This document shows, one piece after another, positions 1 to 64,000 of a stretch of 64,000 bases of DNA. The stretch spans positions 1,406 through 65,405 of the forward strand of contig JANQGU010000036.1 in the NCBI GenBank assembly GCA_028282935.1. Reading direction: 5' to 3'. The notes below the pieces were generated by a model that was not told the origin of the DNA, did not search any database, and saw only the letters and a list, made by a program, of their open reading frames with translations. The stretch is from Kiloniellales bacterium. Lineage in GTDB: Bacteria; Pseudomonadota; Alphaproteobacteria; Kiloniellales; JAKSBE01. How positions within the stretch are numbered: the first letter of the stretch is position 1; each line of letters starts with the position of its first letter. A program made the position numbers and the translations under genes.

Positions 1-905
1 TCATGATCCGCAAGATGGTCGAGGCGGTCGAGGAGATCCATCCGCGGATCCCGGTCTGCCTGCACCAGGACCACGGCAACGACGAGGCGACCTGCTTCTC
101 CGCCATCCAGCAGGGCTTCACCAGCGTCATGATGGACGGTTCGCTGGAGGCCGACGCCAAGACGCCGGCCAGCTACGACTACAACCTCGCGATTACGCGG
201 AAGGTGACGGAGACCGCCCACGCCGTCGGTGTCTCGGTCGAGGGCGAGCTGGGCTGCCTCGGCTCCCTGGAGACCGGCGAGGGCGAGCAAGAGGACGGCC
301 ACGGCGCCGAGGGCAAGCTCGACCGCGATCAGCTTCTGACCGACCCCGACCAGGCGGTGGACTTCGTCGCCAAGACCAAGGTCGACGCCCTGGCCATCGC
401 CATGGGCACCTCGCACGGCGCCTACAAGTTCTCGCGCAAGCCGGACGGCGAGATCCTGGCCATGGAGGTGGTGCAGGCGATCCACGAGCGGCTGCCCAAC
501 CTGCACCTGGTGATGCACGGCTCCTCCTCGGTGCCGCAGGAGCTGCAGGAGGTCTTCAACGGCTATGGCGGCGAGATGCCCCAGACCTGGGGCGTCCCGG
601 TCGAGGAGATCCAGCGCGGCATCCAGTTCGGCGTGCGCAAGGTCAACATCGACACCGACTGCCGCCTCGCCATCGCCGGCCAGCTCCGCAAGGTGGCCCA
701 GGAGAACAAGGCGGAGTTCGACCCGCGCAAGTTCCTCAAGCCCTCGATGGAGGCGATGCAGCGGATCTGCCGGGACCGCTTCGAGCAGTTCGGCGCCGCC
801 GGGCAGGCGGCGCGGATCACGCCCCTGCCGACCGCGGCCATGGCCGAACGCTACCGCGCCGGCGCGCTCGACCCGCAGGTCGCGCCCTCGACCCGCGCGG
901 CCTGA
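1..905 (+). CDS. cbbA: Class II fructose-1,6-bisphosphate aldolase (Calvin-cycle type), 5' end outside window
   Basis: Frame-3 ORF open from window edge to TGA 903-905; class II FBA motifs ([25 protein letters not shown]); directly upstream of cbbLSX. Confidence 0.9.
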
Positions 906-2411
<1,506 letters not shown>

Positions 2412-2422
2412 GGAGACCCGAC

Positions 2423-2848
2423 ATGCGTATCACCCAAGGCGCCTTTTCCTTCCTGCCGGACCTGACGGACGAGCAGATCACCAGCCAGGTCGCCTACTGC
2501 CTCGAGAAGGGCTGGGCGGTGAACCTGGAGTTCACCGATGATCCTCATCCCCGGAACACCTACTGGGACATGTGGGGCCATCCCATGTTCGAGGTCGCCG
2601 ATCCCGCCGCCGTGCTCTACGAGCTGAAGGAGTGCCGCAAGGTCTATGGCGACAGCCACTACATCCGCCTTTCGGCCTTCGACGCCAGCCACGGCTGGGA
2701 GTCGGTGAAGCTGTCCTTCATCGTCAACCGCCCGGCGAGCGAGGAGGCCGGCTTCCGGCTGCAGCGGAGCGAGGGCGCCGGCCGCAACATCCGCTACACC
2801 ACCCAGCCCTACGCGACCGGGAAGCCCGAGGGCGAGCGCTACCGTTAG
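2423..2848 (+). CDS. cbbS: RuBisCO small subunit (red-type)
   Basis: ATG 2423, 11 nt after cbbL stop, GGGAGA SD; 141 aa [19 protein letters not shown]...; lies in same frame inside ORF-track entry 1151..2848; long C-terminal tail as in red-type small subunits. Confidence 0.93.
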
Positions 2849-2857
2849 GAGGCCGAG

Positions 2858-3808
2858 ATGACCAGCGCCGAGCCTGCGGCGGCGGCCGAGACGGCGATCG
2901 ACCTCAGGGCCGAGTACGAGAGCTCCGGTGCCAAGGAGGTGCTGGAGGAACTGGAGCGCGACCTCATCGGCCTGGAGCCGGTGAAGAAGCGGATCCGCGA
3001 GACCGCGGCGCTGCTGCTGGTCGAGCGGGCGCGGGGCCGCCTCGGCCTCGCGCACCAGACGCCGACCCTGCACATGTCCTTCACGGGCAATCCGGGCACC
3101 GGCAAGACCACCGTGGCGATGAAGATGGCCGACCTCCTGCACCGCCTGGGCTACGTGCGCAAGGGCCACCTCGTGACCGTGACCCGCGACGACCTGGTCG
3201 GCCAGTACATCGGCCACACGGCGCCCAAGACCAAGGAGATCCTGAAGAAGGCCATGGGCGGGGTGCTCTTCATCGACGAGGCCTACTACCTCTACCGGCC
3301 GGAGAACGAGCGCGACTACGGCCAGGAGGCGATCGAGATCCTGCTCCAGGTGATGGAGAACCAGCGCGACGACCTGGTGGTGATCCTGGCCGGCTACGCC
3401 GACCGCATGGAGCGCTTCTTCGAGAGCAATCCCGGCTTCCGCTCGCGCATCGCCCACCACATCGACTTCCCGGACTACAGCGACGACGAGCTCTTCCGGA
3501 TCGCCGGGCACATCCTGGCGGAGCAGAACTACGGCCTGACCCCGGCGGCCGAGGCGGCGCTGAAGGACTACATCCGCGAGCGCCGGAAGCAGCCGCACTT
3601 CGCCAATGCGCGCTCGATCCGCAACGCCCTGGACCGGGCGCGCCTGCGCCAGGCCAACCGGCTCTTCGAGTCCGCCGAAGGTCCGCTCGATGCCGCCGCG
3701 CTCTCGGCCATCGACGAGGCCGACATCCGGGCCAGCCGGGTGTTTCGGGGCGGTCTCGCTGCGGACCGTGGCGGGGAGGGGACCGGGGATGGGAGTGGTG
3801 CGTCTTGA
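2858..3808 (+). CDS. cbbX: CbbX, AAA+ activase of red-type RuBisCO
   Basis: 316 aa; Walker A GNPGTGKT, Walker B VLFIDEAY; position immediately after cbbS. Confidence 0.93.
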
Positions 3809-4545
3809 CGGCGGTCATCTTCGATCTTGACGGGACCTTGGTGGACAGCGCGCCCGACCTGCAGGCCGCCGCCAACGGGATGCTGCGCGAGGCCGGCCTC
3901 CCGGCGCTCGACCTGGAGACCGTGACGAGCTTCATCGGCAACGGGATCGCCAAGCTGGTGGAACGCTGCTTCGCCCGCCACGGTGAGCGGCCCGACGACC
4001 TGCCGGTCCAGGTGGCGCGCTTCCAGCAGCTCTACGAGGCCGAAGGCCACGCGCGCACCTCGCTGATGCCCGGCGCCGCGGCCGCGCTGCGCGAACTGGC
4101 CGGCCAGGGTGCGCTGCTCGGGCTCTGCACGAACAAGGATACGGCGCCGGCCTCGGCGATCCTGCGCAAGTTGGGCGTCGCGCCGCTCTTCCACGCCGTG
4201 ATCGGCGGCGACAGCGGCCTGCCCAAGAAGCCCGATCCCGCGCCTCTGCTGCACTGCGCGGCGAAGTGCGGCGCCGCGGCGGAAAACGCGGTCTTCGTCG
4301 GCGACAGCGGGATCGACGCCGAGACGGCCGCGGCCGCCGGCCTGCCCTTCCTGCTCTACACCGAAGGCTACGGCGGCGGGGGCCGCGATGCCGTCGCGCC
4401 GGAGGCCGCCTTCGGCCGCTTCGCGATGCTGCCGCGCCTGGTTGCCGCCTTGCCTTCGGGATCCTCAGGGCCGGGATCTTCAGGGCCGGGATCTTCAGGA
4501 CAGGGGCCGGCAAGCCTGCGGGCCGACACCCGGTCCCTTAACTGA
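3805..4545 (+). CDS. gph: Phosphoglycolate phosphatase (HAD family)
   Basis: HAD motifs [27 protein letters not shown] in frame of ORF 2572..4545; only plausible start is TTG 3805 overlapping cbbX stop (TTGA); C-terminal SSGP-repeat tail. Confidence 0.8.
4458..4507. repeat. 15-bp tandem repeat x3 (gggatcYtcagggcc) at 3' end of gph
   Basis: gggatcctcagggcc / gggatcttcagggcc / gggatcttcaggaca read directly; encodes [18 protein letters not shown]. Confidence 0.9.
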
Positions 4546-4635
4546 TCGGGAGCCCGCGATCGACTTCGCCCCGTCTTCCCCGGCCTTACCCGGAGGCCCG
4601 ATTTGCGCTAGGTGTAGAGCAAGGCGGGGGGATCC

Positions 4636-5730
4636 ATGGAAGCCGAGATCGTCGGTCGACGCGGCAAGGGGCTCTCCGAGACGGGAGCCCTCGGGGCCGG
4701 CGTCTTGGTGGCGCTGCTTCTCGGCCTGTCGGGCTGCGTGACCATCCCGTCGAACACCGGGTTGCCGCTGCAGTTCGAGGCCGCCGAGCGGCCGGCGGCG
4801 GCCAGCGACTATCCCAATTGGCCCGGCCCGCCGGAACTCGTGGAGACCCGCCTGCGGGAGAGCCTGAGGTCCGCGGACTTCGAGCTGCTGGAGTCCCGGC
4901 GCACGGCCGAGGGCAGCTCCGGCGCGCGCACGGTCAGCCTCTCCTTCCCCCAAGCCGCCGAGGGCCCCAAGGAGGTCCGCTTCAAGTGGAAGCAGATGCC
5001 GCGCGGCACCCTGGACCAGCACAACGACAGCCCGCGCCGGCAGATCGCGGCCTACGAGCTGCAGAAGCTGTTCCTGGACCCCGAGGACTACGTGGTGCCC
5101 ACGGCCCTGGCCTACTGCGTCCCGGTCTCGAAGATCGAGGACGCCTCGCGCGCGCCGCTCCGGCCGACGCTGCCGGACTCCTCCTGCGTGCTGGGCCTGG
5201 TGCAGGTCTGGCTGAACGAGGTGACCTCCAGCGACAGCCTCTACGAGGAGGCGCGCTTCGTCTCGGAGCCGACCTACGCCTACTACCTGGCCAACTTCAA
5301 CCTCTTCACCTATCTCAGCGACTTCGCCGATCCCAAGAAGAGCAACTTCCTGGTCTCGAAGGAGCCGGAGCGGCGCCAGGTCTTCTGCTTCGACAACGAC
5401 ATCGCCTTCGAGGAGCTTTTCCGCCTGCCCTTCGTCGACCGCTGGAACGTGATCTTCGTGCCGGCCCTGCGCCGCGACTCGATCGAGCGGCTGCGCCGGC
5501 TGCGCCGGGCGGACCTCGATCGCCTGGGCGTCGTCGCCCAGCTCGAGAAGGACGCGCGCGGTCTCTACCTCTCGGTGCCGCCGAGCGGGAACCTGTCGCC
5601 CAACGAGGGCGTGCGCATCGGCGGCCGGACCGTCCAGCTCGGCCTGGCCAGGTTCGAGATCGAGGCGGTCTGGCGGCGCATTCGGACCCTTCTCGCGCGG
5701 GTCGACGCCGGCGAGATCCCGCTCTTCTAA
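4636..5730 (+). CDS. Hypothetical lipoprotein with protein-kinase-like catalytic-loop motifs
   Basis: 364 aa; lipobox LLGLSG|C (Cys34); D232-P-K-K-S-N237-F-L-V and F-D253-N-D255 resemble HRDLKPENxLV / DFG; GC3-rich codons. Confidence 0.7.
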   Translation: MEAEIVGRRGKGLSETGALGAGVLVALLLGLSGCVTIPSNTGLPLQFEAAERPAAASDYPNWPGPPELVETRLRESLRSADFELLESRRTAEGSSGARTVSLSFPQAAEGPKEVRFKWKQMPRGTLDQHNDSPRRQIAAYELQKLFLDPEDYVVPTALAYCVPVSKIEDASRAPLRPTLPDSSCVLGLVQVWLNEVTSSDSLYEEARFVSEPTYAYYLANFNLFTYLSDFADPKKSNFLVSKEPERRQVFCFDNDIAFEELFRLPFVDRWNVIFVPALRRDSIERLRRLRRADLDRLGVVAQLEKDARGLYLSVPPSGNLSPNEGVRIGGRTVQLGLARFEIEAVWRRIRTLLARVDAGEIPLF

Positions 5731-5746
5731 ACCCGCCATCCGATCC

Positions 5747-7879
5747 CTACTCGACCCACTCGAGGACGTCGCGCAGGATGCTCCAGCGCGGCCCGCGCGC
5801 GTTCACCCCGCGTCCCAGGATCCAGTGGTCGTAGAGCTCGTCGACCGTCCCGTTCTTCCGCTTCAGGTCGATCCAGTTGTCGAGGAAGTTCTCGAAACGC
5901 GGGTCCGGTCCGCCGAAGGGATAGGTCAGGGGAACCTTGAGCGGCCTCGGGAAGGGGTTGACCACGGTGTAGGAGGGATAGATCAGGGTCCAGGCGGCGC
6001 CCCCTTCGGCGCTGGTCAGCAGGGCGTCCATCTCCCGTCCCGGGGTCTCGAAGAACTGGTTCTCCGACTCCAGCTCCGAGACCTTCGCCGTCGGGAAGTT
6101 CTCCGAGATCTGCTCGGCGAAGACGCTTCGGGCCAGGACGCCGAGGTTGAAGGGGCCGCGCCGGCGGATGGTCCTGAGGTCGGCGAAGTCCTGCTTCAGG
6201 TAGTCGGGCACGACCAGTCCGAAGGTCGCATCCATGTAGGGATCGGTCAGCATCATCTGCGCCGAGCGCCGGGTCGTCGCCGGCACGCCCGACATGGCGA
6301 CGTCGAAGTGATCTCCGGCGAGCTGCTCTGGAAGGGTCGTGACGCTGAAGGGCACGAACTCGATGTCGACGCCGAGGTCGCGGGCCAGGCGATGTGCCAG
6401 GTCGACGTCTAGGCCGACCAGGTCGCCGCCGCGGTTGAGGAAGGAGAAGGGCAGGTGGTCGGGCTGAAAGCCGACGCGGATGACCCCCCGTTCGCGGATC
6501 CGGCTCAGCCTCGACTGCTCCGGCCTCAGGGGCACCGGGTTGGGGAGGGCGCGTTCCAAGACCTTTGCCGGCTGCTCCTGCTGCAGGAGTTGCATGCCGT
6601 CCAGGACCTGCTCCTTGCCGAAGGCCTGGCTCCCGTCGGTGGTCAGGACCAGCCGCGTCGTGCCGATCATCGCGCTGGTGAGCAGCCCGGTGAAGACCAG
6701 CAGGGCGACGAGCTTCATCCGGTTGAAGCGGATCAGTCCGGTGATCACCGAGGTGGTCAGGATCGTGAAGGTCACGAGGTGCATCGCCCCGACCAGATCG
6801 CTCAGGCCGCCGGCGAAGACGCTGGACAGCAGGAAGAGCTGGAAGATGTCCGAAGGCAGCTCCTGCATGTCGAGGAGGAAGGGAATCGTCGTGACCACCT
6901 TGCCGAAGGAAAGGACCAGACCGGTGCCGAGGATCCAGGGGAAGTCCTCGAAGGCCATGGGCGCGCCATAGAACCAGGCGGCGAAGGGGATGAAGACCAG
7001 GGTCAGCACCTTGCCGAGGTGCGGGAAGGGATAGGCGAGGGGAATCACGAAGTCCGGAGAGGGCGAGGTCTCATGGCCCTCCTTGCGGTACTTCTCCATC
7101 AGCTCCCGGATCCCTTCGGCCAGCATCGGGATGACGACGAAGAGGCTCTGCACGACGAAGACGGTGATCAGGGCGTTCTTGGAGACCGCCAGGATGTCCC
7201 GATAGGTGAAGGGCGTGCAGGCGGCGATCAGCATCGGCAGGACCAGGAAGGTCAGGAGGAAGACGCTGAAGGCGAAGGTCAGGAGGTAGGCCTGGAGCCG
7301 GCCGAACTCCTCGAAGCTCAAGGTCCCGGCGGCCGTCGCCGTGATCGCGAAGATGCCGATCGGGCTCATCGCGACGACGAAGCCGTTGACCCGGATCAGG
7401 GTCTCCAGGATGACGTCGAAGTGGCCGAGCAGCGCCTCCTTGCTCTTGACCCGGATCATCGCGACGCCGAACAGCATGCAGAAGATCACGACCGCCGGCG
7501 CGACGTTGTTCGCCAGGGAATGGAAGGGATTGCTCGGCACGAAGAGCTGGATGAAATCGACCGCCTCCGGCGGCTCGATCAGGCTGGTGCTGAAGAAGGC
7601 GCCCATCACCCGGGAGGGTAGCGCGAAGGACATCAGGAAGACCGTGAGCGCGCCGATGCTCCAGAGGACGGCGAGCACCGAGATCGAGACCAGGGCCAGC
7701 CGCCGGCCTTCGGTCAGCGACAGGCGACCGATGCTGGCGATCAGCGAGAAGACGATGTAGGGCAGCACGGTCATCTGCAGCAGGCCGACGTAGACGTCGC
7801 CGATCACCCGCAGGTTCCCGGCATCGTCGCCGAGGAAGAGGCCGCAGGCGAGCCCGGCCAGCAGGGCGGCCAGGATCAT
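5747..7879 (-). CDS. DAACS-like (dicarboxylate/amino acid:cation symporter family) membrane domain fused to C-terminal family-3 periplasmic solute-binding domain
   Basis: Multi-TM N-terminal part (LLQMTVLPYIVFSLIASIG, VAPAVVIFCMLFGVA); C-terminal ~247 aa (5750-6490) SBP-like (IRVGFQPDHLPFSF, LVGLDVDLAHRLARDLG). ORF track starts at TTG 8023; ATG 7879 (MILAALLAGLACG) preferred; start uncertain. Confidence 0.75.
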   Translation of the reverse strand: MILAALLAGLACGLFLGDDAGNLRVIGDVYVGLLQMTVLPYIVFSLIASIGRLSLTEGRRLALVSISVLAVLWSIGALTVFLMSFALPSRVMGAFFSTSLIEPPEAVDFIQLFVPSNPFHSLANNVAPAVVIFCMLFGVAMIRVKSKEALLGHFDVILETLIRVNGFVVAMSPIGIFAITATAAGTLSFEEFGRLQAYLLTFAFSVFLLTFLVLPMLIAACTPFTYRDILAVSKNALITVFVVQSLFVVIPMLAEGIRELMEKYRKEGHETSPSPDFVIPLAYPFPHLGKVLTLVFIPFAAWFYGAPMAFEDFPWILGTGLVLSFGKVVTTIPFLLDMQELPSDIFQLFLLSSVFAGGLSDLVGAMHLVTFTILTTSVITGLIRFNRMKLVALLVFTGLLTSAMIGTTRLVLTTDGSQAFGKEQVLDGMQLLQQEQPAKVLERALPNPVPLRPEQSRLSRIRERGVIRVGFQPDHLPFSFLNRGGDLVGLDVDLAHRLARDLGVDIEFVPFSVTTLPEQLAGDHFDVAMSGVPATTRRSAQMMLTDPYMDATFGLVVPDYLKQDFADLRTIRRRGPFNLGVLARSVFAEQISENFPTAKVSELESENQFFETPGREMDALLTSAEGGAAWTLIYPSYTVVNPFPRPLKVPLTYPFGGPDPRFENFLDNWIDLKRKNGTVDELYDHWILGRGVNARGPRWSILRDVLEWVE

Positions 7880-8046
7880 GGCGAAGCGGCTGGGCCGGGG
7901 CACCTGCCGCAGCCTCGAGGCCCTGCCCGTCTGCTGCTCGGCTTTGTCGGTCACTGCGGATGGTCCTTCCCGTCGGATCGAGCCTATACCGCGATCCGAC
8001 CGGATCAGGTGTCCTGAATTCAATGATCGGCGTCAAGCCGGGGCGC

Positions 8047-8060
8047 TTGACTTTGGTCAT
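8047..8060. promoter_or_regulatory. FNR/Dnr/NnrR-type box TTGACtttgGTCAT
   Basis: One mismatch to the TTGAC-N4-GTCAA palindrome; centre ~85 bp upstream of nnrS ATG, in divergent intergenic region. Confidence 0.6.
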
Positions 8061-8138
8061 GGTGACGCCGGGCCATCTCTGGCGGTCTCGTCGTCGTCGG
8101 CTTGTCCGGCGAAGGGGCGCGGCCGCCGCGGGGATCGG

Positions 8139-9353
8139 ATGGGCGAGCGCCTAGATCAAGGGAGCGGGCGCTCGGTGGAGGTGCGGAGAAGAGCCGGTCG
8201 CAGTGTGGGCGCGGTCCTCTTCGCCGAGGGCTTCCGGCCCTTCTTTCTGGCCGCGGCGATTCAGGCCCTGCTCGCGCTGCCGCTCTGGCTCCTGATCTTC
8301 TCCGGCCGGCTCGACCCGCCGCCTGCGGTCGACCCCGCGGCCTGGCACGCCCACGAGATGCTCTTCGGCTACCTTGCCGCGGCGCTCGCGGGCTTCCTCC
8401 TGACCGCCGTGCCCAACTGGACCGGCCGCCTGCCGATCTCGGGGCTGCCGCTGGCGGGGCTCTTCTCGCTCTGGCTGCTCGGCCGCGTGGCGCAGCTCCC
8501 CGGACTCCTGCCCGGGGCGCCGTCGGCCGTCCTCGACGTGCTCTTTCTGCTCGCCCTGGCGGCGGTGATCTGGCGTGAGATCCTGGCCGGCCGCAACCTG
8601 CGCAACCTGCCGATCTGCCTTCTGGTGACCTGCTTCGCCGCCGCCAACGTCGGGTTCCATCTCCTCGCCCGCGAGGGCGATGCGGCCGGCTTCCTGCGCG
8701 GCGGGATCGCCGTCGCCGCCCTGCTGATCGCCCTGGTCGGCGGCCGTGTGGTGCCGAGCTTCACGCGCAACTGGATGGCCAAGCGCGGCGAGGCGAAGCT
8801 GCCGCAGCCCTTCGGCGGTTTCGACAAGGCCTGCCTGGCGGTGACCGCGGCCGCCCTGGCGTTCTGGGTCCTGCAGCCCCTGGGCCGGCCGGCCGCTCTC
8901 CTGATGATCGCGGCGGGTCTTCTCCAACTGCTGCGTCTGCTGCGCTGGCGGGGCTGGCGAAGCCTCGCCGAGCCGCTGGTCCTGGTGCTGCACCTCGGCT
9001 ACGCCTGGCTGCCGCTGGGCCTGCTCCTGCTCGGCCTGGCCGCGCTCGATCCCGAGGCCGTCCCGCAGAGCAGCGGACTCCACGCGCTGACCGCCGGGGC
9101 GGTCGGGCTGATGACCCTGGCGATCATGACCCGCGCCACGCTCGGCCACACCGGCCGGCCGCTGACCGCCGGTCCGGCGACCCAGGCGATCTACGCCCTG
9201 GTCCTGATCGGCGCGCTGCTGCGCGTCGCGGCGCCCTGGCTGCCCTTCGAGCAGACGGCGGTGCTGGTGATCTCGGGCCTGCTGTGGTCCGGCGGCTTCC
9301 TCGGCTTCGTCCTGGTCTACGGGCCGATGCTGCTGCGCCGCAGAGGGGCGTGA
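8139..9353 (+). CDS. nnrS: NnrS family heme/copper membrane protein (NO-stress associated)
   Basis: Polytopic; FAEGFRPFFLAAA, HAHEMLFGY, TAVPNWTG typical of NnrS; ATG 8139 chosen because ORF-track start 7878 would cover the FNR-type box. Confidence 0.85.
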   Translation: MGERLDQGSGRSVEVRRRAGRSVGAVLFAEGFRPFFLAAAIQALLALPLWLLIFSGRLDPPPAVDPAAWHAHEMLFGYLAAALAGFLLTAVPNWTGRLPISGLPLAGLFSLWLLGRVAQLPGLLPGAPSAVLDVLFLLALAAVIWREILAGRNLRNLPICLLVTCFAAANVGFHLLAREGDAAGFLRGGIAVAALLIALVGGRVVPSFTRNWMAKRGEAKLPQPFGGFDKACLAVTAAALAFWVLQPLGRPAALLMIAAGLLQLLRLLRWRGWRSLAEPLVLVLHLGYAWLPLGLLLLGLAALDPEAVPQSSGLHALTAGAVGLMTLAIMTRATLGHTGRPLTAGPATQAIYALVLIGALLRVAAPWLPFEQTAVLVISGLLWSGGFLGFVLVYGPMLLRRRGA

Positions 9354-9374
9354 CGCAAGGCGCGCTGCTGCCGC

Positions 9375-9388
9375 TTGATTTTGGTCAA
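9375..9388. promoter_or_regulatory. FNR/Dnr/NnrR-type box TTGATtttgGTCAA upstream of norC
   Basis: Near-perfect palindrome read directly; centre ~75 bp upstream of norC start. Confidence 0.75.
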
Positions 9389-9455
9389 GGATCGGGCCCC
9401 TGGATCATCCAAGGTTTAGGGCATCGTTTTCTCGAACCCGTCGTCGCAAGGGGCC

Positions 9456-9911
9456 GTGATGCATGATTTCATGACCAAGTCGCGCGCGCGCAACATCTTC
9501 TATGGCGGATCCTTCGCCTTCCTCGCCATCTTCGTCGGCCTGACCGTTCACAGCCACCTCTACATCCTCGAGACCTCGACCGATCACGAGGGCCTGACCG
9601 AGGCGGTCGCCCGCGGCAAGCACGTCTGGGAAAAGCACGCCTGCATCAACTGCCACACCATACTGGGCGAGGGCGCCTACTTCGCGCCCGAGCTGGGCAA
9701 CGTCTGGCAGCGCTACGGCGGACTCGACGACCCCGAGGGGGCACGCGACGCCCTGAAGCTCTGGATGCAGAGCCAGCCGACCGGCATCGAAGGCCGTCGC
9801 CAGATGCCGAACTTCAATCTCAACGACCAGGAACTGAACGACCTGGTCGACTTCTTCGAATGGGTCAGCCGGATCAAGACGCAGGGCTGGCCGCCCAACG
9901 AGGCCGGCTGA
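9456..9911 (+). CDS. norC: Nitric oxide reductase subunit C (membrane c-type cytochrome)
   Basis: 151 aa; ARNIFYGGS N-terminal anchor, CINCH heme-c site, GRRQMPNF; start GTG 9456 or ATG 9459. Confidence 0.95.
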   Translation: MMHDFMTKSRARNIFYGGSFAFLAIFVGLTVHSHLYILETSTDHEGLTEAVARGKHVWEKHACINCHTILGEGAYFAPELGNVWQRYGGLDDPEGARDALKLWMQSQPTGIEGRRQMPNFNLNDQELNDLVDFFEWVSRIKTQGWPPNEAG

Positions 9912-9933
9912 GCGCGGCGGAGGAGAGACCAGA

Positions 9934-11274
9934 ATGAAGTACCAATCCCAGAAGATCGCCCTCTACTACTTCCTCGCCGCCCTGATCCTCTTCGCCTTGC
10001 AGGTGACCATGGGGCTGGTCGCGGGCTGGGTCTACGTCGACCCCGGGTTCCTCTCGGAGACCCTGCCCTTCAACATCCTACGCATGATCCACACCAACAG
10101 CCTGATCGTCTGGCTCATCCTCGGCTTCTTCGGCGCGGCCTACTTTCTGATCCCCGAGGAGGCCGAGCGGGAGATCCATTCGCCGATGCTGGCCTACGTG
10201 CAGCTCGCGATCCTGCTGGTCGGCGCGCTGGGCGCGGTGATCGGCTACGTCTTCGGCATCCACGAAGGCCGCGAGTTCCTGGAGCAGCCGCTCTGGGTCA
10301 AGCTCGGCATCATCGTCGCCGCCCTGATCTTCCTCTTCAACGTGACCATGACCTTCCTGAAGGGGCGCAAGACGGCGATCACCAACATCCTCCTGCTCGG
10401 CCTCTGGGGCCTGGCGATCTTCTTCCTGTTCTCGCTCTACAACCCCTCGAACCTCAGCCTGGACAAGATGTACTGGTGGTACGTCGTCCACATCTGGGTC
10501 GAAGGCGTCTGGGAGCTGATCATGGCCTCGATCCTCGCCTACCTGATGCTGAAGCTGACCGGCGTCGATCGCGAGGTGATCGAGAAGTGGCTCTACGTCA
10601 TCGTGGCGACCGCGCTGTTCAGCGGCCTGCTGGGCACCGGCCACCACTACTACTGGATCGGCACGCCGGGCTATTGGCAGTGGATCGGCTCGATCTTCTC
10701 CAGCCTGGAGGTCGTGCCCTTCTTCGCCATGGTGCTCTTCACCTTCGCCATGGTCTGGAAGGGCCGCCGCGACCACCCGAACAAGGCGGCCTTGCTTTGG
10801 GCCCTGGGCTGCGCGGTGGTCGCCTTCTTCGGGGCCGGGGTCTGGGGCTTCCTGCACACGCTCCACGGCGTCAACTTCTACACCCACGGCACGCAGATCA
10901 CGCCGGCGCACGGGCATCTCGCCTTCTTCGGCGCCTACGTCTCGCTGAACCTGGCGATCATGACCTACGCCTTCCCCATGCTCAGGAACCGAGACCCCTA
11001 CAATCAGGTCCTGAACATGGTCAGCTTCTGGCTGATGACCGGCGGCATGGCCTTCATGACCTTCACCCTGACCTTCGCCGGCGTCGTTCAGACCCACCTT
11101 CAGCGGGTGCTGGGCGAGAACTTCATGGACGTCCAGGAGCAGCTCCAGATCTTCTACCTGATGCGCTTCGGCTCCGGTCTCGCCGTGGTCCTGGGCGCCT
11201 TGCTCTTCCTCTACGCGATCCTCGTCCCGCGCGAGCGTGAGGTGATCTCGCCGATCGCGGCTCCAGCGGAGTAG
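9934..11274 (+). CDS. norB: Nitric oxide reductase subunit B (cNOR catalytic subunit)
   Basis: 446 aa, 12-TM heme-copper-oxidase-like; His ligand contexts HIWVEG, GHHYYW, HGHLAFFGAY; follows norC. Confidence 0.96.
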   Translation: MKYQSQKIALYYFLAALILFALQVTMGLVAGWVYVDPGFLSETLPFNILRMIHTNSLIVWLILGFFGAAYFLIPEEAEREIHSPMLAYVQLAILLVGALGAVIGYVFGIHEGREFLEQPLWVKLGIIVAALIFLFNVTMTFLKGRKTAITNILLLGLWGLAIFFLFSLYNPSNLSLDKMYWWYVVHIWVEGVWELIMASILAYLMLKLTGVDREVIEKWLYVIVATALFSGLLGTGHHYYWIGTPGYWQWIGSIFSSLEVVPFFAMVLFTFAMVWKGRRDHPNKAALLWALGCAVVAFFGAGVWGFLHTLHGVNFYTHGTQITPAHGHLAFFGAYVSLNLAIMTYAFPMLRNRDPYNQVLNMVSFWLMTGGMAFMTFTLTFAGVVQTHLQRVLGENFMDVQEQLQIFYLMRFGSGLAVVLGALLFLYAILVPREREVISPIAAPAE

Positions 11275-11280
11275 GCCTTC

Positions 11281-12099
11281 ATGGACGTGGCGAGTCCGAG
11301 CGGGTTGACGGGAGAAGGGGGCCACGACGCCCCCTTCTACCTGCCGCTCGGAGAGGAGCGGGCGGTCTTCGAAGCCGCCTTCCGGAACCGACTGCCCCTG
11401 CTGCTGAAGGGGCCCACCGGCTGCGGCAAGACCCGCTTCGTCAACCACATGGCGTCGCGCCTCGGCCGGCCAATCTACACGGTCGCCTGCCACGACGACC
11501 TCAGCGCCGCCGACCTCGTCGGCCGCTATCTCTTGAAGGGCGATGAAACGCTGTGGATCGACGGCCCGCTGACCCGGGCCGTGCGCCAGGGCGCGATCTG
11601 CTACCTCGACGAGGTGGTCGAGGCCCGCAAGGACGTCAGCGTGGTCCTGCACCCCCTGACCGACGATCGCCGCATCCTGCCCATCGACCGCACCGGCGAG
11701 ACCCTCGAGGCGCCGCCGGGCTTCATGCTGGTGGTCTCCTACAACCCGGGCTACCAGAACATTCTCAAGACCCTGAAGCCCTCGACGCGGCAGCGCTTCC
11801 TGGCGCTGGAGTTCGACTTTCCGCCGGAGGCGGCGGAGATCGAGATCGTCGCGGCCGAAAGCGGCCTGAGCCCCGACCGCGTGGCGCCGCTGGTCCGCCT
11901 CGGCGGCAAGCTCAGAGCCCTCAAGGGCCAGGACCTGGAGGAAGGGGTCTCGACCCGGCTTCTGGTCTATGCCGCGACCCTGATCCGCGACGGCATGGCG
12001 ATCGAGCGCGCCATCGAGGTCGCGCTGATCCAGCCCTTGAGCGACGATGACGAGGTGAAGCGCGGCCTGCGGGACCTGGTCGTCGCCGTCTACGGCTGA
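11281..12099 (+). CDS. norQ: NorQ/CbbQ-type MoxR AAA+ ATPase
   Basis: 272 aa; Walker A GPTGCGKT, Walker B CYLDEV; norCBQD order. Confidence 0.93.
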
Positions 12100-12142
12100 C
12101 CGCGGCCCCGGGACCTGGCCAAGCTGACATGGTTGAGCTGAC

Positions 12143-14095
12143 ATGGCCAAGCTGACCTTCAAGCCTTGGGAACCGGAAGAGGCCGTCGGCTCGCTATGGC
12201 ACGCCTTTCTCGAGCGGGACCAGGTTTCGGCGCCCGGCGAGGGCGTCGCCCTGGACGAGATGCTGGGCCGGCTCGCCATCCTCTTCCGCGGTCTCGGCGG
12301 TTCCGGCGCGGTCGAGATCAAGCCGGCCGCCGCCGCGCCGCGGCGCTCCCGGAGCGCCGCCGCAGCGGGCCGGGCCGGCGCAGAGTCGCTGTCGGGCCAG
12401 GCTGCCTTCGACGGCGAGACGCTGCGCTTGCCGCCGGTGATCGACTGGTCGCCGCGCCGCGCCCTCAACGAGGGCTCCTATCTCTGGCTGGCCGCCTGCT
12501 GCGCCCTGTCGCCGGCGCCGGAGCCCCTGCCCGCGGACCCGCTGAGGGCCGATATCGAGCGGCTGCGCCGGGTCCGCCGGCTGGCGGCCGTTGCCTTGGA
12601 GGTCTGTCCGGGGCTGACGGCGCTGCACCGGGACCTGGCGGCGGCCTGCCTGGCGATGCGCCCGCCGCCGGCCCGTCTTCCTGCGGAGGAAGCCGCGGTG
12701 GAGGCCGTCGTCCGGGGCCTGCTCGATCCCGACCGGCCGCCCGAGGGGGCTCTGGCGCGGCGCTACGCGGCGCTGGTCGAAGACGGAACGGCAGCGCTGG
12801 ACACCCTGGTCGCGCCGCGGCGCTACCGGCGCTTCCGGATGCCGCCGCTGTGGCCGGAGCGGAGCGCGCCGCGGCCGCGGCAAGCGCCGTCGGACCAGGA
12901 CGTCCACGAGGAGGAAGACGGCACGACCGGGGCCGAGAAGCAGGGGCTGTTTCGGGGCAAGCGGCGCCCGAGCGACCAGGCCGAGCGCAAGGACAGCCTG
13001 ATCCTGCATCGTTTCGAATCGATCCTGTCCTGGGCCGAGCTCCTGAACCTGAACCGCCGGGTCGAGGACGACGACGTCGAGGCGGCGAAGAAGGCGGTCG
13101 ACGATCACGATCACCTGTCCCTGACCCGGAACCTCGGGCCGGCGAAGACCAGGCTGAAGCTGCACCTCGACCTGGCGCCGGAGGACGTCGACCGCGAGCG
13201 CCTCTCGGGTGTCGAGCTCTATCCGGAATGGGACCACCGGCGCGGAAGCTACTGGCCGGAGCACTGCCGGGTCCTGACCGGCCAGCAGGAGACCGCCGGG
13301 CCGGCCGCCGCGCCCTTGGCCGACGCCGCCGCGCGGCGGCGGGTCCGGGCGGTGAAGCGGCAGTTCGAGGCCCTGAGGCCGCGGCGCGTGATCCTGCCCC
13401 GGCAGACCGAAGGCGACGACCTCGACATCGACGCGGCGGTGCGGGCCCGGGTCGACTTTCGCAGCAGCGGCGAGATCTCGGACCGGGTCTATCGGGCGAC
13501 CAGGACCGCCGAGCGGGACCTTGCCGTCGCGATCCTCTTCGACAGTTCTCGCTCCACCGAATCCGCGGTCGGCACCAGGAGCGTGATCGAGATCGCGCGG
13601 GAGGCCCTGGTCGCCTTCGCCTGGGGACTGGAGGCCTGCGGCGACGATGCGGCGATCTATGCCTTCTCCTCGCTCAAGCGGGACCGGGTCTACGTCCAGA
13701 GCTGCAAGGCCTTCGGCGAAGCGATGGGCGAGGAGGTGGAGGCCAGGATCGGCGCGCTGCAGCCGCGCTTCTACACGCGCCTGGGCGCCGCGGTGCGGCA
13801 TGTCTCGAAGCGCCTGCAGTCGCGATCGCGCAGCCGCCGCCTGCTCCTGATCCTGACCGACGGCAAGCCGAACGACCTCGATCACTACGAAGGCCGCTAT
13901 GGCGTGGAGGACAGTCGCAAGGCGATCCAGGAGGCCCGGCGCCTGGGCCAGAGCGTCTTCGCCGTGACCATCGATTCCAAGTCGCGCGAACTCTTCAGCA
14001 GGATCTTCGGTCCGGGCGGCTTCGCCGTCGTCGCCCGGCCCGACGGGCTGACCGACGCCCTGCCGCGGCTGTACCGTCACCTAGTCCAGGACTGA
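12143..14095 (+). CDS. norD: NorD, VWA-domain nitric oxide reductase activation protein
   Basis: 650 aa; C-terminal VWA/MIDAS AILFDSSRSTES; follows norQ. Confidence 0.9.
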   Translation: MAKLTFKPWEPEEAVGSLWHAFLERDQVSAPGEGVALDEMLGRLAILFRGLGGSGAVEIKPAAAAPRRSRSAAAAGRAGAESLSGQAAFDGETLRLPPVIDWSPRRALNEGSYLWLAACCALSPAPEPLPADPLRADIERLRRVRRLAAVALEVCPGLTALHRDLAAACLAMRPPPARLPAEEAAVEAVVRGLLDPDRPPEGALARRYAALVEDGTAALDTLVAPRRYRRFRMPPLWPERSAPRPRQAPSDQDVHEEEDGTTGAEKQGLFRGKRRPSDQAERKDSLILHRFESILSWAELLNLNRRVEDDDVEAAKKAVDDHDHLSLTRNLGPAKTRLKLHLDLAPEDVDRERLSGVELYPEWDHRRGSYWPEHCRVLTGQQETAGPAAAPLADAAARRRVRAVKRQFEALRPRRVILPRQTEGDDLDIDAAVRARVDFRSSGEISDRVYRATRTAERDLAVAILFDSSRSTESAVGTRSVIEIAREALVAFAWGLEACGDDAAIYAFSSLKRDRVYVQSCKAFGEAMGEEVEARIGALQPRFYTRLGAAVRHVSKRLQSRSRSRRLLLILTDGKPNDLDHYEGRYGVEDSRKAIQEARRLGQSVFAVTIDSKSRELFSRIFGPGGFAVVARPDGLTDALPRLYRHLVQD

Positions 14096-14105
14096 GCCGA
14101 GGCGT

Positions 14106-14816
14106 CTACTGCGCGCGGCTCCAGGCGAGGGCGCGGTCCTCCTCGACGTAGTCGCGCAGGGACTCGACGTCGCGGATCGCCGCCTGGTTGTGCGAGACGC
14201 TGACGCCCTGCTCCCTCAGCCGGCCGAAGGCCCGCGACAGGCTCTCCGGCTTCATCCCCAGGCGCCCGGCGATCAGCGACTTGTCGTAGGGCAGCGTGAT
14301 CGTGCAGGCGCCGCTGTCGACAGGGCAGAGGTCGACCAGGAACTCTGCCAGGCGCTGCGCGCCGGTGTGCGCCTTGAGCTGCTCGATCTGGCTGACCAGA
14401 CCATGCAGGTGCTGGAAGGAGGCCGACAACACCGCCAGGCAGAGCTCCGGCCGGGCCCGCATGCGCGACAGGATGGCCTGGGCGGGAATGGACAGCAGTT
14501 CGCAATCGGTGACCGCCTCGGCCGTGACCGGATAGGGCATGCCCGAAAAGACCGCGGCCTCGGCGAAGCTGCGACCCTGGGTAAAGACGCCGACCACGGC
14601 CTCGGTGCCGTTCGGCGTCATGCGGAACAGCTTCACCCAGCCCTGGATCACGATGAAGATGTAGTCGGCCGGGTCGCCTTGAAGGAAGATCGTCTCGCCC
14701 CGATCGAAGCCCCTGCAGATCGCGGATTGCAGAACCTCATCCGCCAGGTCTTGCGGCAGGCTTCTCAGAATCAGGGCCTCTTGGGCAGTCTCGGCCGCCA
14801 CGGGCTTCCCGTACAT
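14106..14816 (-). CDS. nnrR: Crp/Fnr family transcriptional regulator, Dnr/NnrR subclass
   Basis: 236 aa from ATG 14816 (GGGAG SD); cNMP-like sensor barrel plus HTH SLIAGRLGMKPESLSRAFGRLRE; no N-terminal Cys cluster; sits between nor and nir genes. Confidence 0.85.
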   Translation of the reverse strand: MYGKPVAAETAQEALILRSLPQDLADEVLQSAICRGFDRGETIFLQGDPADYIFIVIQGWVKLFRMTPNGTEAVVGVFTQGRSFAEAAVFSGMPYPVTAEAVTDCELLSIPAQAILSRMRARPELCLAVLSASFQHLHGLVSQIEQLKAHTGAQRLAEFLVDLCPVDSGACTITLPYDKSLIAGRLGMKPESLSRAFGRLREQGVSVSHNQAAIRDVESLRDYVEEDRALAWSRAQ

Positions 14817-14894
14817 GATGAACTCCCGGCTCCAAGGCTCTTGTTGATTGCTTGCAGACTGGCACAGCTTAGGCCGGAATCGCCACAAGGCTCA

Positions 14895-14908
14895 TTGATC
14901 GAGGTCAA
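14895..14908. promoter_or_regulatory. FNR/Dnr/NnrR-type box TTGATcgagGTCAA upstream of the regulator gene
   Basis: Read directly; centre ~85 bp upstream of ATG 14816 (autoregulation candidate). Confidence 0.7.
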
Positions 14909-14969
14909 TTTCCCCGGGAATGGCGTCCTTTTCCGGCAGGGCCGGGAGGCAGCGCCGTCTGGGCCGGGA

Positions 14970-18995
<4,026 letters not shown>

Positions 18996-18997
18996 GC

Positions 18998-19054
18998 GTG
19001 TCGAAGTGTGGATGGGCGGCCGGTCTCGACCGGTCGCCCGCTCCGCTTCGACAC
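18998..19054 (+). other. Intercistronic stem-loop between nirS and nirE
   Basis: Outer arms GTGTCGAAG (18998-19006) / CTTCGACAC (19046-19054) plus inner GC-rich pairing; followed by AAAAAA and the nirE SD, not a U-tract. Confidence 0.55.
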
Positions 19055-19072
19055 AAAAAAGGGAGGCTTCTG

Positions 19073-19852
<780 letters not shown>

Positions 19853-20170
19853 CGTCGCCGCGCTTGCCGCGTGCCTCGCCGTCCCGCTCGTCACCTGGGG
19901 CGCCGGCGCGGAGGACCTGCCCTCGGCCGAGCGGCAGGCGGCGCTGGCTTACCTGGTGCGCCAGGACTGCGGCTCCTGTCACGGCATGACCCTCAAGGGC
20001 GGGCTCGGACGCCCGCTGCTGCCGGAGGCCCTCGCCGGGGCCGAGGCGGAGGCCCTGGCCGAGGTCATTCTCGACGGGATCCCCGGCACCCCCATGCCGC
20101 CCTGGCGCGGCCAGCTCAGCGAGGCCGAGGCCCTGTGGATCGCCCGCGCCCTCAAGCAGGGAGACATCGA

Positions 20171-21370
20171 ATGAAGCGGCTGTCGATCCTCTTCGCGGCC
20201 TTTGTCCTCGCCGTGACGCCGCTGGCTGGCACCGAGGCCGGGGAACTGCGCGGCACCGGCGACCTCGGCATCGTCGTCGAGCGGGCCGGCGGCGCGCTGC
20301 AGGTCGTCGACACCAGCGCGCGGAGGTCGCTCGGCCGCGTCGAAGGCCTGGGCGACCTCTCGCACGCTTCGGCGGTCTTCTCGCCCGACCAGCGCTACGC
20401 CTACGTCTTCGGCCGCGACGGCGGCCTGACCAAGGTCGATCTGTTGACCCGCAGCATCGCCAAGCGCATCGTCCAGGCCGGCAACTCGATCGGCGGCGCG
20501 ATCTCGGACGACGGCCGCCTGATCGCCGTGTCCAACTACGAGCCCGGCGGGGTCCGGGTCTTCGACGCCGCGACCCTCGACCCGGTCGCCGACATCCCCG
20601 CCGATTACGGCGCCACAGGCCAGGGAACGGGGGGCGCCCGCTCCAAGACCGTGGGCCTGGTCGACGCGCCGGGCCGGCGCTTCGTCTTCACGCTCTACGA
20701 CGGCGGCGAGATCTGGACCGCCGACTTCTCCGGGGGCGACACGCCCCGGATCGCGAAGTACAAGGACGTCGGTGCCTTGCCCTACGATGCCCTGATCACC
20801 GGCGACGGCCGACACTACATCGCCGGCCTCTTCGGCGAGGACGGCCTGGCGCACCTCGATCTCTGGGCCGAGTCGCCCAAGGTCGAGCGGATCCTCGACG
20901 GCTACGGCCGGGGCGAGGAGAAGCTGCCGGTCTACAAGATGCCGCACCTGGAGGGCTGGGCGCGGGCCGGCGACCGCTTCATCCTGCCGGCGGTGGGCCG
21001 CCACGAGCTGCTGGCGGTCGACGCGACGAGTCTTCGGGAAGTCGGCCGCGTCCCGGTTCACGGCCAGCCGATCTTCGCGGTGGCGCGGCCCGACGGCCGT
21101 CAGGTCTGGGTCAACTTCGCCCATCCCCGCAACGACACGGTGCAGGTCGTCGACGTGCCGAGCCTGGAGGTGATCCACGCCTTCCAGCCGGGTCCGGCGG
21201 TGCTGCACCTGGAGTTCACGCCGCGCGGCCACGAGGTCTGGATCTCGGTCCGCGACGCCGACAAGGTCGAGGTCTACGACACCCGCAGCTTCGAGAAGCT
21301 GGCCGAGCTGCCGGTCGCCAAGCCCAGCGGCATCTTCTTCTCCGCCCGCGCCCAGCGGCTCGGCCTATGA
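20171..21370 (+). CDS. nirF: NirF, cd1-like beta-propeller heme d1 biogenesis protein
   Basis: 399 aa; ATGA overlap with nirC stop; signal peptide; NirS-d1-domain-like sequence without heme-c site. Confidence 0.9.
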   Translation: MKRLSILFAAFVLAVTPLAGTEAGELRGTGDLGIVVERAGGALQVVDTSARRSLGRVEGLGDLSHASAVFSPDQRYAYVFGRDGGLTKVDLLTRSIAKRIVQAGNSIGGAISDDGRLIAVSNYEPGGVRVFDAATLDPVADIPADYGATGQGTGGARSKTVGLVDAPGRRFVFTLYDGGEIWTADFSGGDTPRIAKYKDVGALPYDALITGDGRHYIAGLFGEDGLAHLDLWAESPKVERILDGYGRGEEKLPVYKMPHLEGWARAGDRFILPAVGRHELLAVDATSLREVGRVPVHGQPIFAVARPDGRQVWVNFAHPRNDTVQVVDVPSLEVIHAFQPGPAVLHLEFTPRGHEVWISVRDADKVEVYDTRSFEKLAELPVAKPSGIFFSARAQRLGL

Positions 21371-22371
21371 TCGAGACGCTGACCCCGCTGGAGCTGAAGC
21401 TGCTCGACCGCTGGCAGCGGGACTTCCCGCTGGAGTCCCGGCCTTTCGCGGTCCTGGCTTCGGCCCTCGAGGTGGAGGAGGCGACCGTGCTGGAGCGGCT
21501 CGCCGCCTTCCGGCGGCAGGGCCTGATCTCGCGGGTCGGTGCTGTGGTGCGGCCCAACACCGCGGGCGCCAGCACCCTGGCGGCCATGGCCGTGCCGCCG
21601 ACGCGCCTGGAGGCGGTGGCGGATCGGGTGAACGCCGAGCCCGCGGTCAACCACAACTACGAGCGCGAACACGAGCTCAATTTGTGGTTCGTCGTGGCCG
21701 CGGCCGACCCCGCGGCCGTGACGGAGACGCTGGCAGGCATCTCCCGGGACAGCGGCCTCGAGGTGCTCGACCTGCCTTTGGAGCGGGCCTATCACATCGA
21801 TCTGGGCTTCGGACTGGAGGGGAGGGGCCGGCCGAGGCGCAGCGGCGATGCGGGCCCCGAGGCGCCGGTCGTCTCGCCCGATGCGGCGGACCGCCGCCTG
21901 CTCTCGGCCATCGAGGATGGCCTGCCCCAGGTGCCGCGTCCCTTCGCCGAGGTCGCCCAGAGGCTCGGCTGGTCCGAGGCCGAGGTGCTCGACCGTCTGC
22001 GCCGGCTCTGCGCCGGCGGCGTCATTTCCCGCTTCGGCCTGGTGGTGCGGCACCGCAGCCTCGGCTACCGGGCCAACGCCATGGCGGTCTGGGACGTTCC
22101 CGACGACGGCGTCGACAGGGTCGCCGCGGACTTCGCCGGCCAGCCCTTCGTCACCCTCTGCTATCGCCGGCCGCGGCGGCGGCCGCGCTGGCCCTACAAC
22201 CTCTTCTGCATGATCCATGGCCGCGACCGGCTCACTGTGGAGGCGCAGATCGGCCGGCTGAACGAGGTCGCCGGGACACGGGAGCTGCCGCAGGCGGTCC
22301 TCTTCAGCCGCCGCTGCTTCAAGCAGCGTGGCGCCCGCTTCTCCGGCGAGACCAAGGAGGAAGCGGCATGA
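21367..22371 (+). CDS. nirD: Fused NirD-NirL siroheme decarboxylase subunits (tandem AsnC/Lrp-like modules)
   Basis: 334 aa with two repeated modules (LLDRWQRDFPL..., LLSAIEDGLPQ...); ATGA overlap with nirF. Confidence 0.88.
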   Translation: MIETLTPLELKLLDRWQRDFPLESRPFAVLASALEVEEATVLERLAAFRRQGLISRVGAVVRPNTAGASTLAAMAVPPTRLEAVADRVNAEPAVNHNYEREHELNLWFVVAAADPAAVTETLAGISRDSGLEVLDLPLERAYHIDLGFGLEGRGRPRRSGDAGPEAPVVSPDAADRRLLSAIEDGLPQVPRPFAEVAQRLGWSEAEVLDRLRRLCAGGVISRFGLVVRHRSLGYRANAMAVWDVPDDGVDRVAADFAGQPFVTLCYRRPRRRPRWPYNLFCMIHGRDRLTVEAQIGRLNEVAGTRELPQAVLFSRRCFKQRGARFSGETKEEAA

Positions 22372-22823
22372 GCGTGGAGCTCGACGGCCTGGACCGCCGG
22401 ATCGTCAACGGCCTGCAGGGCGGCTTCCCGCTCAGCGAGCGGCCCTATGCGGAGGCGGCCGAGGCCTTCGGCATCGCGGAGGACGAGCTGATCGCGCGTA
22501 TCGACCGGCTGGTCGAGACCGGCGCGCTGAGCCGCTTCGCGCCCCTGTTCAACGCCGAGCGCCTGGGCGGCGCGGTCTGCCTCTGCGGTATGGCCGTGCC
22601 GGCGGCGCGCTTCGATGCGGTCGCGGAGCAGGTCAACGCCCATTCCGAGGTCGCGCACAACTACGCCCGCGAGCACGCGCTCAGCATGTGGTTCGTGCTG
22701 GCGAGCGAGCGCCCCGAGCGCATCGAGGAGGTCGCGGCGGCGATCGAGGCCGAGACCGGCCTGACCGTCTACCGCCTGCCCAAGCTGGACGAGTACTACA
22801 TCGGCTTGAAGGTGGAGGTGTGA
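22368..22823 (+). CDS. nirG: NirG siroheme decarboxylase subunit
   Basis: 151 aa; ATGA overlap with nirDL; AsnC/Lrp-like, paralogous to neighbours. Confidence 0.87.
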   Translation: MSVELDGLDRRIVNGLQGGFPLSERPYAEAAEAFGIAEDELIARIDRLVETGALSRFAPLFNAERLGGAVCLCGMAVPAARFDAVAEQVNAHSEVAHNYAREHALSMWFVLASERPERIEEVAAAIEAETGLTVYRLPKLDEYYIGLKVEV

Positions 22824-22826
22824 GCC

Positions 22827-23303
22827 GTGCTGGATGACCTGGACCGCCGCATCATCGCCGCCACCCAGACGGGCCTGCCGCTGACGCCGCGGCCCTATCA
22901 CGCCCTGGCCGAGACGCTGGGCGTCCCGGCGCAGGAGGTGATGGACCGCCTGCGCGGGATGCAGGCGCGCGGCGTGGTGCGCCGCATTGGCGCGGTGCCC
23001 AACCATTACGCCCTGGGCTGGAGCGCCAACGGCATGAGCGTCTGGGACGTCGCCGACGCCCGGGTCGCGGACCTGGGGCCGCAGGTTGGCGCCCTGGACT
23101 TCGTCAGCCACTGCTATCGCCGGCCGCGGCACCTGCCGCTCTGGCCCTACAACCTCTTCGCCATGGTCCACGGCCGCGGCCGCGACGAGGTGGAAGATAA
23201 GGTGGCGCGGATCGCGGCCCTGCTGGGCCCGGCGTCGCGCGCTCACGAGGTGCTCTACAGCACCCGCATCCTGAAGAAGACCGGTCTGCGGATCGCGGCC
23301 TGA
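22827..23303 (+). CDS. nirH: NirH siroheme decarboxylase subunit
   Basis: 158 aa from GTG 22827; paralogous to NirD/L/G modules ([11 protein letters not shown]). Confidence 0.87.
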
Positions 23304-23313
23304 GGAGAGACAG

Positions 23314-24525
23314 ATGTTCCGGCTGAGCCAGTTCATGCAGGAGATCGCGGCGCCGACCCCGCTGGGGCCGAAGCGCAACCCGCCGGGGCCGGTGGTGATC
23401 TGGAACCTGATCCGCCGCTGCAACCTGCTGTGCAAGCACTGCTACTCGATTTCCGGCGACGTCGACTTCCCGGGCGAGCTCTCGACCGAGCAGGTCTTCG
23501 GCGTGATGGACGACCTCAAGGCCTTCCGCGTGCCGGTCCTGATCCTCTCCGGCGGCGAGCCGCTGCTGCGTCCCGACATCTTCGAGATCTCCCGGCGGGC
23601 CAAGGACCTCGGCTTCTACGTCGGCCTCTCGTCCAACGGCACCCTGATCGACGAGGCCAACATCGGGCGCATCCGCGACATCGGCTACGACTACGTCGGC
23701 ATCTCGCTCGACGGCCTGGGCGAGACCCACGACCGCTTCCGCGGCCGCGACGGCGCCTTCGCCGACTCCCTGGCCGCGGTGCGGCTCTGCCGCGAACAGG
23801 GGATCAAGGTCGGCCTGCGCTTCACCATGACCCTGGACAACGCCCACCAGCTTCCGGCGCTGCTCGACCTGGCCGAGGCCGAAGGGGTCGACAAGTTCTA
23901 CCTCTCGCACCTGGTCTACGCCGGCCGCGGCAACAAGAACCGCGGCGACGACGCCCGCTGGCAGGTGACCCGCGACGCCATGGACCTGCTCTTCGAGCGG
24001 GCCTGGGCCGACGCAGAGGCCGGGCGCCACAAGGAATACGTCACCGGCAACAACGATGCCGACGGGGTCTACCTGCTGTTCTGGGTCCGGCGCCGCTTCC
24101 CCGATCTGGCCGCGCACATCGGCGCCAAGCTGGCCCAGTGGGGCGGCAACGCCTCGGGGGTCAACGTCGCCAACATCGACAACCTGGGCAACGTCCACCC
24201 CGATACCTTCTGGTGGCACTACAGCCTGGGCAACGTGAAGGAACGGCGCTTCTCGGAGATCTGGACCGACCTTTCCGACCCGATCCTGGCCGGCCTCAAG
24301 CAAAGGCCGCGCCGGGTCAAGGGCCGCTGCGGCGCCTGCCGGCACTTCGACATCTGCGGCGGCAACACCCGGGTCCGCGCCCTGCAGCTCACCGGCGATC
24401 CCTGGGCCGAGGACCCGGCCTGCTACCTGAGCGACGAGGAGATCGGCGTCGACCAGGGCGGCGAACGCCTGACCGTGACACCCTACAGGGGACGCAAGCA
24501 TGAAGCGCCTCGCCTGCGCGCTTAG
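23314..24525 (+). CDS. nirJ: NirJ radical SAM heme d1 biosynthesis enzyme
   Basis: 403 aa; CNLLCKHC radical-SAM cluster motif; C-terminal Cys-rich [12 protein letters not shown]. Confidence 0.92.
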
Positions 24526-26062
24526 CCTCTTCCTGCCCCTGCTGGGCTGGAGCCCGCCGCTCGCGGCCGGTGAGCCGGGCAAGGCGCTCTACGCCACGCA
24601 TTGCGCGGCCTGCCACGGCGCCGAGCGCCTGGGTGGCAGCGGGCCGGCCCTGCTGCCGGAGAACCTGCGCCGGCTGAAGCGGGGCAAGGCGGCGGCGGTC
24701 ATCGCCGAGGGCCGGGCCGCGACCCAGATGCCGGCCTTCGCCGAGACCCTGGACGCGGCCGAGATCGAGTCCCTGGTCGCCCTGATCTACACGCCCCTGC
24801 CCGAGTTGCCGACCTGGGGCGCGGCCGAGATCGAAGCCAGCCGCAGCTTCGACGGCGCCTCCGCCGCCGTGGAAAAGCCGGTCTTCGAGGCCGATCCCCT
24901 GAACCTCTTCGTCGTGGTCGAGACCGGCGACCATCACGCGACGGTCCTGGACGGCGACCGCTTCGAGGCGCTGCATCGCTTCCCGACCCGCTTCGCCCTG
25001 CACGGCGGGCCCAAGTTCACGCCGGACGGCCGCCACGTCTTCTTCATGTCGCGCGACGGCTGGGTCACCAAGTTCGACCTCTACGCCCTGGCGACGGTCG
25101 CCGAGGTCCGCGCCGGGATCAACTCGCGCAACATCGCGATCTCGGAGGACGGCCGGCACATCGCGGTCGCCAACTACCTGCCACATACGCTCGTCCTGCT
25201 CAGCGCCGAGGACCTTTCGCTCGAGAAGGTCATCCCGGTCCTGGACCGCTGGGGCAAACCGTCGCGGGTCTCCGCGGTCTACCAGGCGCGGCCGCGCAAG
25301 AGCTTCGTCGCCGCGCTCAAGGACGTGCCCGAGATCTGGGAGATCGCCACCGATCCCGAGGCGCCACCGGTCTTCACCGGCCTGGTCCACTCCCACGAGA
25401 CCGGGATGAAGGAGGCCCTGGCCGCGGAGTCGGGCCTCTTCGCCCTGCGCCGGATCGAGGCGCCGGAGCCGCTGGACGACTTCTTCTTCACCCCGGACTA
25501 CCGCAACCTCATCGGCTCGGCCCGCGACGGCCAGAGCGCGGTGGTGGTCAACCTCAACGTCGGCCGCGACATCGCCCGGGTCGACCTGCCCGGCCTGCCG
25601 CACCTGGGCTCGGGCATCGCCTGGCGCTACCGCGGCCGGCCGGTCATGGCGACGCCGCACCTCAAGGAGGCCCGGCTCAGCGTCATCGACCTGGAGGACT
25701 GGTCGATCGTGAAGACCATCGAGACCAAGGGCCCGGGCTTCTTCCTGCGCAGTCACGAGAACACGCGCTACGCCTGGACCGACGTTTTCTTCGGGCCGCA
25801 CCGCGACCTGGTGCACGTGATCGACAAGCAGACCCTGGAGATCGCCAAGACCCTGCGGCCGGCGCCGGGCAAGACCGCGGCCCATGTCGAGTTCGACCGC
25901 GACGGCAGCCACGCCATCCTGTCGATCTGGGAGCAGGACGGCGCGATCGTGATCTACGACGCCGAGACCTTGGAGGAGGTCAAGCGCCTGCCGATGTCCA
26001 AGCCTTCGGGAAAGTACAATGTCTGGAACAAGATCACTTTCTCCGACGGCACCAGCCACTAG
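24500..26062 (+). CDS. nirN: NirN, cd1-type dihydro-heme d1 dehydrogenase
   Basis: 520 aa; signal peptide; CAACH heme-c site; NirS-like propeller. Confidence 0.9.
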
Positions 26063-26063
26063 G

Positions 26064-26840
26064 GTGCCGCTCGCCTCGACCGCGCTGCTGCTCTGCGCCC
26101 ACGGCAGCCCCGGCGGCGGCGAAGCCCTGGCCCGGCGTGCCGCGGCGCTCGGCCGCCGGCTGGGTTTCGCCGAGACCGCCGGCGCGCTGCTCTACGGCGA
26201 GCCGCGCCTGGAGGAGGCGGTCGCCGGCCTGACCAGCGCGCGGGTCTGCGTGGTCCCGCTGCTGCTCTCCGAGGGCACGACCTTCGCCGCGCTGGGCGAC
26301 CGCCTGCAGGATCTCGGCGGCGCCTCGCGCTTCGCCCTTTGCCGGCCCCTGGGGACGCATCCCTGGCTGGCGTCCGGCCTCCTGGCCGCCGCCGAGGCCG
26401 AGGCGCGCAGTGCGGGCTGGCCGACGCAGGACCTGGCCCTGGTGCTCGTCGGCCACGGCTCGCGCCGCAATCCCGCCTCGCGCGAAGCAACCCAGCGCCT
26501 GGCCCGGCAGGTCGGCCGTGCCGCCTGGCGGCTGCGGGTCGCCTGCGCCTTCCTGGAGGAGCCGCCGGCCCTGGACGCCGTCCTGGCCGCGGCGCCGGAG
26601 CGGCGGATCGTCGTCGCCGGCTGCTTTTCCGAGCAGGGCCGCCACGCTCGCGAGGACGTCCCGGCGCTGATCGCGGCCTCGGGCCGCCAGGTCCGCTACC
26701 TCGGGCCGATCGGCGCCGCCGACTGGACCGACACCCTGATCCTGGACTCGGCCGCGCGAGCCATGGTCATCTCCGGGGCCGGGGCCGGGCAGACGACGAG
26801 GCCGCAACAAGGGGAGGACGCATGTCTGGTCAGCCGATAG
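26064..26840 (+). CDS. cbiX: CbiX-type sirohydrochlorin chelatase (two-domain)
   Basis: GTG 26064 one nt after nirN stop; two halves each with catalytic-type HGS (LLCAHGS, LVGHGSR). Confidence 0.75.
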   Translation: MPLASTALLLCAHGSPGGGEALARRAAALGRRLGFAETAGALLYGEPRLEEAVAGLTSARVCVVPLLLSEGTTFAALGDRLQDLGGASRFALCRPLGTHPWLASGLLAAAEAEARSAGWPTQDLALVLVGHGSRRNPASREATQRLARQVGRAAWRLRVACAFLEEPPALDAVLAAAPERRIVVAGCFSEQGRHAREDVPALIAASGRQVRYLGPIGAADWTDTLILDSAARAMVISGAGAGQTTRPQQGEDACLVSR

Positions 26841-27442
26841 CCCTCGATCCCGCGACGAAGGCGCCCGACTTGGCGGCGGCCTTCGCCGCCTTCGACCGCG
26901 CCAACGCCGCCGACCCGCACCTGGAAGACAGCGAAGACGGCCCGCAAGCCAAGGAGCTGCTCTACGGCCGCCGGATGAGCGCCTGCCTCGCGGAGGTCTA
27001 TCCCGAGGCCTCGGTCGAGCTGCAGCTCGCGGCGCGGGCCCAGCACCTGGAGCGCTGGCGGACCCCTCGGAACAGCTATCCCGAGGGCCGGGTCGGCTAC
27101 CTCACCTGGCGCCGCGACCTCAAGGCCTTCCACGCCGAGCGCGCCGCCGAGATCCTGCGCGACCTGGGCTTCGACGAGGCGGTCATCGCCCGGGTCGGCG
27201 CCCTGCTGCGCAAGGAGCGCCTGAAGCAGGACCCGGAGTCCCAGGCCCTGGAGGACGTCGCCTGCCTGGTCTTCCTGACCCATCACTTCGCCGCCTTCGC
27301 CGAGGGCCACGACGAGTCGAAGCTGGTCGACATCCTGCGCAAGACCTGGCGCAAGATGTCGGAGCGGGGGCGGCAGGCGGCGCTCGCCCTGCCGCTGGAG
27401 GGCAGGCCCCTGCAGCTCGTGCAGGCCGCGCTGGCCGAGTAG
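26822..27442 (+). CDS. DUF4202 domain protein (function unknown)
   Basis: 206 aa from ATG 26822 (GGGGAGG SD), overlaps cbiX end by 19 nt; all-helical-looking sequence recalled as DUF4202 family. Confidence 0.7.
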   Translation: MSGQPIALDPATKAPDLAAAFAAFDRANAADPHLEDSEDGPQAKELLYGRRMSACLAEVYPEASVELQLAARAQHLERWRTPRNSYPEGRVGYLTWRRDLKAFHAERAAEILRDLGFDEAVIARVGALLRKERLKQDPESQALEDVACLVFLTHHFAAFAEGHDESKLVDILRKTWRKMSERGRQAALALPLEGRPLQLVQAALAE

Positions 27443-27470
27443 GCCGCGCCGCCGCCGCGCGCGGAGGGTC

Positions 27471-28046
27471 TCAAGAGCCGAAAAGGACGAAACGGCGGTT
27501 GGTCGACTGGGTCGGCCGGTAGTTGTTGGGATAGAGTTCGGCGAAGGCCTCGATCTGGACCGGCGAGACTTCGACCGGCCGATCGAAGACCACCCAGCTC
27601 ACGATTTCCGAGCAGGGCGGCGTGGTGAGCGAGCCGGCGTAGCGGAAGATGGCGCTGTCCTCGGGAAGCAGCGTCGCCAGATCGATCGCAGCTTCCACCT
27701 GCCGGGCACCCTTGTCTTGCGGGGCGTTGTCCAGGATCGTCTTCAGCGCGTCGTTGGCCTGGCCGGGCACGAGAAAGGCGCCGAGAACCAAAAGGTCGCC
27801 CTGTGCCGACTTGTGGACGAAGTGGGCCTCCATCGGCAGCCGCGCGCCGTCGAGGGTGTGCTCGCTCTCGTGGTGGAAGTGAAGCTGCAGCAGGTCGTAG
27901 CGCTTGCCGTCGAAGGTCGTGTAGCTGCCGGTCGGCGCATTGGCCTGGATGGTGTGGCCGTTGTTGACGACCTCGGGCGCCAGCGCCTGCCAGGAAATCT
28001 CGATCTCCTCCGGTTCGGCGGCGTGCGTGCGCTTCAGATCTATCGG
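27471..28046 (-). pseudogene. Alpha-carbonic anhydrase remnant lacking start codon, signal peptide and ~55 N-terminal codons
   Basis: Frame open from ...PIDLKRTHAAEPEEIEISWQ... to stop 27471 and ~89% identical to the intact copy over the last 120 aa; no ATG/GTG/TTG upstream of Met at 27833; 5' region deleted relative to copy 2. Confidence 0.65.
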
Positions 28047-28109
28047 AGCCGGCTTGGACCATCGTCTCGCCGCAGGAGCTAAGTGTGGCGCGGAGGCGGG
28101 GACAACGGG

Positions 28110-28175
28110 CTTAAGCTGCTGTTAGCCTGGCGTTCAGGCAGCGTTAGTCCGCTGTTAATCTGGCGTTAAGGTGCC
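28110..28175 (+). promoter_or_regulatory. Six phased 11-bp GTTA direct repeats (copy 1)
   Basis: cttaagctgct gttagcctggc gttcaggcagc gttagtccgct gttaatctggc gttaaggtgcc; exact 11-bp register. Confidence 0.6.
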
Positions 28176-28335
28176 GACGGGCAAAAGCCCGAGCCTGATC
28201 CGGCGGGAGACCTCGGCGGCGGGCGGGGCCGCCGCTGGACCGCGCTGGACTCCCGGCTGTCGGCGCCGTGGTACTATGGCGCCTGCGGGCCGCGGTGGTA
28301 GCGTCGTCAGGCTGTAGCAAGGGGAGGGTGGCAAG

Positions 28336-29367
28336 GTGAAGGTCTGCATCTACGGCGCCGGCGCGATCGGCGGATATCTCGCGGTGGAGCTAGCGCAGGT
28401 GTCGGGGGTCGAGGTCTCGGCCATCGCCCGGGGCGGGCATCTGGCCGCGATGCGCGAGAAGGGCCTGAAGCTGGTGATCGGCGAGGAGACCCGCGTCGCC
28501 CAGGTGCAGGCCAGCGACGACCCGGCCGATCTCGGTCCCCAGGACTTCGTGATCATCGCCCTCAAGGCCCATCAGGCCTGGGAGGTCGCCGAGCAGATGG
28601 CGCCGCTGCTGGGACCCGAAACCGCCGTGGTGACCTGCCAGAACGGCGTGCCCTGGTGGTACTTCCACGGCCTGGACGGCCAGTACGCCGACCTGCGCCT
28701 GGCCAGCGTCGACCCGGACGACCGGCAGTGGAACGCCATCGGGCCGGAGCGGGCGATCGGCTGCGTCGTCTACCCGGCGACCGAGATCGTCGAGCCGGGC
28801 GTGATCAAGCACACCTACGGCAACAAGTTCGCCCTCGGCGAGCCGGACGGCAGCACCTCGGAGCGCTGCCAGCGGCTGTCCGAGGCGCTGCTGGCCAGCG
28901 GCCTCAAGGCGCCGATCCTGCCGCACATCCGCAACGAGATCTGGCTCAAGCTCTGGGGCAACCTCTGCTTCAACCCGATCTCGGCCCTGACCCGCGAGAC
29001 CCTGGACGTGGTCGCCACCGACCCGGGCACCCGGGCCCTGTCACGGGAGATGATGCTGGAGGCGCAGCGCATCGCCGTGCGCCTGGGCGTGCACTTCCGG
29101 GTCGACGTCGAGCGGCGGATCAACGGCGCGGCCAAGGTCGGCGCCCACCGCACCTCGATGCTGCAGGACCTGGAGCGCGGCCGGCCGCTGGAGATCGACG
29201 CCCTCCTGACCGTGGTCCAGGAGATGGGCCGCATGGTCGACGTCGAGACGCCGCACATCGACAGCGTTCTGGCCCTGGTCCAGCAGCTCGGCCGCCGGCT
29301 GTCGCTCTATCCGACCTTCCCCGAGCACGGCCGCGAGGACCAGGACGCCGAGGTCGCGGTGGACTGA
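28336..29367 (+). CDS. Ketopantoate reductase (PanE/ApbA) family oxidoreductase
   Basis: 343 aa from GTG 28336; Rossmann GAGAIGG; C-terminal ApbA-like RTSMLQDLERGRPLEID. Confidence 0.8.
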   Translation: MKVCIYGAGAIGGYLAVELAQVSGVEVSAIARGGHLAAMREKGLKLVIGEETRVAQVQASDDPADLGPQDFVIIALKAHQAWEVAEQMAPLLGPETAVVTCQNGVPWWYFHGLDGQYADLRLASVDPDDRQWNAIGPERAIGCVVYPATEIVEPGVIKHTYGNKFALGEPDGSTSERCQRLSEALLASGLKAPILPHIRNEIWLKLWGNLCFNPISALTRETLDVVATDPGTRALSREMMLEAQRIAVRLGVHFRVDVERRINGAAKVGAHRTSMLQDLERGRPLEIDALLTVVQEMGRMVDVETPHIDSVLALVQQLGRRLSLYPTFPEHGREDQDAEVAVD

Positions 29368-29475
29368 GGCCGAGGCGGGGCCAACGCGCGATTCCAGGCT
29401 GGCGGTCCGGCTGCATAGGGCGCATATCTAACACCAAGGAGCGGCAGGCGAGACGCAGCGGAGGGCCGCAGGTCG

Positions 29476-30903
29476 ATGTCCGAGGCGCAGGAAGACGACG
29501 GGCAGGACGGGACGCCGCGGCGCCGGCCCTGGCAAAGGCTGCGCGCGCTGCTGATCCTGCCGCCGATCCTGGTCGGCATCCTGGTCCTGGTCTGGCAGTT
29601 CGCCGGGCGCGAGGGGCCGCAGCAGGAGCCGCCGCGGGAGGTGGCGCGGGCGGTCCGGGTCGTCGAGGTGCGGGCCACGACCTTCGTGCCCCGGGCCCTG
29701 GGCCATGGCTTCGTCCAGCCGGACCGGGTCTGGGACGCCGTGGCCCAGGTCGAAGGCCGCGTCGCCGCGCGGCATCCGCTGCTGGAGCGCGGCCAGATCC
29801 TGGAGGCCGGCAGCGAGCTGCTGCGCATCGATCCGACCGACTACGAGCTGGCGCTGGCCCGCGCCGAGGCCGACCTGGCCAGCATCCGGGCCCAGATCGC
29901 CGAGCTGGAGGTGGAGGAGAAGAACCTCCGGGCCTCGCTGGAGATCGAGCGCCGCGCCCTGGTCATCGCCGAGCGCGAGCTCGCCCGACAGCAGCAGCTT
30001 CGGACCAAGGGCAACGTCAGCCAGGCGCGGGTCGACGAGTCGGAGAACGCCCTGCTGCAGCAGCGCCAGAAGGCGCAGGACCTGGAGAACCAGCTCGGCC
30101 TGCTGCCGAGCCGGCGGGCCGTGCTGCAGGCCAGCGAGCGGCAGTCGGAGGCGGTGCTCTCCGAGGCGCGGGTCGATCTCGAGCGGACGGTGATCCGCCT
30201 GCCCTTCGCCGCGCGGATCGCCGAGGTCGAGGTCGAGACCGCGCAGTTCGTGCGCAGCGGCGACCGGCTGGTGGTCGCCGACTCGATCGATTCCGCGGAG
30301 ATCGCGGTCCAACTCCCGCTCGAGCGGATGCGGCCGCTGGTGCCGCAGGACCTGGACATCTCGGGGCTGTCGATCGCGGAGCTCGGCGAGGCGGCGCGCA
30401 GGATGGGCTTCCGGGCCCTGGTCCGCCTGCCGCAGGCCGAGTTCACCCTGCCCTGGGAGGCGCGCTTCGACCGCACCTCCGACACCATCGATCCCACGAC
30501 CCGGACCCTGGGCGTGATGGTCGTGGTCGATGAGCCCTATCGCAGCGTCCTGCCCGGCCGGCGGCCGCCGCTGACCAAGAACATGTTCGTCCAGGTCGAG
30601 CTCAGCGGCCGCGAGCGGGCGGACACCATCGTGATCCCGCGGATCGCGCTTCACGAAGCCGGCAGCGGGACGCCGGTGGTCTACCTGGCCGGGGCCGACG
30701 ACCGGCTGCTCCGGCGTCCGGTCGCGCCGGGGCCGGCGCAGGGCGACGTGGTGGTGATCGAGGAGGGCCTGGCGCCCGGCGAGCGGGTCGTGGTGACCGA
30801 CCTGGTGCCGGCGATCGAGGGCATGCTGCTGGCGCCGGTTCTCGACGAGGCTCTGATGAAGCAGGTCGCTTCCGGGGCCGCCGGGGCGGGGTCGGTGCGG
30901 TGA
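29476..30903 (+). CDS. RND efflux periplasmic adaptor (membrane fusion protein)
   Basis: 475 aa; N-terminal TM anchor, coiled-coil hairpin region, GTGA overlap with the RND permease. Confidence 0.85.
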   Translation: MSEAQEDDGQDGTPRRRPWQRLRALLILPPILVGILVLVWQFAGREGPQQEPPREVARAVRVVEVRATTFVPRALGHGFVQPDRVWDAVAQVEGRVAARHPLLERGQILEAGSELLRIDPTDYELALARAEADLASIRAQIAELEVEEKNLRASLEIERRALVIAERELARQQQLRTKGNVSQARVDESENALLQQRQKAQDLENQLGLLPSRRAVLQASERQSEAVLSEARVDLERTVIRLPFAARIAEVEVETAQFVRSGDRLVVADSIDSAEIAVQLPLERMRPLVPQDLDISGLSIAELGEAARRMGFRALVRLPQAEFTLPWEARFDRTSDTIDPTTRTLGVMVVVDEPYRSVLPGRRPPLTKNMFVQVELSGRERADTIVIPRIALHEAGSGTPVVYLAGADDRLLRRPVAPGPAQGDVVVIEEGLAPGERVVVTDLVPAIEGMLLAPVLDEALMKQVASGAAGAGSVR

Positions 30904-33900
30904 TCCGCTACTTCGCGAGTCATCTGACCGCGGCCAATCTCCTGATGATCCTGCTGCTGGCCTTCGGTGTCCTGGCCCTGCCGCAGCTCCTTCGCGAGAC
31001 CTTTCCCGACTTCACGGTCGACGCCGTCGAGGTCCGCGTGCCCTATCCCGGGGCCGCGGCCGAGACGGTCGAGGAGTCGCTCTGCCAGCGCATCGAGGAC
31101 GCGGTCGATGGCCTGACCGACCTGGGCGAGCTGCGCTGCGACGCCCGTGAGGGCCTGGCCACGGCGACCATCGAGATGCGCGAGGGCGGCGACCTCAACC
31201 GCTTCCTGCGCGAGGTCAAGGCGGAGGTCGACGCCATCGACGACTTCCCCGACCAGACCGAGGACGCGGTGGTCCGGCAGATCAACCTGGCCGACAGGGT
31301 GGTCTCGATCGCGGTCACCGGGCCGATGTCGGAACCGCACCTCAAGGTCTATGCCGAGGCCCTCAAGGACCGCCTGCTGCGCCTGCCCGAGGTCAGCCTG
31401 GTGGACATCACGGGCTTCTCCCAGCGTCAGATCCGCATCGCCCTGGATACCGCCCTGCTGCGCCAGTACGAGCTGAGCGCCCAGGACATCGCCGACAAGA
31501 TCGGCCGCCAGAGCGTCGACCTGCCGGCCGGGACCATCGAGACCGGCGAGCGCGACATCTTCGTCCGCTTCGCCGACGAGCGGCGGCGGCCCGAGGCCTT
31601 CGAGTCCCTGGTGCTGGTCGGCGGCGAGGCCGGCGGCGAGGTGACCTTGGGCCAGGTCGCCCGGATCTACGACACCTTCGAGCTGGAGGAGGACCGGGTC
31701 CTCTTCAACGGCCGCCGCGCCGCCCTGCTCGCGGTCAGCAAGACCAAGGACCAGGACGCCCTGATCGTGCGCGACGCGGTCGCACGCTTCCTCGAGTCGG
31801 AGCGGGGCCGGGCGCCGCCGGGGGTCGCCTTCGCGCTGACCCGCGACGTCTCGGACATCGTCCGCGACCGCCTGACCATGCTGGTCCGGAACGGCCTGCA
31901 GGGCCTGGTCCTGGTCTTCCTGGTGCTGTGGCTGTTCTTCTCCCTCAGGCTGTCGTTCTGGGCGGCGCTGGGCCTGCCGGTGTCCTTCCTGGGCTCGCTG
32001 ATGGTCATGGTCCTGATCGGCTACTCGCTGAACATGCTGACCATGGTCGCGCTGCTGATTGCCATCGGCATCATCATGGATGACTCCATCGTCATCGCCG
32101 AGAACGTCGCCCGGTTGCGCCGCGCCGGACGGGCGCCGCTGGAGGCCGCGATCGAGGGCACGCGGCAGGTCGCGCCCGGCGTCGCCGCCTCCTTCGTCAC
32201 CTCGATCTGCGTCTTCGGGCCGCTCGCCTTTCTCGAGGGCGACATCGGCAAGGTCCTGAAGGTGGTGCCCGTGGTCCTGATCATGACCCTGGCGGTCAGC
32301 CTGATCGAGGCCTTCCTGATCCTGCCGCACCATATCCGCCACACCCCGGCGGACCCGCGGCCGAGCCGCTTCGGCCGCGCCTTCGAGCGCGGCTTCGAGA
32401 CCCTGCGCCAGGAGGTCCTGGGCCGGCTGGTCGACGCCGCGGTCCGCTGGCGCTACCTGACCGCCGGGCTGGTGGTCATGATCTTCCTGGTCTCGCTCTC
32501 GGCGATGGCGGGCGGGCTGCTGAAGTTCCGCGCCTTTCCGGACCTGGACAGCGACGTGGTCGAGGCGCGGATCCTGCTGCCCCAGGGCACGCCCCTGAGC
32601 CGCACGGTGGAGGCCAGCGAACGGATCACCGCCGCGCTGGAACGGGTCAACGCGGCCTTCACCCCGGACCAGCCGGGTGGCGCGTCGCTGGTCCGCAACG
32701 TCCTGGTCCAGTTCAACACCAACGTCGACGCCTACGAAAGCGGCCCGCACGTCGCCACGGTGACCGCCGACCTCCTGAAGAGCGACCGGCGCCGGACCCA
32801 CAGCGACGCGATCCTCGACCGCTGGCGCCGCGAGGTCGGCAGCCTGACCGACGTCCTCAGCCTGACCTTCAAGGACCCCCAGATCGGGCCGGGCGGCTCG
32901 CCGATCGAGATCCGCCTGCAGGGCCCCGACCTGACCGAGCTCAAGGCCGCCTCCCGGGAGCTGCTCGACTGGCTGGGCCGCTACCGTGGGGTCGCCGACC
33001 TCAACGACGACCTGCGCCCGGGCAAGCCGGAGGTCTGGCTGACCCTGCGCGACGGCGCGACCCAGCTCGGCCTCGACGCGCGCAGCGTCGGCGGCCAGCT
33101 CCGCAGCGCCTTCCACGGCACCACCGCGTCGGAGATCCAGGTCGGGGCCGAGGACTTCGAGATCGACGTCCAGCTCGCCGGCGCCGACCAGGACAGCCTG
33201 GGCGACCTCGACGACTTCCACGTCACCCTGCCGACCGGGGAGCAGGTGCCGCTCTCGGCGGTGGCGCAGACCGAGATCGGCCGCGGCTTCTCCCGGATCG
33301 GCCGCATCGACGGCCGCCGCACGGTGACGATCCGCGGCGACGTCGATACCGAGGTGGCCAACGTCAACGAGATCCTGGGCGACACCATCGCCCGCTTCCT
33401 GCCGGAGCTGACCAGCCGCTTTCCGGGCGTCGAGGTCGGCCTGGAGGGCGAGATCGCCGAGCAGGGCAAGACCCAGGCCTCGATGCTGCGCGGCTTCCTG
33501 CTCGGCCTGATCGGGGTCTTCCTGCTGCTCAGCTTCCAGTTTCGCGACTACGTCGAGCCGGTGATCGTCATGCTCGCGATCCCCTTCGCCCTGATCGGCG
33601 TGATCTGGGGGCATATCCTCCTGGGCTTCGACCTCTCGATGCCCAGCATGCTCGGCTTCGCCTCCCTGGCCGGGATCGTGGTCAACGACTCGATCCTGCT
33701 GGTGATCTTCATCAAGCTGCGCGCCAAGGAGGGCCTGGGCATCGTCGACGCCGCCCGGCGCGCCAGCCGCGACCGCTTCCGGGCGGTGCTGCTGACCTCG
33801 CTCACCACCATCGCCGGTCTGGTGCCGCTGCTCTTCGAGCAGAGCCAGCAGGCGCAGGTCCTGAAGCCGCTGATCGTGTCGCTGGCCTTCGGGCTGATGG

Positions 33901-34004
33901 CCTCGACCCTGCTGGTGCTGATCGTGGTGCCGACGCTCTACGCCATCCTCGCGGATCTGCGCCCGGCGCGAACGGTCGTTGCCGAGCGCCAGGCCGTCGC
34001 TTGA
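30900..34004 (+). CDS. RND efflux permease (AcrB/AcrD/AcrF family)
   Basis: 1034 aa; 12-TM topology with two large periplasmic loops; no outer-membrane factor gene adjacent. Confidence 0.9.
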   Translation: MIRYFASHLTAANLLMILLLAFGVLALPQLLRETFPDFTVDAVEVRVPYPGAAAETVEESLCQRIEDAVDGLTDLGELRCDAREGLATATIEMREGGDLNRFLREVKAEVDAIDDFPDQTEDAVVRQINLADRVVSIAVTGPMSEPHLKVYAEALKDRLLRLPEVSLVDITGFSQRQIRIALDTALLRQYELSAQDIADKIGRQSVDLPAGTIETGERDIFVRFADERRRPEAFESLVLVGGEAGGEVTLGQVARIYDTFELEEDRVLFNGRRAALLAVSKTKDQDALIVRDAVARFLESERGRAPPGVAFALTRDVSDIVRDRLTMLVRNGLQGLVLVFLVLWLFFSLRLSFWAALGLPVSFLGSLMVMVLIGYSLNMLTMVALLIAIGIIMDDSIVIAENVARLRRAGRAPLEAAIEGTRQVAPGVAASFVTSICVFGPLAFLEGDIGKVLKVVPVVLIMTLAVSLIEAFLILPHHIRHTPADPRPSRFGRAFERGFETLRQEVLGRLVDAAVRWRYLTAGLVVMIFLVSLSAMAGGLLKFRAFPDLDSDVVEARILLPQGTPLSRTVEASERITAALERVNAAFTPDQPGGASLVRNVLVQFNTNVDAYESGPHVATVTADLLKSDRRRTHSDAILDRWRREVGSLTDVLSLTFKDPQIGPGGSPIEIRLQGPDLTELKAASRELLDWLGRYRGVADLNDDLRPGKPEVWLTLRDGATQLGLDARSVGGQLRSAFHGTTASEIQVGAEDFEIDVQLAGADQDSLGDLDDFHVTLPTGEQVPLSAVAQTEIGRGFSRIGRIDGRRTVTIRGDVDTEVANVNEILGDTIARFLPELTSRFPGVEVGLEGEIAEQGKTQASMLRGFLLGLIGVFLLLSFQFRDYVEPVIVMLAIPFALIGVIWGHILLGFDLSMPSMLGFASLAGIVVNDSILLVIFIKLRAKEGLGIVDAARRASRDRFRAVLLTSLTTIAGLVPLLFEQSQQAQVLKPLIVSLAFGLMASTLLVLIVVPTLYAILADLRPARTVVAERQAVA

Positions 34005-34076
34005 GCCGGCCCATCGCTTGAGAAGGAAGGCCGGGCGGGCGCCGCCCCTTTGCCTTTCGGCGCCCCGGGAACCGGC

Positions 34077-34799
34077 TCAGGAGCCGCCGGCCGTCGACTG
34101 ATCGAGCAGGATCAGGTCGAAGGTGCCGTTGGCCAGCGAGCCGACCGCGAAGGCCGTGTAGGCGACCTGCTCGTCCAGGCGGACGTCGACCTTGGCGACC
34201 GACCTGAAGCTGGTGTCCGGCGAGATCCGCACCTGATAGTCGCCCGCGGCGGCGTCGCTGGGGAAGCTCTGCTCGCCGTTGGCCAGCCCGTCGATCCGGA
34301 TGCTGTCGCGGAAGGAGCCGCGCTTCGGCCGCGCCTGGACGTCGACCGGAGGAGCGACCGCGGCGTGGACCACGGCGAGGCGGGTCTCGTGCGCGCCCAG
34401 GGTGGAGACGTTGTTGGTCACCTTGGTCAGGGTCGGCGAGCCGCCCTGGTTGAGGTGGGCGATGATGCTGGCGTTCTCGAAGACCGCGAGCTCGACACGG
34501 CCGGAGACGGCGAGCAGGCCGCCGCAGGGGTTGCCCTCGTCAGCGAGCGAGACCGCGATCTCGTAGCTGCCGGCCGGCAGCGGCACGTTGCGCGCGATGT
34601 CCCGGAAGGAGACGCCGGGCAGGGCGCAGCCGCCGTTGACCGAGATGTCGACCGTCAGGGCCTCGTCCAGGCCGAGGTCGCCGCCGTTGATGCCGTGGAT
34701 CACCTGGACGCTGGCGTCCTGGGCCTGCGCGGGCTGCGCCCAGGCCTGCAGGACCAGGAAACCGGCCGCCGCCATTGCGAGGGTTGAAAGAGTCTTCAT
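34077..34799 (-). CDS. Secreted DUF4397 domain protein
   Basis: 240 aa; signal peptide ...AWAQPAQA|QD; beta-rich repeats (VQVIHGINGG..., LAVVHAAVAPP...). Confidence 0.7.
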   Translation of the reverse strand: MKTLSTLAMAAAGFLVLQAWAQPAQAQDASVQVIHGINGGDLGLDEALTVDISVNGGCALPGVSFRDIARNVPLPAGSYEIAVSLADEGNPCGGLLAVSGRVELAVFENASIIAHLNQGGSPTLTKVTNNVSTLGAHETRLAVVHAAVAPPVDVQARPKRGSFRDSIRIDGLANGEQSFPSDAAAGDYQVRISPDTSFRSVAKVDVRLDEQVAYTAFAVGSLANGTFDLILLDQSTAGGS

Positions 34800-34983
34800 G
34801 ACGTACCTCCCATAGGTTATGGATGAACCTTCCTACGCTGGCCTGCGCCGTCCGGATGTCCGGGCTTCGTGACGGTCGTGCGAAGCTTGGATGACATCTC
34901 CATCGGCCCGCGGGCGGGGCGACGTGACGATTGGCAGCGGCGCAGAGGCGGACGACGGCGCCGCGATCCTCCAGGAGGCCGCT

Positions 34984-35679
34984 ATGACCCCGTTTCAGGA
35001 TCTCTTCGACTTGGCCGCCGAGCGCAAGGGCGGGGCCGCGGCGCTAGAGGCGCTTCTGCCCCTGCCCGAAAGCGCGGCGGCCCTGGCCCGGATTCCCGAC
35101 GACCGCTGGCTGGCCGGCATGACCAAGCGGATCTTCCAGTCCGGCTTCGTCTGGCGGGTGATCGAGAACAAGTGGCCGGGCTTCGAGGCCGCCTTCGAGG
35201 GCTTCGAGCCGCGGCGCTGGCAGATGATGTCCGACGAGGACCTGGACCGCCTGGTCAGGGACGAGCGCATCGTGCGCAACGCCAAGAAGATCCTGACCGT
35301 GCGCGACAACGCGCGGCTGCTTTGCGAGCTGGCGGCGGAGCGGGGCTCGGCGGCCAAGGTCTTCGCCGACTGGCCGAGCGAGGACTACGTCGGCCTGCTG
35401 GACCTCCTGAAGACTCGCGGCAGCCGCCTGGGCGGCTCCACCGCGCAGTACTTCCTGCGCTTCATGGGCAAGGATTCCTTCATGACCGCGGGCGACGTCG
35501 CCAAGGCCCTGGTCCGCGAGGGCGTGGTCGACAAGCCGCCGAGCGGCAAGGGCGCGCTCAAGAAGGTGCAGGCGGCCTTCAACGGCTGGATGGAGGAGAG
35601 CGGCCGGCCGCTCACCCAGATCAGCCGCGTGCTGGCCTTTACGGTGCCGGTCGAAGGCGAAGAGGACGCGGAGGATTGA
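34984..35679 (+). CDS. tag: DNA-3-methyladenine glycosylase I (Tag)-like protein
   Basis: 231 aa from ATG 34984 (AGGAGG SD); Tag-like core MTKRIFQSGFVWRVIENKWPGFEAAF...RIVRNAKKI. Confidence 0.65.
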   Translation: MTPFQDLFDLAAERKGGAAALEALLPLPESAAALARIPDDRWLAGMTKRIFQSGFVWRVIENKWPGFEAAFEGFEPRRWQMMSDEDLDRLVRDERIVRNAKKILTVRDNARLLCELAAERGSAAKVFADWPSEDYVGLLDLLKTRGSRLGGSTAQYFLRFMGKDSFMTAGDVAKALVREGVVDKPPSGKGALKKVQAAFNGWMEESGRPLTQISRVLAFTVPVEGEEDAED

Positions 35680-35815
35680 GAGGCGGGCCGGATCACCAGT
35701 CCGGTCGTCGGAGGCGCGGAAGGCAGGCGCCCCCCTTGACGCCTGCCTTCCTACGTCGCGACGAGCCGAGGGGTGTCAGGCGGCCTGTCGCAACATCCAC
35801 CGCTCGTCGAAGGTC

Positions 35816-36568
35816 TCAAAACCCGAAAAGGATGAAACGGCGGTTGGTCGATTGAGTCGGCCGGAAGTTGTTGGGGTAGAGCTCGGCGAAGGCTTCGATC
35901 TGGACCGGCGAGACCTCGACCGGCCGGTCGTAGACCACCCAGCTTACGATCTCGGAACAGGGCGGTGTGGTCAGCGAGCCGGCGTAACGGAAGATGGCGC
36001 TGTCGTCGGGAACCAGCGTCTCCAGATCGATCGCGGCTTCCACCTTTCGGGTGCCCTTGCTTTGCGGGGCGTTGTCCAGGATCGTCCTCAGCGCGCCGTT
36101 CGCTTGGCCGGGCACGAGAAAGACGCCGAGGACCAGGAGGTCGCCCTGTGCCGACTTGTGCACGAAGTGGGCTTCCATCGGCAGCTGCTTGCCGTCCAGG
36201 GTGTGCTCGCTCTTGTGGTGGAAGTGCAGCTGCAGCAGGTCGTAGCGCTTGCCGTCGAAGGTCGTGTAGCTGCCGGCCGGGGCGTTGGCCTGGATGGTGT
36301 GGCCGTTGTTGACGACCTCGGGCCCGAAGGCCTGCCAGGAAATCTCGATCTCCTCCGGTTCGGCGGCGTGGGTCCGCTGAAGGTCGATCGGAGACTGCTC
36401 ACGGCCGCTGCCGCAGGCCGCGAACTCGGACCCGATCTCGGACCAGTGCTCCGGCCCCTTCGGCCCCTCGTAGGACCATTCCCTGTCCTCGGCGGCGTAG
36501 CCGGCAGTCGCCGCGCCGAAGACGAAGGCGGCGACGGCTGTCCCGACGGCATGATCTCTGAGTTTCAT
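35816..36568 (-). CDS. Periplasmic alpha-class carbonic anhydrase
   Basis: 250 aa from ATG 36568 (AGGAG SD); signal peptide MKLRDHAVGTAVAAFVFGAATAGYA; zinc-His context LHFHHKSEH...EAHFVH; SLTTPPCSE. Confidence 0.9.
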   Translation of the reverse strand: MKLRDHAVGTAVAAFVFGAATAGYAAEDREWSYEGPKGPEHWSEIGSEFAACGSGREQSPIDLQRTHAAEPEEIEISWQAFGPEVVNNGHTIQANAPAGSYTTFDGKRYDLLQLHFHHKSEHTLDGKQLPMEAHFVHKSAQGDLLVLGVFLVPGQANGALRTILDNAPQSKGTRKVEAAIDLETLVPDDSAIFRYAGSLTTPPCSEIVSWVVYDRPVEVSPVQIEAFAELYPNNFRPTQSTNRRFILFGF

Positions 36569-36717
36569 CTCGTTCCACTCCTGGTAACTCTTGTCTCGGT
36601 TCTCGGGTTGCGTTTCTTGTCGAAAGTGGCGGATCCTCCCCCGTGGCCCCGGAAGACCTGCTTGGAGCATCGCCTCGCCAATGGAGCTAAGAGGGGCGCG
36701 AAAGCAGAGACAACGGA

Positions 36718-36783
36718 CTTAAGCCGCTGTTAGCCTGCCGTTCAGCGGCCGTTAGTCCGCTGTTAATCTGGCGTTAATGTGCC
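36718..36783 (+). promoter_or_regulatory. Six phased 11-bp GTTA direct repeats (copy 2) between alpha-CA and the histidine-kinase operon
   Basis: cttaagccgct gttagcctgcc gttcagcggcc gttagtccgct gttaatctggc gttaatgtgcc; array ends 32 nt before HK ATG; TATAGA at 36801-36806. Confidence 0.6.
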
Positions 36784-36814
36784 GTGGCGGGGACCGCTGC
36801 TATAGATTGCAACC

Positions 36815-38401
36815 ATGTTCAAGACCAAGCTCATGCTGGCCGTCGCCGGCCTTCTGACCTTCGTCTTCCTCCTGGCGGGCCTGCTCTACTGGAGCGTGAA
36901 CCAGACCAACGATCAGGTGTCCCGGATCCAGCTGGCGCACGCCGAGCTCGAGAGCTATCTCTCGCTTTCGGCCGAGACCTACCGGCTGTTCAAGCAGTTC
37001 CGCCGGATCATGCTCGGCGACGGCAGCGCGGACATCGATGTCGTCGCCGAGGATCGAGCGCGCCTCGAAGACCGCATTCGCCAGCTGCGGGCGCAGATCG
37101 CCGAGGAGACCGCCTTCGTGTCCTCGGGCCGGGAACGGCAGGTCGAGCGGATCGAGTTGCGGCGCCTGGAGGCGCTGACCGGCGAGATTCAGCAGGCGCT
37201 CGACGATGTCGGGCTTGCGCAGCGGCTGCTTCGGGCCGGTCGGCGCGAGGAGGCCGTGATCCTCCTGTCCGAGGTCCTGGAGGTGGGCATCGACCAAAGG
37301 GTCCGCGGCTTGATCGACACGGCCGTGGCCGACGAACGCAGGCAGGTCGCCGCGGCCGAGGAGAGGGTGCGCCGTCTGACCCGTCAGCTGGAGACGGTCG
37401 CGGAGATCGCGGCCGCGCTGGCCGCCGCCTTCGCGCTGCTCGGGGCGACCCTGCTGCTGCGACGCCTCGGCCAGCCGATCGATCAGTTGACCAAGGGCAC
37501 GCAGAAGCTCGCCGCCGGCGAGCTCTCGCATCGGATCGAGGCCAGCGGACGCGACGAGTTCGCGCAACTGGCCCGGCGTTTCAACAGCATGGCAGCCGAC
37601 CTGGAGCGCCAGCGCAGGCAGCTGGAAGACGCGCGCAACACCCTGGAAGCCAAGGTCGAGGAGCGGACCGACGAACTCCGCCAGGCCAACGAGGAGCTGC
37701 AGCAGACCGATCGCATTCGCCAGCGCTTCTTCGCCGAGATCAGCCACGAGCTGCGCACGCCCCTGACGGTCCTGCGCGGTGAGGGCGAGGTCTCGCTTCT
37801 GGGGAGGGGGAGACCGGCCGAGAGCTACAAGGCCTCGATCGCCCGTATGGTCGATCAGACGGAGCACCTCTCGCGTCTGGTCGACGACCTCTTTCTCATG
37901 GCCCGCTCCAGCGCCGGCGTCGCCGACCTGAAGCGCAAGGAGGTCGACGTCTCCGACCTGCTGAACAAGACCTGCGACGACATGGCGGTGGTCGCCGAGT
38001 CGGCGGGGCTGCAGCTCTCGGTGCGGGGCACGGAGGCGCCGACCAAGGTCATGGGCGATCAGGGCCGTCTGCGCCAGCTCCTCTTCATCCTGCTGGACAA
38101 CGCGCTGCGCTATGGACGCCCGGGCGACCGCATCGACGCGGATCTGACCGCCGGCGGTACTGCCGCCGTGATCCGGGTTCGGGACAGCGGGCCCGGCATC
38201 GCGCAAGAGGACCTGGATCGAGTCTTCGACCGCTTCTACCGCGGCACGGCGGCCCGCAAGGCCTCGCCCGACGGCTCCGGCCTGGGCTTGCCGCTGGCCA
38301 AGTCGATCGTCGATGCCCACGGCGGCAAGATCGGGCTGGACAGCAAGGGCGGACAAGGCACTCTGGTGACGGTAACCCTTCCGATTGCGGCGGCGGCGTG
38401 A
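36815..38401 (+). CDS. Sensor histidine kinase (2 TM, HAMP, HisKA, HATPase)
   Basis: 528 aa; H-box ISHELRTPLT; G1 DSGPGI; G2 GSGLGLPLAK. Confidence 0.9.
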   Translation: MFKTKLMLAVAGLLTFVFLLAGLLYWSVNQTNDQVSRIQLAHAELESYLSLSAETYRLFKQFRRIMLGDGSADIDVVAEDRARLEDRIRQLRAQIAEETAFVSSGRERQVERIELRRLEALTGEIQQALDDVGLAQRLLRAGRREEAVILLSEVLEVGIDQRVRGLIDTAVADERRQVAAAEERVRRLTRQLETVAEIAAALAAAFALLGATLLLRRLGQPIDQLTKGTQKLAAGELSHRIEASGRDEFAQLARRFNSMAADLERQRRQLEDARNTLEAKVEERTDELRQANEELQQTDRIRQRFFAEISHELRTPLTVLRGEGEVSLLGRGRPAESYKASIARMVDQTEHLSRLVDDLFLMARSSAGVADLKRKEVDVSDLLNKTCDDMAVVAESAGLQLSVRGTEAPTKVMGDQGRLRQLLFILLDNALRYGRPGDRIDADLTAGGTAAVIRVRDSGPGIAQEDLDRVFDRFYRGTAARKASPDGSGLGLPLAKSIVDAHGGKIGLDSKGGQGTLVTVTLPIAAAA

Positions 38402-39078
38402 GCATTCTCCTGATCGAAGACGACGAGCGAATCGTCGAGTTTCTGAAGCGTGGCCTCGGCGAGCAGGGGCACGCCGTCGAGGTCGCGATGACGGGGTCGG
38501 AGGGACTGGAGAGGGGCCGCCAAGAGGCCTACTCCCTGATCATCCTCGACGTCATGCTCCCGGAGCTCGACGGCCACGAGGTCTGCCAGGAACTGCGCCT
38601 GGCCGGGATCCGCACGCCGATCCTGATGCTGACTGCGATGGACGGCCTGGACGACGTGATCACGGGCCTGCGCCTGGGCGCGGACGACTACATGACCAAG
38701 CCCTTCTCCTTTCGCGAGCTATTGGCCCGCATCGAGGCGCTGCTGCGCCGTGGCGGCGACTACGAGGCGAAGCCCTCGGTCCTCGAGGTCCAGGACATCT
38801 CCTTTGACCGCGACTCCCTCGAAGTGTCGCGCGCCGGGCGGGCGATCGAGCTGACCTCCAAGGAACTGGCGCTGCTGGAGCTTCTGCTGACCAGTGCCGG
38901 CAAGGTGGTCAGCCGGGCCCAGATCCTGGAGACCGTCTGGGGCAGCAGCAACGACCCCCTGACCAACATCGTCGAGGTCTACATCCGGCGCCTGCGCGCC
39001 AAGATCGACGACGGCAGCGACAATCCCCTCATCACCACCATCCGCGGCCGCGGTTACCGGCTGGAGGCCAAGGCCTAA
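38398..39078 (+). CDS. OmpR/PhoB-family response regulator
   Basis: 226 aa; GTGA overlap with kinase; receiver (LIILDVMLP) plus winged helix (VEVYIRRLRAKI...RGRGYRL). Confidence 0.92.
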   Translation: MSILLIEDDERIVEFLKRGLGEQGHAVEVAMTGSEGLERGRQEAYSLIILDVMLPELDGHEVCQELRLAGIRTPILMLTAMDGLDDVITGLRLGADDYMTKPFSFRELLARIEALLRRGGDYEAKPSVLEVQDISFDRDSLEVSRAGRAIELTSKELALLELLLTSAGKVVSRAQILETVWGSSNDPLTNIVEVYIRRLRAKIDDGSDNPLITTIRGRGYRLEAKA

Positions 39079-39241
39079 CCTCTACGGCCGGAGCCGCTAT
39101 GCGGTCGGCCATCGCCGGGCATCACAAGCGTTGCGCGGCCTTCGGCCTTTGCCTAAACCTGCCGGTGACGCGATGCGCCGCGGCGGGGGAAGCGCCCGAG
39201 CGACAAGGGCCGGCCCGGCGCCGTCCGAAAGGGAGGTGATC

Positions 39242-40306
39242 ATGGTCTTCATGGGACGACGGACTGCGGCACGCCGGCTGCTCGGCGTTCTCTTCGCCTT
39301 GGCCTTGGTCGGCCTGGGCCCGGCAACGGCGGCGCGGGCGGCGGAGAAGGTGACGGTCGCGGCGCTGACCTTCGTGTCGTCCTCGCCGCTGTTCATCGCC
39401 TACGAGAAGGGCTACTTCGCCGAGGCCGGGCTGGAGGTCGAGTTCAAGTTCTTCCGGGCGGCGCAGCCGGTCGCGGTGGCCATCGCCGCGGGCGACGCCG
39501 ACTTCGGGGTCACCGCCTTCACCGCCGGCTTCTTCAACCTGGCGGGCAAGGGCGCGCTCAAGGTGATCGGCGCCCAGCTGCACGAGCGCGCCGGCTACGA
39601 CGGCTCGGCGATCCTGGTCTCCAACAAGGCGCACGCGGCCGGCTTCACCTCGGTCGAGAAGTTCCCCGGCCATTCCTTCGCCATGACCCAGGTCGGCTCC
39701 TCCTTCCACTACATGATCGGACGGGTCTCGGAAGCCGCCGGCTTCCCGCTCGACCAGGTCACGCTGAAGCCCCTGCAGGCCGTGCCCAACATGATCGGCG
39801 CGCTGAAGAGCGGCCAGGTCGACGCCATGATCATCGTGCCGCACATCGCCAAGCCGCTGGAGGCGGCCGGCGCCGCCAGGATCATCGGCTGGGTGCGCGA
39901 CTACGCGCCCTACCAGGTCGGCGGGCTCTTCACCTCGTCGCGCAACGTCGCCGAGCGGCCGGAACTCGTGCGCGCCTTCGCCGAGGCCTACCGCAAGGGA
40001 GCCGGGGACTACGCCGCGGCCTTCCTGGCCCGCGATGCCGAGGGCAAGCCGGTCGTCTCGAAGACCACCGAGGAGACGCTCGCCCTGATCCACCGCTACG
40101 TCTACAAGGACAACCCGCCGGAGAAGGCCTTTCCGAAGATCCGCAACGGCGCCATGTACATCGACGCCGAGGCCAGGCTGGACGTGGCCGACGTCCACGA
40201 GCAGGTGCGCTGGTACCAGGACAAGGGCCTGGTCGACGCCGACGTCGACCCGGCGAAGATCATCGACACCGGCTTCCTGCCCGCCCTGCCGGGCAGCGAG
40301 AGGTAG
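39242..40306 (+). CDS. ABC transporter substrate-binding protein (NMT1/NitT-TauT type)
   Basis: 354 aa from ATG 39242 (GGGAGG SD); signal peptide with AARAA|E. Confidence 0.8.
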   Translation: MVFMGRRTAARRLLGVLFALALVGLGPATAARAAEKVTVAALTFVSSSPLFIAYEKGYFAEAGLEVEFKFFRAAQPVAVAIAAGDADFGVTAFTAGFFNLAGKGALKVIGAQLHERAGYDGSAILVSNKAHAAGFTSVEKFPGHSFAMTQVGSSFHYMIGRVSEAAGFPLDQVTLKPLQAVPNMIGALKSGQVDAMIIVPHIAKPLEAAGAARIIGWVRDYAPYQVGGLFTSSRNVAERPELVRAFAEAYRKGAGDYAAAFLARDAEGKPVVSKTTEETLALIHRYVYKDNPPEKAFPKIRNGAMYIDAEARLDVADVHEQVRWYQDKGLVDADVDPAKIIDTGFLPALPGSER

Positions 40307-40331
40307 CGGCCCGGGCGCGGGCGCGCCTGCG

Positions 40332-41132
40332 ATGCGGCTGGAGGTCAGCCAGGTCGGCCACCGCTTCGACGATCTTGTGGTCCTCGAGGGGATCGAGCTC
40401 TCGGTCGAGGCCGGCGAGGTGCTGGCTCTGATCGGGCCGTCGGGCTGCGGCAAGTCGACCCTGCTGTCGATCCTGGGCGGCCTGCTGAAGCCCAGCAGCG
40501 GGGCGGTCTTCCGCGAGGGCGAGCTGCCCGAGGGCTGTCTGGTGCCGATGACCTACGTCTTCCAGGACTTCGCCCTGCTGCCCTGGCGCAGCGTCGAAGG
40601 CAATGTCCAACTGGTGCTGGAAGACCAGCCCCTGACGCCGGCCGAGCGCGGCGACCGGGTCGCCGAGGTGCTGGGGCTGACCGGGCTCGGCGACTTCAGG
40701 GCCGCCTATCCCCGGCAGCTTTCGGGCGGCATGCGCCAGCGCCTGGGCATCGCCCGCGCCCTGGCGGTGCGGCCCGCGGTGCTGCTGATGGACGAGCCGC
40801 TCTCGGCCCTGGACGCCCAGACCCGCAGCCTGCTGCTCGAGGAGTTCGCGGCGCTCTTCGCCCGGACCCGGGCGACCGCGGTCTACGTGACCCATAACCT
40901 CTCCGAGGCCCTGCGCCTGGCCGACCGGGTGGCGGTGCTGTCGCGGCGGCCGGGCCGGCTCAAGGACCTGCTGGCGATCCCGGTACCGGCGGCCGAGCGC
41001 GCGGCCGGCGACCCGGCCTTGGCCGAGATCGAAGGACGGCTCTGGGAGCTGATCCGCGACGAGGCCGCCGCGGCCGACAAGGAGCTGGGCGACAGGAAGT
41101 TGAGCGACGGGGAGCTGGGCGATGGCGTCTGA
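40332..41132 (+). CDS. ABC transporter ATP-binding protein (NitT/TauT family)
   Basis: Walker A GPSGCGKS, signature LSGGMRQR, Walker B LLMDEP. Confidence 0.9.
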   Translation: MRLEVSQVGHRFDDLVVLEGIELSVEAGEVLALIGPSGCGKSTLLSILGGLLKPSSGAVFREGELPEGCLVPMTYVFQDFALLPWRSVEGNVQLVLEDQPLTPAERGDRVAEVLGLTGLGDFRAAYPRQLSGGMRQRLGIARALAVRPAVLLMDEPLSALDAQTRSLLLEEFAALFARTRATAVYVTHNLSEALRLADRVAVLSRRPGRLKDLLAIPVPAAERAAGDPALAEIEGRLWELIRDEAAAADKELGDRKLSDGELGDGV

Positions 41133-41928
41133 GCCGAGGCGGCTGAGCCGCGGGCCGGTGCCCTTTCGCGCCCGCGGCTTCGCGCCGCGCCTGCGGCCGC
41201 TGGCGGCCTGGGGCAGCTTCCTGGGCGCGATCCTGCTCTGGCAGGCCGGCTCGTCCAGCGGTGCGATCCCGGCCCTGGTCCTGCCCAGCCCCTGGGAGGT
41301 CCTGCAGGCGCTCTGGGCCCTGGCGGTCTCGGGCGAGCTCTGGCGCCATGTCGCGGCCTCGCTGCAGCGGCTGCTGGCCGGCTGGACCCTCGGCACCCTG
41401 GCGGGCCTTCTGGTCGGCCTCGCGGTCGGCATGTTCACCTGGGCGCGCTCGCCCGGCATCGCCTTCGTCTCGGCGCTCTTCCCGATCCCCAAGATCGCCC
41501 TGTTGCCGCTCTTCATCATCTGGTTCGGCATCGGCGAGCCCTCGAAGGTCGCGACCATCGCCTTCGGGGTCTTCTTTCCGACGGTGATCAACACCTTCGG
41601 CGGGGTCGACAACGTCTCGCGCAGCCTGATCCGCATGGGCCAGAGCTTCGACCTGCCGACCCGTTCCATCGTCCGCAAGATCGTCCTGCCGGGCGCCCTG
41701 CCGGCGATCCTCTCCGGCTTCCGGATCTCGGCCTCGATCGCGATCATCCTGTTGATCGCGGCCGAGATGATCGGCGCCGAGTACGGCGTCGGCGCCTTGG
41801 TCCTGGCCGCCGGCAACCTCTACCAGATCGATCAGCTCCTGGCCGGGGTGGTGGTCCTGTCGCTGCTCGGGCTCTGCGTCTCCGCCGTCCTGTCGCGGCT
41901 CGAGGCCTGGCTGCTGGCCTGGCGCTGA
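41122..41928 (+). CDS. ABC transporter permease (NitT/TauT family)
   Basis: 268 aa; 6-TM binding-protein-dependent transport inner-membrane domain; overlaps the ATPase gene end. Confidence 0.88.
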   Translation: MASEPRRLSRGPVPFRARGFAPRLRPLAAWGSFLGAILLWQAGSSSGAIPALVLPSPWEVLQALWALAVSGELWRHVAASLQRLLAGWTLGTLAGLLVGLAVGMFTWARSPGIAFVSALFPIPKIALLPLFIIWFGIGEPSKVATIAFGVFFPTVINTFGGVDNVSRSLIRMGQSFDLPTRSIVRKIVLPGALPAILSGFRISASIAIILLIAAEMIGAEYGVGALVLAAGNLYQIDQLLAGVVVLSLLGLCVSAVLSRLEAWLLAWR

Positions 41929-42012
41929 AAGATGGGCAGGCCAAGACACCGGCCGGCGCTCGCAGTGCCCGGCCGGGGCCCGTCCCAGGACAGCGGGTGC
42001 GGCTTGGCCTTG

Positions 42013-42486
42013 CTAATAGTCGTCGGGAAGGCGCGTTGCGTTGACCGCCTGGGCCAGGAAGCCGCGCACGCGCTCCCAGGTATCTCCGCCAAAATGGCCG
42101 ACGAAGCGGTTCTGGGCCTCCTGCCACAGAGGATACCCCCGTTTCAGCATGGACCGGCCTTCGGCGGTCAGCGAAAGATTGACGCTGCGCCGGCCTTCCC
42201 GGCTGACCTTCTCCACCAGCCCCTGGGCTTCCAGGGGCCGGAGGTTCCGGGCCAGGGTCGACGGGTCCATGACCATCTCGCGCGCCAGCCGGGCGATACT
42301 GGTGGGCTGTATCGCTCCGACCGCCACGAGGATCACGAACTGCGTCGAGCGCAGGCCCGTGGGCTCCAGGGATTCATCGAAGAACTGCGTGACGGCTCGT
42401 GTTGCTTTCCGGAAGTTTCCGCAAGCGCATTGTGTCGCTACCTGCACCAAGTCATCCGGACTTAACTGTTCCGGTAGATCCAGCAT
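42013..42486 (-). CDS. MarR family transcriptional regulator
   Basis: 157 aa; winged-HTH core LRSTQFVILVAV...IARLAREMVMDPSTLARNLRPLEAQGLV. Confidence 0.88.
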   Translation of the reverse strand: MLDLPEQLSPDDLVQVATQCACGNFRKATRAVTQFFDESLEPTGLRSTQFVILVAVGAIQPTSIARLAREMVMDPSTLARNLRPLEAQGLVEKVSREGRRSVNLSLTAEGRSMLKRGYPLWQEAQNRFVGHFGGDTWERVRGFLAQAVNATRLPDDY

Positions 42487-42727
42487 GGTCTGATATGCCC
42501 CTCTCTGCGAGCAATCTGAACCGCTGTCATGTTCTGAGACTTAGTCGTTTTTTGAGGCCCGGAACGTCTTGCTCCCGGCCCGGCCCAGTTATCTGCCCGC
42601 GACGGGGAGCTTAGCACCCATCGTGGCCCGAAACACAAACCAATGCTGGCTTCTGCAACCGATTGCGGCCCGCGCGTGACTTCTCTGCCACGGCAGCCGC
42701 GAAGTCCCCGGTTTGCAAGGCGTTGCG

Positions 42728-42802
42728 GGCTGCTCTATCTATATGAAATAGATCAAATTATCCCCGTTCAATCGATTCCGATTGAGCGGGGTTTGATCTA
42801 GG
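42728..42802. repeat. Palindromic repeat element, copy A (most complete)
   Basis: ggctgctctatctatatgaaa + nested palindrome TAGATCAAA(42749-57)...CCCCGTTCAATCG attc CGATTGAGCGGGG...TTTGATCTA(42792-800); related copies at 46034-46068 and 60435-60528. Confidence 0.7.
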
Positions 42803-42840
42803 ATCGCCACCAAACGGGTCATGATCGGCGATCCTTGGCC

Positions 42841-43722
42841 TTAGACCGCGTTCAGCGGGATCTTGAGGTAGGCGATACCGTTGTCTTCCGGCGGCGGGAA
42901 GCGGCCGGCGCGCAGGTTCACCTGGACCGAGGGCAGGATCAGCGCCGGCATCTGGAGCGTCTTGTCGCGGCCCTCGCGCAGGGCCACGAAGGCGGCCTCT
43001 TCGATGCCGTCGTGCAGATGGATGTTCCCTTCCCGCTGCGCGGCGACCGTGGTCTCCCAGGCGTAGTGATCGCGGCCCGGCGCCTTGTAGTCGTGGCAGA
43101 GGAACATCCGGGTCTCCGGCGGCAGGGCGAAGAGCCTCCGGATCGAGCGGTAGAGGGTCGCCGCGTCGCCGCCAGGGAAGTCGGTGCGGGCGCTGCCGTA
43201 GTCGGGCATGAAGATCGTGTCGCCGACGAAGGCCGCGTCTCCGATCAGGTAGGTGACGCAGACCGGCGTATGCCCCGGCGTCGCCAGGACCCTGGCTTCC
43301 AGCGCCCCGATCCGGAAGCGCTCGCCGTCGGCGAAGAGGTGGTCGAAGTCGGATCCGTCGGCCGCGAAGCCGGGGCCGAGGTTGAACAGCGCCTTGAAGG
43401 TCTCCTGGACCTCGGTGATCCGGGTGCCGATGCCGCTGCGTCCGCCGAGCTGCCGCTTCAGGTAGGCCGCCGCGGTCATGTGGTCGGCGTGCAGGTGGGT
43501 CTCCAGAATCCAGTCGACGCTCAACGACCGTTCCCGCAGGTAGGCGATGATCGCGTCGGCGCTGCGGGTGCCGCTGCGCGCGGACTTCGGATCGAAGTCG
43601 AGCACCGAATCGATGACCGCGGCGCGGCCGCCCTCGGGCTCTGAGACGACGTAGGACACCGTGAAGGTGTCCTCGTCGAAAAAGGCTTTGACCCGCGGGC
43701 CCATGTCCTTTCCCTTGGGCAT
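42841..43722 (-). CDS. MBL-fold metallo-hydrolase (glyoxalase II / persulfide dioxygenase-like)
   Basis: 293 aa from ATG 43722 (AAGGGAGA SD); metal motif THLHADH; TPGHTP. Confidence 0.82.
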   Translation of the reverse strand: MPKGKDMGPRVKAFFDEDTFTVSYVVSEPEGGRAAVIDSVLDFDPKSARSGTRSADAIIAYLRERSLSVDWILETHLHADHMTAAAYLKRQLGGRSGIGTRITEVQETFKALFNLGPGFAADGSDFDHLFADGERFRIGALEARVLATPGHTPVCVTYLIGDAAFVGDTIFMPDYGSARTDFPGGDAATLYRSIRRLFALPPETRMFLCHDYKAPGRDHYAWETTVAAQREGNIHLHDGIEEAAFVALREGRDKTLQMPALILPSVQVNLRAGRFPPPEDNGIAYLKIPLNAV

Positions 43723-43816
43723 GTCATCTCCCTTGGGGCGGTGCCTCGGCCGGAGCGGCCGGATGTGACCTGATAGCAGATGGCCGGCTGGACGGCCAAG
43801 CGGGGAGGGCAGGGCC

Positions 43817-44383
43817 GTGGCCTCGGACGACGGGCTTCGCGTATTCGGATTCGCCGGCAGCTTGCGGCAAGGCTCGCTCAACAGGGCGCTGCTGTCGGCG
43901 GCGCGGGAACTGGCGCCGGCCGGGATGGCGATCGAGATCTTCGACCTGGCCGGTGTGCCGCTCTACGACGAGGACCTGCGCCAGGCCGGCCTGCCGGAGG
44001 CCGTCGCCGCGCTGCGGGCGGGTATCGCCGCAGCGGACGCCGTGCTGATCGCGACGCCGGAGTACAACTTCTCCTTCTCGGGCGTGGTCAAGAACGCCAT
44101 CGACTGGGCCTCCCGGCCGCCGGATCAGCCCTTCGAGGGCAAGCCCATCGCGATCCTCGGCGCCAGCCCCAGCCGGCTGGGCACGGCCCGGGCGCAGTAC
44201 CAGCTTCGGCAGTGCTTCATCTATCTGGACGGCCGGGTCATGAACCGCCCCGAGATGATGCTCGGCGACGCCCGCCAGGCCTTCGACGACACCGGCCGTC
44301 TTGCCGACGTAAGGGCGCGCGAGCAGCTCGCCGGCTTCCTCGCGGCCTTGGCCGCGTTCTCACGGGAACGCGGTCCGGCCTAG
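43817..44383 (+). CDS. NADPH-dependent FMN reductase family protein
   Basis: 188 aa from GTG 43817; FGFAGSLRQGSLN and ATPEYNFS motifs. Confidence 0.85.
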   Translation: MASDDGLRVFGFAGSLRQGSLNRALLSAARELAPAGMAIEIFDLAGVPLYDEDLRQAGLPEAVAALRAGIAAADAVLIATPEYNFSFSGVVKNAIDWASRPPDQPFEGKPIAILGASPSRLGTARAQYQLRQCFIYLDGRVMNRPEMMLGDARQAFDDTGRLADVRAREQLAGFLAALAAFSRERGPA

Positions 44384-44393
44384 AGCCTGGGGA

Positions 44394-45107
44394 TCAGGAC
44401 TTGGCCTTGGGGAAGGGGCGCCAGCCGCGCAGGATGGCCTGGTCGTCGCTGCAGAACATGCGCTCGCCCCGGCTCGGGTCGATCTTGATGGCATCGTAGC
44501 CTTCGTCCGAGGGCACGTAGAAGACCCGCTGGTCCTTTTCGTTGATGGTGCCTTTGATCACGCAGTACTGCGTGTCCTCGGCCTCGCCGGGCAGGCGGAC
44601 GCCGTCGCGCCAGGAGGCGGGCGCGACGAAGTCGCCGCGCCAGATGCCGAACTTGGCGTCCTTGGCGCTGTTCTGGGCCGCTTGCAGGGGCGACGGCGCT
44701 TCCGGAAGGGCGATGGCGTAGCCTTGCTGCAGCAGGGCGACCGCGATGTCCTTGTCGTCCACGCTGCAATTCGCCTTGGCGGTCTTTGGCTCGGACTCCA
44801 CGGCCTCGCAGACGACCTTGCCGAAGGCGATCAGCTTGCGCAGCGCCAGGGCCGCTTCCAGCCCGCAGCGCCAGGACTTGCCGTCGTTGAAACAGCGCTG
44901 GCCCAGCTCGGGCGCATCGATCCCGGCGAGCTGCACCAGTTCGCCGTCGACGACCAGGGTGTCGCCGTCGATCACCGGATTGGCCTCCTTCGCGCGGAGT
45001 CCGACGTCGCCGTACGACAGCAACAGCCCTCCGGCGGCCGCGACGATCGGCAAAAGCAGCTTCAGTACCGGCCTGGACAAGGCGTTTCCTCGACGGTTTC
45101 CGATCAC
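44394..45107 (-). CDS. Thermonuclease (SNase) family protein with C-terminal sunset-like domain
   Basis: 237 aa from GTG 45107; N-terminal anchor; DGDTL...LAGIDAPE SNase core; C-terminal IKGTINEKDQRVFYVP...FCSDDQAILRGWRP. Confidence 0.78.
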   Translation of the reverse strand: MIGNRRGNALSRPVLKLLLPIVAAAGGLLLSYGDVGLRAKEANPVIDGDTLVVDGELVQLAGIDAPELGQRCFNDGKSWRCGLEAALALRKLIAFGKVVCEAVESEPKTAKANCSVDDKDIAVALLQQGYAIALPEAPSPLQAAQNSAKDAKFGIWRGDFVAPASWRDGVRLPGEAEDTQYCVIKGTINEKDQRVFYVPSDEGYDAIKIDPSRGERMFCSDDQAILRGWRPFPKAKS

Positions 45108-45197
45108 TACCTATTAGCAGGTGGCGCGACCGTAAAGGAAATGTCGTGTTTTTTTTGTGATATTTGTTACCCCTGTTTTCCCGGAGGCAGCGTTTAG

Positions 45198-46037
45198 ATG
45201 GACCTTGGCTATGTGGAGCACTACCGAGAGCAGGGCTACGCCGTGGTCCGCGGTGTCTTCGGTCCGGAGGACGTCGTCGCGCTGGCGGCCGCTTTCGACC
45301 GGGTCTACGCCGAGGGCCTGACCCACCACGCGAGCTACCGGGACCGCAACGTGCTGTTCCGCGTCGGCCAGGATCCGAAGCTCGGCCGGATCCTGCGCCT
45401 GGTGCAGTGGCCGTCCTACTTCGACCCGGTTCTGGAACGCTACCGGCGCGACCCGCGCCTGCTGCGGGTCCTGGAGCCGCTGATCGGCGGCGACCTCAAG
45501 CAGATCATCAACCAGCTCCACTGGAAGCCGCCGGGCGCGGCCGTCACCGAGTTCAGCTATCACCAGGACATTCACTTCCGGCGCCCCGCTTCGGCCTATC
45601 GCGATCCCGGGCGCTCCTACATCCAGACGGTCATCGCAGTCGACCCGCATCGCGCCGAGAACGGTGCCATCACGGTCTATCCGGGCAGTCACAAGCTGGG
45701 CAAGCTGACCTTTCCGGAGCGCGGCCGGATCATGGACGCGGCGCTCAGCGGCCAGGACCTCGAGGCTCTCGGCCTCGATCCGCGGCGCATCGTGCACCTG
45801 GACCTCGAGCCGGGCGACCTGGCCTTCTGGGGCCTCTACATGATCCACGGCTCGGGTCCCAACGTCTCCGCGCTGGACCGGCGGACCTACGTGAACGGCT
45901 ACGTCATCGGCGCCAACTGCGACCGCGGCGAGTGGGCCTTCCGCGGCGGTCAGGGCGTCCCGCTGGGAGAGCCGGTGCTGGTCCACTACGAGGAGCTCCA
46001 CAGCCGGCCCGGTCCCTTCTACCTGGAGGACGGCTAG
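45198..46037 (+). CDS. Phytanoyl-CoA dioxygenase (PhyH) family Fe(II)/2-oxoglutarate oxygenase
   Basis: 279 aa; HWKPPG...SYHQD (HxD) and GSHK / HGSGPN facial-triad contexts. Confidence 0.8.
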   Translation: MDLGYVEHYREQGYAVVRGVFGPEDVVALAAAFDRVYAEGLTHHASYRDRNVLFRVGQDPKLGRILRLVQWPSYFDPVLERYRRDPRLLRVLEPLIGGDLKQIINQLHWKPPGAAVTEFSYHQDIHFRRPASAYRDPGRSYIQTVIAVDPHRAENGAITVYPGSHKLGKLTFPERGRIMDAALSGQDLEALGLDPRRIVHLDLEPGDLAFWGLYMIHGSGPNVSALDRRTYVNGYVIGANCDRGEWAFRGGQGVPLGEPVLVHYEELHSRPGPFYLEDG

Positions 46038-46068
46038 ATCGCCCCGATTGAGCGGAGCTTGATCTAGG
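46034..46068. repeat. Palindromic repeat element, copy B (shortened)
   Basis: CTAGATCgccccgattgagcggagcttGATCTAGg; matches copy A arm ccgattgagcggRgYttgatctagg; its two arms supply the TAG stops of the convergent PhyH and ScfR-like genes. Confidence 0.65.
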
Positions 46069-47629
46069 CAGACGCGGCGGGCGCCACGAGAGACGGCATG
46101 GCCCGCTGCCGGCAGTCGCTGCGCTCGCAGAGCCGGCAGTTGATCCCGACCGGGACCGCCGTCTCCGGCGCCTCCCATTTCAGGCCATCGCTGTAGACCA
46201 GCTCCTCCGCATAGGAGAGGTCGCAGCCGATGCCGATGACGTAGCGGGTCTCGGGCTCGCGATAGCCGCCGCCGGGCTTGGTTATGCTGCGCGCCAGGCA
46301 GAAGAAGCGGCTGCCGCCGGGCATCTCGGCGACCTGGACCAGGATCTGGCCGGGCGAGGCGCCGGCCGCGTGCAGGTTCCAGCGCGGGCAGACGCCGCCG
46401 TAGCGGGCGATCCGCAGGCCGGATCCGCCGAAGCGCTTCGAGACGTTGCCCGCCGGATCGATGCGCACGAAGTGGAAGGGCACGCCGCGCTGGCCCGGCC
46501 GCTGCAGGGTCGTCAGCCGGTGGCAGACCTGCTCGAAGCTGGCGCCGAAGCGCTGCTGCAGGCGCTCGATGTCGTAGCGCAGCTCTCGGGCCGCGGCGAC
46601 GAAGGGCTCGTAGGGCAGGATCACCGCCCCCGCGAAGTAGGACGCCAGCGCCTCCCGCAGCTTCGAGGCCGAGTCCTCCGCCGAGAGCGTCAGGCCCTCG
46701 ATCAGGGGATCGAAGCTCTGCTGGCATCGCAAGGCGCCGATGCAGCGTGCCATGTGGAAGGCCCGGCTGCTGGCCGGCAGGGCCTCGGAGAGCGCGAGGG
46801 TGCCGTCGCTCCGGTCGAAATCGGCCGGGACATCGGAGGGCGCGATCCGCAGCCTGACGCCGCAGGCCTTCTCGAGGTAGGCGGCAAGGCCGGATTCGAG
46901 CGACCGCTCGCTCAGCTCCGCCCGCGCCCAGAGCGCCTCGGCGGCCGCCTCCAGCTCCGGGAAGTGGTTGTTGTGGTTCTGGATGAAGTCCATCACGTCG
47001 TCGACCGCCGAGGCCAGGCCGCCCAGGGCGGCCAGGTCCTCGCCCTTGGCGAAGTCGACCATGCGGTCGGCGGCCTGGTCCAGGCGGCCGGTCTCCTTGA
47101 CCAGGATCTCGAGGAACCTCTGCCGCTGCTCCGCGTCCAGGTCGTCATAGTCGCGCAGGATCTCCGAAAAGGAGCGAATCGAGGTCAGCACGGTCCTCAG
47201 CTCATGGGTCGAGGCGGAGATCAGGGCATCGTCGCTGAGCCGCTCGCTGACGGCGTCGAGGTCGGCACGCAGGTTCCGGTAGCCCTGATAGAGCGCGATC
47301 ATGGCCTGCCCCAGGGCCGGCGCCGCGCCGACCGAGTCGCTCAGGTCCTTGGCGCCGAGGTCGAAGGACGCGAAGAGCGGATCGCGGAGGATCTCGACCA
47401 GGTCGGTGACGATGCGGGCGTCCTCGTCCTCGGCGAAGACCTGCAGGTCGACGTCGTAGCCCTCGGCCAGCTTCATCTGCAGCGATCGGGTCAAGGGCCT
47501 TTGGTTGTGCTCGATCAGGTTGAGGTAGCTGGGCGAGATGCCCAGCCGCTTGGCCATGTCGACCTGGGTCACGCCCTGCGCACGGCGCAGCCGTCTGACC
47601 TTGCTCCCAAGATGTGTGCGATCGCTCAT
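46064..47629 (-). CDS. Short-chain fatty acyl-CoA regulator-type XRE HTH / ImmA-IrrE peptidase-like / DUF2083 transcriptional regulator
   Basis: 521 aa; N-terminal XRE HTH (VTQVDMAKRLGISPSYLNLIEHNQRP); C-terminal Cys motif CRLCERSDCRQR. Confidence 0.8.
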   Translation of the reverse strand: MSDRTHLGSKVRRLRRAQGVTQVDMAKRLGISPSYLNLIEHNQRPLTRSLQMKLAEGYDVDLQVFAEDEDARIVTDLVEILRDPLFASFDLGAKDLSDSVGAAPALGQAMIALYQGYRNLRADLDAVSERLSDDALISASTHELRTVLTSIRSFSEILRDYDDLDAEQRQRFLEILVKETGRLDQAADRMVDFAKGEDLAALGGLASAVDDVMDFIQNHNNHFPELEAAAEALWARAELSERSLESGLAAYLEKACGVRLRIAPSDVPADFDRSDGTLALSEALPASSRAFHMARCIGALRCQQSFDPLIEGLTLSAEDSASKLREALASYFAGAVILPYEPFVAAARELRYDIERLQQRFGASFEQVCHRLTTLQRPGQRGVPFHFVRIDPAGNVSKRFGGSGLRIARYGGVCPRWNLHAAGASPGQILVQVAEMPGGSRFFCLARSITKPGGGYREPETRYVIGIGCDLSYAEELVYSDGLKWEAPETAVPVGINCRLCERSDCRQRAMPSLVAPAASA

Positions 47630-47653
47630 AGCTCGCGCCCACGGCCACCAATT

Positions 47654-47762
47654 TTTACTAGATTTACAATCTGGCCAGGGTTCCTCAGGTGTAATTTACA
47701 CACTGATTGGCTGAAAACCAAGGGTCTTGTTGACTGGGTTAACGAATTGTGGGATTTTTACA
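47654..47762. promoter_or_regulatory. Cluster of TTTACA/TTTACT motifs including palindrome TGTAATTTACA in the scfR-like / SSS intergenic region
   Basis: TTTACT 47654-59, TTTACA 47663-68, TGTAATTTACA 47690-47700, TTTACA 47757-62; locally AT-rich in a GC-rich genome. Confidence 0.4.
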
Positions 47763-48081
47763 ACCACGACCAATAAGGATACAGCCCGCTCGAAGGGCGA
47801 TTGCACCGGGGGGAGGCGACGCAAGAGGGAGACAGGAAGCTCCCGCGCGTCATGGGTGAACAGCGGTCCCCGCCGTGGTTCGGCGGAGGCGCGAGGCCAC
47901 CTAAGCCGCACCCCGAATCGCAAGAGCCGGCTGTCCGGCGTCACGGCGACGTGATGCCGGGGACCCGCTTGGATCTGTCCTGATCGGTCGAACACTAGGG
48001 GAAGACCGCTGCGGTCCGGCGCCTCGCCGGCTTCTTTGCGGTCAATGCTGGTCCGGACCCAATGGAGGGGAGACGGCAAAG

Positions 48082-50082
48082 ATGGAAGCAAAAGTCATTT
48101 GGTTGTTTGCCTTCGTCGGCATGTACTGGGCGTACTGTATCTTCTGGGGCGTCAAGGGCGCCCTCCAGTCCAAGACGGCGAGCGACTACTTCATCGCGGG
48201 GCGCCGCATGTCGATGTGGGTCTTCGTCCTCGCGGCGACGGCGACGTCGTTCTCGGGATGGACCTTCATGGGCCATCCAGGGCTCGTCTATCGTGACGGG
48301 TTCCAGTACGCCTATGCGTCCTTCTACACCATCACGATCCCCTTCACGGGGGTCATGTTCCTGAAGCGGCAGTGGATCATCGGCAAGCGCTTCGGCTACG
48401 TCACGCCGGGCGAGATGCTGTCCGACTACTTCCGCGGCGACGCGATCCGGATCCTGACCGTGATCGTGGCCCTGCTGTTCTCGATCCCCTACCTGGGCGT
48501 GCAGCTCGGCGCGTCTGGCTTCCTGTTCAACGTGCTGACCACCACGGACGCCTATCCCACGGGCCTCGTCAACGCCGATCTGGGCATGTGGATCCTCTCG
48601 GCCGTCGTGCTCATCTACGTCGCCTCCGGCGGCCTCAGGGCGGTGGCCTACGTCGACACCCTGCAGTGCATCCTGCTGGCGCTCGGCATCGTGGTCACCG
48701 GCATCATCGCCCTCAACCTGATCGGCGGTTGGGGCGCCATCAACGATGGCTTCGCCACACTGGCGGCCAGCGAGGTCGGCAAGTGGGGCGTCACCGAGGA
48801 CGGGCACAATGCCTACTTCGCGATCCCGGGCGTGATCCAGTTCACCGCGGGCCTGGGCAAGGAGACCCCTGTGGGCGGCCTCTGGACCGGCATCATGGTG
48901 CTGACCTACATGTTCGCCCTCATGGGCATCCAGTCGGCGCCGGCCTTCTCGATGTGGTCCTTCTCCAACACCGACCCGCGGCCCTTCGCGCCGCAGCAGG
49001 TCTGGGCCTCGTCCTTCGCGATCGGCTTCATCCTGTTCTTCTTCACCGCCTTCCAGGGCATGGGCGCGCACCTTCTGGGCGCCAACCCGGCGGTGAACGA
49101 GGCCGGTCTGGCGATCTCGCAGATCCTCGACGGCGAAGCGATCGCGGCGAAACCGGACTCGCTGGTGCCCTACTACTTCAACCAGATCGCCGACGCGGCG
49201 CCCTGGTTGGTGGGCCTGCTGGCGGTCTGCGCCCTGGCCGCGATGCAGTCCACGGGTGCCGCCTACATGTCGACGGCGGGCGCGATGCTCACCCGCGACC
49301 TCTACAAGCGCTACCTGAACCCCGGCGCCTCGCACGCGACCCAGAAGCTCTTCGGCCGTCTGGGCGTGGCCTTCATCGTCCTCTCGGCGCTGCTGGTCGC
49401 AACCTTCTCGCAGGACGCTCTGGTTCTCCTGGGTGGTCTGGCGGTGGCCTTCGGCTTCCAGATGTGGCCCTCGCTCGCGGCCGTCTGCTGGTTCCCCTGG
49501 ATCACCCGCCAGGGTGCCACCTGGGGCTTGGCGGTGGGCCTGATCGCGGTGATCTTCACCGAGACCTTCGGTCAGACGATCGCCGGCGCCTTCGGCATTG
49601 AGCTGCCTTGGGGCCGCTGGCCCTGGACGATCCACTCGGCCGGTTGGGGGATCATCTTCAACTTGGCCGTCTGCATCGGCGTTTCCGCGATGACCCAGAA
49701 CACGGGCGATCGCGAGCATCGCATGAAGTTCCACAACTTCCTGCGCGAGCACGCGAGCCTTCCGGCCTCCAAGAAGGGTCTGGTCCCGGTGGCCTGGATC
49801 ATCACCTTGGCGTGGCTGTTCTTCGGCATCGGCCCGGGCGCGGTGATCGGCAACACGCTCTTCGGCGTCCCGGGCGACTCCACGACCTGGACCTTCGGCA
49901 TGCCGTCGATCTGGGTCTGGCAGATCCTGTTCTGGCTGCTCGGCGTCTTCATGATGTGGTTCCTTGCCTACAAGATGGAGATGTCGACGGTGCCGGAGCG
50001 TGAGATCGAGGCCTTGGCCGAGGATATCGGTGACGTCCATGCACCGGCCGAGCAAGCCGGTGCCGGAGGCGCCGCCGACTGA
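48082..50082 (+). CDS. Sodium:solute symporter (SSS) family permease
   Basis: 666 aa; ~13-15 TM; GGAGGGGAGA SD before ATG 48082. Confidence 0.9.
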   Translation: MEAKVIWLFAFVGMYWAYCIFWGVKGALQSKTASDYFIAGRRMSMWVFVLAATATSFSGWTFMGHPGLVYRDGFQYAYASFYTITIPFTGVMFLKRQWIIGKRFGYVTPGEMLSDYFRGDAIRILTVIVALLFSIPYLGVQLGASGFLFNVLTTTDAYPTGLVNADLGMWILSAVVLIYVASGGLRAVAYVDTLQCILLALGIVVTGIIALNLIGGWGAINDGFATLAASEVGKWGVTEDGHNAYFAIPGVIQFTAGLGKETPVGGLWTGIMVLTYMFALMGIQSAPAFSMWSFSNTDPRPFAPQQVWASSFAIGFILFFFTAFQGMGAHLLGANPAVNEAGLAISQILDGEAIAAKPDSLVPYYFNQIADAAPWLVGLLAVCALAAMQSTGAAYMSTAGAMLTRDLYKRYLNPGASHATQKLFGRLGVAFIVLSALLVATFSQDALVLLGGLAVAFGFQMWPSLAAVCWFPWITRQGATWGLAVGLIAVIFTETFGQTIAGAFGIELPWGRWPWTIHSAGWGIIFNLAVCIGVSAMTQNTGDREHRMKFHNFLREHASLPASKKGLVPVAWIITLAWLFFGIGPGAVIGNTLFGVPGDSTTWTFGMPSIWVWQILFWLLGVFMMWFLAYKMEMSTVPEREIEALAEDIGDVHAPAEQAGAGGAAD

Positions 50083-50114
50083 TCTCGGTGCTTCGGTATC
50101 GGGCAATCGAAACT

Positions 50115-50147
50115 GGGGGAGGGGCTTGCCCCTCCCCCTTTTTCTTT
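50115..50147 (+). terminator. Rho-independent terminator after the SSS permease
   Basis: Perfect 10-bp stem GGGGGAGGGG / CCCCTCCCCC, loop cttg, followed by TTTTTCTTT. Confidence 0.85.
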
Positions 50148-50244
50148 GGATAAGACAAGGGTCGCCGGGACGCGGTATTCTCTCGGAGGTCCGAGGCCTC
50201 ATTCCGCGGGCTTCCGGTCCCGACCTCCCGGCCAGCGGCGCATA

Positions 50245-50505
50245 TTGTCGAAGGATCTGGTCTTGGCGGAACTCTTCACCCGGAACTACGCCCTGCTTTG
50301 GGTGCTGGCGCTGGCCCTGGCGCTTTTCCACTTCGTGCGGAACTTCGTCTGGGTTCTGGCGGTCCGGCGGGCCGAGCGCGACGGCAGCCAGGACGAGGAA
50401 CGCCGGATCAGGCTGAAGCGCCGCGCCGGCGCGACCTCCGCCTTGTTGTCCTTCGTGTTCTCCTACTTCTTCGTCATGCATGTGCTCTTCGGTGACGGGT
50501 CATGA
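50245..50505 (+). CDS. Hypothetical small membrane protein (start uncertain)
   Basis: Two hydrophobic helices (ALLWVLALALALFHFV, ALLSFVFSYFFVMHVLF); stop overlaps next ATG (ATGA); ORF-track start 50146 lies inside the terminator, so TTG 50245 or 50263 assumed. Confidence 0.35.
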   Translation: MSKDLVLAELFTRNYALLWVLALALALFHFVRNFVWVLAVRRAERDGSQDEERRIRLKRRAGATSALLSFVFSYFFVMHVLFGDGS

Positions 50506-51107
50506 ACGAGAGGGTGCTCAAGCGCTTCGTAGTGCTGATGGCGGGGCTGACGGCGCTATTTGCTGTCGGATATCTCGTTCACGGCTATTTTGATGTCTCG
50601 CCCGGTGACTATCATACGCGTCAGGGCGACCAGCAGCTGTCCTCGGGCGAGTTCGAGGCGGCGCTGAAGAGCTTCAACCTGGCCTTGAGTGAGATGCCGG
50701 ATCACCGGGGCGCGCTCATGGGGCGCGCCCTGATCTTCATCCAGACCGGGCGCTACCGCGAGGCGGTCGAGGAACTGACCTACCTGATCGGTCGCCTCGA
50801 GGAGACCCTGGAGAGCGACGACACCACGGGGCGCGGCGCGCTGGCGGCCGCCTATGCCAACCGCGGCGTGATCCACGACCGGGAGGCCCGCTACGAGGAC
50901 GCCCTGCGGGACTACGTCAAATCCCTGCAGATCGACGAAGGCGTCACCGAGGGGCCGGGCATCTTCAACCAGATCCTCTATCGCTACCGGCCCTCGACGG
51001 TCCGGGACCGCGCCATCTACCTGCAGGAACAGCTGCAGCTGCCGGAGGATGAGCGGCTCATGCAGGTCCCGGAGAAGGACGAGCTGCAGCGCATGCACAA
51101 GCCCTGA
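50502..51107 (+). CDS. Membrane-anchored tetratricopeptide repeat protein
   Basis: 201 aa; N-terminal TM helix then TPR-like repeats (FEAALKSFNLALSEMPDH, YREAVEELTYLI, YEDALRDYVKSLQID). Confidence 0.7.
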   Translation: MNERVLKRFVVLMAGLTALFAVGYLVHGYFDVSPGDYHTRQGDQQLSSGEFEAALKSFNLALSEMPDHRGALMGRALIFIQTGRYREAVEELTYLIGRLEETLESDDTTGRGALAAAYANRGVIHDREARYEDALRDYVKSLQIDEGVTEGPGIFNQILYRYRPSTVRDRAIYLQEQLQLPEDERLMQVPEKDELQRMHKP

Positions 51108-51146
51108 TCCGGGGCGGGCCGCCTTTCTGTCGAGGCGGCTACGTTG

Positions 51147-51359
51147 TTAGGCGCCCGGCGCGAACCTGACCACGCCCAGGACGTCCTGCAGCAGCACCAT
51201 GACGAAGAAGACGGCCGCGATGCAGCCGAAGAGCAGCCGGACGAAGTCGGACTTGCCCTCTTCGTCGCGGTAGCGGATGCCGTTCACGGCGATGAAGCCG
51301 GTGATAGCCAGGAAGATGATGTTGATGGGCATTTCCCATGCCCCGGCGAACTCGAACAT
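51147..51359 (-). CDS. Hypothetical small membrane protein (2 TM)
   Basis: 70 aa; strongly GC3-biased codons; two hydrophobic helices; no clear SD. Confidence 0.45.
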   Translation of the reverse strand: MFEFAGAWEMPINIIFLAITGFIAVNGIRYRDEEGKSDFVRLLFGCIAAVFFVMVLLQDVLGVVRFAPGA

Positions 51360-51466
51360 GGCGGCAACCTAGACGGCCCGGAAGGCCGGCTCAAGTCGCC
51401 TCTGGAGCCGGCCTGGAAGGCCGAGGCCTCTGGAAAGGCTTCCCGGTCGTGTGCCGCCCGGGCCTC

Positions 51467-52009
51467 TCAGGAGCCGCTCAGGTTGGTCCGCGGCTTCTGG
51501 CGCAGCTCCTCCTCAGAGAAGAAGGGCGGCAGGACCGAGGTCGGCTTCGGCGCGCTCTGGGCGGCGTCCGAAGGCGGGGCCTGCGCCGCCGTCGCCTGCG
51601 AGCCGCCGGTCCCGAAGTGGGTCGCCAGGATGCCGCCGCCGACCGCAAGCACGATGAGGCAGACCGCGACCGCAAGGCGGCGGCTGCCCAGCGCGGCGGC
51701 GCGGTGGTACTCGCTGTCGAAGCGGTGGAAGTAGGGATGCCGGCCGTTCAGCTCGCCGCGCGCGTCGTGGTCGATGACCCGGCGGGCGAAGTGCTTGGCC
51801 CAGGGCGGCACCCGGCTCTGCATCATGAAGCCGTGGAAGATGGAATCCGTCTCGGCCTCCGGTATGTCGCTGCCGTGCCACTCGTAGTAGGCGAGTTGCA
51901 GAAGCTGAAACTCGCCGATCTCGAGGATGTTCGCAGCGTGGGCGATCAGCGCGCGATCTTCGTTCTCGTCCTGGTCCGGACGGATCAAGGTCTGCAGGAA
52001 GTTGGGCAT
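51467..52009 (-). CDS. Hypothetical single-pass membrane protein
   Basis: 180 aa from ATG 52009 (GGAGAGG SD); cytoplasmic N-domain, TM LAVAVCLIVLAVGGGILA, Ala/Pro/Ser-rich tail. Confidence 0.55.
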   Translation of the reverse strand: MPNFLQTLIRPDQDENEDRALIAHAANILEIGEFQLLQLAYYEWHGSDIPEAETDSIFHGFMMQSRVPPWAKHFARRVIDHDARGELNGRHPYFHRFDSEYHRAAALGSRRLAVAVCLIVLAVGGGILATHFGTGGSQATAAQAPPSDAAQSAPKPTSVLPPFFSEEELRQKPRTNLSGS

Positions 52010-52228
52010 GTCCTCTCCGCTTCGTCGTACCGGCCGCGCTTCCTCCATGGGGCCCCGATCTGGCTCGCAGACCCAGCCCATGGTTTTATCTGAATAACCC
52101 TTACATTTAGTATAGTGAGCGGCGCGCCGAATCCCAGTGGCCTTGGGATCGGACTCTTTCAACGGTTCGGGCCCCGCCGCCGCCGCGGCGGGTCTCCAGG
52201 GTCACGACCAGGGGTGGGATAAGCCGGC

Positions 52229-53689
52229 ATGCAGTCGCAGACCAAGATCTTCTCTCAGCTCGTCCGCGACTACATGCGCAAGGCGAGCCTGGTTCTCTCC
52301 GCCGAGACCACGGTGGCCGAGCTGATCGCCGAGATGGTCCGCCGCAAGCGCACCAGCGCCCTGATGACCGACGCCGAGGGCCGGCTGGCCGGGATCGTCA
52401 CCGAGCAGGACATCACCCGCCGGATCGCCCTGCGCTGCAGCGGCGAGGAGCCGGCGACCGCGGTCATGACGGCGCCGGTCGAGAGCGTCGGCGGCGACGA
52501 CTATCTCTACGTCGCGATCGCCCGGATGCGGCGCTTCGGCTGGCGGCACATGCCGGTCACCGACCCCGAGGGCCGCCCGGTCGGGATCATCGACCTCAAC
52601 GCCGCCCTGGCGGTGGCCGCGGAGCAGATCCTCAAGCAGATCGACCGGATCTTTCACGAGGACAGCCTGGACGGCCTGCGCGAGGTCAAGGCGGCGCAGG
52701 TCGAGGTCGCCGACGACCTCTTCCGCGACCGGGTCCCGGCGCCGGAGATCCAGGCGGTGCTCAGCGACATCAACCGCGGCATCCACCGCCGGGTGATCCG
52801 GCGCAGCCTGGCGGCGATGCGCGAGGCCGGCCGGGGCGAGCCGCCGGTGCCCTTCGCCCTGCTGATCATGGGCTCGGGCGGGCGCGGCGAGAGCTTCCTC
52901 TACCCGGACCAGGACAACGGCTTCATCCTGGACGACTATCCCGATTCCGAGCACGACCGGATCGACGGCTTCTTCATCGAGCTGGCCGAGCGCATGACCG
53001 CCGAGCTCGACCAGATCGGCTTCCCCTACTGCAACGGCTACGTCATGGCGACCAACCCGCTGTGGCGCAAGACCCGCAGCCAGTGGGCGGCGCAGCTCCG
53101 CTACTGGGGCCGCAAGCGCAGCGAGATCGCGGTCCAGCTCTCGGACATCTTCTTCGACTTCTCCTGCGGCTACGGCGAGGCGCAGATGGTCCGGGAGCTG
53201 CGGACCCGGGTCACCGAGATGCTGCGCGCCAGCCCCGGATTCCTGCAGGAGATGCAGGCCGAGGTCCGCAACCAGGGGGTCGCCCTGGGCTGGTTCGGAC
53301 GCCTGCAGACCGAGACCGAGAAGAAGGAGTTCAAGGGCAAGATCAACCTCAAGCACCGCGGGACCCTGCCGCTGGTGTCCTGCGTCCGGCTGCTGGCGCT
53401 GCGCGAGGGCGTCGAGGCGACCTCGACCCTGGGGCGGATCGGCGCCCTGCACGCCAAGGGTGTCCTCGACCGCGACACCCAGGACTATCTCAAGGGCGCC
53501 TTCCGCCACATCACCGGCCTGCTGCTGCGCCAGCAGATCGCCGACTTCAAGGCCGGGAAGAGCGTCAGCAACTACGCCCATCCCGACGACCTCTCGGAAC
53601 GCGAGAAGGACATCCTGATCGACTCCTTCCGGGCGATCGAGAGCCTGCGCGACCGGGTCTACGCCGAGTTCACCGGCGACGTCTTCTGA
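52229..53689 (+). CDS. CBS-pair / DUF294-type putative nucleotidyltransferase with substrate-binding C-domain
   Basis: 486 aa; tandem CBS region (res ~14-130); NTase signature GSGGRGESFLYPDQDNG (52871-52921); DUF294_C-like helical C-terminus. Confidence 0.82.
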   Translation: MQSQTKIFSQLVRDYMRKASLVLSAETTVAELIAEMVRRKRTSALMTDAEGRLAGIVTEQDITRRIALRCSGEEPATAVMTAPVESVGGDDYLYVAIARMRRFGWRHMPVTDPEGRPVGIIDLNAALAVAAEQILKQIDRIFHEDSLDGLREVKAAQVEVADDLFRDRVPAPEIQAVLSDINRGIHRRVIRRSLAAMREAGRGEPPVPFALLIMGSGGRGESFLYPDQDNGFILDDYPDSEHDRIDGFFIELAERMTAELDQIGFPYCNGYVMATNPLWRKTRSQWAAQLRYWGRKRSEIAVQLSDIFFDFSCGYGEAQMVRELRTRVTEMLRASPGFLQEMQAEVRNQGVALGWFGRLQTETEKKEFKGKINLKHRGTLPLVSCVRLLALREGVEATSTLGRIGALHAKGVLDRDTQDYLKGAFRHITGLLLRQQIADFKAGKSVSNYAHPDDLSEREKDILIDSFRAIESLRDRVYAEFTGDVF

Positions 53690-53707
53690 GCCCACCGCTC
53701 CTTGGTG

Positions 53708-54499
53708 CTAGCGGCCCGTGAAGGCGGGCGGGCGGTGCGCCGTCCAGGCCTCCAGCCCCTCGCCGAGGTCGCGGCTGCCCGCGATCCGGGCGAACTGCTC
53801 GGCCTCCACCTGCAGGCCTTCGCCGATGGTCGCGTTGAGTCCGCGGGTCGCCGCCCTCAGGATCGCGGCCACCGCCAGGGGCGAATGGCGCAAGATGCGC
53901 CCCGCCAGCGCGCGGGCGGCGGGCAGCAGCTCGGCCGGCGGCACCACCGCGTTCACCAGGCCGATCTCCAGCGCCCTGGAGGCCGGGAAGCCGTCGCCGG
54001 TCAGCAGCAGCTCAAGCGCCCGCTTGCGGCCCGACAGGCGCGGCAGGCGCTGGGTGCCGCCGAAGGTCGGCGGCATCCCCAGGCGGATTTCCGGCTTGGC
54101 GAAGACCGCGGCGTCGCTGGCGATGGCCAGGGGCACGGCCTCGGTGATCTCGCAGCCGCCGCCGAAGGCCAAGCCGTTGACCGCGGCGATGATCGGCTTC
54201 TCGTAGGCCTCCAGCCGCGCGGTCATGGCCTGGCCGCGGCGGACGAAGTCCCGCAGCGCCGCCTCCGCGCCCCGGCGGACGCTTTCGGAGAATTCGTGGA
54301 TGTCGGCACCGGCCGAGAAGGCCTTCTCGCCCGCGCCGGTCAGGATGACGGCCCGCACCTCCGGGTCGGCCTCCAGATCGTCCAGCCGCGCCATCAGGGC
54401 GTCGGCCAGGGCGTAGCTGATGGCGTTCAGCTTCTCCGGCCGGTTGAGGGTCAGCGTGGCGATGCCTTCGGCAACTTCGCAAAGGACTGGGCTCGGCAT
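53708..54499 (-). CDS. Enoyl-CoA hydratase/isomerase (crotonase) family protein
   Basis: 263 aa; oxyanion-hole contexts FSAGADI and AAVNGLAFGGGCE. Confidence 0.88.
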   Translation of the reverse strand: MPSPVLCEVAEGIATLTLNRPEKLNAISYALADALMARLDDLEADPEVRAVILTGAGEKAFSAGADIHEFSESVRRGAEAALRDFVRRGQAMTARLEAYEKPIIAAVNGLAFGGGCEITEAVPLAIASDAAVFAKPEIRLGMPPTFGGTQRLPRLSGRKRALELLLTGDGFPASRALEIGLVNAVVPPAELLPAARALAGRILRHSPLAVAAILRAATRGLNATIGEGLQVEAEQFARIAGSRDLGEGLEAWTAHRPPAFTGR

Positions 54500-54619
54500 G
54501 GCGGGGCGCTCCTTCGATCTCGGAAGGCGCCACTGTCGCGTCGGCGCTGGGGCCGGGCAAACGAGTTGTCTGCAGGCGGACCTGAAGCTTTTTCAGCCGG
54601 GCGGCATGGCTTGGCGGCG

Positions 54620-57379
54620 CTACTTGGCGGCGGTGCCCAGCGCGGCCCGGGCGGCTTCCGGGTAGGGCAGGGTGAAGGCGAAGCGGGCGCCCTGGCCGGG
54701 CTTGCTCTCGACCCAGATCCGGCCGCCGAAGTGCTCGACGATCTGCCGGCAGATCGGCAGGCCCAGACCGGTGCCTTGCAGGTTGTGGGCCAGGTCCTCG
54801 CGCAGGGCCTGGAACTTCTCGAAGGCGCGGCGCTGCTCCTCGCGGGACAGGCCGACCCCGTTGTCGCCGACCACGATCAGCAGGTCCGCGGCCTGCGGCC
54901 GGGTCTCGACCGTAACCCGGCCGTCTTCCGGATCGCAGAACTTCACCGCGTTGGACAGGAGGTTCACGAGGACCTGAACCAGGCGGTCCTGGTCGGCGTG
55001 GACCGCCGGCAAGCGGGCCGGCAGGTCGACCTCCAGCGCGACCCCGCGCTCCCGGAACAGGCCATGGGTCGCGGCCAAGGCCTCCTCGATCGCCGGTCCC
55101 GGGTCGAGGTCGGCCATCTTCCACTCCATGCGGCCGGCTTCCATCTTCGCCAGGTCGAGGATCTGGTTGATCAGCCGGGTCAGGCGCTCGCTTTCCTTGA
55201 TGATGACGTTGAGGAACGCGCCGCGCTGAGCGAGGTCGAGCGAGGGGTTGTCGAAGAGGATCTCGCTGAAGGAGCGGATCGAGGTCAGCGGCGTGCGCAG
55301 CTCGTGGCTGACCGTCGAGATGAAGTCGTCCTTCAGCCGGTCCAGCTCGGTCAGGCGCTGGTTGGCGGCGCGCAGGTCGGAATAGGCGTGCTCCAGCTCG
55401 CTCGACTTCTGCTCCAGGCGGTGGCTGTACTCGATCACCTGGGAGGTCTCGTCCAGGATCTTCATGACCTCGTCGATCCGGATCATCTCGCCCTTGACCA
55501 CCGAGGCGAGCATGACCCGCGCCGAGGCCGCGCCGATGGCGCCGGCCAGCAGGCGCTCGGTGAAGTGCAGCAGGCGGGAATCCGCCTCCTCCAGCCGGTC
55601 CAGGTTGAGGTTGCGCTCGGCGGCGTAGCGGGCGAAGGCCCGGTCGGCGGGCTGCTTGCCCAGGAAGCGCACGACCACGTCGTAGACGTCGGCGAAGGTC
55701 GCGGTGCCGCGCCAGAGGCCCGAGCCGCGCTGGCTCTCGCTGTGGCGGAAGACGTCGACGAAGATCGCCGCCTGGATTCGCTCCAGCGCGCTCTCCTGGC
55801 TGAAGAGGGAGCCGATGATGTAGCCGCCGATGTTGCCGAACAGGCTCCAGAACAGGGCGTGGGTGACCTGGTCCAGGCCCTCCAGGCCGAAGAGCCGGTA
55901 GGGATGCAGAAGCTCGATCCCGAAGGGCCCCTGCTCGACGAAGGCGAGGCTGAGCCAGCCGGAACGGGCCATCGACGGCAGGAACAGGGTGTAGGCCCAG
56001 AGCGCGAAGCCGAGGCTGAGGCCGATCAGGGCGCCGGTCCGCGTGCCGCCCTTCCAGAAGATGCCGCCGATGATGGCCGGGGCGAACTGCGCCGCGGCGG
56101 CGAAGGAGACCAGGCCGATGGTGACCAGGGCGTAGGATTCGCCGATGTAGCGGTAGTAGATGTAGCTCATCGCCAGGATCAGGATGATGCTGCCGCGCCG
56201 GATCGCCAGCAGCAGGCCGGTCAGGTCGCGCTCCTCCGACAGGCGCAGCCCGGGCAGGCGCAGCAGGGTCGGCATCACCAGGTCGTTGCAGACCATGGTG
56301 CTGAGCGCGATGGTCGCGACGATCACCATGCCGGTCGCCGCCGACAGCCCGCCGATGAAGACGAAGAGCGCCAGGCCGTCCTGCTCGGCGGCAAGCGGCA
56401 GGGTGAGCACGAAGGTGTCGGCGTCGACGCTGCCGCCCGGGAACTGCATCAGCCCGGCCAGAGCGATCGGCAGCACGAAGATGTTGATCGCCAGCAGGTA
56501 CAGCGGGAACAGCCAGACCGCCTTGTGCAGGTGGGTCTCGTCGACGTTCTCGACCACCGTCACCTGGAACTGCCGCGGCAGGCAGATGATCGCGGCCATG
56601 GACAGCAGGGTCAGGGTCACCCATTGGCTGTAGCCGCCGTCCTGGATCGAGAAGAGGCGGGCGATCTCGGGCCGGGCGCCGGCCACGGCGAAGAGGTCGG
56701 CGAAGCCGCCATAGAGCCCGAAGGTGACGAAGAGCCCGACCGCCAGGAAGGCGACCAGCTTGACGATCGACTCGAAGGCGATCGCGGCGACCATGCCCTC
56801 GTGGTGCTCCGCCGCGTCGATCTGCCGGGTGCCGAAGAGGATCGTGAAGATCGCCAGGGCGGTGGTGACCAGGAAGGCGGTGTCGGCGGGGAAGGGGACC
56901 TCGAAGATCCGCGGCGAGGCCTCGAGGTTGGGGTAGTGGAGCAGCAGGTTGAAGCTGGTCGAGACGGCTTTCAGCTGCAGCGAGATGTAGGGCATGATCC
57001 CGACCACCGCGATCACCGTCACCAGGCCCGAGATCATCGTGCTCTTGCCATAGCGCGAGGAGATGAAGTCGGCGATCGAGGTGATCCGGTTGACCTTGCT
57101 GATCCGGATGATCTTCGCCAGTACGAACCACCAGAGCACGAAGGTCAGGGTCGGCCCGAGGTAGATCGGCAGGAAGGCGACCCCCGCCTGCGCCGCCCGG
57201 CCGACGCTGCCGTAGAAGGTCCAGGAGGTGCAGTAGACCGCGATCGACAGGGTGTAGATGTAGGGATTGGCGATCAGGCTGCGGCCTTCCTCGGCGCGCT
57301 TGTCGCCATAGTAGGCGATCGCGAAGAGCAGGCAGAGATAGGCGCAGGCGACGGGCAGGACGACCCAGCCGGACAGCAT
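54620..57379 (-). CDS. SSS-domain sensor histidine kinase (CbrA/CrbS-like)
   Basis: 919 aa; N-terminal ~500 aa sodium:solute-symporter-like 13-TM domain; H-box VSHELRTPLT; G1 DNGVG; G2 GTGLGLPICR; no receiver domain. Confidence 0.88.
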   Translation of the reverse strand: MLSGWVVLPVACAYLCLLFAIAYYGDKRAEEGRSLIANPYIYTLSIAVYCTSWTFYGSVGRAAQAGVAFLPIYLGPTLTFVLWWFVLAKIIRISKVNRITSIADFISSRYGKSTMISGLVTVIAVVGIMPYISLQLKAVSTSFNLLLHYPNLEASPRIFEVPFPADTAFLVTTALAIFTILFGTRQIDAAEHHEGMVAAIAFESIVKLVAFLAVGLFVTFGLYGGFADLFAVAGARPEIARLFSIQDGGYSQWVTLTLLSMAAIICLPRQFQVTVVENVDETHLHKAVWLFPLYLLAINIFVLPIALAGLMQFPGGSVDADTFVLTLPLAAEQDGLALFVFIGGLSAATGMVIVATIALSTMVCNDLVMPTLLRLPGLRLSEERDLTGLLLAIRRGSIILILAMSYIYYRYIGESYALVTIGLVSFAAAAQFAPAIIGGIFWKGGTRTGALIGLSLGFALWAYTLFLPSMARSGWLSLAFVEQGPFGIELLHPYRLFGLEGLDQVTHALFWSLFGNIGGYIIGSLFSQESALERIQAAIFVDVFRHSESQRGSGLWRGTATFADVYDVVVRFLGKQPADRAFARYAAERNLNLDRLEEADSRLLHFTERLLAGAIGAASARVMLASVVKGEMIRIDEVMKILDETSQVIEYSHRLEQKSSELEHAYSDLRAANQRLTELDRLKDDFISTVSHELRTPLTSIRSFSEILFDNPSLDLAQRGAFLNVIIKESERLTRLINQILDLAKMEAGRMEWKMADLDPGPAIEEALAATHGLFRERGVALEVDLPARLPAVHADQDRLVQVLVNLLSNAVKFCDPEDGRVTVETRPQAADLLIVVGDNGVGLSREEQRRAFEKFQALREDLAHNLQGTGLGLPICRQIVEHFGGRIWVESKPGQGARFAFTLPYPEAARAALGTAAK

Positions 57380-57382
57380 GGC

Positions 57383-57673
57383 TCAGTCCCCTTCCTGCCC
57401 GAAGCGGTCCTGCCCAAGGTTGTCCCGGGTGAGGGGGTCCTGCTTGCGGCCGGCCTGCGGGCGGTGTCCGGAAAACCGCCGCCAGCGCTCGGCGGCCAGG
57501 GCGGTCAGGCAGATCAGCGCGCCCCAGGCGGCGAAGAGGTAGATGTAGAGCAGCGGGATGCCGAACAGCCAGCCGGGCCCGTCGAAGATCGACAGCAGGG
57601 GCGGGCTCAGCAGGACCAGGCCCAGAAGGAAAAGGGCCAGATGGCGTTCACCGCTGGTTCCGCGCCTCGGCAT
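57383..57673 (-). CDS. Small 2-TM membrane protein (DUF3311-like) preceding the SSS-kinase
   Basis: 96 aa; stop 3 nt before the kinase ATG; helices LALFLLGLVLLSPPLL and LLYIYLFAAWGALICLTALA. Confidence 0.55.
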   Translation of the reverse strand: MPRRGTSGERHLALFLLGLVLLSPPLLSIFDGPGWLFGIPLLYIYLFAAWGALICLTALAAERWRRFSGHRPQAGRKQDPLTRDNLGQDRFGQEGD

Positions 57674-57770
57674 GCCTGGTCTCTCCGGCGATCCGCCCGG
57701 GGTGGGTCTCGACGATCAAGTCTACACCCGGCGGCCGGGCTTGGCACCGGCAAGGAAGCCTTTGGAAAAG

Positions 57771-59882
57771 CTAAAACTCCTCTTGAAGGCGCCGGACCTC
57801 GACCATCTCCTCCGAGGCCTTGAAAGCGGCGCTCAAGGTGGCGATGCCGCGCGCCTCGAGCAGCTTGAGCATGGCCAGGAAGACCTCGGCCGTGACCATG
57901 GTGTCTCCCATGGCGGTGTGCCGGCCCCAGATCTCGATGCCCAGCCGCTCGGCGATGGCGTCCAGGCTGTGGTTCTGCTCCTCCGGGTGCAGCCAGACCG
58001 ACAGCAGCAGGGTGTCCAGCACCGGGTTGTCGAAGACGACGCCGCAGGTGGCCTCCTTGAGCCGGAGGAACTTCATGTCGAAGGCGGCGTTGTGGGCGAT
58101 CAGCACGGCGTCCGCGGCGAAACGGTGGAACTGCGGCAGGATCTCCCGCGCCGCGGGACCGTCCCGGACCATGTCGTCGGTGATCCCGTGGAAGCGGATC
58201 GAGGCCCTCGGGATCGGCTTGCCGGGATTGACCAGGCGTTCGAAGGTCTCGCCCGTCAGTATGCGGCCGTTGACCACCCGGACCCCGGCGATCTGGATGA
58301 TCTCGTCGCCGCCCGAGGGGTTGAGGCCGGTGGTCTCGGTATCGAAGACGACGTAGGACAGCTCGGAGAGCCTGCGGTCGCCGACCGCCTCCGGGGGCGC
58401 CTGGCCGTGGAACAGGTCGAAGTCGTAGAACTCCGGCCGGGGTGGCAGCGCGCCGGGCATCTCGGGGCCGCTCGGTGGCTTGCCCGCCGGCAGGGCGAGG
58501 CGAAGCCCGGGCGCTTCCGGCCGATCGCCGAGGCTCCAGACCTCGGCGCCGTGCTGTTCGAGGATCTCCTGGAGCGAGCCCGCGGTCGCCCCGTCGTCGA
58601 GGCGCTCCTGCAGCCAGAGATCGAGGTCGCGCTGCGGCAGCGCCTCGCTCGGCCAATGCAGGTCGAGCGCGCTGCGGCCGTCCTGCCGGATCGCCGCCAG
58701 GGTGAAGCTCTCGGCCTTCCGGGTATCCGCCAGCTTGCGGATCAGGCGGGTCAGGACCCACTGCAGGGCCAGGCTGTCGCCGCGCAGCCAGATCTCGCCG
58801 CCCTCGACCTGCAGGCGCGGACCGGCCTCGGCTTCCAGTTCCTCGATCAGGGACTCGAAAAGGTCGCGCGCCAGGACGTTGCCCAGCAGCAGGGCCTCGG
58901 ACTTGAGCGCCTCGTGGGAGGCCGTCAGCGTCTCGAGCTGATCGCAGAGCCGCTGGCTCTCCTCGGCGACGACCCGGTCGAAGCCCTGCCGGCGGGCGGC
59001 GTCCAGCTCGGGGTGCTCGATCATCGTCTCGACCGCCGCCCGCAGGTTGGCGAGCGGGCCCCGGAAGCCCTCGGTGGCCCGGCGCAGCAGAAGGTCGCGC
59101 TCGGCGAAGCGGGCGCGCTCCCGGCCGGCCTCGGAGAAGACCACAACGTAGCCGCGGGCGTTGCCCTCGGGATCGAAGATCAGGGTCATCCGGCCGTGCA
59201 GAAGGCTGCCGCTCGCCTTGCCCAGGCACAGCAGGTCGGCGGTCTCGGAGTGGCTTGCCGCTTCCCTGGTCTTGGCCCGCCGGCGCAGGCGGCTGAGGGC
59301 GTGGCAGACCGCTTCCTCCCCGACCAGATCGAGGATCGGCCGGCCGAGGCCGGTGTTCTCCGGCGCCCCCAGGGCGAGCTGGGCCGCCTTGTTGTAGAGC
59401 AGGATCTTGTGCTCCAGGTTGCAGACCACGACCGCCTCGCTGAGGTCGCGCAGGATCGCCTCCAGCCAGCCGCGCTGCTCTTCGCTGCGCGCGCTCGCGA
59501 TGGCCATGGCCTTGACCACCTCGCTGCGCGCCGTCCGCAGCTCGCGGCTGGCCTCCTTGATGGCCTCGTGCAGCGGCCCCAGGGTATGGGCGCCGGCGAT
59601 CTCCACGCCCGCCTCGGCGCCGGCGCGGCTGATCGTGTGAAGCCGGCTGGTCAGGCGCGACAGGGGCCGGACCAGACGCTGCTCGACGATCACCCAGGCG
59701 AAGAGCGCCGAGGCGACGAAGCCGAGGGCCAGGACGGCGCCGAACAGCAGGATCTTGCCGAGCGCCTCGGACTCGCTGCCGCTCAGGGAGACGAAGGCGA
59801 AGCTGGCGAGACCCAGGACCGCGCTCAGACCCAGGATGCCGAGGGCGAGGAAGATCAGGACGAAGAAGCGGCGTGTCGTCAT
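57771..59882 (-). CDS. Membrane HAMP-PAS sensor with degenerate histidine-kinase core fused to DEDDh (DnaQ-like) 3'-5' exonuclease
   Basis: 703 aa; 2 TM (res ~5-66), HAMP, PAS (~135-250), H-box-like [19 protein letters not shown] without His (59052-59075), CA-like region lacking N/G1/G2 boxes, exonuclease motifs FDTETTG, HNAAFD, HTAMGD (57843-58361). Confidence 0.85.
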
Positions 59883-59910
59883 TCCCGGGTGAGCTCCTGA
59901 GCCTTCGTCC

Positions 59911-60288
59911 TCAGCTCTCCCGGTCCTCCAGGAAGGTCTTGACGCGCTCGACCAGCTCGCGGGTCGAGAAGGGTTTGGTCACGTAGTCGTCGGCGCCCAG
60001 CGCCATGCCCTTTTCGCGCTCCACCTCGCGGCCCTTGGCGGTCAGCATGATAATCCGGACCTTCTTCCATTCCGGCTTGGCGCGGATCATCTGGCAGAGG
60101 TCGTAGCCGTCGCGTTTCGGCATCATGACGTCGAGCAGCACAAGGTCGGGGAGCTTGTCCTCCATGGCCTTGAGCGCGGCCTCGCCGTCGGCCGCAACGC
60201 GAACCTCGAACCCCGCCTGTTCCATCAGGAACTCCAGGGACATCACGATGTTGGGTTCGTCGTCCACGACCAGGACGGAATGCGACAT
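59911..60288 (-). CDS. Stand-alone receiver (CheY-like) response regulator
   Basis: 125 aa from ATG 60288 (GGGAGG SD); [24 protein letters not shown]; no output domain. Confidence 0.9.
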
Positions 60289-60434
60289 CCGGCCAGCCTC
60301 CCTAAGCCCCGGCACCCCTCTTATCCAAAGCTTGGGGGCGTCCTTCTCGGCCAGACTCCAGACTAGCCTCCCCTGGCGGGCATTGCCAGCGCCTGAGCGC
60401 TGGGATAGAACCCCGGCCGGTTCCCAGATCACGC

Positions 60435-60528
60435 CGCGCTCGATTGGAACCGATTGGGCGCAGGTAACTCGATCTGTTTCACATAGATAGAGCAGCCTGT
60501 CCGCGTTCGAGCGAACACAGGCTGCTCT
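60435..60528. repeat. Palindromic repeat element, copy C (inverted relative to A) with an added 12-bp-stem hairpin
   Basis: gatctgtttcacatagatagagcagc is the reverse complement of copy A gctgctctatctatatgaaatagatc with 2 differences; hairpin AGAGCAGCCTGT (60489-60500) / ACAGGCTGCTCT (60517-60528). Confidence 0.65.
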
Positions 60529-60549
60529 GGCCTCATTCCGGAGACGAGC

Positions 60550-62229
<1,680 letters not shown>

Positions 62230-62275
62230 GCCCCTAATCCGTTGGGCCCTGACCTGCTGGGCCCTGGCGCGGGGC

Positions 62276-62917
62276 TCAGTCCCGCTCGGGCGTGAAGCCA
62301 CCGCTGGCGAGCTTCGCGCGCAGCTCGGCGGTCAGGCCGGGCAGGTCGCCGTTGGAGCGCTTGAGCACCGATGTGTATTCGGAGCGGAAGGTGATCGCCA
62401 GGCTCACCCCTTCCGCGACCACGTCGATGATCTTGAAGCTGCCGTTCGCCCGGCGGATCCGCCAGCCCACCGGCAGCTTGTTGCCGTTTTCCAGGGTGAT
62501 GCTGGAAACCACCAGGCTGAGCTTGGGGTTGGTCGGATCGGGCTTGATCTCGTCGATGGCGAAGGCCTCGCCGCGGTAGTCCCTGAAGTAGGGCAGGAAG
62601 CGCTGGGCGAGGACTTCCTTGAAGGTGGTGAGGAAAGCCGCCTGCTCCGAGGGATCGGCGCCGCGCGCATAGACGCCCAGCACGAAGCGGCCGATCGCCC
62701 TCATGTCGAAGTTGGTCTCCAGAAGATCGCGGAAGCGCTGCTGCCGTTCGGCGTCGCCGATCGACTGGTCGCTCAGCTCCGCGATCGCCCGCTGACTCAG
62801 CGAGACCAGAAAGCTCCCGGCGTCCTTGTCTTCCGCCGCCGCCGATCCGGCCGCCGCCAGATAGAAACACATCGTCATGACGACCGTCGCGAACGGCCGC
62901 CGTCCCCCCCTGACCAT
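62276..62917 (-). CDS. mlaC: MlaC/Ttg2D family phospholipid-binding periplasmic protein
   Basis: 213 aa; signal peptide; WRIRRANGSFKIIDVVAEGVSLAITFRSEY typical of Ttg2D/MlaC. Confidence 0.82.
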   Translation of the reverse strand: MVRGGRRPFATVVMTMCFYLAAAGSAAAEDKDAGSFLVSLSQRAIAELSDQSIGDAERQQRFRDLLETNFDMRAIGRFVLGVYARGADPSEQAAFLTTFKEVLAQRFLPYFRDYRGEAFAIDEIKPDPTNPKLSLVVSSITLENGNKLPVGWRIRRANGSFKIIDVVAEGVSLAITFRSEYTSVLKRSNGDLPGLTAELRAKLASGGFTPERD

Positions 62918-62933
62918 CGGTACTTGGCTCCCT

Positions 62934-62978
62934 GCCTAGTGGTTGTGGGCCTAGTGGTTATGGGCCTAGTGCTTGTGG
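62934..62978. repeat. 15-bp tandem repeat x3 (gcctagtgSttRtgg) in the mlaA-mlaC spacer
   Basis: gcctagtggttgtgg / gcctagtggttatgg / gcctagtgcttgtgg read directly; each unit contains CTAG. Confidence 0.9.
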
Positions 62979-63010
62979 ATTCCTGCCGCCCCCGCGCGAA
63001 AAGGCAAAGG

Positions 63011-63868
63011 CTAAGGCGCCGGCGCGTCTCCCTCCGCGGGTGCGTCCTCCGAGGCCTCTTCCTCGTCCTCCAGATCGTCCAGGAAGTCGTCGGGAAAATC
63101 AGGAAGCGGGGCGTCCCCAGGTTCGCCGTTGCGGATCTCGGCCTGCCGGTTCTGGTGCCAGAGGCTGCGCACCCGGGCGTAGAAGTCGACGGAATCCCGG
63201 CGCAGGTCGTCCAGGGAATCGATGTTGCGGGCCCGCAGATCGAGGCCGCCGGCCAGGGTCTTGGCGGTGCTCGCGGTTCGGGCCTCGTCGTAGCGGCCGT
63301 CGATGCCGGCGAGCTCGAAGCCGCCGAGATAGGTGAGGGGGTCGAAGAATATGTCGACCACCTTGCCGCCGGCGTCGCGGGCGCTGCTCGGGCCGAAGAT
63401 CGGCAGCACCAGGTAGAAGCCGGGGTCGACGCCCCAGACCCCGAGGGTCTGGCCGAAGTCCTCGCTGCGGTAGGGATAGCCGCTGTCGGCCGCGACGTCG
63501 AAGAGCCCGCCGACGCCGATGGTCAGGTTGATCAGCAGGCGCGCCGTGATGTTCTCCATCGCGTCCAGGTCGCCCTGCAGGATCGCGTTCGCCATGCTGA
63601 CCGGCGTGTCGGCCAGGCGCACCAGGTTGCGGATGATGTCCTGCACGAAGATGGGAACCAGCTCGCTGTAAGGCTCGGCGATGGGCCTGATGAGCAGGTC
63701 GTCGACCAGCAGATTGAGGTCGAAGACCGTCCGGTTCAAGGGCTCCAGCGGGTCCGGAATCTCCTGGAACCCGAGAGCGGTTTCGTCTTGTTCTTGGGGC
63801 TGGGACGCGCAGGCACTCAAAGAGACCGCTAGGATCGCCGCGACCAGCCAGGTTCGAATGAAGCGCAT
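63011..63868 (-). CDS. mlaA: MlaA/VacJ family outer-membrane lipoprotein
   Basis: 285 aa from ATG 63868 (GAGGAGG SD); lipobox LSLSA|C; DPLEPLNRTVFDLN VacJ signature. Confidence 0.88.
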   Translation of the reverse strand: MRFIRTWLVAAILAVSLSACASQPQEQDETALGFQEIPDPLEPLNRTVFDLNLLVDDLLIRPIAEPYSELVPIFVQDIIRNLVRLADTPVSMANAILQGDLDAMENITARLLINLTIGVGGLFDVAADSGYPYRSEDFGQTLGVWGVDPGFYLVLPIFGPSSARDAGGKVVDIFFDPLTYLGGFELAGIDGRYDEARTASTAKTLAGGLDLRARNIDSLDDLRRDSVDFYARVRSLWHQNRQAEIRNGEPGDAPLPDFPDDFLDDLEDEEEASEDAPAEGDAPAP

Positions 63869-64000
63869 GGGCCTCCTCTCGTCCTGATCATCTTTCTTTG
63901 CCCGCCCCCAAGGCTCGAGCGGACACACTTCGCCCCCGGGTGTCCTAGCCATCCCTAGCCAGCCCGGGCTCCGCCGCTCTCCACTCCTTGCGGGCAGCCC

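Follow-up and report, generated by a model that had tools for sequence, protein, structure and literature searches.

A phased array of 11-bp direct repeats is the probable operator of an adjacent OmpR/PhoB-family two-component system

An array of six phased 11-bp units lies immediately upstream of a kinase-regulator operon in the 64,000-nucleotide stretch of DNA analyzed here (referred to below as the window). Based on its co-occurrence with this two-component system and on its geometry, which together provide the link between protein and DNA, the array probably serves as operator for the OmpR/PhoB-family response regulator encoded next to it (38398-39078). The original prediction had proposed the same role, with autoregulation of the operon, control of the carbonic anhydrase gene and, as a possibility, an efflux module wired into the circuit. 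Operator function and autoregulation are well supported by co-occurrence, fixed geometry and a footprint-like pattern of conservation; the efflux connection is not. The features discussed are listed in Table 1.

Table 1. Coordinates of the array, its second copy and the associated genes and promoter elements in the window.
Feature	Coordinates	Strand	Basis or remark
Duplicated segment A, counterpart of 35812-36784	27467..28176	.	Alignment; extends from about 4 nt beyond the CA stop codon through the final array base
CA copy A, without start codon, signal peptide and N-terminus	27471..28040	-	Alignment, translation
Second array (copy A) of six units; identity to copy B, 59/66	28110..28175	+	Comparison with copy B
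Secreted alpha-carbonic anhydrase (CA)	35816..36568	-	Pfam Carb_anhydrase, 4e-42; signal peptide in translation
Candidate CA promoter: TTGTCT (36713-36708), 17 nt, TTAGCT (36690-36685)	36685..36713	-	Read from the sequence; putative
Lineage-specific extension, two units, CTTAAG and GTTAGC	36718..36739	+	CA-proximal side
Core operator, four 11-bp units, GTTCAG, GTTAGT, GTTAAT and GTTAAT, with 5-nt spacers (putative)	36740..36783	+	The kinase promoter has its -35 position within the last unit
TATAGA, -10-like hexamer for the kinase-regulator operon	36801..36806	+	Separated by 17 nt from the array and by 8 nt from the ATG
Sensor histidine kinase (HAMP, HisKA, HATPase_c)	36815..38401	+	Pfam
OmpR/PhoB-family response regulator (Response_reg and Trans_reg_C)	38398..39078	+	Pfam; proposed to bind the array

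On the forward strand, positions 36718-36783 read CTTAAGCCGCT GTTAGCCTGCC GTTCAGCGGCC GTTAGTCCGCT GTTAATCTGGC GTTAATGTGCC, i.e., six units with a period of exactly 11 bp. Four of the six start with GTTA, one with CTTA and one with GTTC, giving (C/G)TT(A/C) overall. The half-site is a 6-bp hexamer, GTTMRT, followed by a 5-bp variable spacer, and the half-sites form a tandem direct repeat. Both this array (copy B) and a second one at 28110-28175 (copy A) had been described in the original prediction, and both proved real. The motif GTTA-N7-GTTA has four matches in the 64-kb window, all within the two arrays, compared with an expected number of 0.01 (100 dinucleotide shuffles). A scan for three or more phased (G/C)TT(A/C) units likewise gave no window matches beyond the two arrays, and in the loci L001-L007 its matches were found solely upstream of the kinase. 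No further array sites rose above the shuffle background in a PWM scan of the 64-kb window, and a regulon is not demonstrable by this route.

The flanking genes agree with their description in the original prediction. The CA gene is the divergent neighbor of the kinase gene; it starts at 36568 behind a GGAG Shine-Dalgarno sequence and encodes 250 aa, as in the L001 gene call. Genes for an NMT1/SsuA-type ABC transporter are located downstream of the regulator, and genes for PanE, an RND adaptor and an RND pump are located upstream of the CA/kinase region. In the window a DUF4397 gene and an adenine-glycosylase gene (34170-35767) separate the RND pump from CA. Both are missing in L011 (2950-2976), the MAG labelled Kiloniellales, indicating that the efflux-to-CA region is variable among close relatives.

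The first part of the window (1-26062) contains cbb genes (class II aldolase, RuBisCO large subunit and a CbbX-like AAA protein), nor genes (NorB-like, NorQ and a VWA NorD-like protein) and two genes of the cytochrome cd1 nitrite-reductase type (nirS). The host is apparently an autotrophic denitrifier and a relative of a MAG labelled Kiloniellales. Among species-representative genomes the closest public genome, found by sensor-domain alignment, is a MAG with this label (90% identity over the N-terminal 280 residues of the kinase). Two pairs of direct repeats with 78-84% identity, about 1 kb apart, were observed in the nir-region genes (21586-21698 / 22590-22702 and 22137-22229 / 23090-23182) and probably represent paralogous genes arranged in tandem. 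At 62934-62978, a 15-bp unit, GCCTAGTGGTTGTGG, is repeated in tandem, in three copies with a 90% match.

Orthologous loci were gathered from contigs with relatives of the kinase, from a scan of species-representative genomes (sensor-domain alignment) and from a metagenome scan with a four-unit DNA pattern. Full-length relatives of the kinase range from 92% down to about 42% identity. The last four units of the array recur upstream of kinase orthologues that share 49-92% identity; these come from metagenome contigs and from MAGs with the labels Kiloniellales, Inquilinaceae and Alphaproteobacteria. Conservation upstream of orthologous two-component systems, a check put forward in the original prediction, was thus observed. 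The four core hexamers occur in the same order and register in L001, L011, L002/L013, L004/L012, L005 and L097, and are degenerate in L006. The close relatives L001 and L011 carry all six units and an adjoining CA gene. Kinase orthologues at 55-58% identity (L002/L013, labelled Inquilinaceae; L004/L012; L005; L097) are found without a CA gene. Their upstream neighbor is Dak2 or an unnamed gene, and hemerythrin and TRAP genes follow downstream; the units GTTCAG-GTTAGT-GTTAAT-GTTCAT are present at 11 bp immediately upstream of the kinase. In L006 (49% identity), ATTC/ATTA/GTTC/GTTC units are seen once the kinase start has been moved. In the public gene call (5001-5037) this kinase starts 36 nt too early; alignment with the orthologues and the 31-nt rule described below place the start at 5037. 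Most array-bearing kinase loci lack a CA gene. Because the array is kept in unrelated neighborhoods without CA, it tracks the two-component system and not the CA gene.

The metagenome scan (40-bit four-unit pattern) returned eight loci, two of which are kinase orthologues; the rest are unrelated (AT-rich repeats and a GTTAATGCCCC run). The GTTAATGCCCC-type 11-bp units were observed in L096 (4385-4472; also in L094), with at least four near-identical units and seven in phase, and with no two-component system nearby. After the run in L096 come TTGACT-N17-TAAGTA and then a dapD-like gene; slippage, or binding of another regulator, may account for this run. A search of the plasmid collection with the CA/kinase/regulator region as query gave generic kinase/regulator similarity only, at 66-70% identity (Ralstonia, Paracoccus).

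Eight loci were compared for promoter geometry: the window, L001, L011, L002, L004, L005, L097 and L006. In all eight the distance from the end of the array to the kinase ATG is exactly 31 nt (17 nt, a hexamer and 8 nt). For the window, the distances stated in the original prediction are correct, with 149 nt between the array and the CA start and TATAGA at 36801-36806. A hexamer of the TAnAnT type occupies the identical position in seven of the loci (TATAGA, TACACT, TAGAGT, TACATT and TACAGT); the version in the window lacks the final T of the -10 consensus. The sole exception is L006, in which the hexamer TACGTC is displaced by 2 nt and the 31-nt distance from array to ATG is kept. No Shine-Dalgarno sequence was found in the 8 nt between the hexamer and the kinase ATG in the loci compared, and the kinase N-terminus, MFKTKL, is kept from residue 1 in orthologues. 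Judging from these sequences, the kinase ATG (36815) is probably the transcription start region of a leaderless mRNA. The earlier suggestion of a near-leaderless kinase mRNA is supported by the conserved TAnAnT hexamer 8 nt before the ATG together with the missing Shine-Dalgarno sequence.

None of the lineages has a -35-like hexamer where the -35 element would be expected. The sequences found there (TGTGCC, TGGAGT, TGGTGT, TGGTCA and TATGTC) never resemble TTGACA; these bases are the tail of the last array unit. A consensus scan detected no complete sigma-70 promoter at array B, the -35 element being absent, and consensus promoter and terminator scans of both arrays and of the gap between the regulator and the ABC gene gave nothing informative. 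Since both a -35 hexamer and a complete promoter are absent, the layout points to an activator-dependent promoter in which the regulator site takes the place of the -35 element. The adjacent regulator could also bind as a repressor, with negative autoregulation by promoter occlusion, given that the array overlaps the -35 region and that ArcA uses the same architecture chiefly for repression. We consider this unlikely, because no lineage has a -35-like hexamer or a complete promoter, and activator-dependent promoters, those with pho boxes among them, typically lack the -35.

In the reading that we prefer, phosphorylated dimers of the regulator would bind head-to-tail, with two dimers on the core (units 3-6) and one more on units 1-2. 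At the -35 position, the monomer nearest the promoter would bring RNA polymerase to TATAGA, in the manner of PhoB at pho boxes, and transcription would start at the kinase ATG or 1 nt before it, yielding a leaderless mRNA. The expected outcome would be positive autoregulation of the kinase-regulator operon, and transcription might extend into the NMT1/SsuA-type ABC transporter genes that follow.

Units 1 and 2 are found only in copies A and B of the window and in L001 and L011, where CA is the divergent neighbor; they are absent in L002, L004, L005 and L097. On the opposite strand, the -35-like TTGTCT of the candidate CA promoter starts 4 nt from unit 1, and TTGTC/TTGCC plus TTAGCT are kept in copy A and in the close relatives L001 and L011. 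By bringing the array within 4 nt of this element, units 1 and 2 may allow the bound regulator to drive CA as well. The candidate promoter was not picked up by the consensus scan, and the half-sites of the array point away from the direction of CA transcription. Because the promoter is weak (TTAGCT) and conserved solely among close relatives, we only infer CA control; on the sequence evidence, regulation of the CA gene through the array appears slightly favored.

The presence of copy A is explained by a larger duplication. Segments 27467-28176 and 35812-36784 are homologous with 84-88% identity. The original prediction had reported a duplicated array; a duplication did occur, and it involves a segment of CA plus upstream sequence rather than an independent copy of the array. 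Since the duplication spans both CA and its upstream region, the array upstream of PanE is the end of a CA gene and not an independent insertion. The CA gene in copy A has suffered a 263-bp deletion (copy B coordinates ~36397-36659), with a GAC(N)TGCT microhomology at the junction; comparison of 27471-28062 with 35816-36670 shows that the Shine-Dalgarno sequence was removed along with the start codon, signal peptide and N-terminus. Compared with copy B, its dN/dS is 0.17 and its dS 0.31, and the remaining frame is open. From dS and dN/dS, CA copy A was a working gene through most of its history, and from the open frame and the dN/dS value its inactivation looks recent. Copy A may have been a former equivalent promoter of this second CA gene, since disabled.

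It has been proposed that copy A puts the PanE, MFP and RND efflux genes under the same regulator. Array A faces PanE and its hexamers are almost intact; as predicted, it lies 160 bp upstream of PanE, whose GTG start is at 28336. RND genes also occur 2-5 kb from the two-component system in L001 and L011, and in L010 a paralogous system is divergent to an RND adaptor/pump pair. However, array A is the end of the duplicated CA-plus-upstream segment and not an insertion. Homology stops at the end of the array, so that the -10/ATG module is not included and GCCTGA is present at the equivalent position; no promoter is predicted in the 160 nt to the PanE start, and the sole hexamer change in copy A falls in unit 6, which is promoter-proximal. 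The RND pump itself resembles multidrug-type models, all under cut-off. Control of the efflux genes through copy A thus appears improbable, and the suggestion that the duplicate may have wired the efflux module into the circuit is unsupported: what remains is the upstream end of a start-less CA remnant, without the -10/ATG geometry on its plus side. A heavy-metal reading of the RND pump was rejected, as only multidrug-type models match, under cut-off. In L010 (2646-4000), the paralogous kinase/regulator pair has a related GTTAAT/TGTAAT motif and is divergent to the RND adaptor and pump, a hint that RND efflux and this two-component family may be connected.

For the kinase-regulator pair, a role as sensor of inorganic carbon (CO2/bicarbonate) or a related signal, co-inducing CA and the NMT1/SsuA-type importer through the operator, is conceivable and, in our judgment, quite unlikely; the Pfam family of the importer includes the bicarbonate- and nitrate-binding proteins CmpA/NrtA. 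If this were true, the locus would represent a small carbon-concentrating module beside cbb genes in an autotrophic denitrifier, and the circuit would have grown by added half-sites on an autoregulatory operator and by duplication of an operator-plus-CA cassette.

The regulator is a full-length winged-helix protein of the OmpR family, with full-length PDB matches to M. tuberculosis PhoP, RegX3, BasR and KdpE. Its best NCBIfam match is CopR/CusR/CzcR (TIGR01387, 242.8 bits, under the curated cut-off of 279.2), and HprR scores 217 bits; ArcA is absent from the best 25 of 84 NCBIfam families. The kinase reaches 183.4 against the kinase family of CopR/CusR/CzcR systems (cut-off 292.55), in a match that spans the kinase core only, and its sensor domain matched no named family. 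The regulator is orthologous to none of ArcA, PhoB and OmpR. The locus combines features expected of an OmpR/PhoB-family operator: short direct repeats at 11 bp, within the usual spacing of 10-11 bp, a co-occurring winged-helix regulator, a half-site footprint and a fixed core-promoter position.

The recognition helix, TN(I/V)(V/I)(E/D)VYIRRLR(A/S)KID, is common to every array-bearing lineage. Three paralogous systems with the same helix, L010, L014 and L016, have GTTAATCTGTnTGTAATGTGAATTC; in addition, a TATATT hexamer, which reads TTATAT in L010, precedes the ATG by 6-7 nt. In the Methyloceanibacter/Methyloligella clade the helix reads YIARLR(R/K)K instead of YIRRLR(A/S)K, and the array is absent. 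A strongly conserved AAAATGCAGTATAGGT element is found about 100-125 nt upstream of the kinase start in the Methyloceanibacter clade (L017-L048, L007-L009), and phased ATGAAA-type repeats were observed further upstream in a subset of it (L007, L017, L018, L028, L029, L037 and L047). This sister clade has a different operator/promoter design, with its promoter about 110 nt upstream. The correlation between helix and array is supportive and not decisive, because it reflects a single evolutionary split and counts as one event.

The array could be a real operator that serves another regulator, either CtrA, whose box is an arrangement of half-sites, TTAA-N7-TTAAC, or a different OmpR-family protein. 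Half-sites of the OmpR family are short and alike between regulators, the ArcA half-site TGTTA being nearly identical, and units 5-6 in the window, TTAATCTGGCGTTAA, do contain TTAA-N7-TTAA. At the equivalent positions, however, L002, L004, L005, L097 and L006 have TTAA-N7-TTCA or TTCA-N7-TTCA. The array follows the kinase-regulator pair into different neighborhoods with base-exact geometry and is absent where the recognition helix has changed, and in the metagenome pattern scan it appeared in this form only beside kinase orthologues. A different owner of the site is decidedly unlikely on these grounds. The CtrA box was rejected, since both TTAA half-sites are present only at units 5-6 of the window lineage and not in the orthologues.

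The pattern of substitutions within the array also favors binding of a protein. Across six lineages, the majority fraction is 0.88-1.0 at unit positions 1-6 and 0.50-0.67 at positions 7-11, with G1 and T2T3 of the hexamer, rather than TTAA, best conserved. Because positions 1-6 are conserved and positions 7-11 drift, the array resembles a protein-binding footprint rather than an RNA. The arrays of copies A and B show seven differences, 1/36 in the hexamers and 6/30 in the spacers (Fisher p = 0.04); the single hexamer change makes unit 6 GTTAAG in copy A, and the spacers look neutral. Had the 36 hexamer sites diverged like the synonymous sites of the linked CA genes (pS = 0.255), at most one change would be seen with a probability of 3e-4, and from this comparison the hexamers have been under selection in both copies. 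As the hexamers of copy A were kept without an adjacent two-component system, a role at the CA promoter is supported indirectly.

These data bear on two further explanations. The array could be a structured RNA, in the 5' leader of the CA mRNA or as a small RNA, and a 7-bp stem (GCCGCTG...CAGCGGC) is possible across units 1-3. Rfam gave no match in the whole window, and the fold z-scores (-1.4 for the plus strand and -0.6 for the CA-sense leader) are no better than those of shuffles; L001 (CAGCCGC) does not preserve the stem, the periodicity of conservation is that of the hexamers and not of paired positions, and the array is kept where the CA gene is absent, all of which makes an RNA highly improbable. 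A non-functional tandem repeat left by replication slippage or as a duplication scar, to which the duplication boundary at the array end and the slippage-like GTTAATGCCCC run on an unrelated contig might point, has next to no probability and is refuted by the pattern of conservation, as the units are not identical, hexamers are kept and spacers differ across orthologues at 49-92% identity without duplication, and purifying selection acts on the hexamers when synonymous sites are taken as the reference.

Assigned to the adjacent regulator, the array provides a concrete predicted operator for an uncharacterized two-component family of MAGs labelled Kiloniellales or Inquilinaceae and of related Alphaproteobacteria. 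The operator rule (GTTMRT, 11-bp period, four to six units, 31 nt before a predicted leaderless start) may be used for regulon prediction in complete genomes. The locus also offers a clear example of a putatively autoregulatory operator that gained two half-sites where a new divergent gene, CA, became its neighbor, and of an operator-plus-gene cassette duplicated as a unit. The element is of an ordinary kind in bacterial control; it would not surprise a specialist and leaves the understanding of OmpR-family regulators unchanged.

Among characterized systems, the CopR/CusR/CzcR heavy-metal systems comprise the nearest named regulator subfamily, and RND efflux genes are nearby in the window; however, neither regulator nor kinase reaches the curated scores, and the RND pump is not of the CusA/CzcA type. 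By sequence and spacing, the closest characterized operators are ArcA boxes. These consist of TGTTA direct repeats with 11-bp centre-to-centre spacing and two to five repeats per site; the classical site is GTTAATTAAATGTTA, and many sites have three to five phased repeats (PMC3798270, PMC4173790). The half-sites described here, (T/C)GTTA(A/G)T, have the same spacing, and TGTTA-type repeats of the ArcA consensus are found in cTGTTAG, cCGTTAG, cTGTTAA and gCGTTAA (consensus PMC4173790). Membership in the ArcA regulon was rejected: the regulator is not an ArcA orthologue, its best match being the CopR/CusR subfamily, under cut-off. ArcA is mostly a repressor with sites over complete promoters, whereas activation is suggested here, with six units and GC-rich spacers.

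With respect to the candidate CA promoter, the six-half-site layout is closest to the OmpR sites F1-F2-F3 at ompF. There, three dimer sites with six half-sites of the GTTAC/GAAAC type span about 60 bp and end beside the -35 element. The OmpR period is about 10 bp, compared with 11 bp in the present array, whose half-sites face away from CA, and the CA promoter is putative. In promoter geometry the closest system is the pho box of PhoB, a case of class II activation. Pho boxes are direct repeats with an 11-bp period that replace the -35 element at a fixed distance upstream of the -10 element, and the regulator operon is positively autoregulated. The PhoB half-site is CTGTCAT, compared with GTTMRT for the array described here, which is distinguished further by four to six half-sites, a predicted leaderless transcript and a candidate second target in the divergent direction.

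What the first reader, a model, noticed from the sequence alone, without database searches (positions are those of the whole stretch)
57771..59882. Histidine-kinase-like sensor whose phospho-acceptor His is lost and whose output is a 3'-5' exonuclease
Seen: residues ~258-325 align with a DHp H-box ([21 protein letters not shown] versus VSHELRTPLTSIRSFSEIL of the neighbouring kinase). Glu replaces His, and the segment contains no His at all. The following CA-like region keeps the terminal [13 protein letters not shown]...GLRLALP shape but lacks the N, G1 and G2 boxes. The C-terminal 170 aa carry intact DEDDh motifs (FDTETTG, HNAAFD, HTAMGD). Inference: this is a pseudokinase scaffold. It possibly docks the adjacent lone receiver or heterodimerises with the SSS-kinase, converting a membrane/PAS signal into regulated nuclease activity. 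I do not recall this architecture being described.
Basis: partly seen in the sequence, partly recalled or inferred. Interest (0 to 1): 0.65.

Follow-up and report, generated by a model that had tools for sequence, protein, structure and literature searches.

The report
His-less kinase-like sensor fused to exonuclease
This gene encodes a membrane sensor built like a bacterial histidine kinase that has lost its phosphorylation site and ATP pocket and carries an intact 3'-5' exonuclease instead; it belongs to a widespread, unstudied family that always travels with a lone receiver protein and usually with a transporter-kinase, so it probably turns a nutrient signal into nuclease activity.

Summary
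ORF 57771..59882(-) encodes 703 aa: TM hairpin, HAMP-like helix, PAS, DHp, CA-like domain, invariant linker (RPEFYDFDL) and a DEDDh exonuclease. A family profile of the middle region hits only histidine kinases in the PDB over DHp+CA (E 8e-10). It matches the neighbouring kinase at 97.9% hhalign probability, and the AF2 model matches WalK/VicK. Glu271 lies on the phospho-acceptor His: His occurs in 0/96 homologues and 1/145 further cluster representatives. The N-box Asn is Arg/Lys, the G1 Asp is Trp in 96/96, and the phosphatase T/N is absent. The DEDDh residues are invariant. One detail is wrong: the segment has two His (H290, H323), neither conserved. The family occurs in at least 80 species-level genomes across several phyla. 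A single-domain receiver lies directly upstream in 71/83 loci, an SLC5-type kinase nearby in 60/83 and a CBS-DUF294 nucleotidyltransferase in 60/83. Exonuclease-less versions keep the receiver-pseudokinase-small TM-kinase order. Best reading, inferred rather than shown: a DivL-like pseudokinase reads the receiver's phosphorylation state and gates the nuclease. I found no paper on it. It is a new variant of a known kind.

The parts
57771..59882 (-). Whole gene: 703-aa TM-HAMP-like-PAS-DHp-CA-like-linker-DEDDh exonuclease protein
   Evidence: ORF list. Full-length homologues of about 700 aa. AF2 model, pLDDT 79.9.
59688..59876 (-). Two-helix transmembrane hairpin (res 3-65) with a periplasmic loop of about 10 residues, so there is no periplasmic sensor domain
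   Evidence: AF2 helices 3-32 and 37-87. Hydrophobic stretches read from the translation. Topology is inferred.
59478..59687 (-). HAMP-like / signalling-helix region (res 66-135)
   Evidence: AF2 helices up to residue 130. Pfam HAMP is detected in only 1/29 family members. Foldseek aligns 471 columns of the model with WalK. The assignment is tentative.
59115..59465 (-). Cytoplasmic PAS domain (res 140-256). L162, N164, G178, L179 and R181 are invariant.
   Evidence: Pfam PAS 1e-8 and PAS_4 4e-7. Invariant columns.
58896..59114 (-). DHp (HisKA-like) helical hairpin (res 257-329). H-box remnant [17 protein letters not shown], with R274 and E285 invariant.
   Evidence: PDB profile search. hhalign. 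HisKA is called in 13/22 isolated mid-regions. AF2 helices 254-289 and 295-329.
59070..59072 (-). Codon of Glu271, which occupies the phospho-acceptor His position
   Evidence: HMMER alignments to 9m08, WalK and VicK. Column counts E76 D7, His 0/96. E87, His 1/145 in further representatives. Coordinates checked.
58485..58883 (-). CA-like (HATPase_c fold) domain (res 334-466) with a degenerate ATP site: N-box Asn replaced by K383 (family R/K/H), G1 Asp replaced by W410 (invariant), G2 degenerate. The RHGxEvWS tail is retained.
58413..58445 (-). Invariant linker motif [11 protein letters not shown] (res 480-490) between the CA-like and exonuclease domains. Its function is unknown.
   Evidence: R482, D487 in 83/83, Y486 in 79/83, F488 in 82/83. 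Invariant columns. Low pLDDT. It lies outside the PolC/epsilon-homologous region. Coordinates checked.
57774..58358 (-). DEDDh 3'-5' exonuclease domain (res 509-703), PolC-exo-like, with ExoI D514/E516, ExoII D602 and ExoIII H655/D660
   Evidence: Pfam RNase_T 3.4e-41. PDB 2p1j 8.6e-33. Foldseek PolC 9qpc, 34% identity, rmsd 1.5. Catalytic residues invariant.
59911..60288 (-). Single-domain response regulator (125 aa from the ATG at 60288, GGGAGG 8 nt upstream), immediately upstream of the exonuclease gene; the likely partner
   Evidence: Pfam Response_reg 1.3e-32. Start and RBS. Directly upstream in 71/83 loci. DD, D53, T83 and K105 conserved.
57383..57673 (-). Small two-TM protein (about 83 aa in homologues; start uncertain) directly upstream of the transporter-kinase, in the position CbrX holds upstream of cbrA
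   Evidence: No Pfam hit. Homologues in 52/83 loci. Gene calls of 79-85 aa. CbrX described in PMC6591292.
54620..57379 (-). SLC5-type transporter fused to a canonical HisKA/HATPase_c kinase (919 aa); the likely kinase of the receiver
   Evidence: Pfam HisKA and HATPase_c. N-terminus matches PDB 10ed_A 'histidine kinase' at 1.2e-71. H-box HELRTPLTSIR in 60/60 orthologues. Within 6 kb in 60/83 loci.
52229..53689 (+). CBS-CBS-DUF294 nucleotidyltransferase (486 aa); a conserved neighbour and possible functional partner of the exonuclease
   Evidence: Pfam CBS, DUF294 and DUF294_C. Within 10 kb in 60/83 loci. The P. putida pair pp_0354/pp_0353 is described in PMC9927547.

Best explanation
The protein is a membrane-anchored, presumably dimeric pseudo-histidine kinase whose C-terminus carries a catalytically competent DEDDh 3'-5' exonuclease.

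Shown:
- It has the full architecture of a sensor kinase: TM hairpin, HAMP-like helix, PAS, DHp and CA.
- The acceptor His is Glu, the ATP-binding Asn and Asp are Lys/Arg and Trp, and the HisKA phosphatase residue is missing. It can therefore neither autophosphorylate nor act as a canonical phosphatase.
- The exonuclease active site is intact.
- The gene is nearly always preceded by a single-domain receiver, and usually accompanied by an SLC5-transporter histidine kinase with a perfect H-box and by a CBS-DUF294 nucleotidyltransferase.

Inferred:
- The transporter-kinase senses a transported solute, probably a short-chain carboxylate such as acetate, pyruvate or propionate, by analogy with CrbS/MxtR and RpuS. 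It then phosphorylates the lone receiver.
- The receiver has no output domain. It docks on the conserved DHp face of the pseudokinase (R274, A278, A282, A283, E285), as DivK~P docks on the His-less kinase DivL.
- Docking, together with PAS and membrane input, shifts the DHp/CA conformation and switches the tethered exonuclease on or off through the invariant RPEFYDFDL linker.
- The nuclease's substrate is unknown. The conserved DUF294 nucleotidyltransferase suggests a nucleotide-addition/removal pair.
For: Kinase-core homology:
- PDB profile hits are exclusively histidine kinases over DHp+CA.
- hhalign against the neighbouring kinase gives 97.9%.
- Foldseek gives WalK, VicK, YF1 and ThkA at 1e-19 to 1e-12.

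Loss of catalytic residues in 96 homologues and in 145 further 50%-identity representatives.

Intact DEDDh site and close similarity to the PolC exonuclease domain.

Synteny over 83 loci from Alpha-, Beta- and Gammaproteobacteria, Magnetococcales, Desulfobacterales, Chloroflexi and Nitrospirota:
- Receiver directly upstream in 71/83.
- SLC5-kinase nearby in 60/83.
- DUF294 nearby in 60/83.
- All three in 44/83.

Exonuclease-less, TM-less PAS-pseudokinase proteins keep the order receiver, pseudokinase, small TM protein, SLC5-kinase. This marks the receiver-pseudokinase pair as the core unit.

The partner kinase keeps HELRTPLTSIR in 60/60, and the receiver keeps its phospho-acceptor Asp, Thr and Lys. 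No DNA-binding regulator is in the cluster.

Precedent for reversed signalling through a His-less kinase: DivL (PMC4211667). Precedent linking SLC5-kinases to a DUF294/exonuclease pair: the pp_0354-pp_0353 operon is a direct MxtR/ErdR target (PMC9927547 and bioRxiv 10.64898/2026.09.07.749794).
Against: - No direct evidence of receiver binding. A mutual-information test between the receiver and the DHp gave no signal above a control domain.
- The specificity positions of the pseudokinase DHp (A, A, A at +7, +11, +12) differ from those of the partner kinase (T, A/S, F), so a shared receiver is not obvious.
- Glu at the acceptor position is only about 80-86% conserved, so it is not essential for whatever the module does.
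- A negative side chain facing the receiver's phospho-Asp could favour the unphosphorylated form instead.
- In 5/83 loci no partner was found within the flanks, and about a quarter lack the SLC5-kinase nearby; some of these contigs are truncated.
- The existence of exonuclease-less versions shows that the pseudokinase has a function that does not need the nuclease.
Confidence: 0.55

Rival explanations
1. The pseudokinase acts on the kinase, not on the receiver. It would form a DHp heterodimer or membrane complex with the SLC5-kinase, as RetS does with GacS, and modulate its autophosphorylation. The exonuclease would be controlled by, or merely tethered to, that complex.
For: Both are membrane proteins encoded side by side in 60/83 loci. 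The pseudokinase has a TM hairpin without a periplasmic domain, as in intramembrane-sensing kinases that rely on a transporter partner (own knowledge). The two DHp domains align without gaps.
Against: The receiver is a more constant neighbour than the kinase (71 versus 60 of 83). Several loci have receiver, exonuclease and DUF294 but no SLC5-kinase within 10 kb. The exonuclease-less relatives have lost the TM hairpin but keep the receiver upstream.
Confidence: 0.15
2. The pseudokinase is a dedicated phosphatase or phosphate sink for the receiver, acting as a feedback element of the two-component system. Glu/Asp271 would position the hydrolytic water, as acidic or amide residues do in CheX, CheZ and Spo0E. 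The exonuclease would be a separately acting passenger.
For: An acidic residue is present at the acceptor position in about 68-86% of members. Versions without the exonuclease exist in the same operon position, so the module has a nuclease-independent role.
Against: The canonical HisKA phosphatase residue (T/N at H+4) is absent, being A/G in 75%. The acceptor position is R, A, Q, T, V or K in a sizeable minority, which is unusual for a catalytic residue. This model also leaves the system without any output.
Confidence: 0.12
3. It is a PAS- and membrane-regulated exonuclease that works independently of the neighbouring two-component genes. The DHp would serve only as a dimerisation coiled coil, and the synteny would reflect co-expression in a shared (short-chain carboxylate) regulon.
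For: The PAS domain has invariant polar residues (N164, R181) that suggest a ligand. Stand-alone exonuclease/DUF294 pairs in Pseudomonas are controlled transcriptionally rather than by fusion.
Against: The CA-like domain and the outward DHp face are conserved far beyond what dimerisation needs (R274 and W410 invariant; A278, A282, A283 at 90% or more). The tight, same-strand receiver-then-pseudokinase order persists across phyla and in the exonuclease-less forms.
Confidence: 0.13
4. It is still an active kinase, or an ATP-dependent enzyme, that uses another acceptor residue.
For: The HATPase_c fold is retained. H290 and H323 exist in this sequence.
Against: The Mg-ATP Asn and the adenine-binding Asp are replaced family-wide, with Trp in 96/96. 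No DHp column has a conserved His. HATPase_c is not detected by Pfam in 0/29 members.
Confidence: 0.03

Closest known systems
DivL of Caulobacter crescentus (pseudo-histidine kinase that senses DivK~P)
   Same: It has a PAS plus DHp plus CA architecture with a non-His residue at the acceptor position. It works with a single-domain receiver that is phosphorylated by separate, genuine kinases. Information flows from the receiver into the kinase-like protein (PMC4211667). DivL's DHp-CA (4q20) is hit by the family profile at 1.7e-7.
   Different: DivL has Tyr rather than Glu at the acceptor position, has no fused enzyme, and signals through its PAS domains to CckA. It is not the closest sequence relative: WalK, VicK and 9m08 score better. 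Receiver binding is not demonstrated here.
P. putida PP_0353 / P. aeruginosa PA3232-type stand-alone RNase_T exonuclease, paired with CBS-DUF294 (PP_0354 / PA3233), in the CrbS/MxtR (SLC5-kinase) regulon
   Same: It shows the same three-way association of an SLC5-transporter kinase, a DUF294 nucleotidyltransferase and a DEDDh exonuclease, linked to acetate, pyruvate and propionate use (PMC9927547; bioRxiv 10.64898/2026.09.07.749794). In many beta-proteobacterial loci DUF294 directly follows the fusion gene.
   Different: There the exonuclease is a small soluble protein controlled transcriptionally through a DNA-binding regulator (ErdR/CrbR). Here it is fused to a sensor module and paired with an output-less receiver, which implies post-translational control. 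Orthology of the two exonuclease domains was not tested.
PolC-type / DnaQ (epsilon) proofreading exonuclease domains
   Same: It has the DEDDh fold and motifs. The T. maritima PolC exonuclease domain matches at 8.6e-33, and PolC 9qpc at 34% identity and rmsd 1.5 A.
   Different: There is no polymerase, no epsilon C-terminal tail, and scores fall far below the equivalog cut-offs (dnaQ_proteo 121.7 versus 222.7; PolC 158.8 versus 873). The database label 'DNA polymerase III subunit epsilon' is a misnomer.
WalK/VicK-type HisKA sensor kinases
   Same: These are the best structural and profile matches over TM-HAMP-PAS-DHp-CA.
   Different: Those are active kinases with His, N, G1 and G2 boxes and no nuclease.
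RetS and NifL (kinase-like proteins that act through protein-protein contacts)
   Same: They are histidine-kinase-like scaffolds repurposed for regulation without phosphotransfer. NifL appears among the fold hits (9qq6). The RetS comparison rests on my own knowledge.
   Different: They have different partners (GacS, NifA) and no fused catalytic output.

Membership tests
Functional HisKA-family histidine kinase | DHp domain homologous to HisKA | tested here: met
   The profile hits kinases only, E 8e-10. hhalign 97.9%. HisKA is called in 13/22 isolated mid-regions, although not in the window protein itself.
Functional HisKA-family histidine kinase | Phospho-acceptor His in the H-box | tested here: not met
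   Glu271 aligns on the His. His occurs in 0/96 and 1/145.
Functional HisKA-family histidine kinase | ATP-binding N-box Asn, G1 DxGxG and G2 in the CA domain | tested here: not met
   Asn is replaced by R49/H13/K10, the G1 Asp by Trp in 96/96, and G2 is degenerate. Pfam HATPase_c is found in 0/29 members. The fold itself is retained.
Functional HisKA-family histidine kinase | Phosphatase motif E/D-x-x-T/N after the His | tested here: not met
   H+1 is G in 70/96. H+4 is A58/G14, with no T or N among the listed residues.
DEDDh (DnaQ-like, Pfam RNase_T) exonucleases | Match to PF00929 above the gathering score | tested here: met
   141.9 bits against a cut-off of 24. 29/29 family members match.
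DEDDh (DnaQ-like, Pfam RNase_T) exonucleases | ExoI D-x-E, ExoII D and ExoIII H-x4-D catalytic residues | tested here: met
   D514, E516, D602, H655 and D660 are invariant in 96 sequences and in 82-83 of 83 locus sequences.
DEDDh (DnaQ-like, Pfam RNase_T) exonucleases | 3'-5' exonuclease activity and substrate | not testable with these tools
   Needs a biochemical assay.
DNA polymerase III epsilon subunit (the name used in several databases) | Score above the NCBIfam dnaQ equivalog cut-off | tested here: not met
   TIGR01406 121.7 versus 222.7; NF004316 123.9 versus 196. Only the subfamily-domain model TIGR00573 passes (107.5 versus 71.5).
DivL-type receiver-sensing pseudokinase | Kinase-like core with a non-His acceptor position | tested here: met
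   The residue is Glu rather than Tyr.
DivL-type receiver-sensing pseudokinase | Specific binding of a phosphorylated single-domain receiver | not testable with these tools
   The evidence is circumstantial only: a receiver lies directly upstream in 71/83 loci and in 4/4 exonuclease-less relatives. The covariation test was inconclusive.
DivL-type receiver-sensing pseudokinase | Sequence orthology with DivL | tested here: not met
   DivL (4q20) scores 1.7e-7, below 9m08, WalK, VicK and HK853. It works like DivL at most; it is not a DivL orthologue.
SLC5-kinase-linked DUF294/exonuclease module (CrbS/MxtR regulon type) | Exonuclease gene associated with a CBS-DUF294 gene and an SLC5-type kinase | tested here: met
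   DUF294 within 10 kb in 60/83 loci, SLC5-kinase within 6 kb in 60/83. All three are present in the window.
SLC5-kinase-linked DUF294/exonuclease module (CrbS/MxtR regulon type) | Control through a DNA-binding regulator (CrbR/ErdR) | tested here: not met
   The only regulator in the cluster is a 125-aa receiver without an output domain.
Anti-phage defence systems | Match to a system-specific PADLOC model | tested here: not met
   Only generic DEDDh domain models hit. DUF294 has no hit.

The most novel reading that the evidence does not exclude
The cluster is a two-component-gated write/erase system for nucleotidylation. The GlnD/GlnE-like CBS-DUF294 enzyme would add a nucleotide to a protein, or build a short oligonucleotide signal. 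The 'exonuclease' would be its eraser: releasing a 5'-NMP from a Tyr/Thr-O-NMP adduct is chemically the same step as releasing the 3'-terminal nucleotide. The His-less kinase module would read the phosphorylation state of a lone receiver charged by a carboxylate-transporting kinase. Short-chain fatty-acid availability would thereby set the nucleotidylation level of a metabolic target post-translationally.
Probability: 0.12. Interest if true: 0.85.

Novelty: new variant of a known kind. Interest (0 to 1): 0.6.

Why it matters
Bacterial pseudo-histidine kinases are known from a handful of cases such as DivL, and none has an enzyme fused to it. Here a whole, phylogenetically broad family couples such a module to a nuclease, which would be a new kind of output for two-component signalling.

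It also gives a handle on an open problem. The DUF294 nucleotidyltransferase/exonuclease pair is among the genes most strongly controlled by the acetate-sensing CrbS/MxtR system in Pseudomonas, yet its function is unknown. The fusion says that the exonuclease is a regulated end-point of an SLC5-kinase pathway. It also offers cultured carriers (Azonexus hydrophilus, Aquincola tertiaricarbonis, Tibeticola sediminis, Rhodovulum tesquicola) and a soluble fragment in which binding and activity can be tested.

On the practical side, standard annotation misses the kinase-like core (Pfam HATPase_c 0/29, HisKA 5/29) and mislabels members as DNA polymerase III epsilon.

Tried and rejected
1. Covariation (mutual information with APC) between the receiver and the pseudokinase DHp/CA, and between the receiver and the partner kinase, on 60-72 paired sequences. 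The top scores equalled those of a control (receiver versus exonuclease domain), so the test says nothing.
2. Scan of genome contigs with the mid-region alignment A2. I repeated it with the full-length alignment A3. The 561 'relatives' there may include other exonucleases, so I rely only on the 80 returned loci, which all cover the kinase-like part.
3. Defence-system reading. PADLOC gave only generic DEDDh hits, and the context is metabolic and signalling. Rejected.
4. Proofreading subunit reading (the database name). Scores are below the equivalog cut-offs and the architecture is incompatible. Rejected.
5. Promoter and terminator scan of 52000-60700. Nothing above shuffles.
6. Literature searches for DUF294+exonuclease, CrbS+exonuclease, pseudokinase+DivL+exonuclease and DEDDh+PAS+histidine kinase found no description of the fusion. 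The RpuS paper on SLC5/STAC kinases does not mention it.
7. The AFDB fold library was unavailable.
8. A complex prediction (pseudokinase plus receiver) could not be run with the single-chain tool.
Full report
**The gene and its domains.** The minus-strand ORF 57771..59882 encodes 703 aa. Pfam recognises only a PAS domain (140-256) and an RNase_T exonuclease domain (511-668, 3.4e-41). It does not call HisKA or HATPase_c, even at E 0.1. NCBIfam places the C-terminus nearest PolC, DinG and DnaQ-type exonucleases, but far below every equivalog cut-off.

**Is the middle a kinase core?** Yes.
- I collected homologues: 586 hits, the best 120 nearly all about 700 aa.
- I aligned them (A1 and A3) and cut out residues 252-478 (A2).
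- The A2 profile searched against all PDB sequences returns only histidine kinases at significant E-values. They align over both DHp and CA: 9m08 8.4e-10, WalK 5c93/4u7n, VicK 4i5s, HK853, and the pseudokinase DivL 4q20 at 1.7e-7.
- hhalign of A2 against the DHp-CA of the neighbouring kinase gives 97.9% probability, E 5e-13, over 210 columns.
- HisKA is called in 13 of 22 isolated mid-regions, and HATPase_c in 1.
- An AlphaFold2 model built on 96 sequences (pLDDT 79.9) shows a TM hairpin, a long HAMP-like helix, PAS, a two-helix DHp (254-289, 295-329), an alpha/beta CA-like domain (334-466), a poorly ordered linker and the exonuclease.
- Foldseek against the PDB matches the first ~470 residues to whole sensor kinases: WalK 1.4e-19, VicK, YF1, ThkA.
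- It matches the C-terminus to PolC (34% identity, rmsd 1.5 A), the T. maritima PolC exonuclease domain, DinG and epsilon (sequence-level confirmation).

**Is it catalytically dead as a kinase?** In the HMMER alignments Glu271 lies exactly on the phospho-acceptor His. Column counts in 96 homologues:

| Position | Residues found |
|---|---|
| Acceptor His | E76 D7 A3 Q2 T2, His 0 |
| H+1 | G70 |
| H+4 (the HisKA phosphatase T/N) | A58 G14 |
| N-box Asn | R49 H13 K10 (N in 6) |
| G1 Asp | Trp in 96/96 |
| G2 | degenerate |

R274 and E285 are invariant.

- In 145 additional 50%-identity cluster representatives the acceptor position is E87 R12 D11 A7 Q6 T5. His occurs once, and that one member still has Trp at G1 and no N-box.
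Neither is conserved.
- The exonuclease residues D514, E516, D602, H655 and D660 are invariant.

**Distribution.**
- A scan of one genome per GTDB species returned 80 loci that all cover the kinase-like part.
- They come from Alpha-, Beta- and Gammaproteobacteria, Magnetococcales, Desulfobacterales, Chloroflexi and Nitrospirota.
- Cultured strains among them include Tibeticola sediminis, Aquincola tertiaricarbonis, Azonexus hydrophilus, Rhodovulum tesquicola and a Pseudomonas sp..
- An exhaustive HMMER search with PAS plus pseudokinase found 98 clusters at E 1e-30 or better.
- 111 of 145 aligned representatives carry both pseudokinase and exonuclease; most of the rest are fragments.
- The nearest named relative of the window protein (84% identity) is from a Kiloniellales MAG.

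**Neighbourhood in the window.** On the minus strand the order is:
1. A receiver, 59911..60288 (125 aa, good RBS).
2. The fusion gene.
3. A small two-TM protein.
4. A 919-aa SLC5-type transporter-kinase.
5. A crotonase-like gene.

A CBS-DUF294 nucleotidyltransferase converges from the plus strand. The kinase's N-terminus matches a solved 'histidine kinase' transporter domain at 1.2e-71.

**Neighbourhood elsewhere.** Gene calls around three distant homologues show the same set. I ran my own phmmer survey of 83 loci:

| Neighbour | Loci |
|---|---|
| Single-domain receiver directly upstream, same strand | 71/83 |
| SLC5-kinase within 6 kb | 60/83 |
| DUF294 within 10 kb | 60/83 |
| All three | 44/83 |

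- Many contigs are truncated, so these are lower bounds.
- The partner kinase orthologues keep HELRTPLTSIR in 60/60.
- The receiver keeps its acidic pocket, D53, T83 and K105, and has a strongly conserved alpha1.

**Exonuclease-less relatives: the most informative extra finding.**
- The representative search uncovered soluble PAS-pseudokinase proteins of 346-367 aa. They have neither the TM hairpin nor the exonuclease, but they carry the same signature: Glu at the acceptor position and Trp at G1.
- All four whose contigs could be read have a receiver directly upstream.
- The two with enough downstream DNA continue with the small TM protein and an SLC5-kinase.
- The conserved unit is therefore receiver plus pseudokinase next to the transporter-kinase. 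The exonuclease is a frequently fused end-piece.
- One 1154-aa gene call fuses the protein to CBS-DUF294. It lacks ExoIII and may be an artefact.

**Mechanism.**
- Shown: the anatomy, the loss of kinase and canonical phosphatase residues, the intact nuclease site, and the synteny.
- Inferred: the transporter-kinase phosphorylates the output-less receiver. The receiver docks on the conserved DHp face of the pseudokinase, as DivK~P does on DivL (PMC4211667). This, together with PAS and membrane input, gates the tethered exonuclease through the invariant RPEFYDFDL linker.
- I put about 0.55 on this reading.
- Rivals are a RetS-like complex with the kinase, a dedicated receiver phosphatase or sink using Glu271, and a PAS-regulated nuclease independent of the two-component genes. 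A residual-kinase model is very unlikely.
- A covariation test could not discriminate between these.

**Link to known biology.**
- In P. putida the operon pp_0354 (cNMP-CBS-DUF294) and pp_0353 (stand-alone RNase_T exonuclease) is among the genes most strongly dependent on the SLC5-kinase system MxtR/ErdR (CrbS/CrbR).
- Mutants show mild growth defects: pp_0353 on pyruvate and propionate, pp_0354 on propionate. The function is unknown (PMC9927547; bioRxiv 10.64898/2026.09.07.749794; PMC5715377).
- DUF294 is a GlnD/GlnE-like nucleotidyltransferase (PMC3710099).
- The window also holds an SSF transporter (48082..50082) and a ScfR-type short-chain acyl-CoA regulator (46064..47629). Both fit a carboxylate theme.
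- The fusion family looks like a post-translationally wired version of the same kinase/nucleotidyltransferase/exonuclease association.

**Novelty.** No paper in the searchable library describes a kinase-like exonuclease fusion. Databases name members 'exonuclease domain-containing protein', 'PAS domain-containing protein' or 'DNA polymerase III subunit epsilon'. Pfam misses the kinase-like core in most members: HisKA 5/29, HATPase_c 0/29. I rate it a new variant of a known kind, namely a pseudo-histidine kinase with an unprecedented nuclease output, and set interest at 0.6.

Noticed in passing
L084-L087 (proteins P0158, P0209, P0240, P0187, P0151): These are soluble 346-367-aa PAS plus His-less kinase-like proteins, without the TM hairpin and without the exonuclease. 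They sit in the same gene order: receiver, pseudokinase, 79-81-aa TM protein, SLC5-kinase. The receiver-pseudokinase pair therefore exists independently of the nuclease.
   Followed up: yes
window 57383..57673 (-): A small two-TM ORF with no Pfam family lies directly upstream of the transporter-kinase. It is conserved in 52/83 loci (about 80-85 aa in gene calls). It resembles CbrX by position, the small membrane ORF translationally coupled to cbrA in P. putida (PMC6591292). The true start codon here is uncertain.
   Followed up: partly
window 58413..58445 (-), residues 480-490: The linker motif [11 protein letters not shown] is almost invariant across phyla (R482 and D487 in 83/83). It lies in a low-confidence part of the model and outside the PolC/epsilon-homologous domain. 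It could be a docking or autoinhibitory element. The exonuclease-less relatives end before it.
   Followed up: partly
protein P0135 (JGI 3300067032, 5-kb contig; no DNA held): This 1154-aa gene call fuses TM-PAS-pseudokinase-exonuclease (the ExoIII motif is missing) to CBS-CBS-DUF294-DUF294_C, and is preceded by a receiver. It is either a Rosetta-stone fusion linking exonuclease and nucleotidyltransferase, or a frameshift or assembly artefact.
   Followed up: partly
window 52229..53689 (+); loci L026-L028, L034, L041-L043, L046, L060, L062, L078: CBS-DUF294 nucleotidyltransferase is a conserved neighbour. Many beta-proteobacterial loci carry two tandem DUF294 genes right after the fusion gene, and Sulfurifustis (L001) has a second SLC5-kinase with a sigma-54 regulator and a cNMP-CBS-DUF294 gene nearby.
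   Followed up: partly
window 46064..47629 (-): A 521-aa regulator with HTH_3, Peptidase_M78 and the ScfRs (short-chain fatty acyl-CoA regulator) C-terminal domain also gives a HisKA hit (residues 136-197, 3.7e-10). That is an odd place for a DHp-like segment.
   Followed up: no
window 48082..50082 (+): A 666-aa sodium:solute symporter (SSF, 7.7e-30) lies 2 kb from the DUF294 gene. Related loci carry DUF4212+SSF transporter pairs at the same place (L002, L003). No DUF4212 ORF was found upstream here.
   Followed up: partly
window 54620..57379 (-), residues 9-472: The transporter part of the kinase is not called by Pfam SSF at E 0.1. It does match PDB entry 10ed_A ('histidine kinase', 606 aa) at 1.2e-71, presumably a recently solved SLC5-type transceptor.
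   Followed up: partly
protein P0206 (697 aa): This is the only family representative with His at the acceptor position (LTHDSRR). It still has Trp at the G1 Asp position and no N-box, so it is probably a sporadic reversion rather than an active kinase.
   Followed up: partly
window 53708..54499 (-) and 60550..63952: A crotonase/enoyl-CoA-hydratase-like gene (judged by eye from the translation, not profile-tested) ends the minus-strand cluster, but it is rarely conserved in other loci. Beyond the receiver lie an ABC-F (EttA-like) gene and MlaC/MlaA-like genes. The same ABC-F and MlaC neighbours flank the alphaproteobacterial homologue in L002.
   Followed up: no
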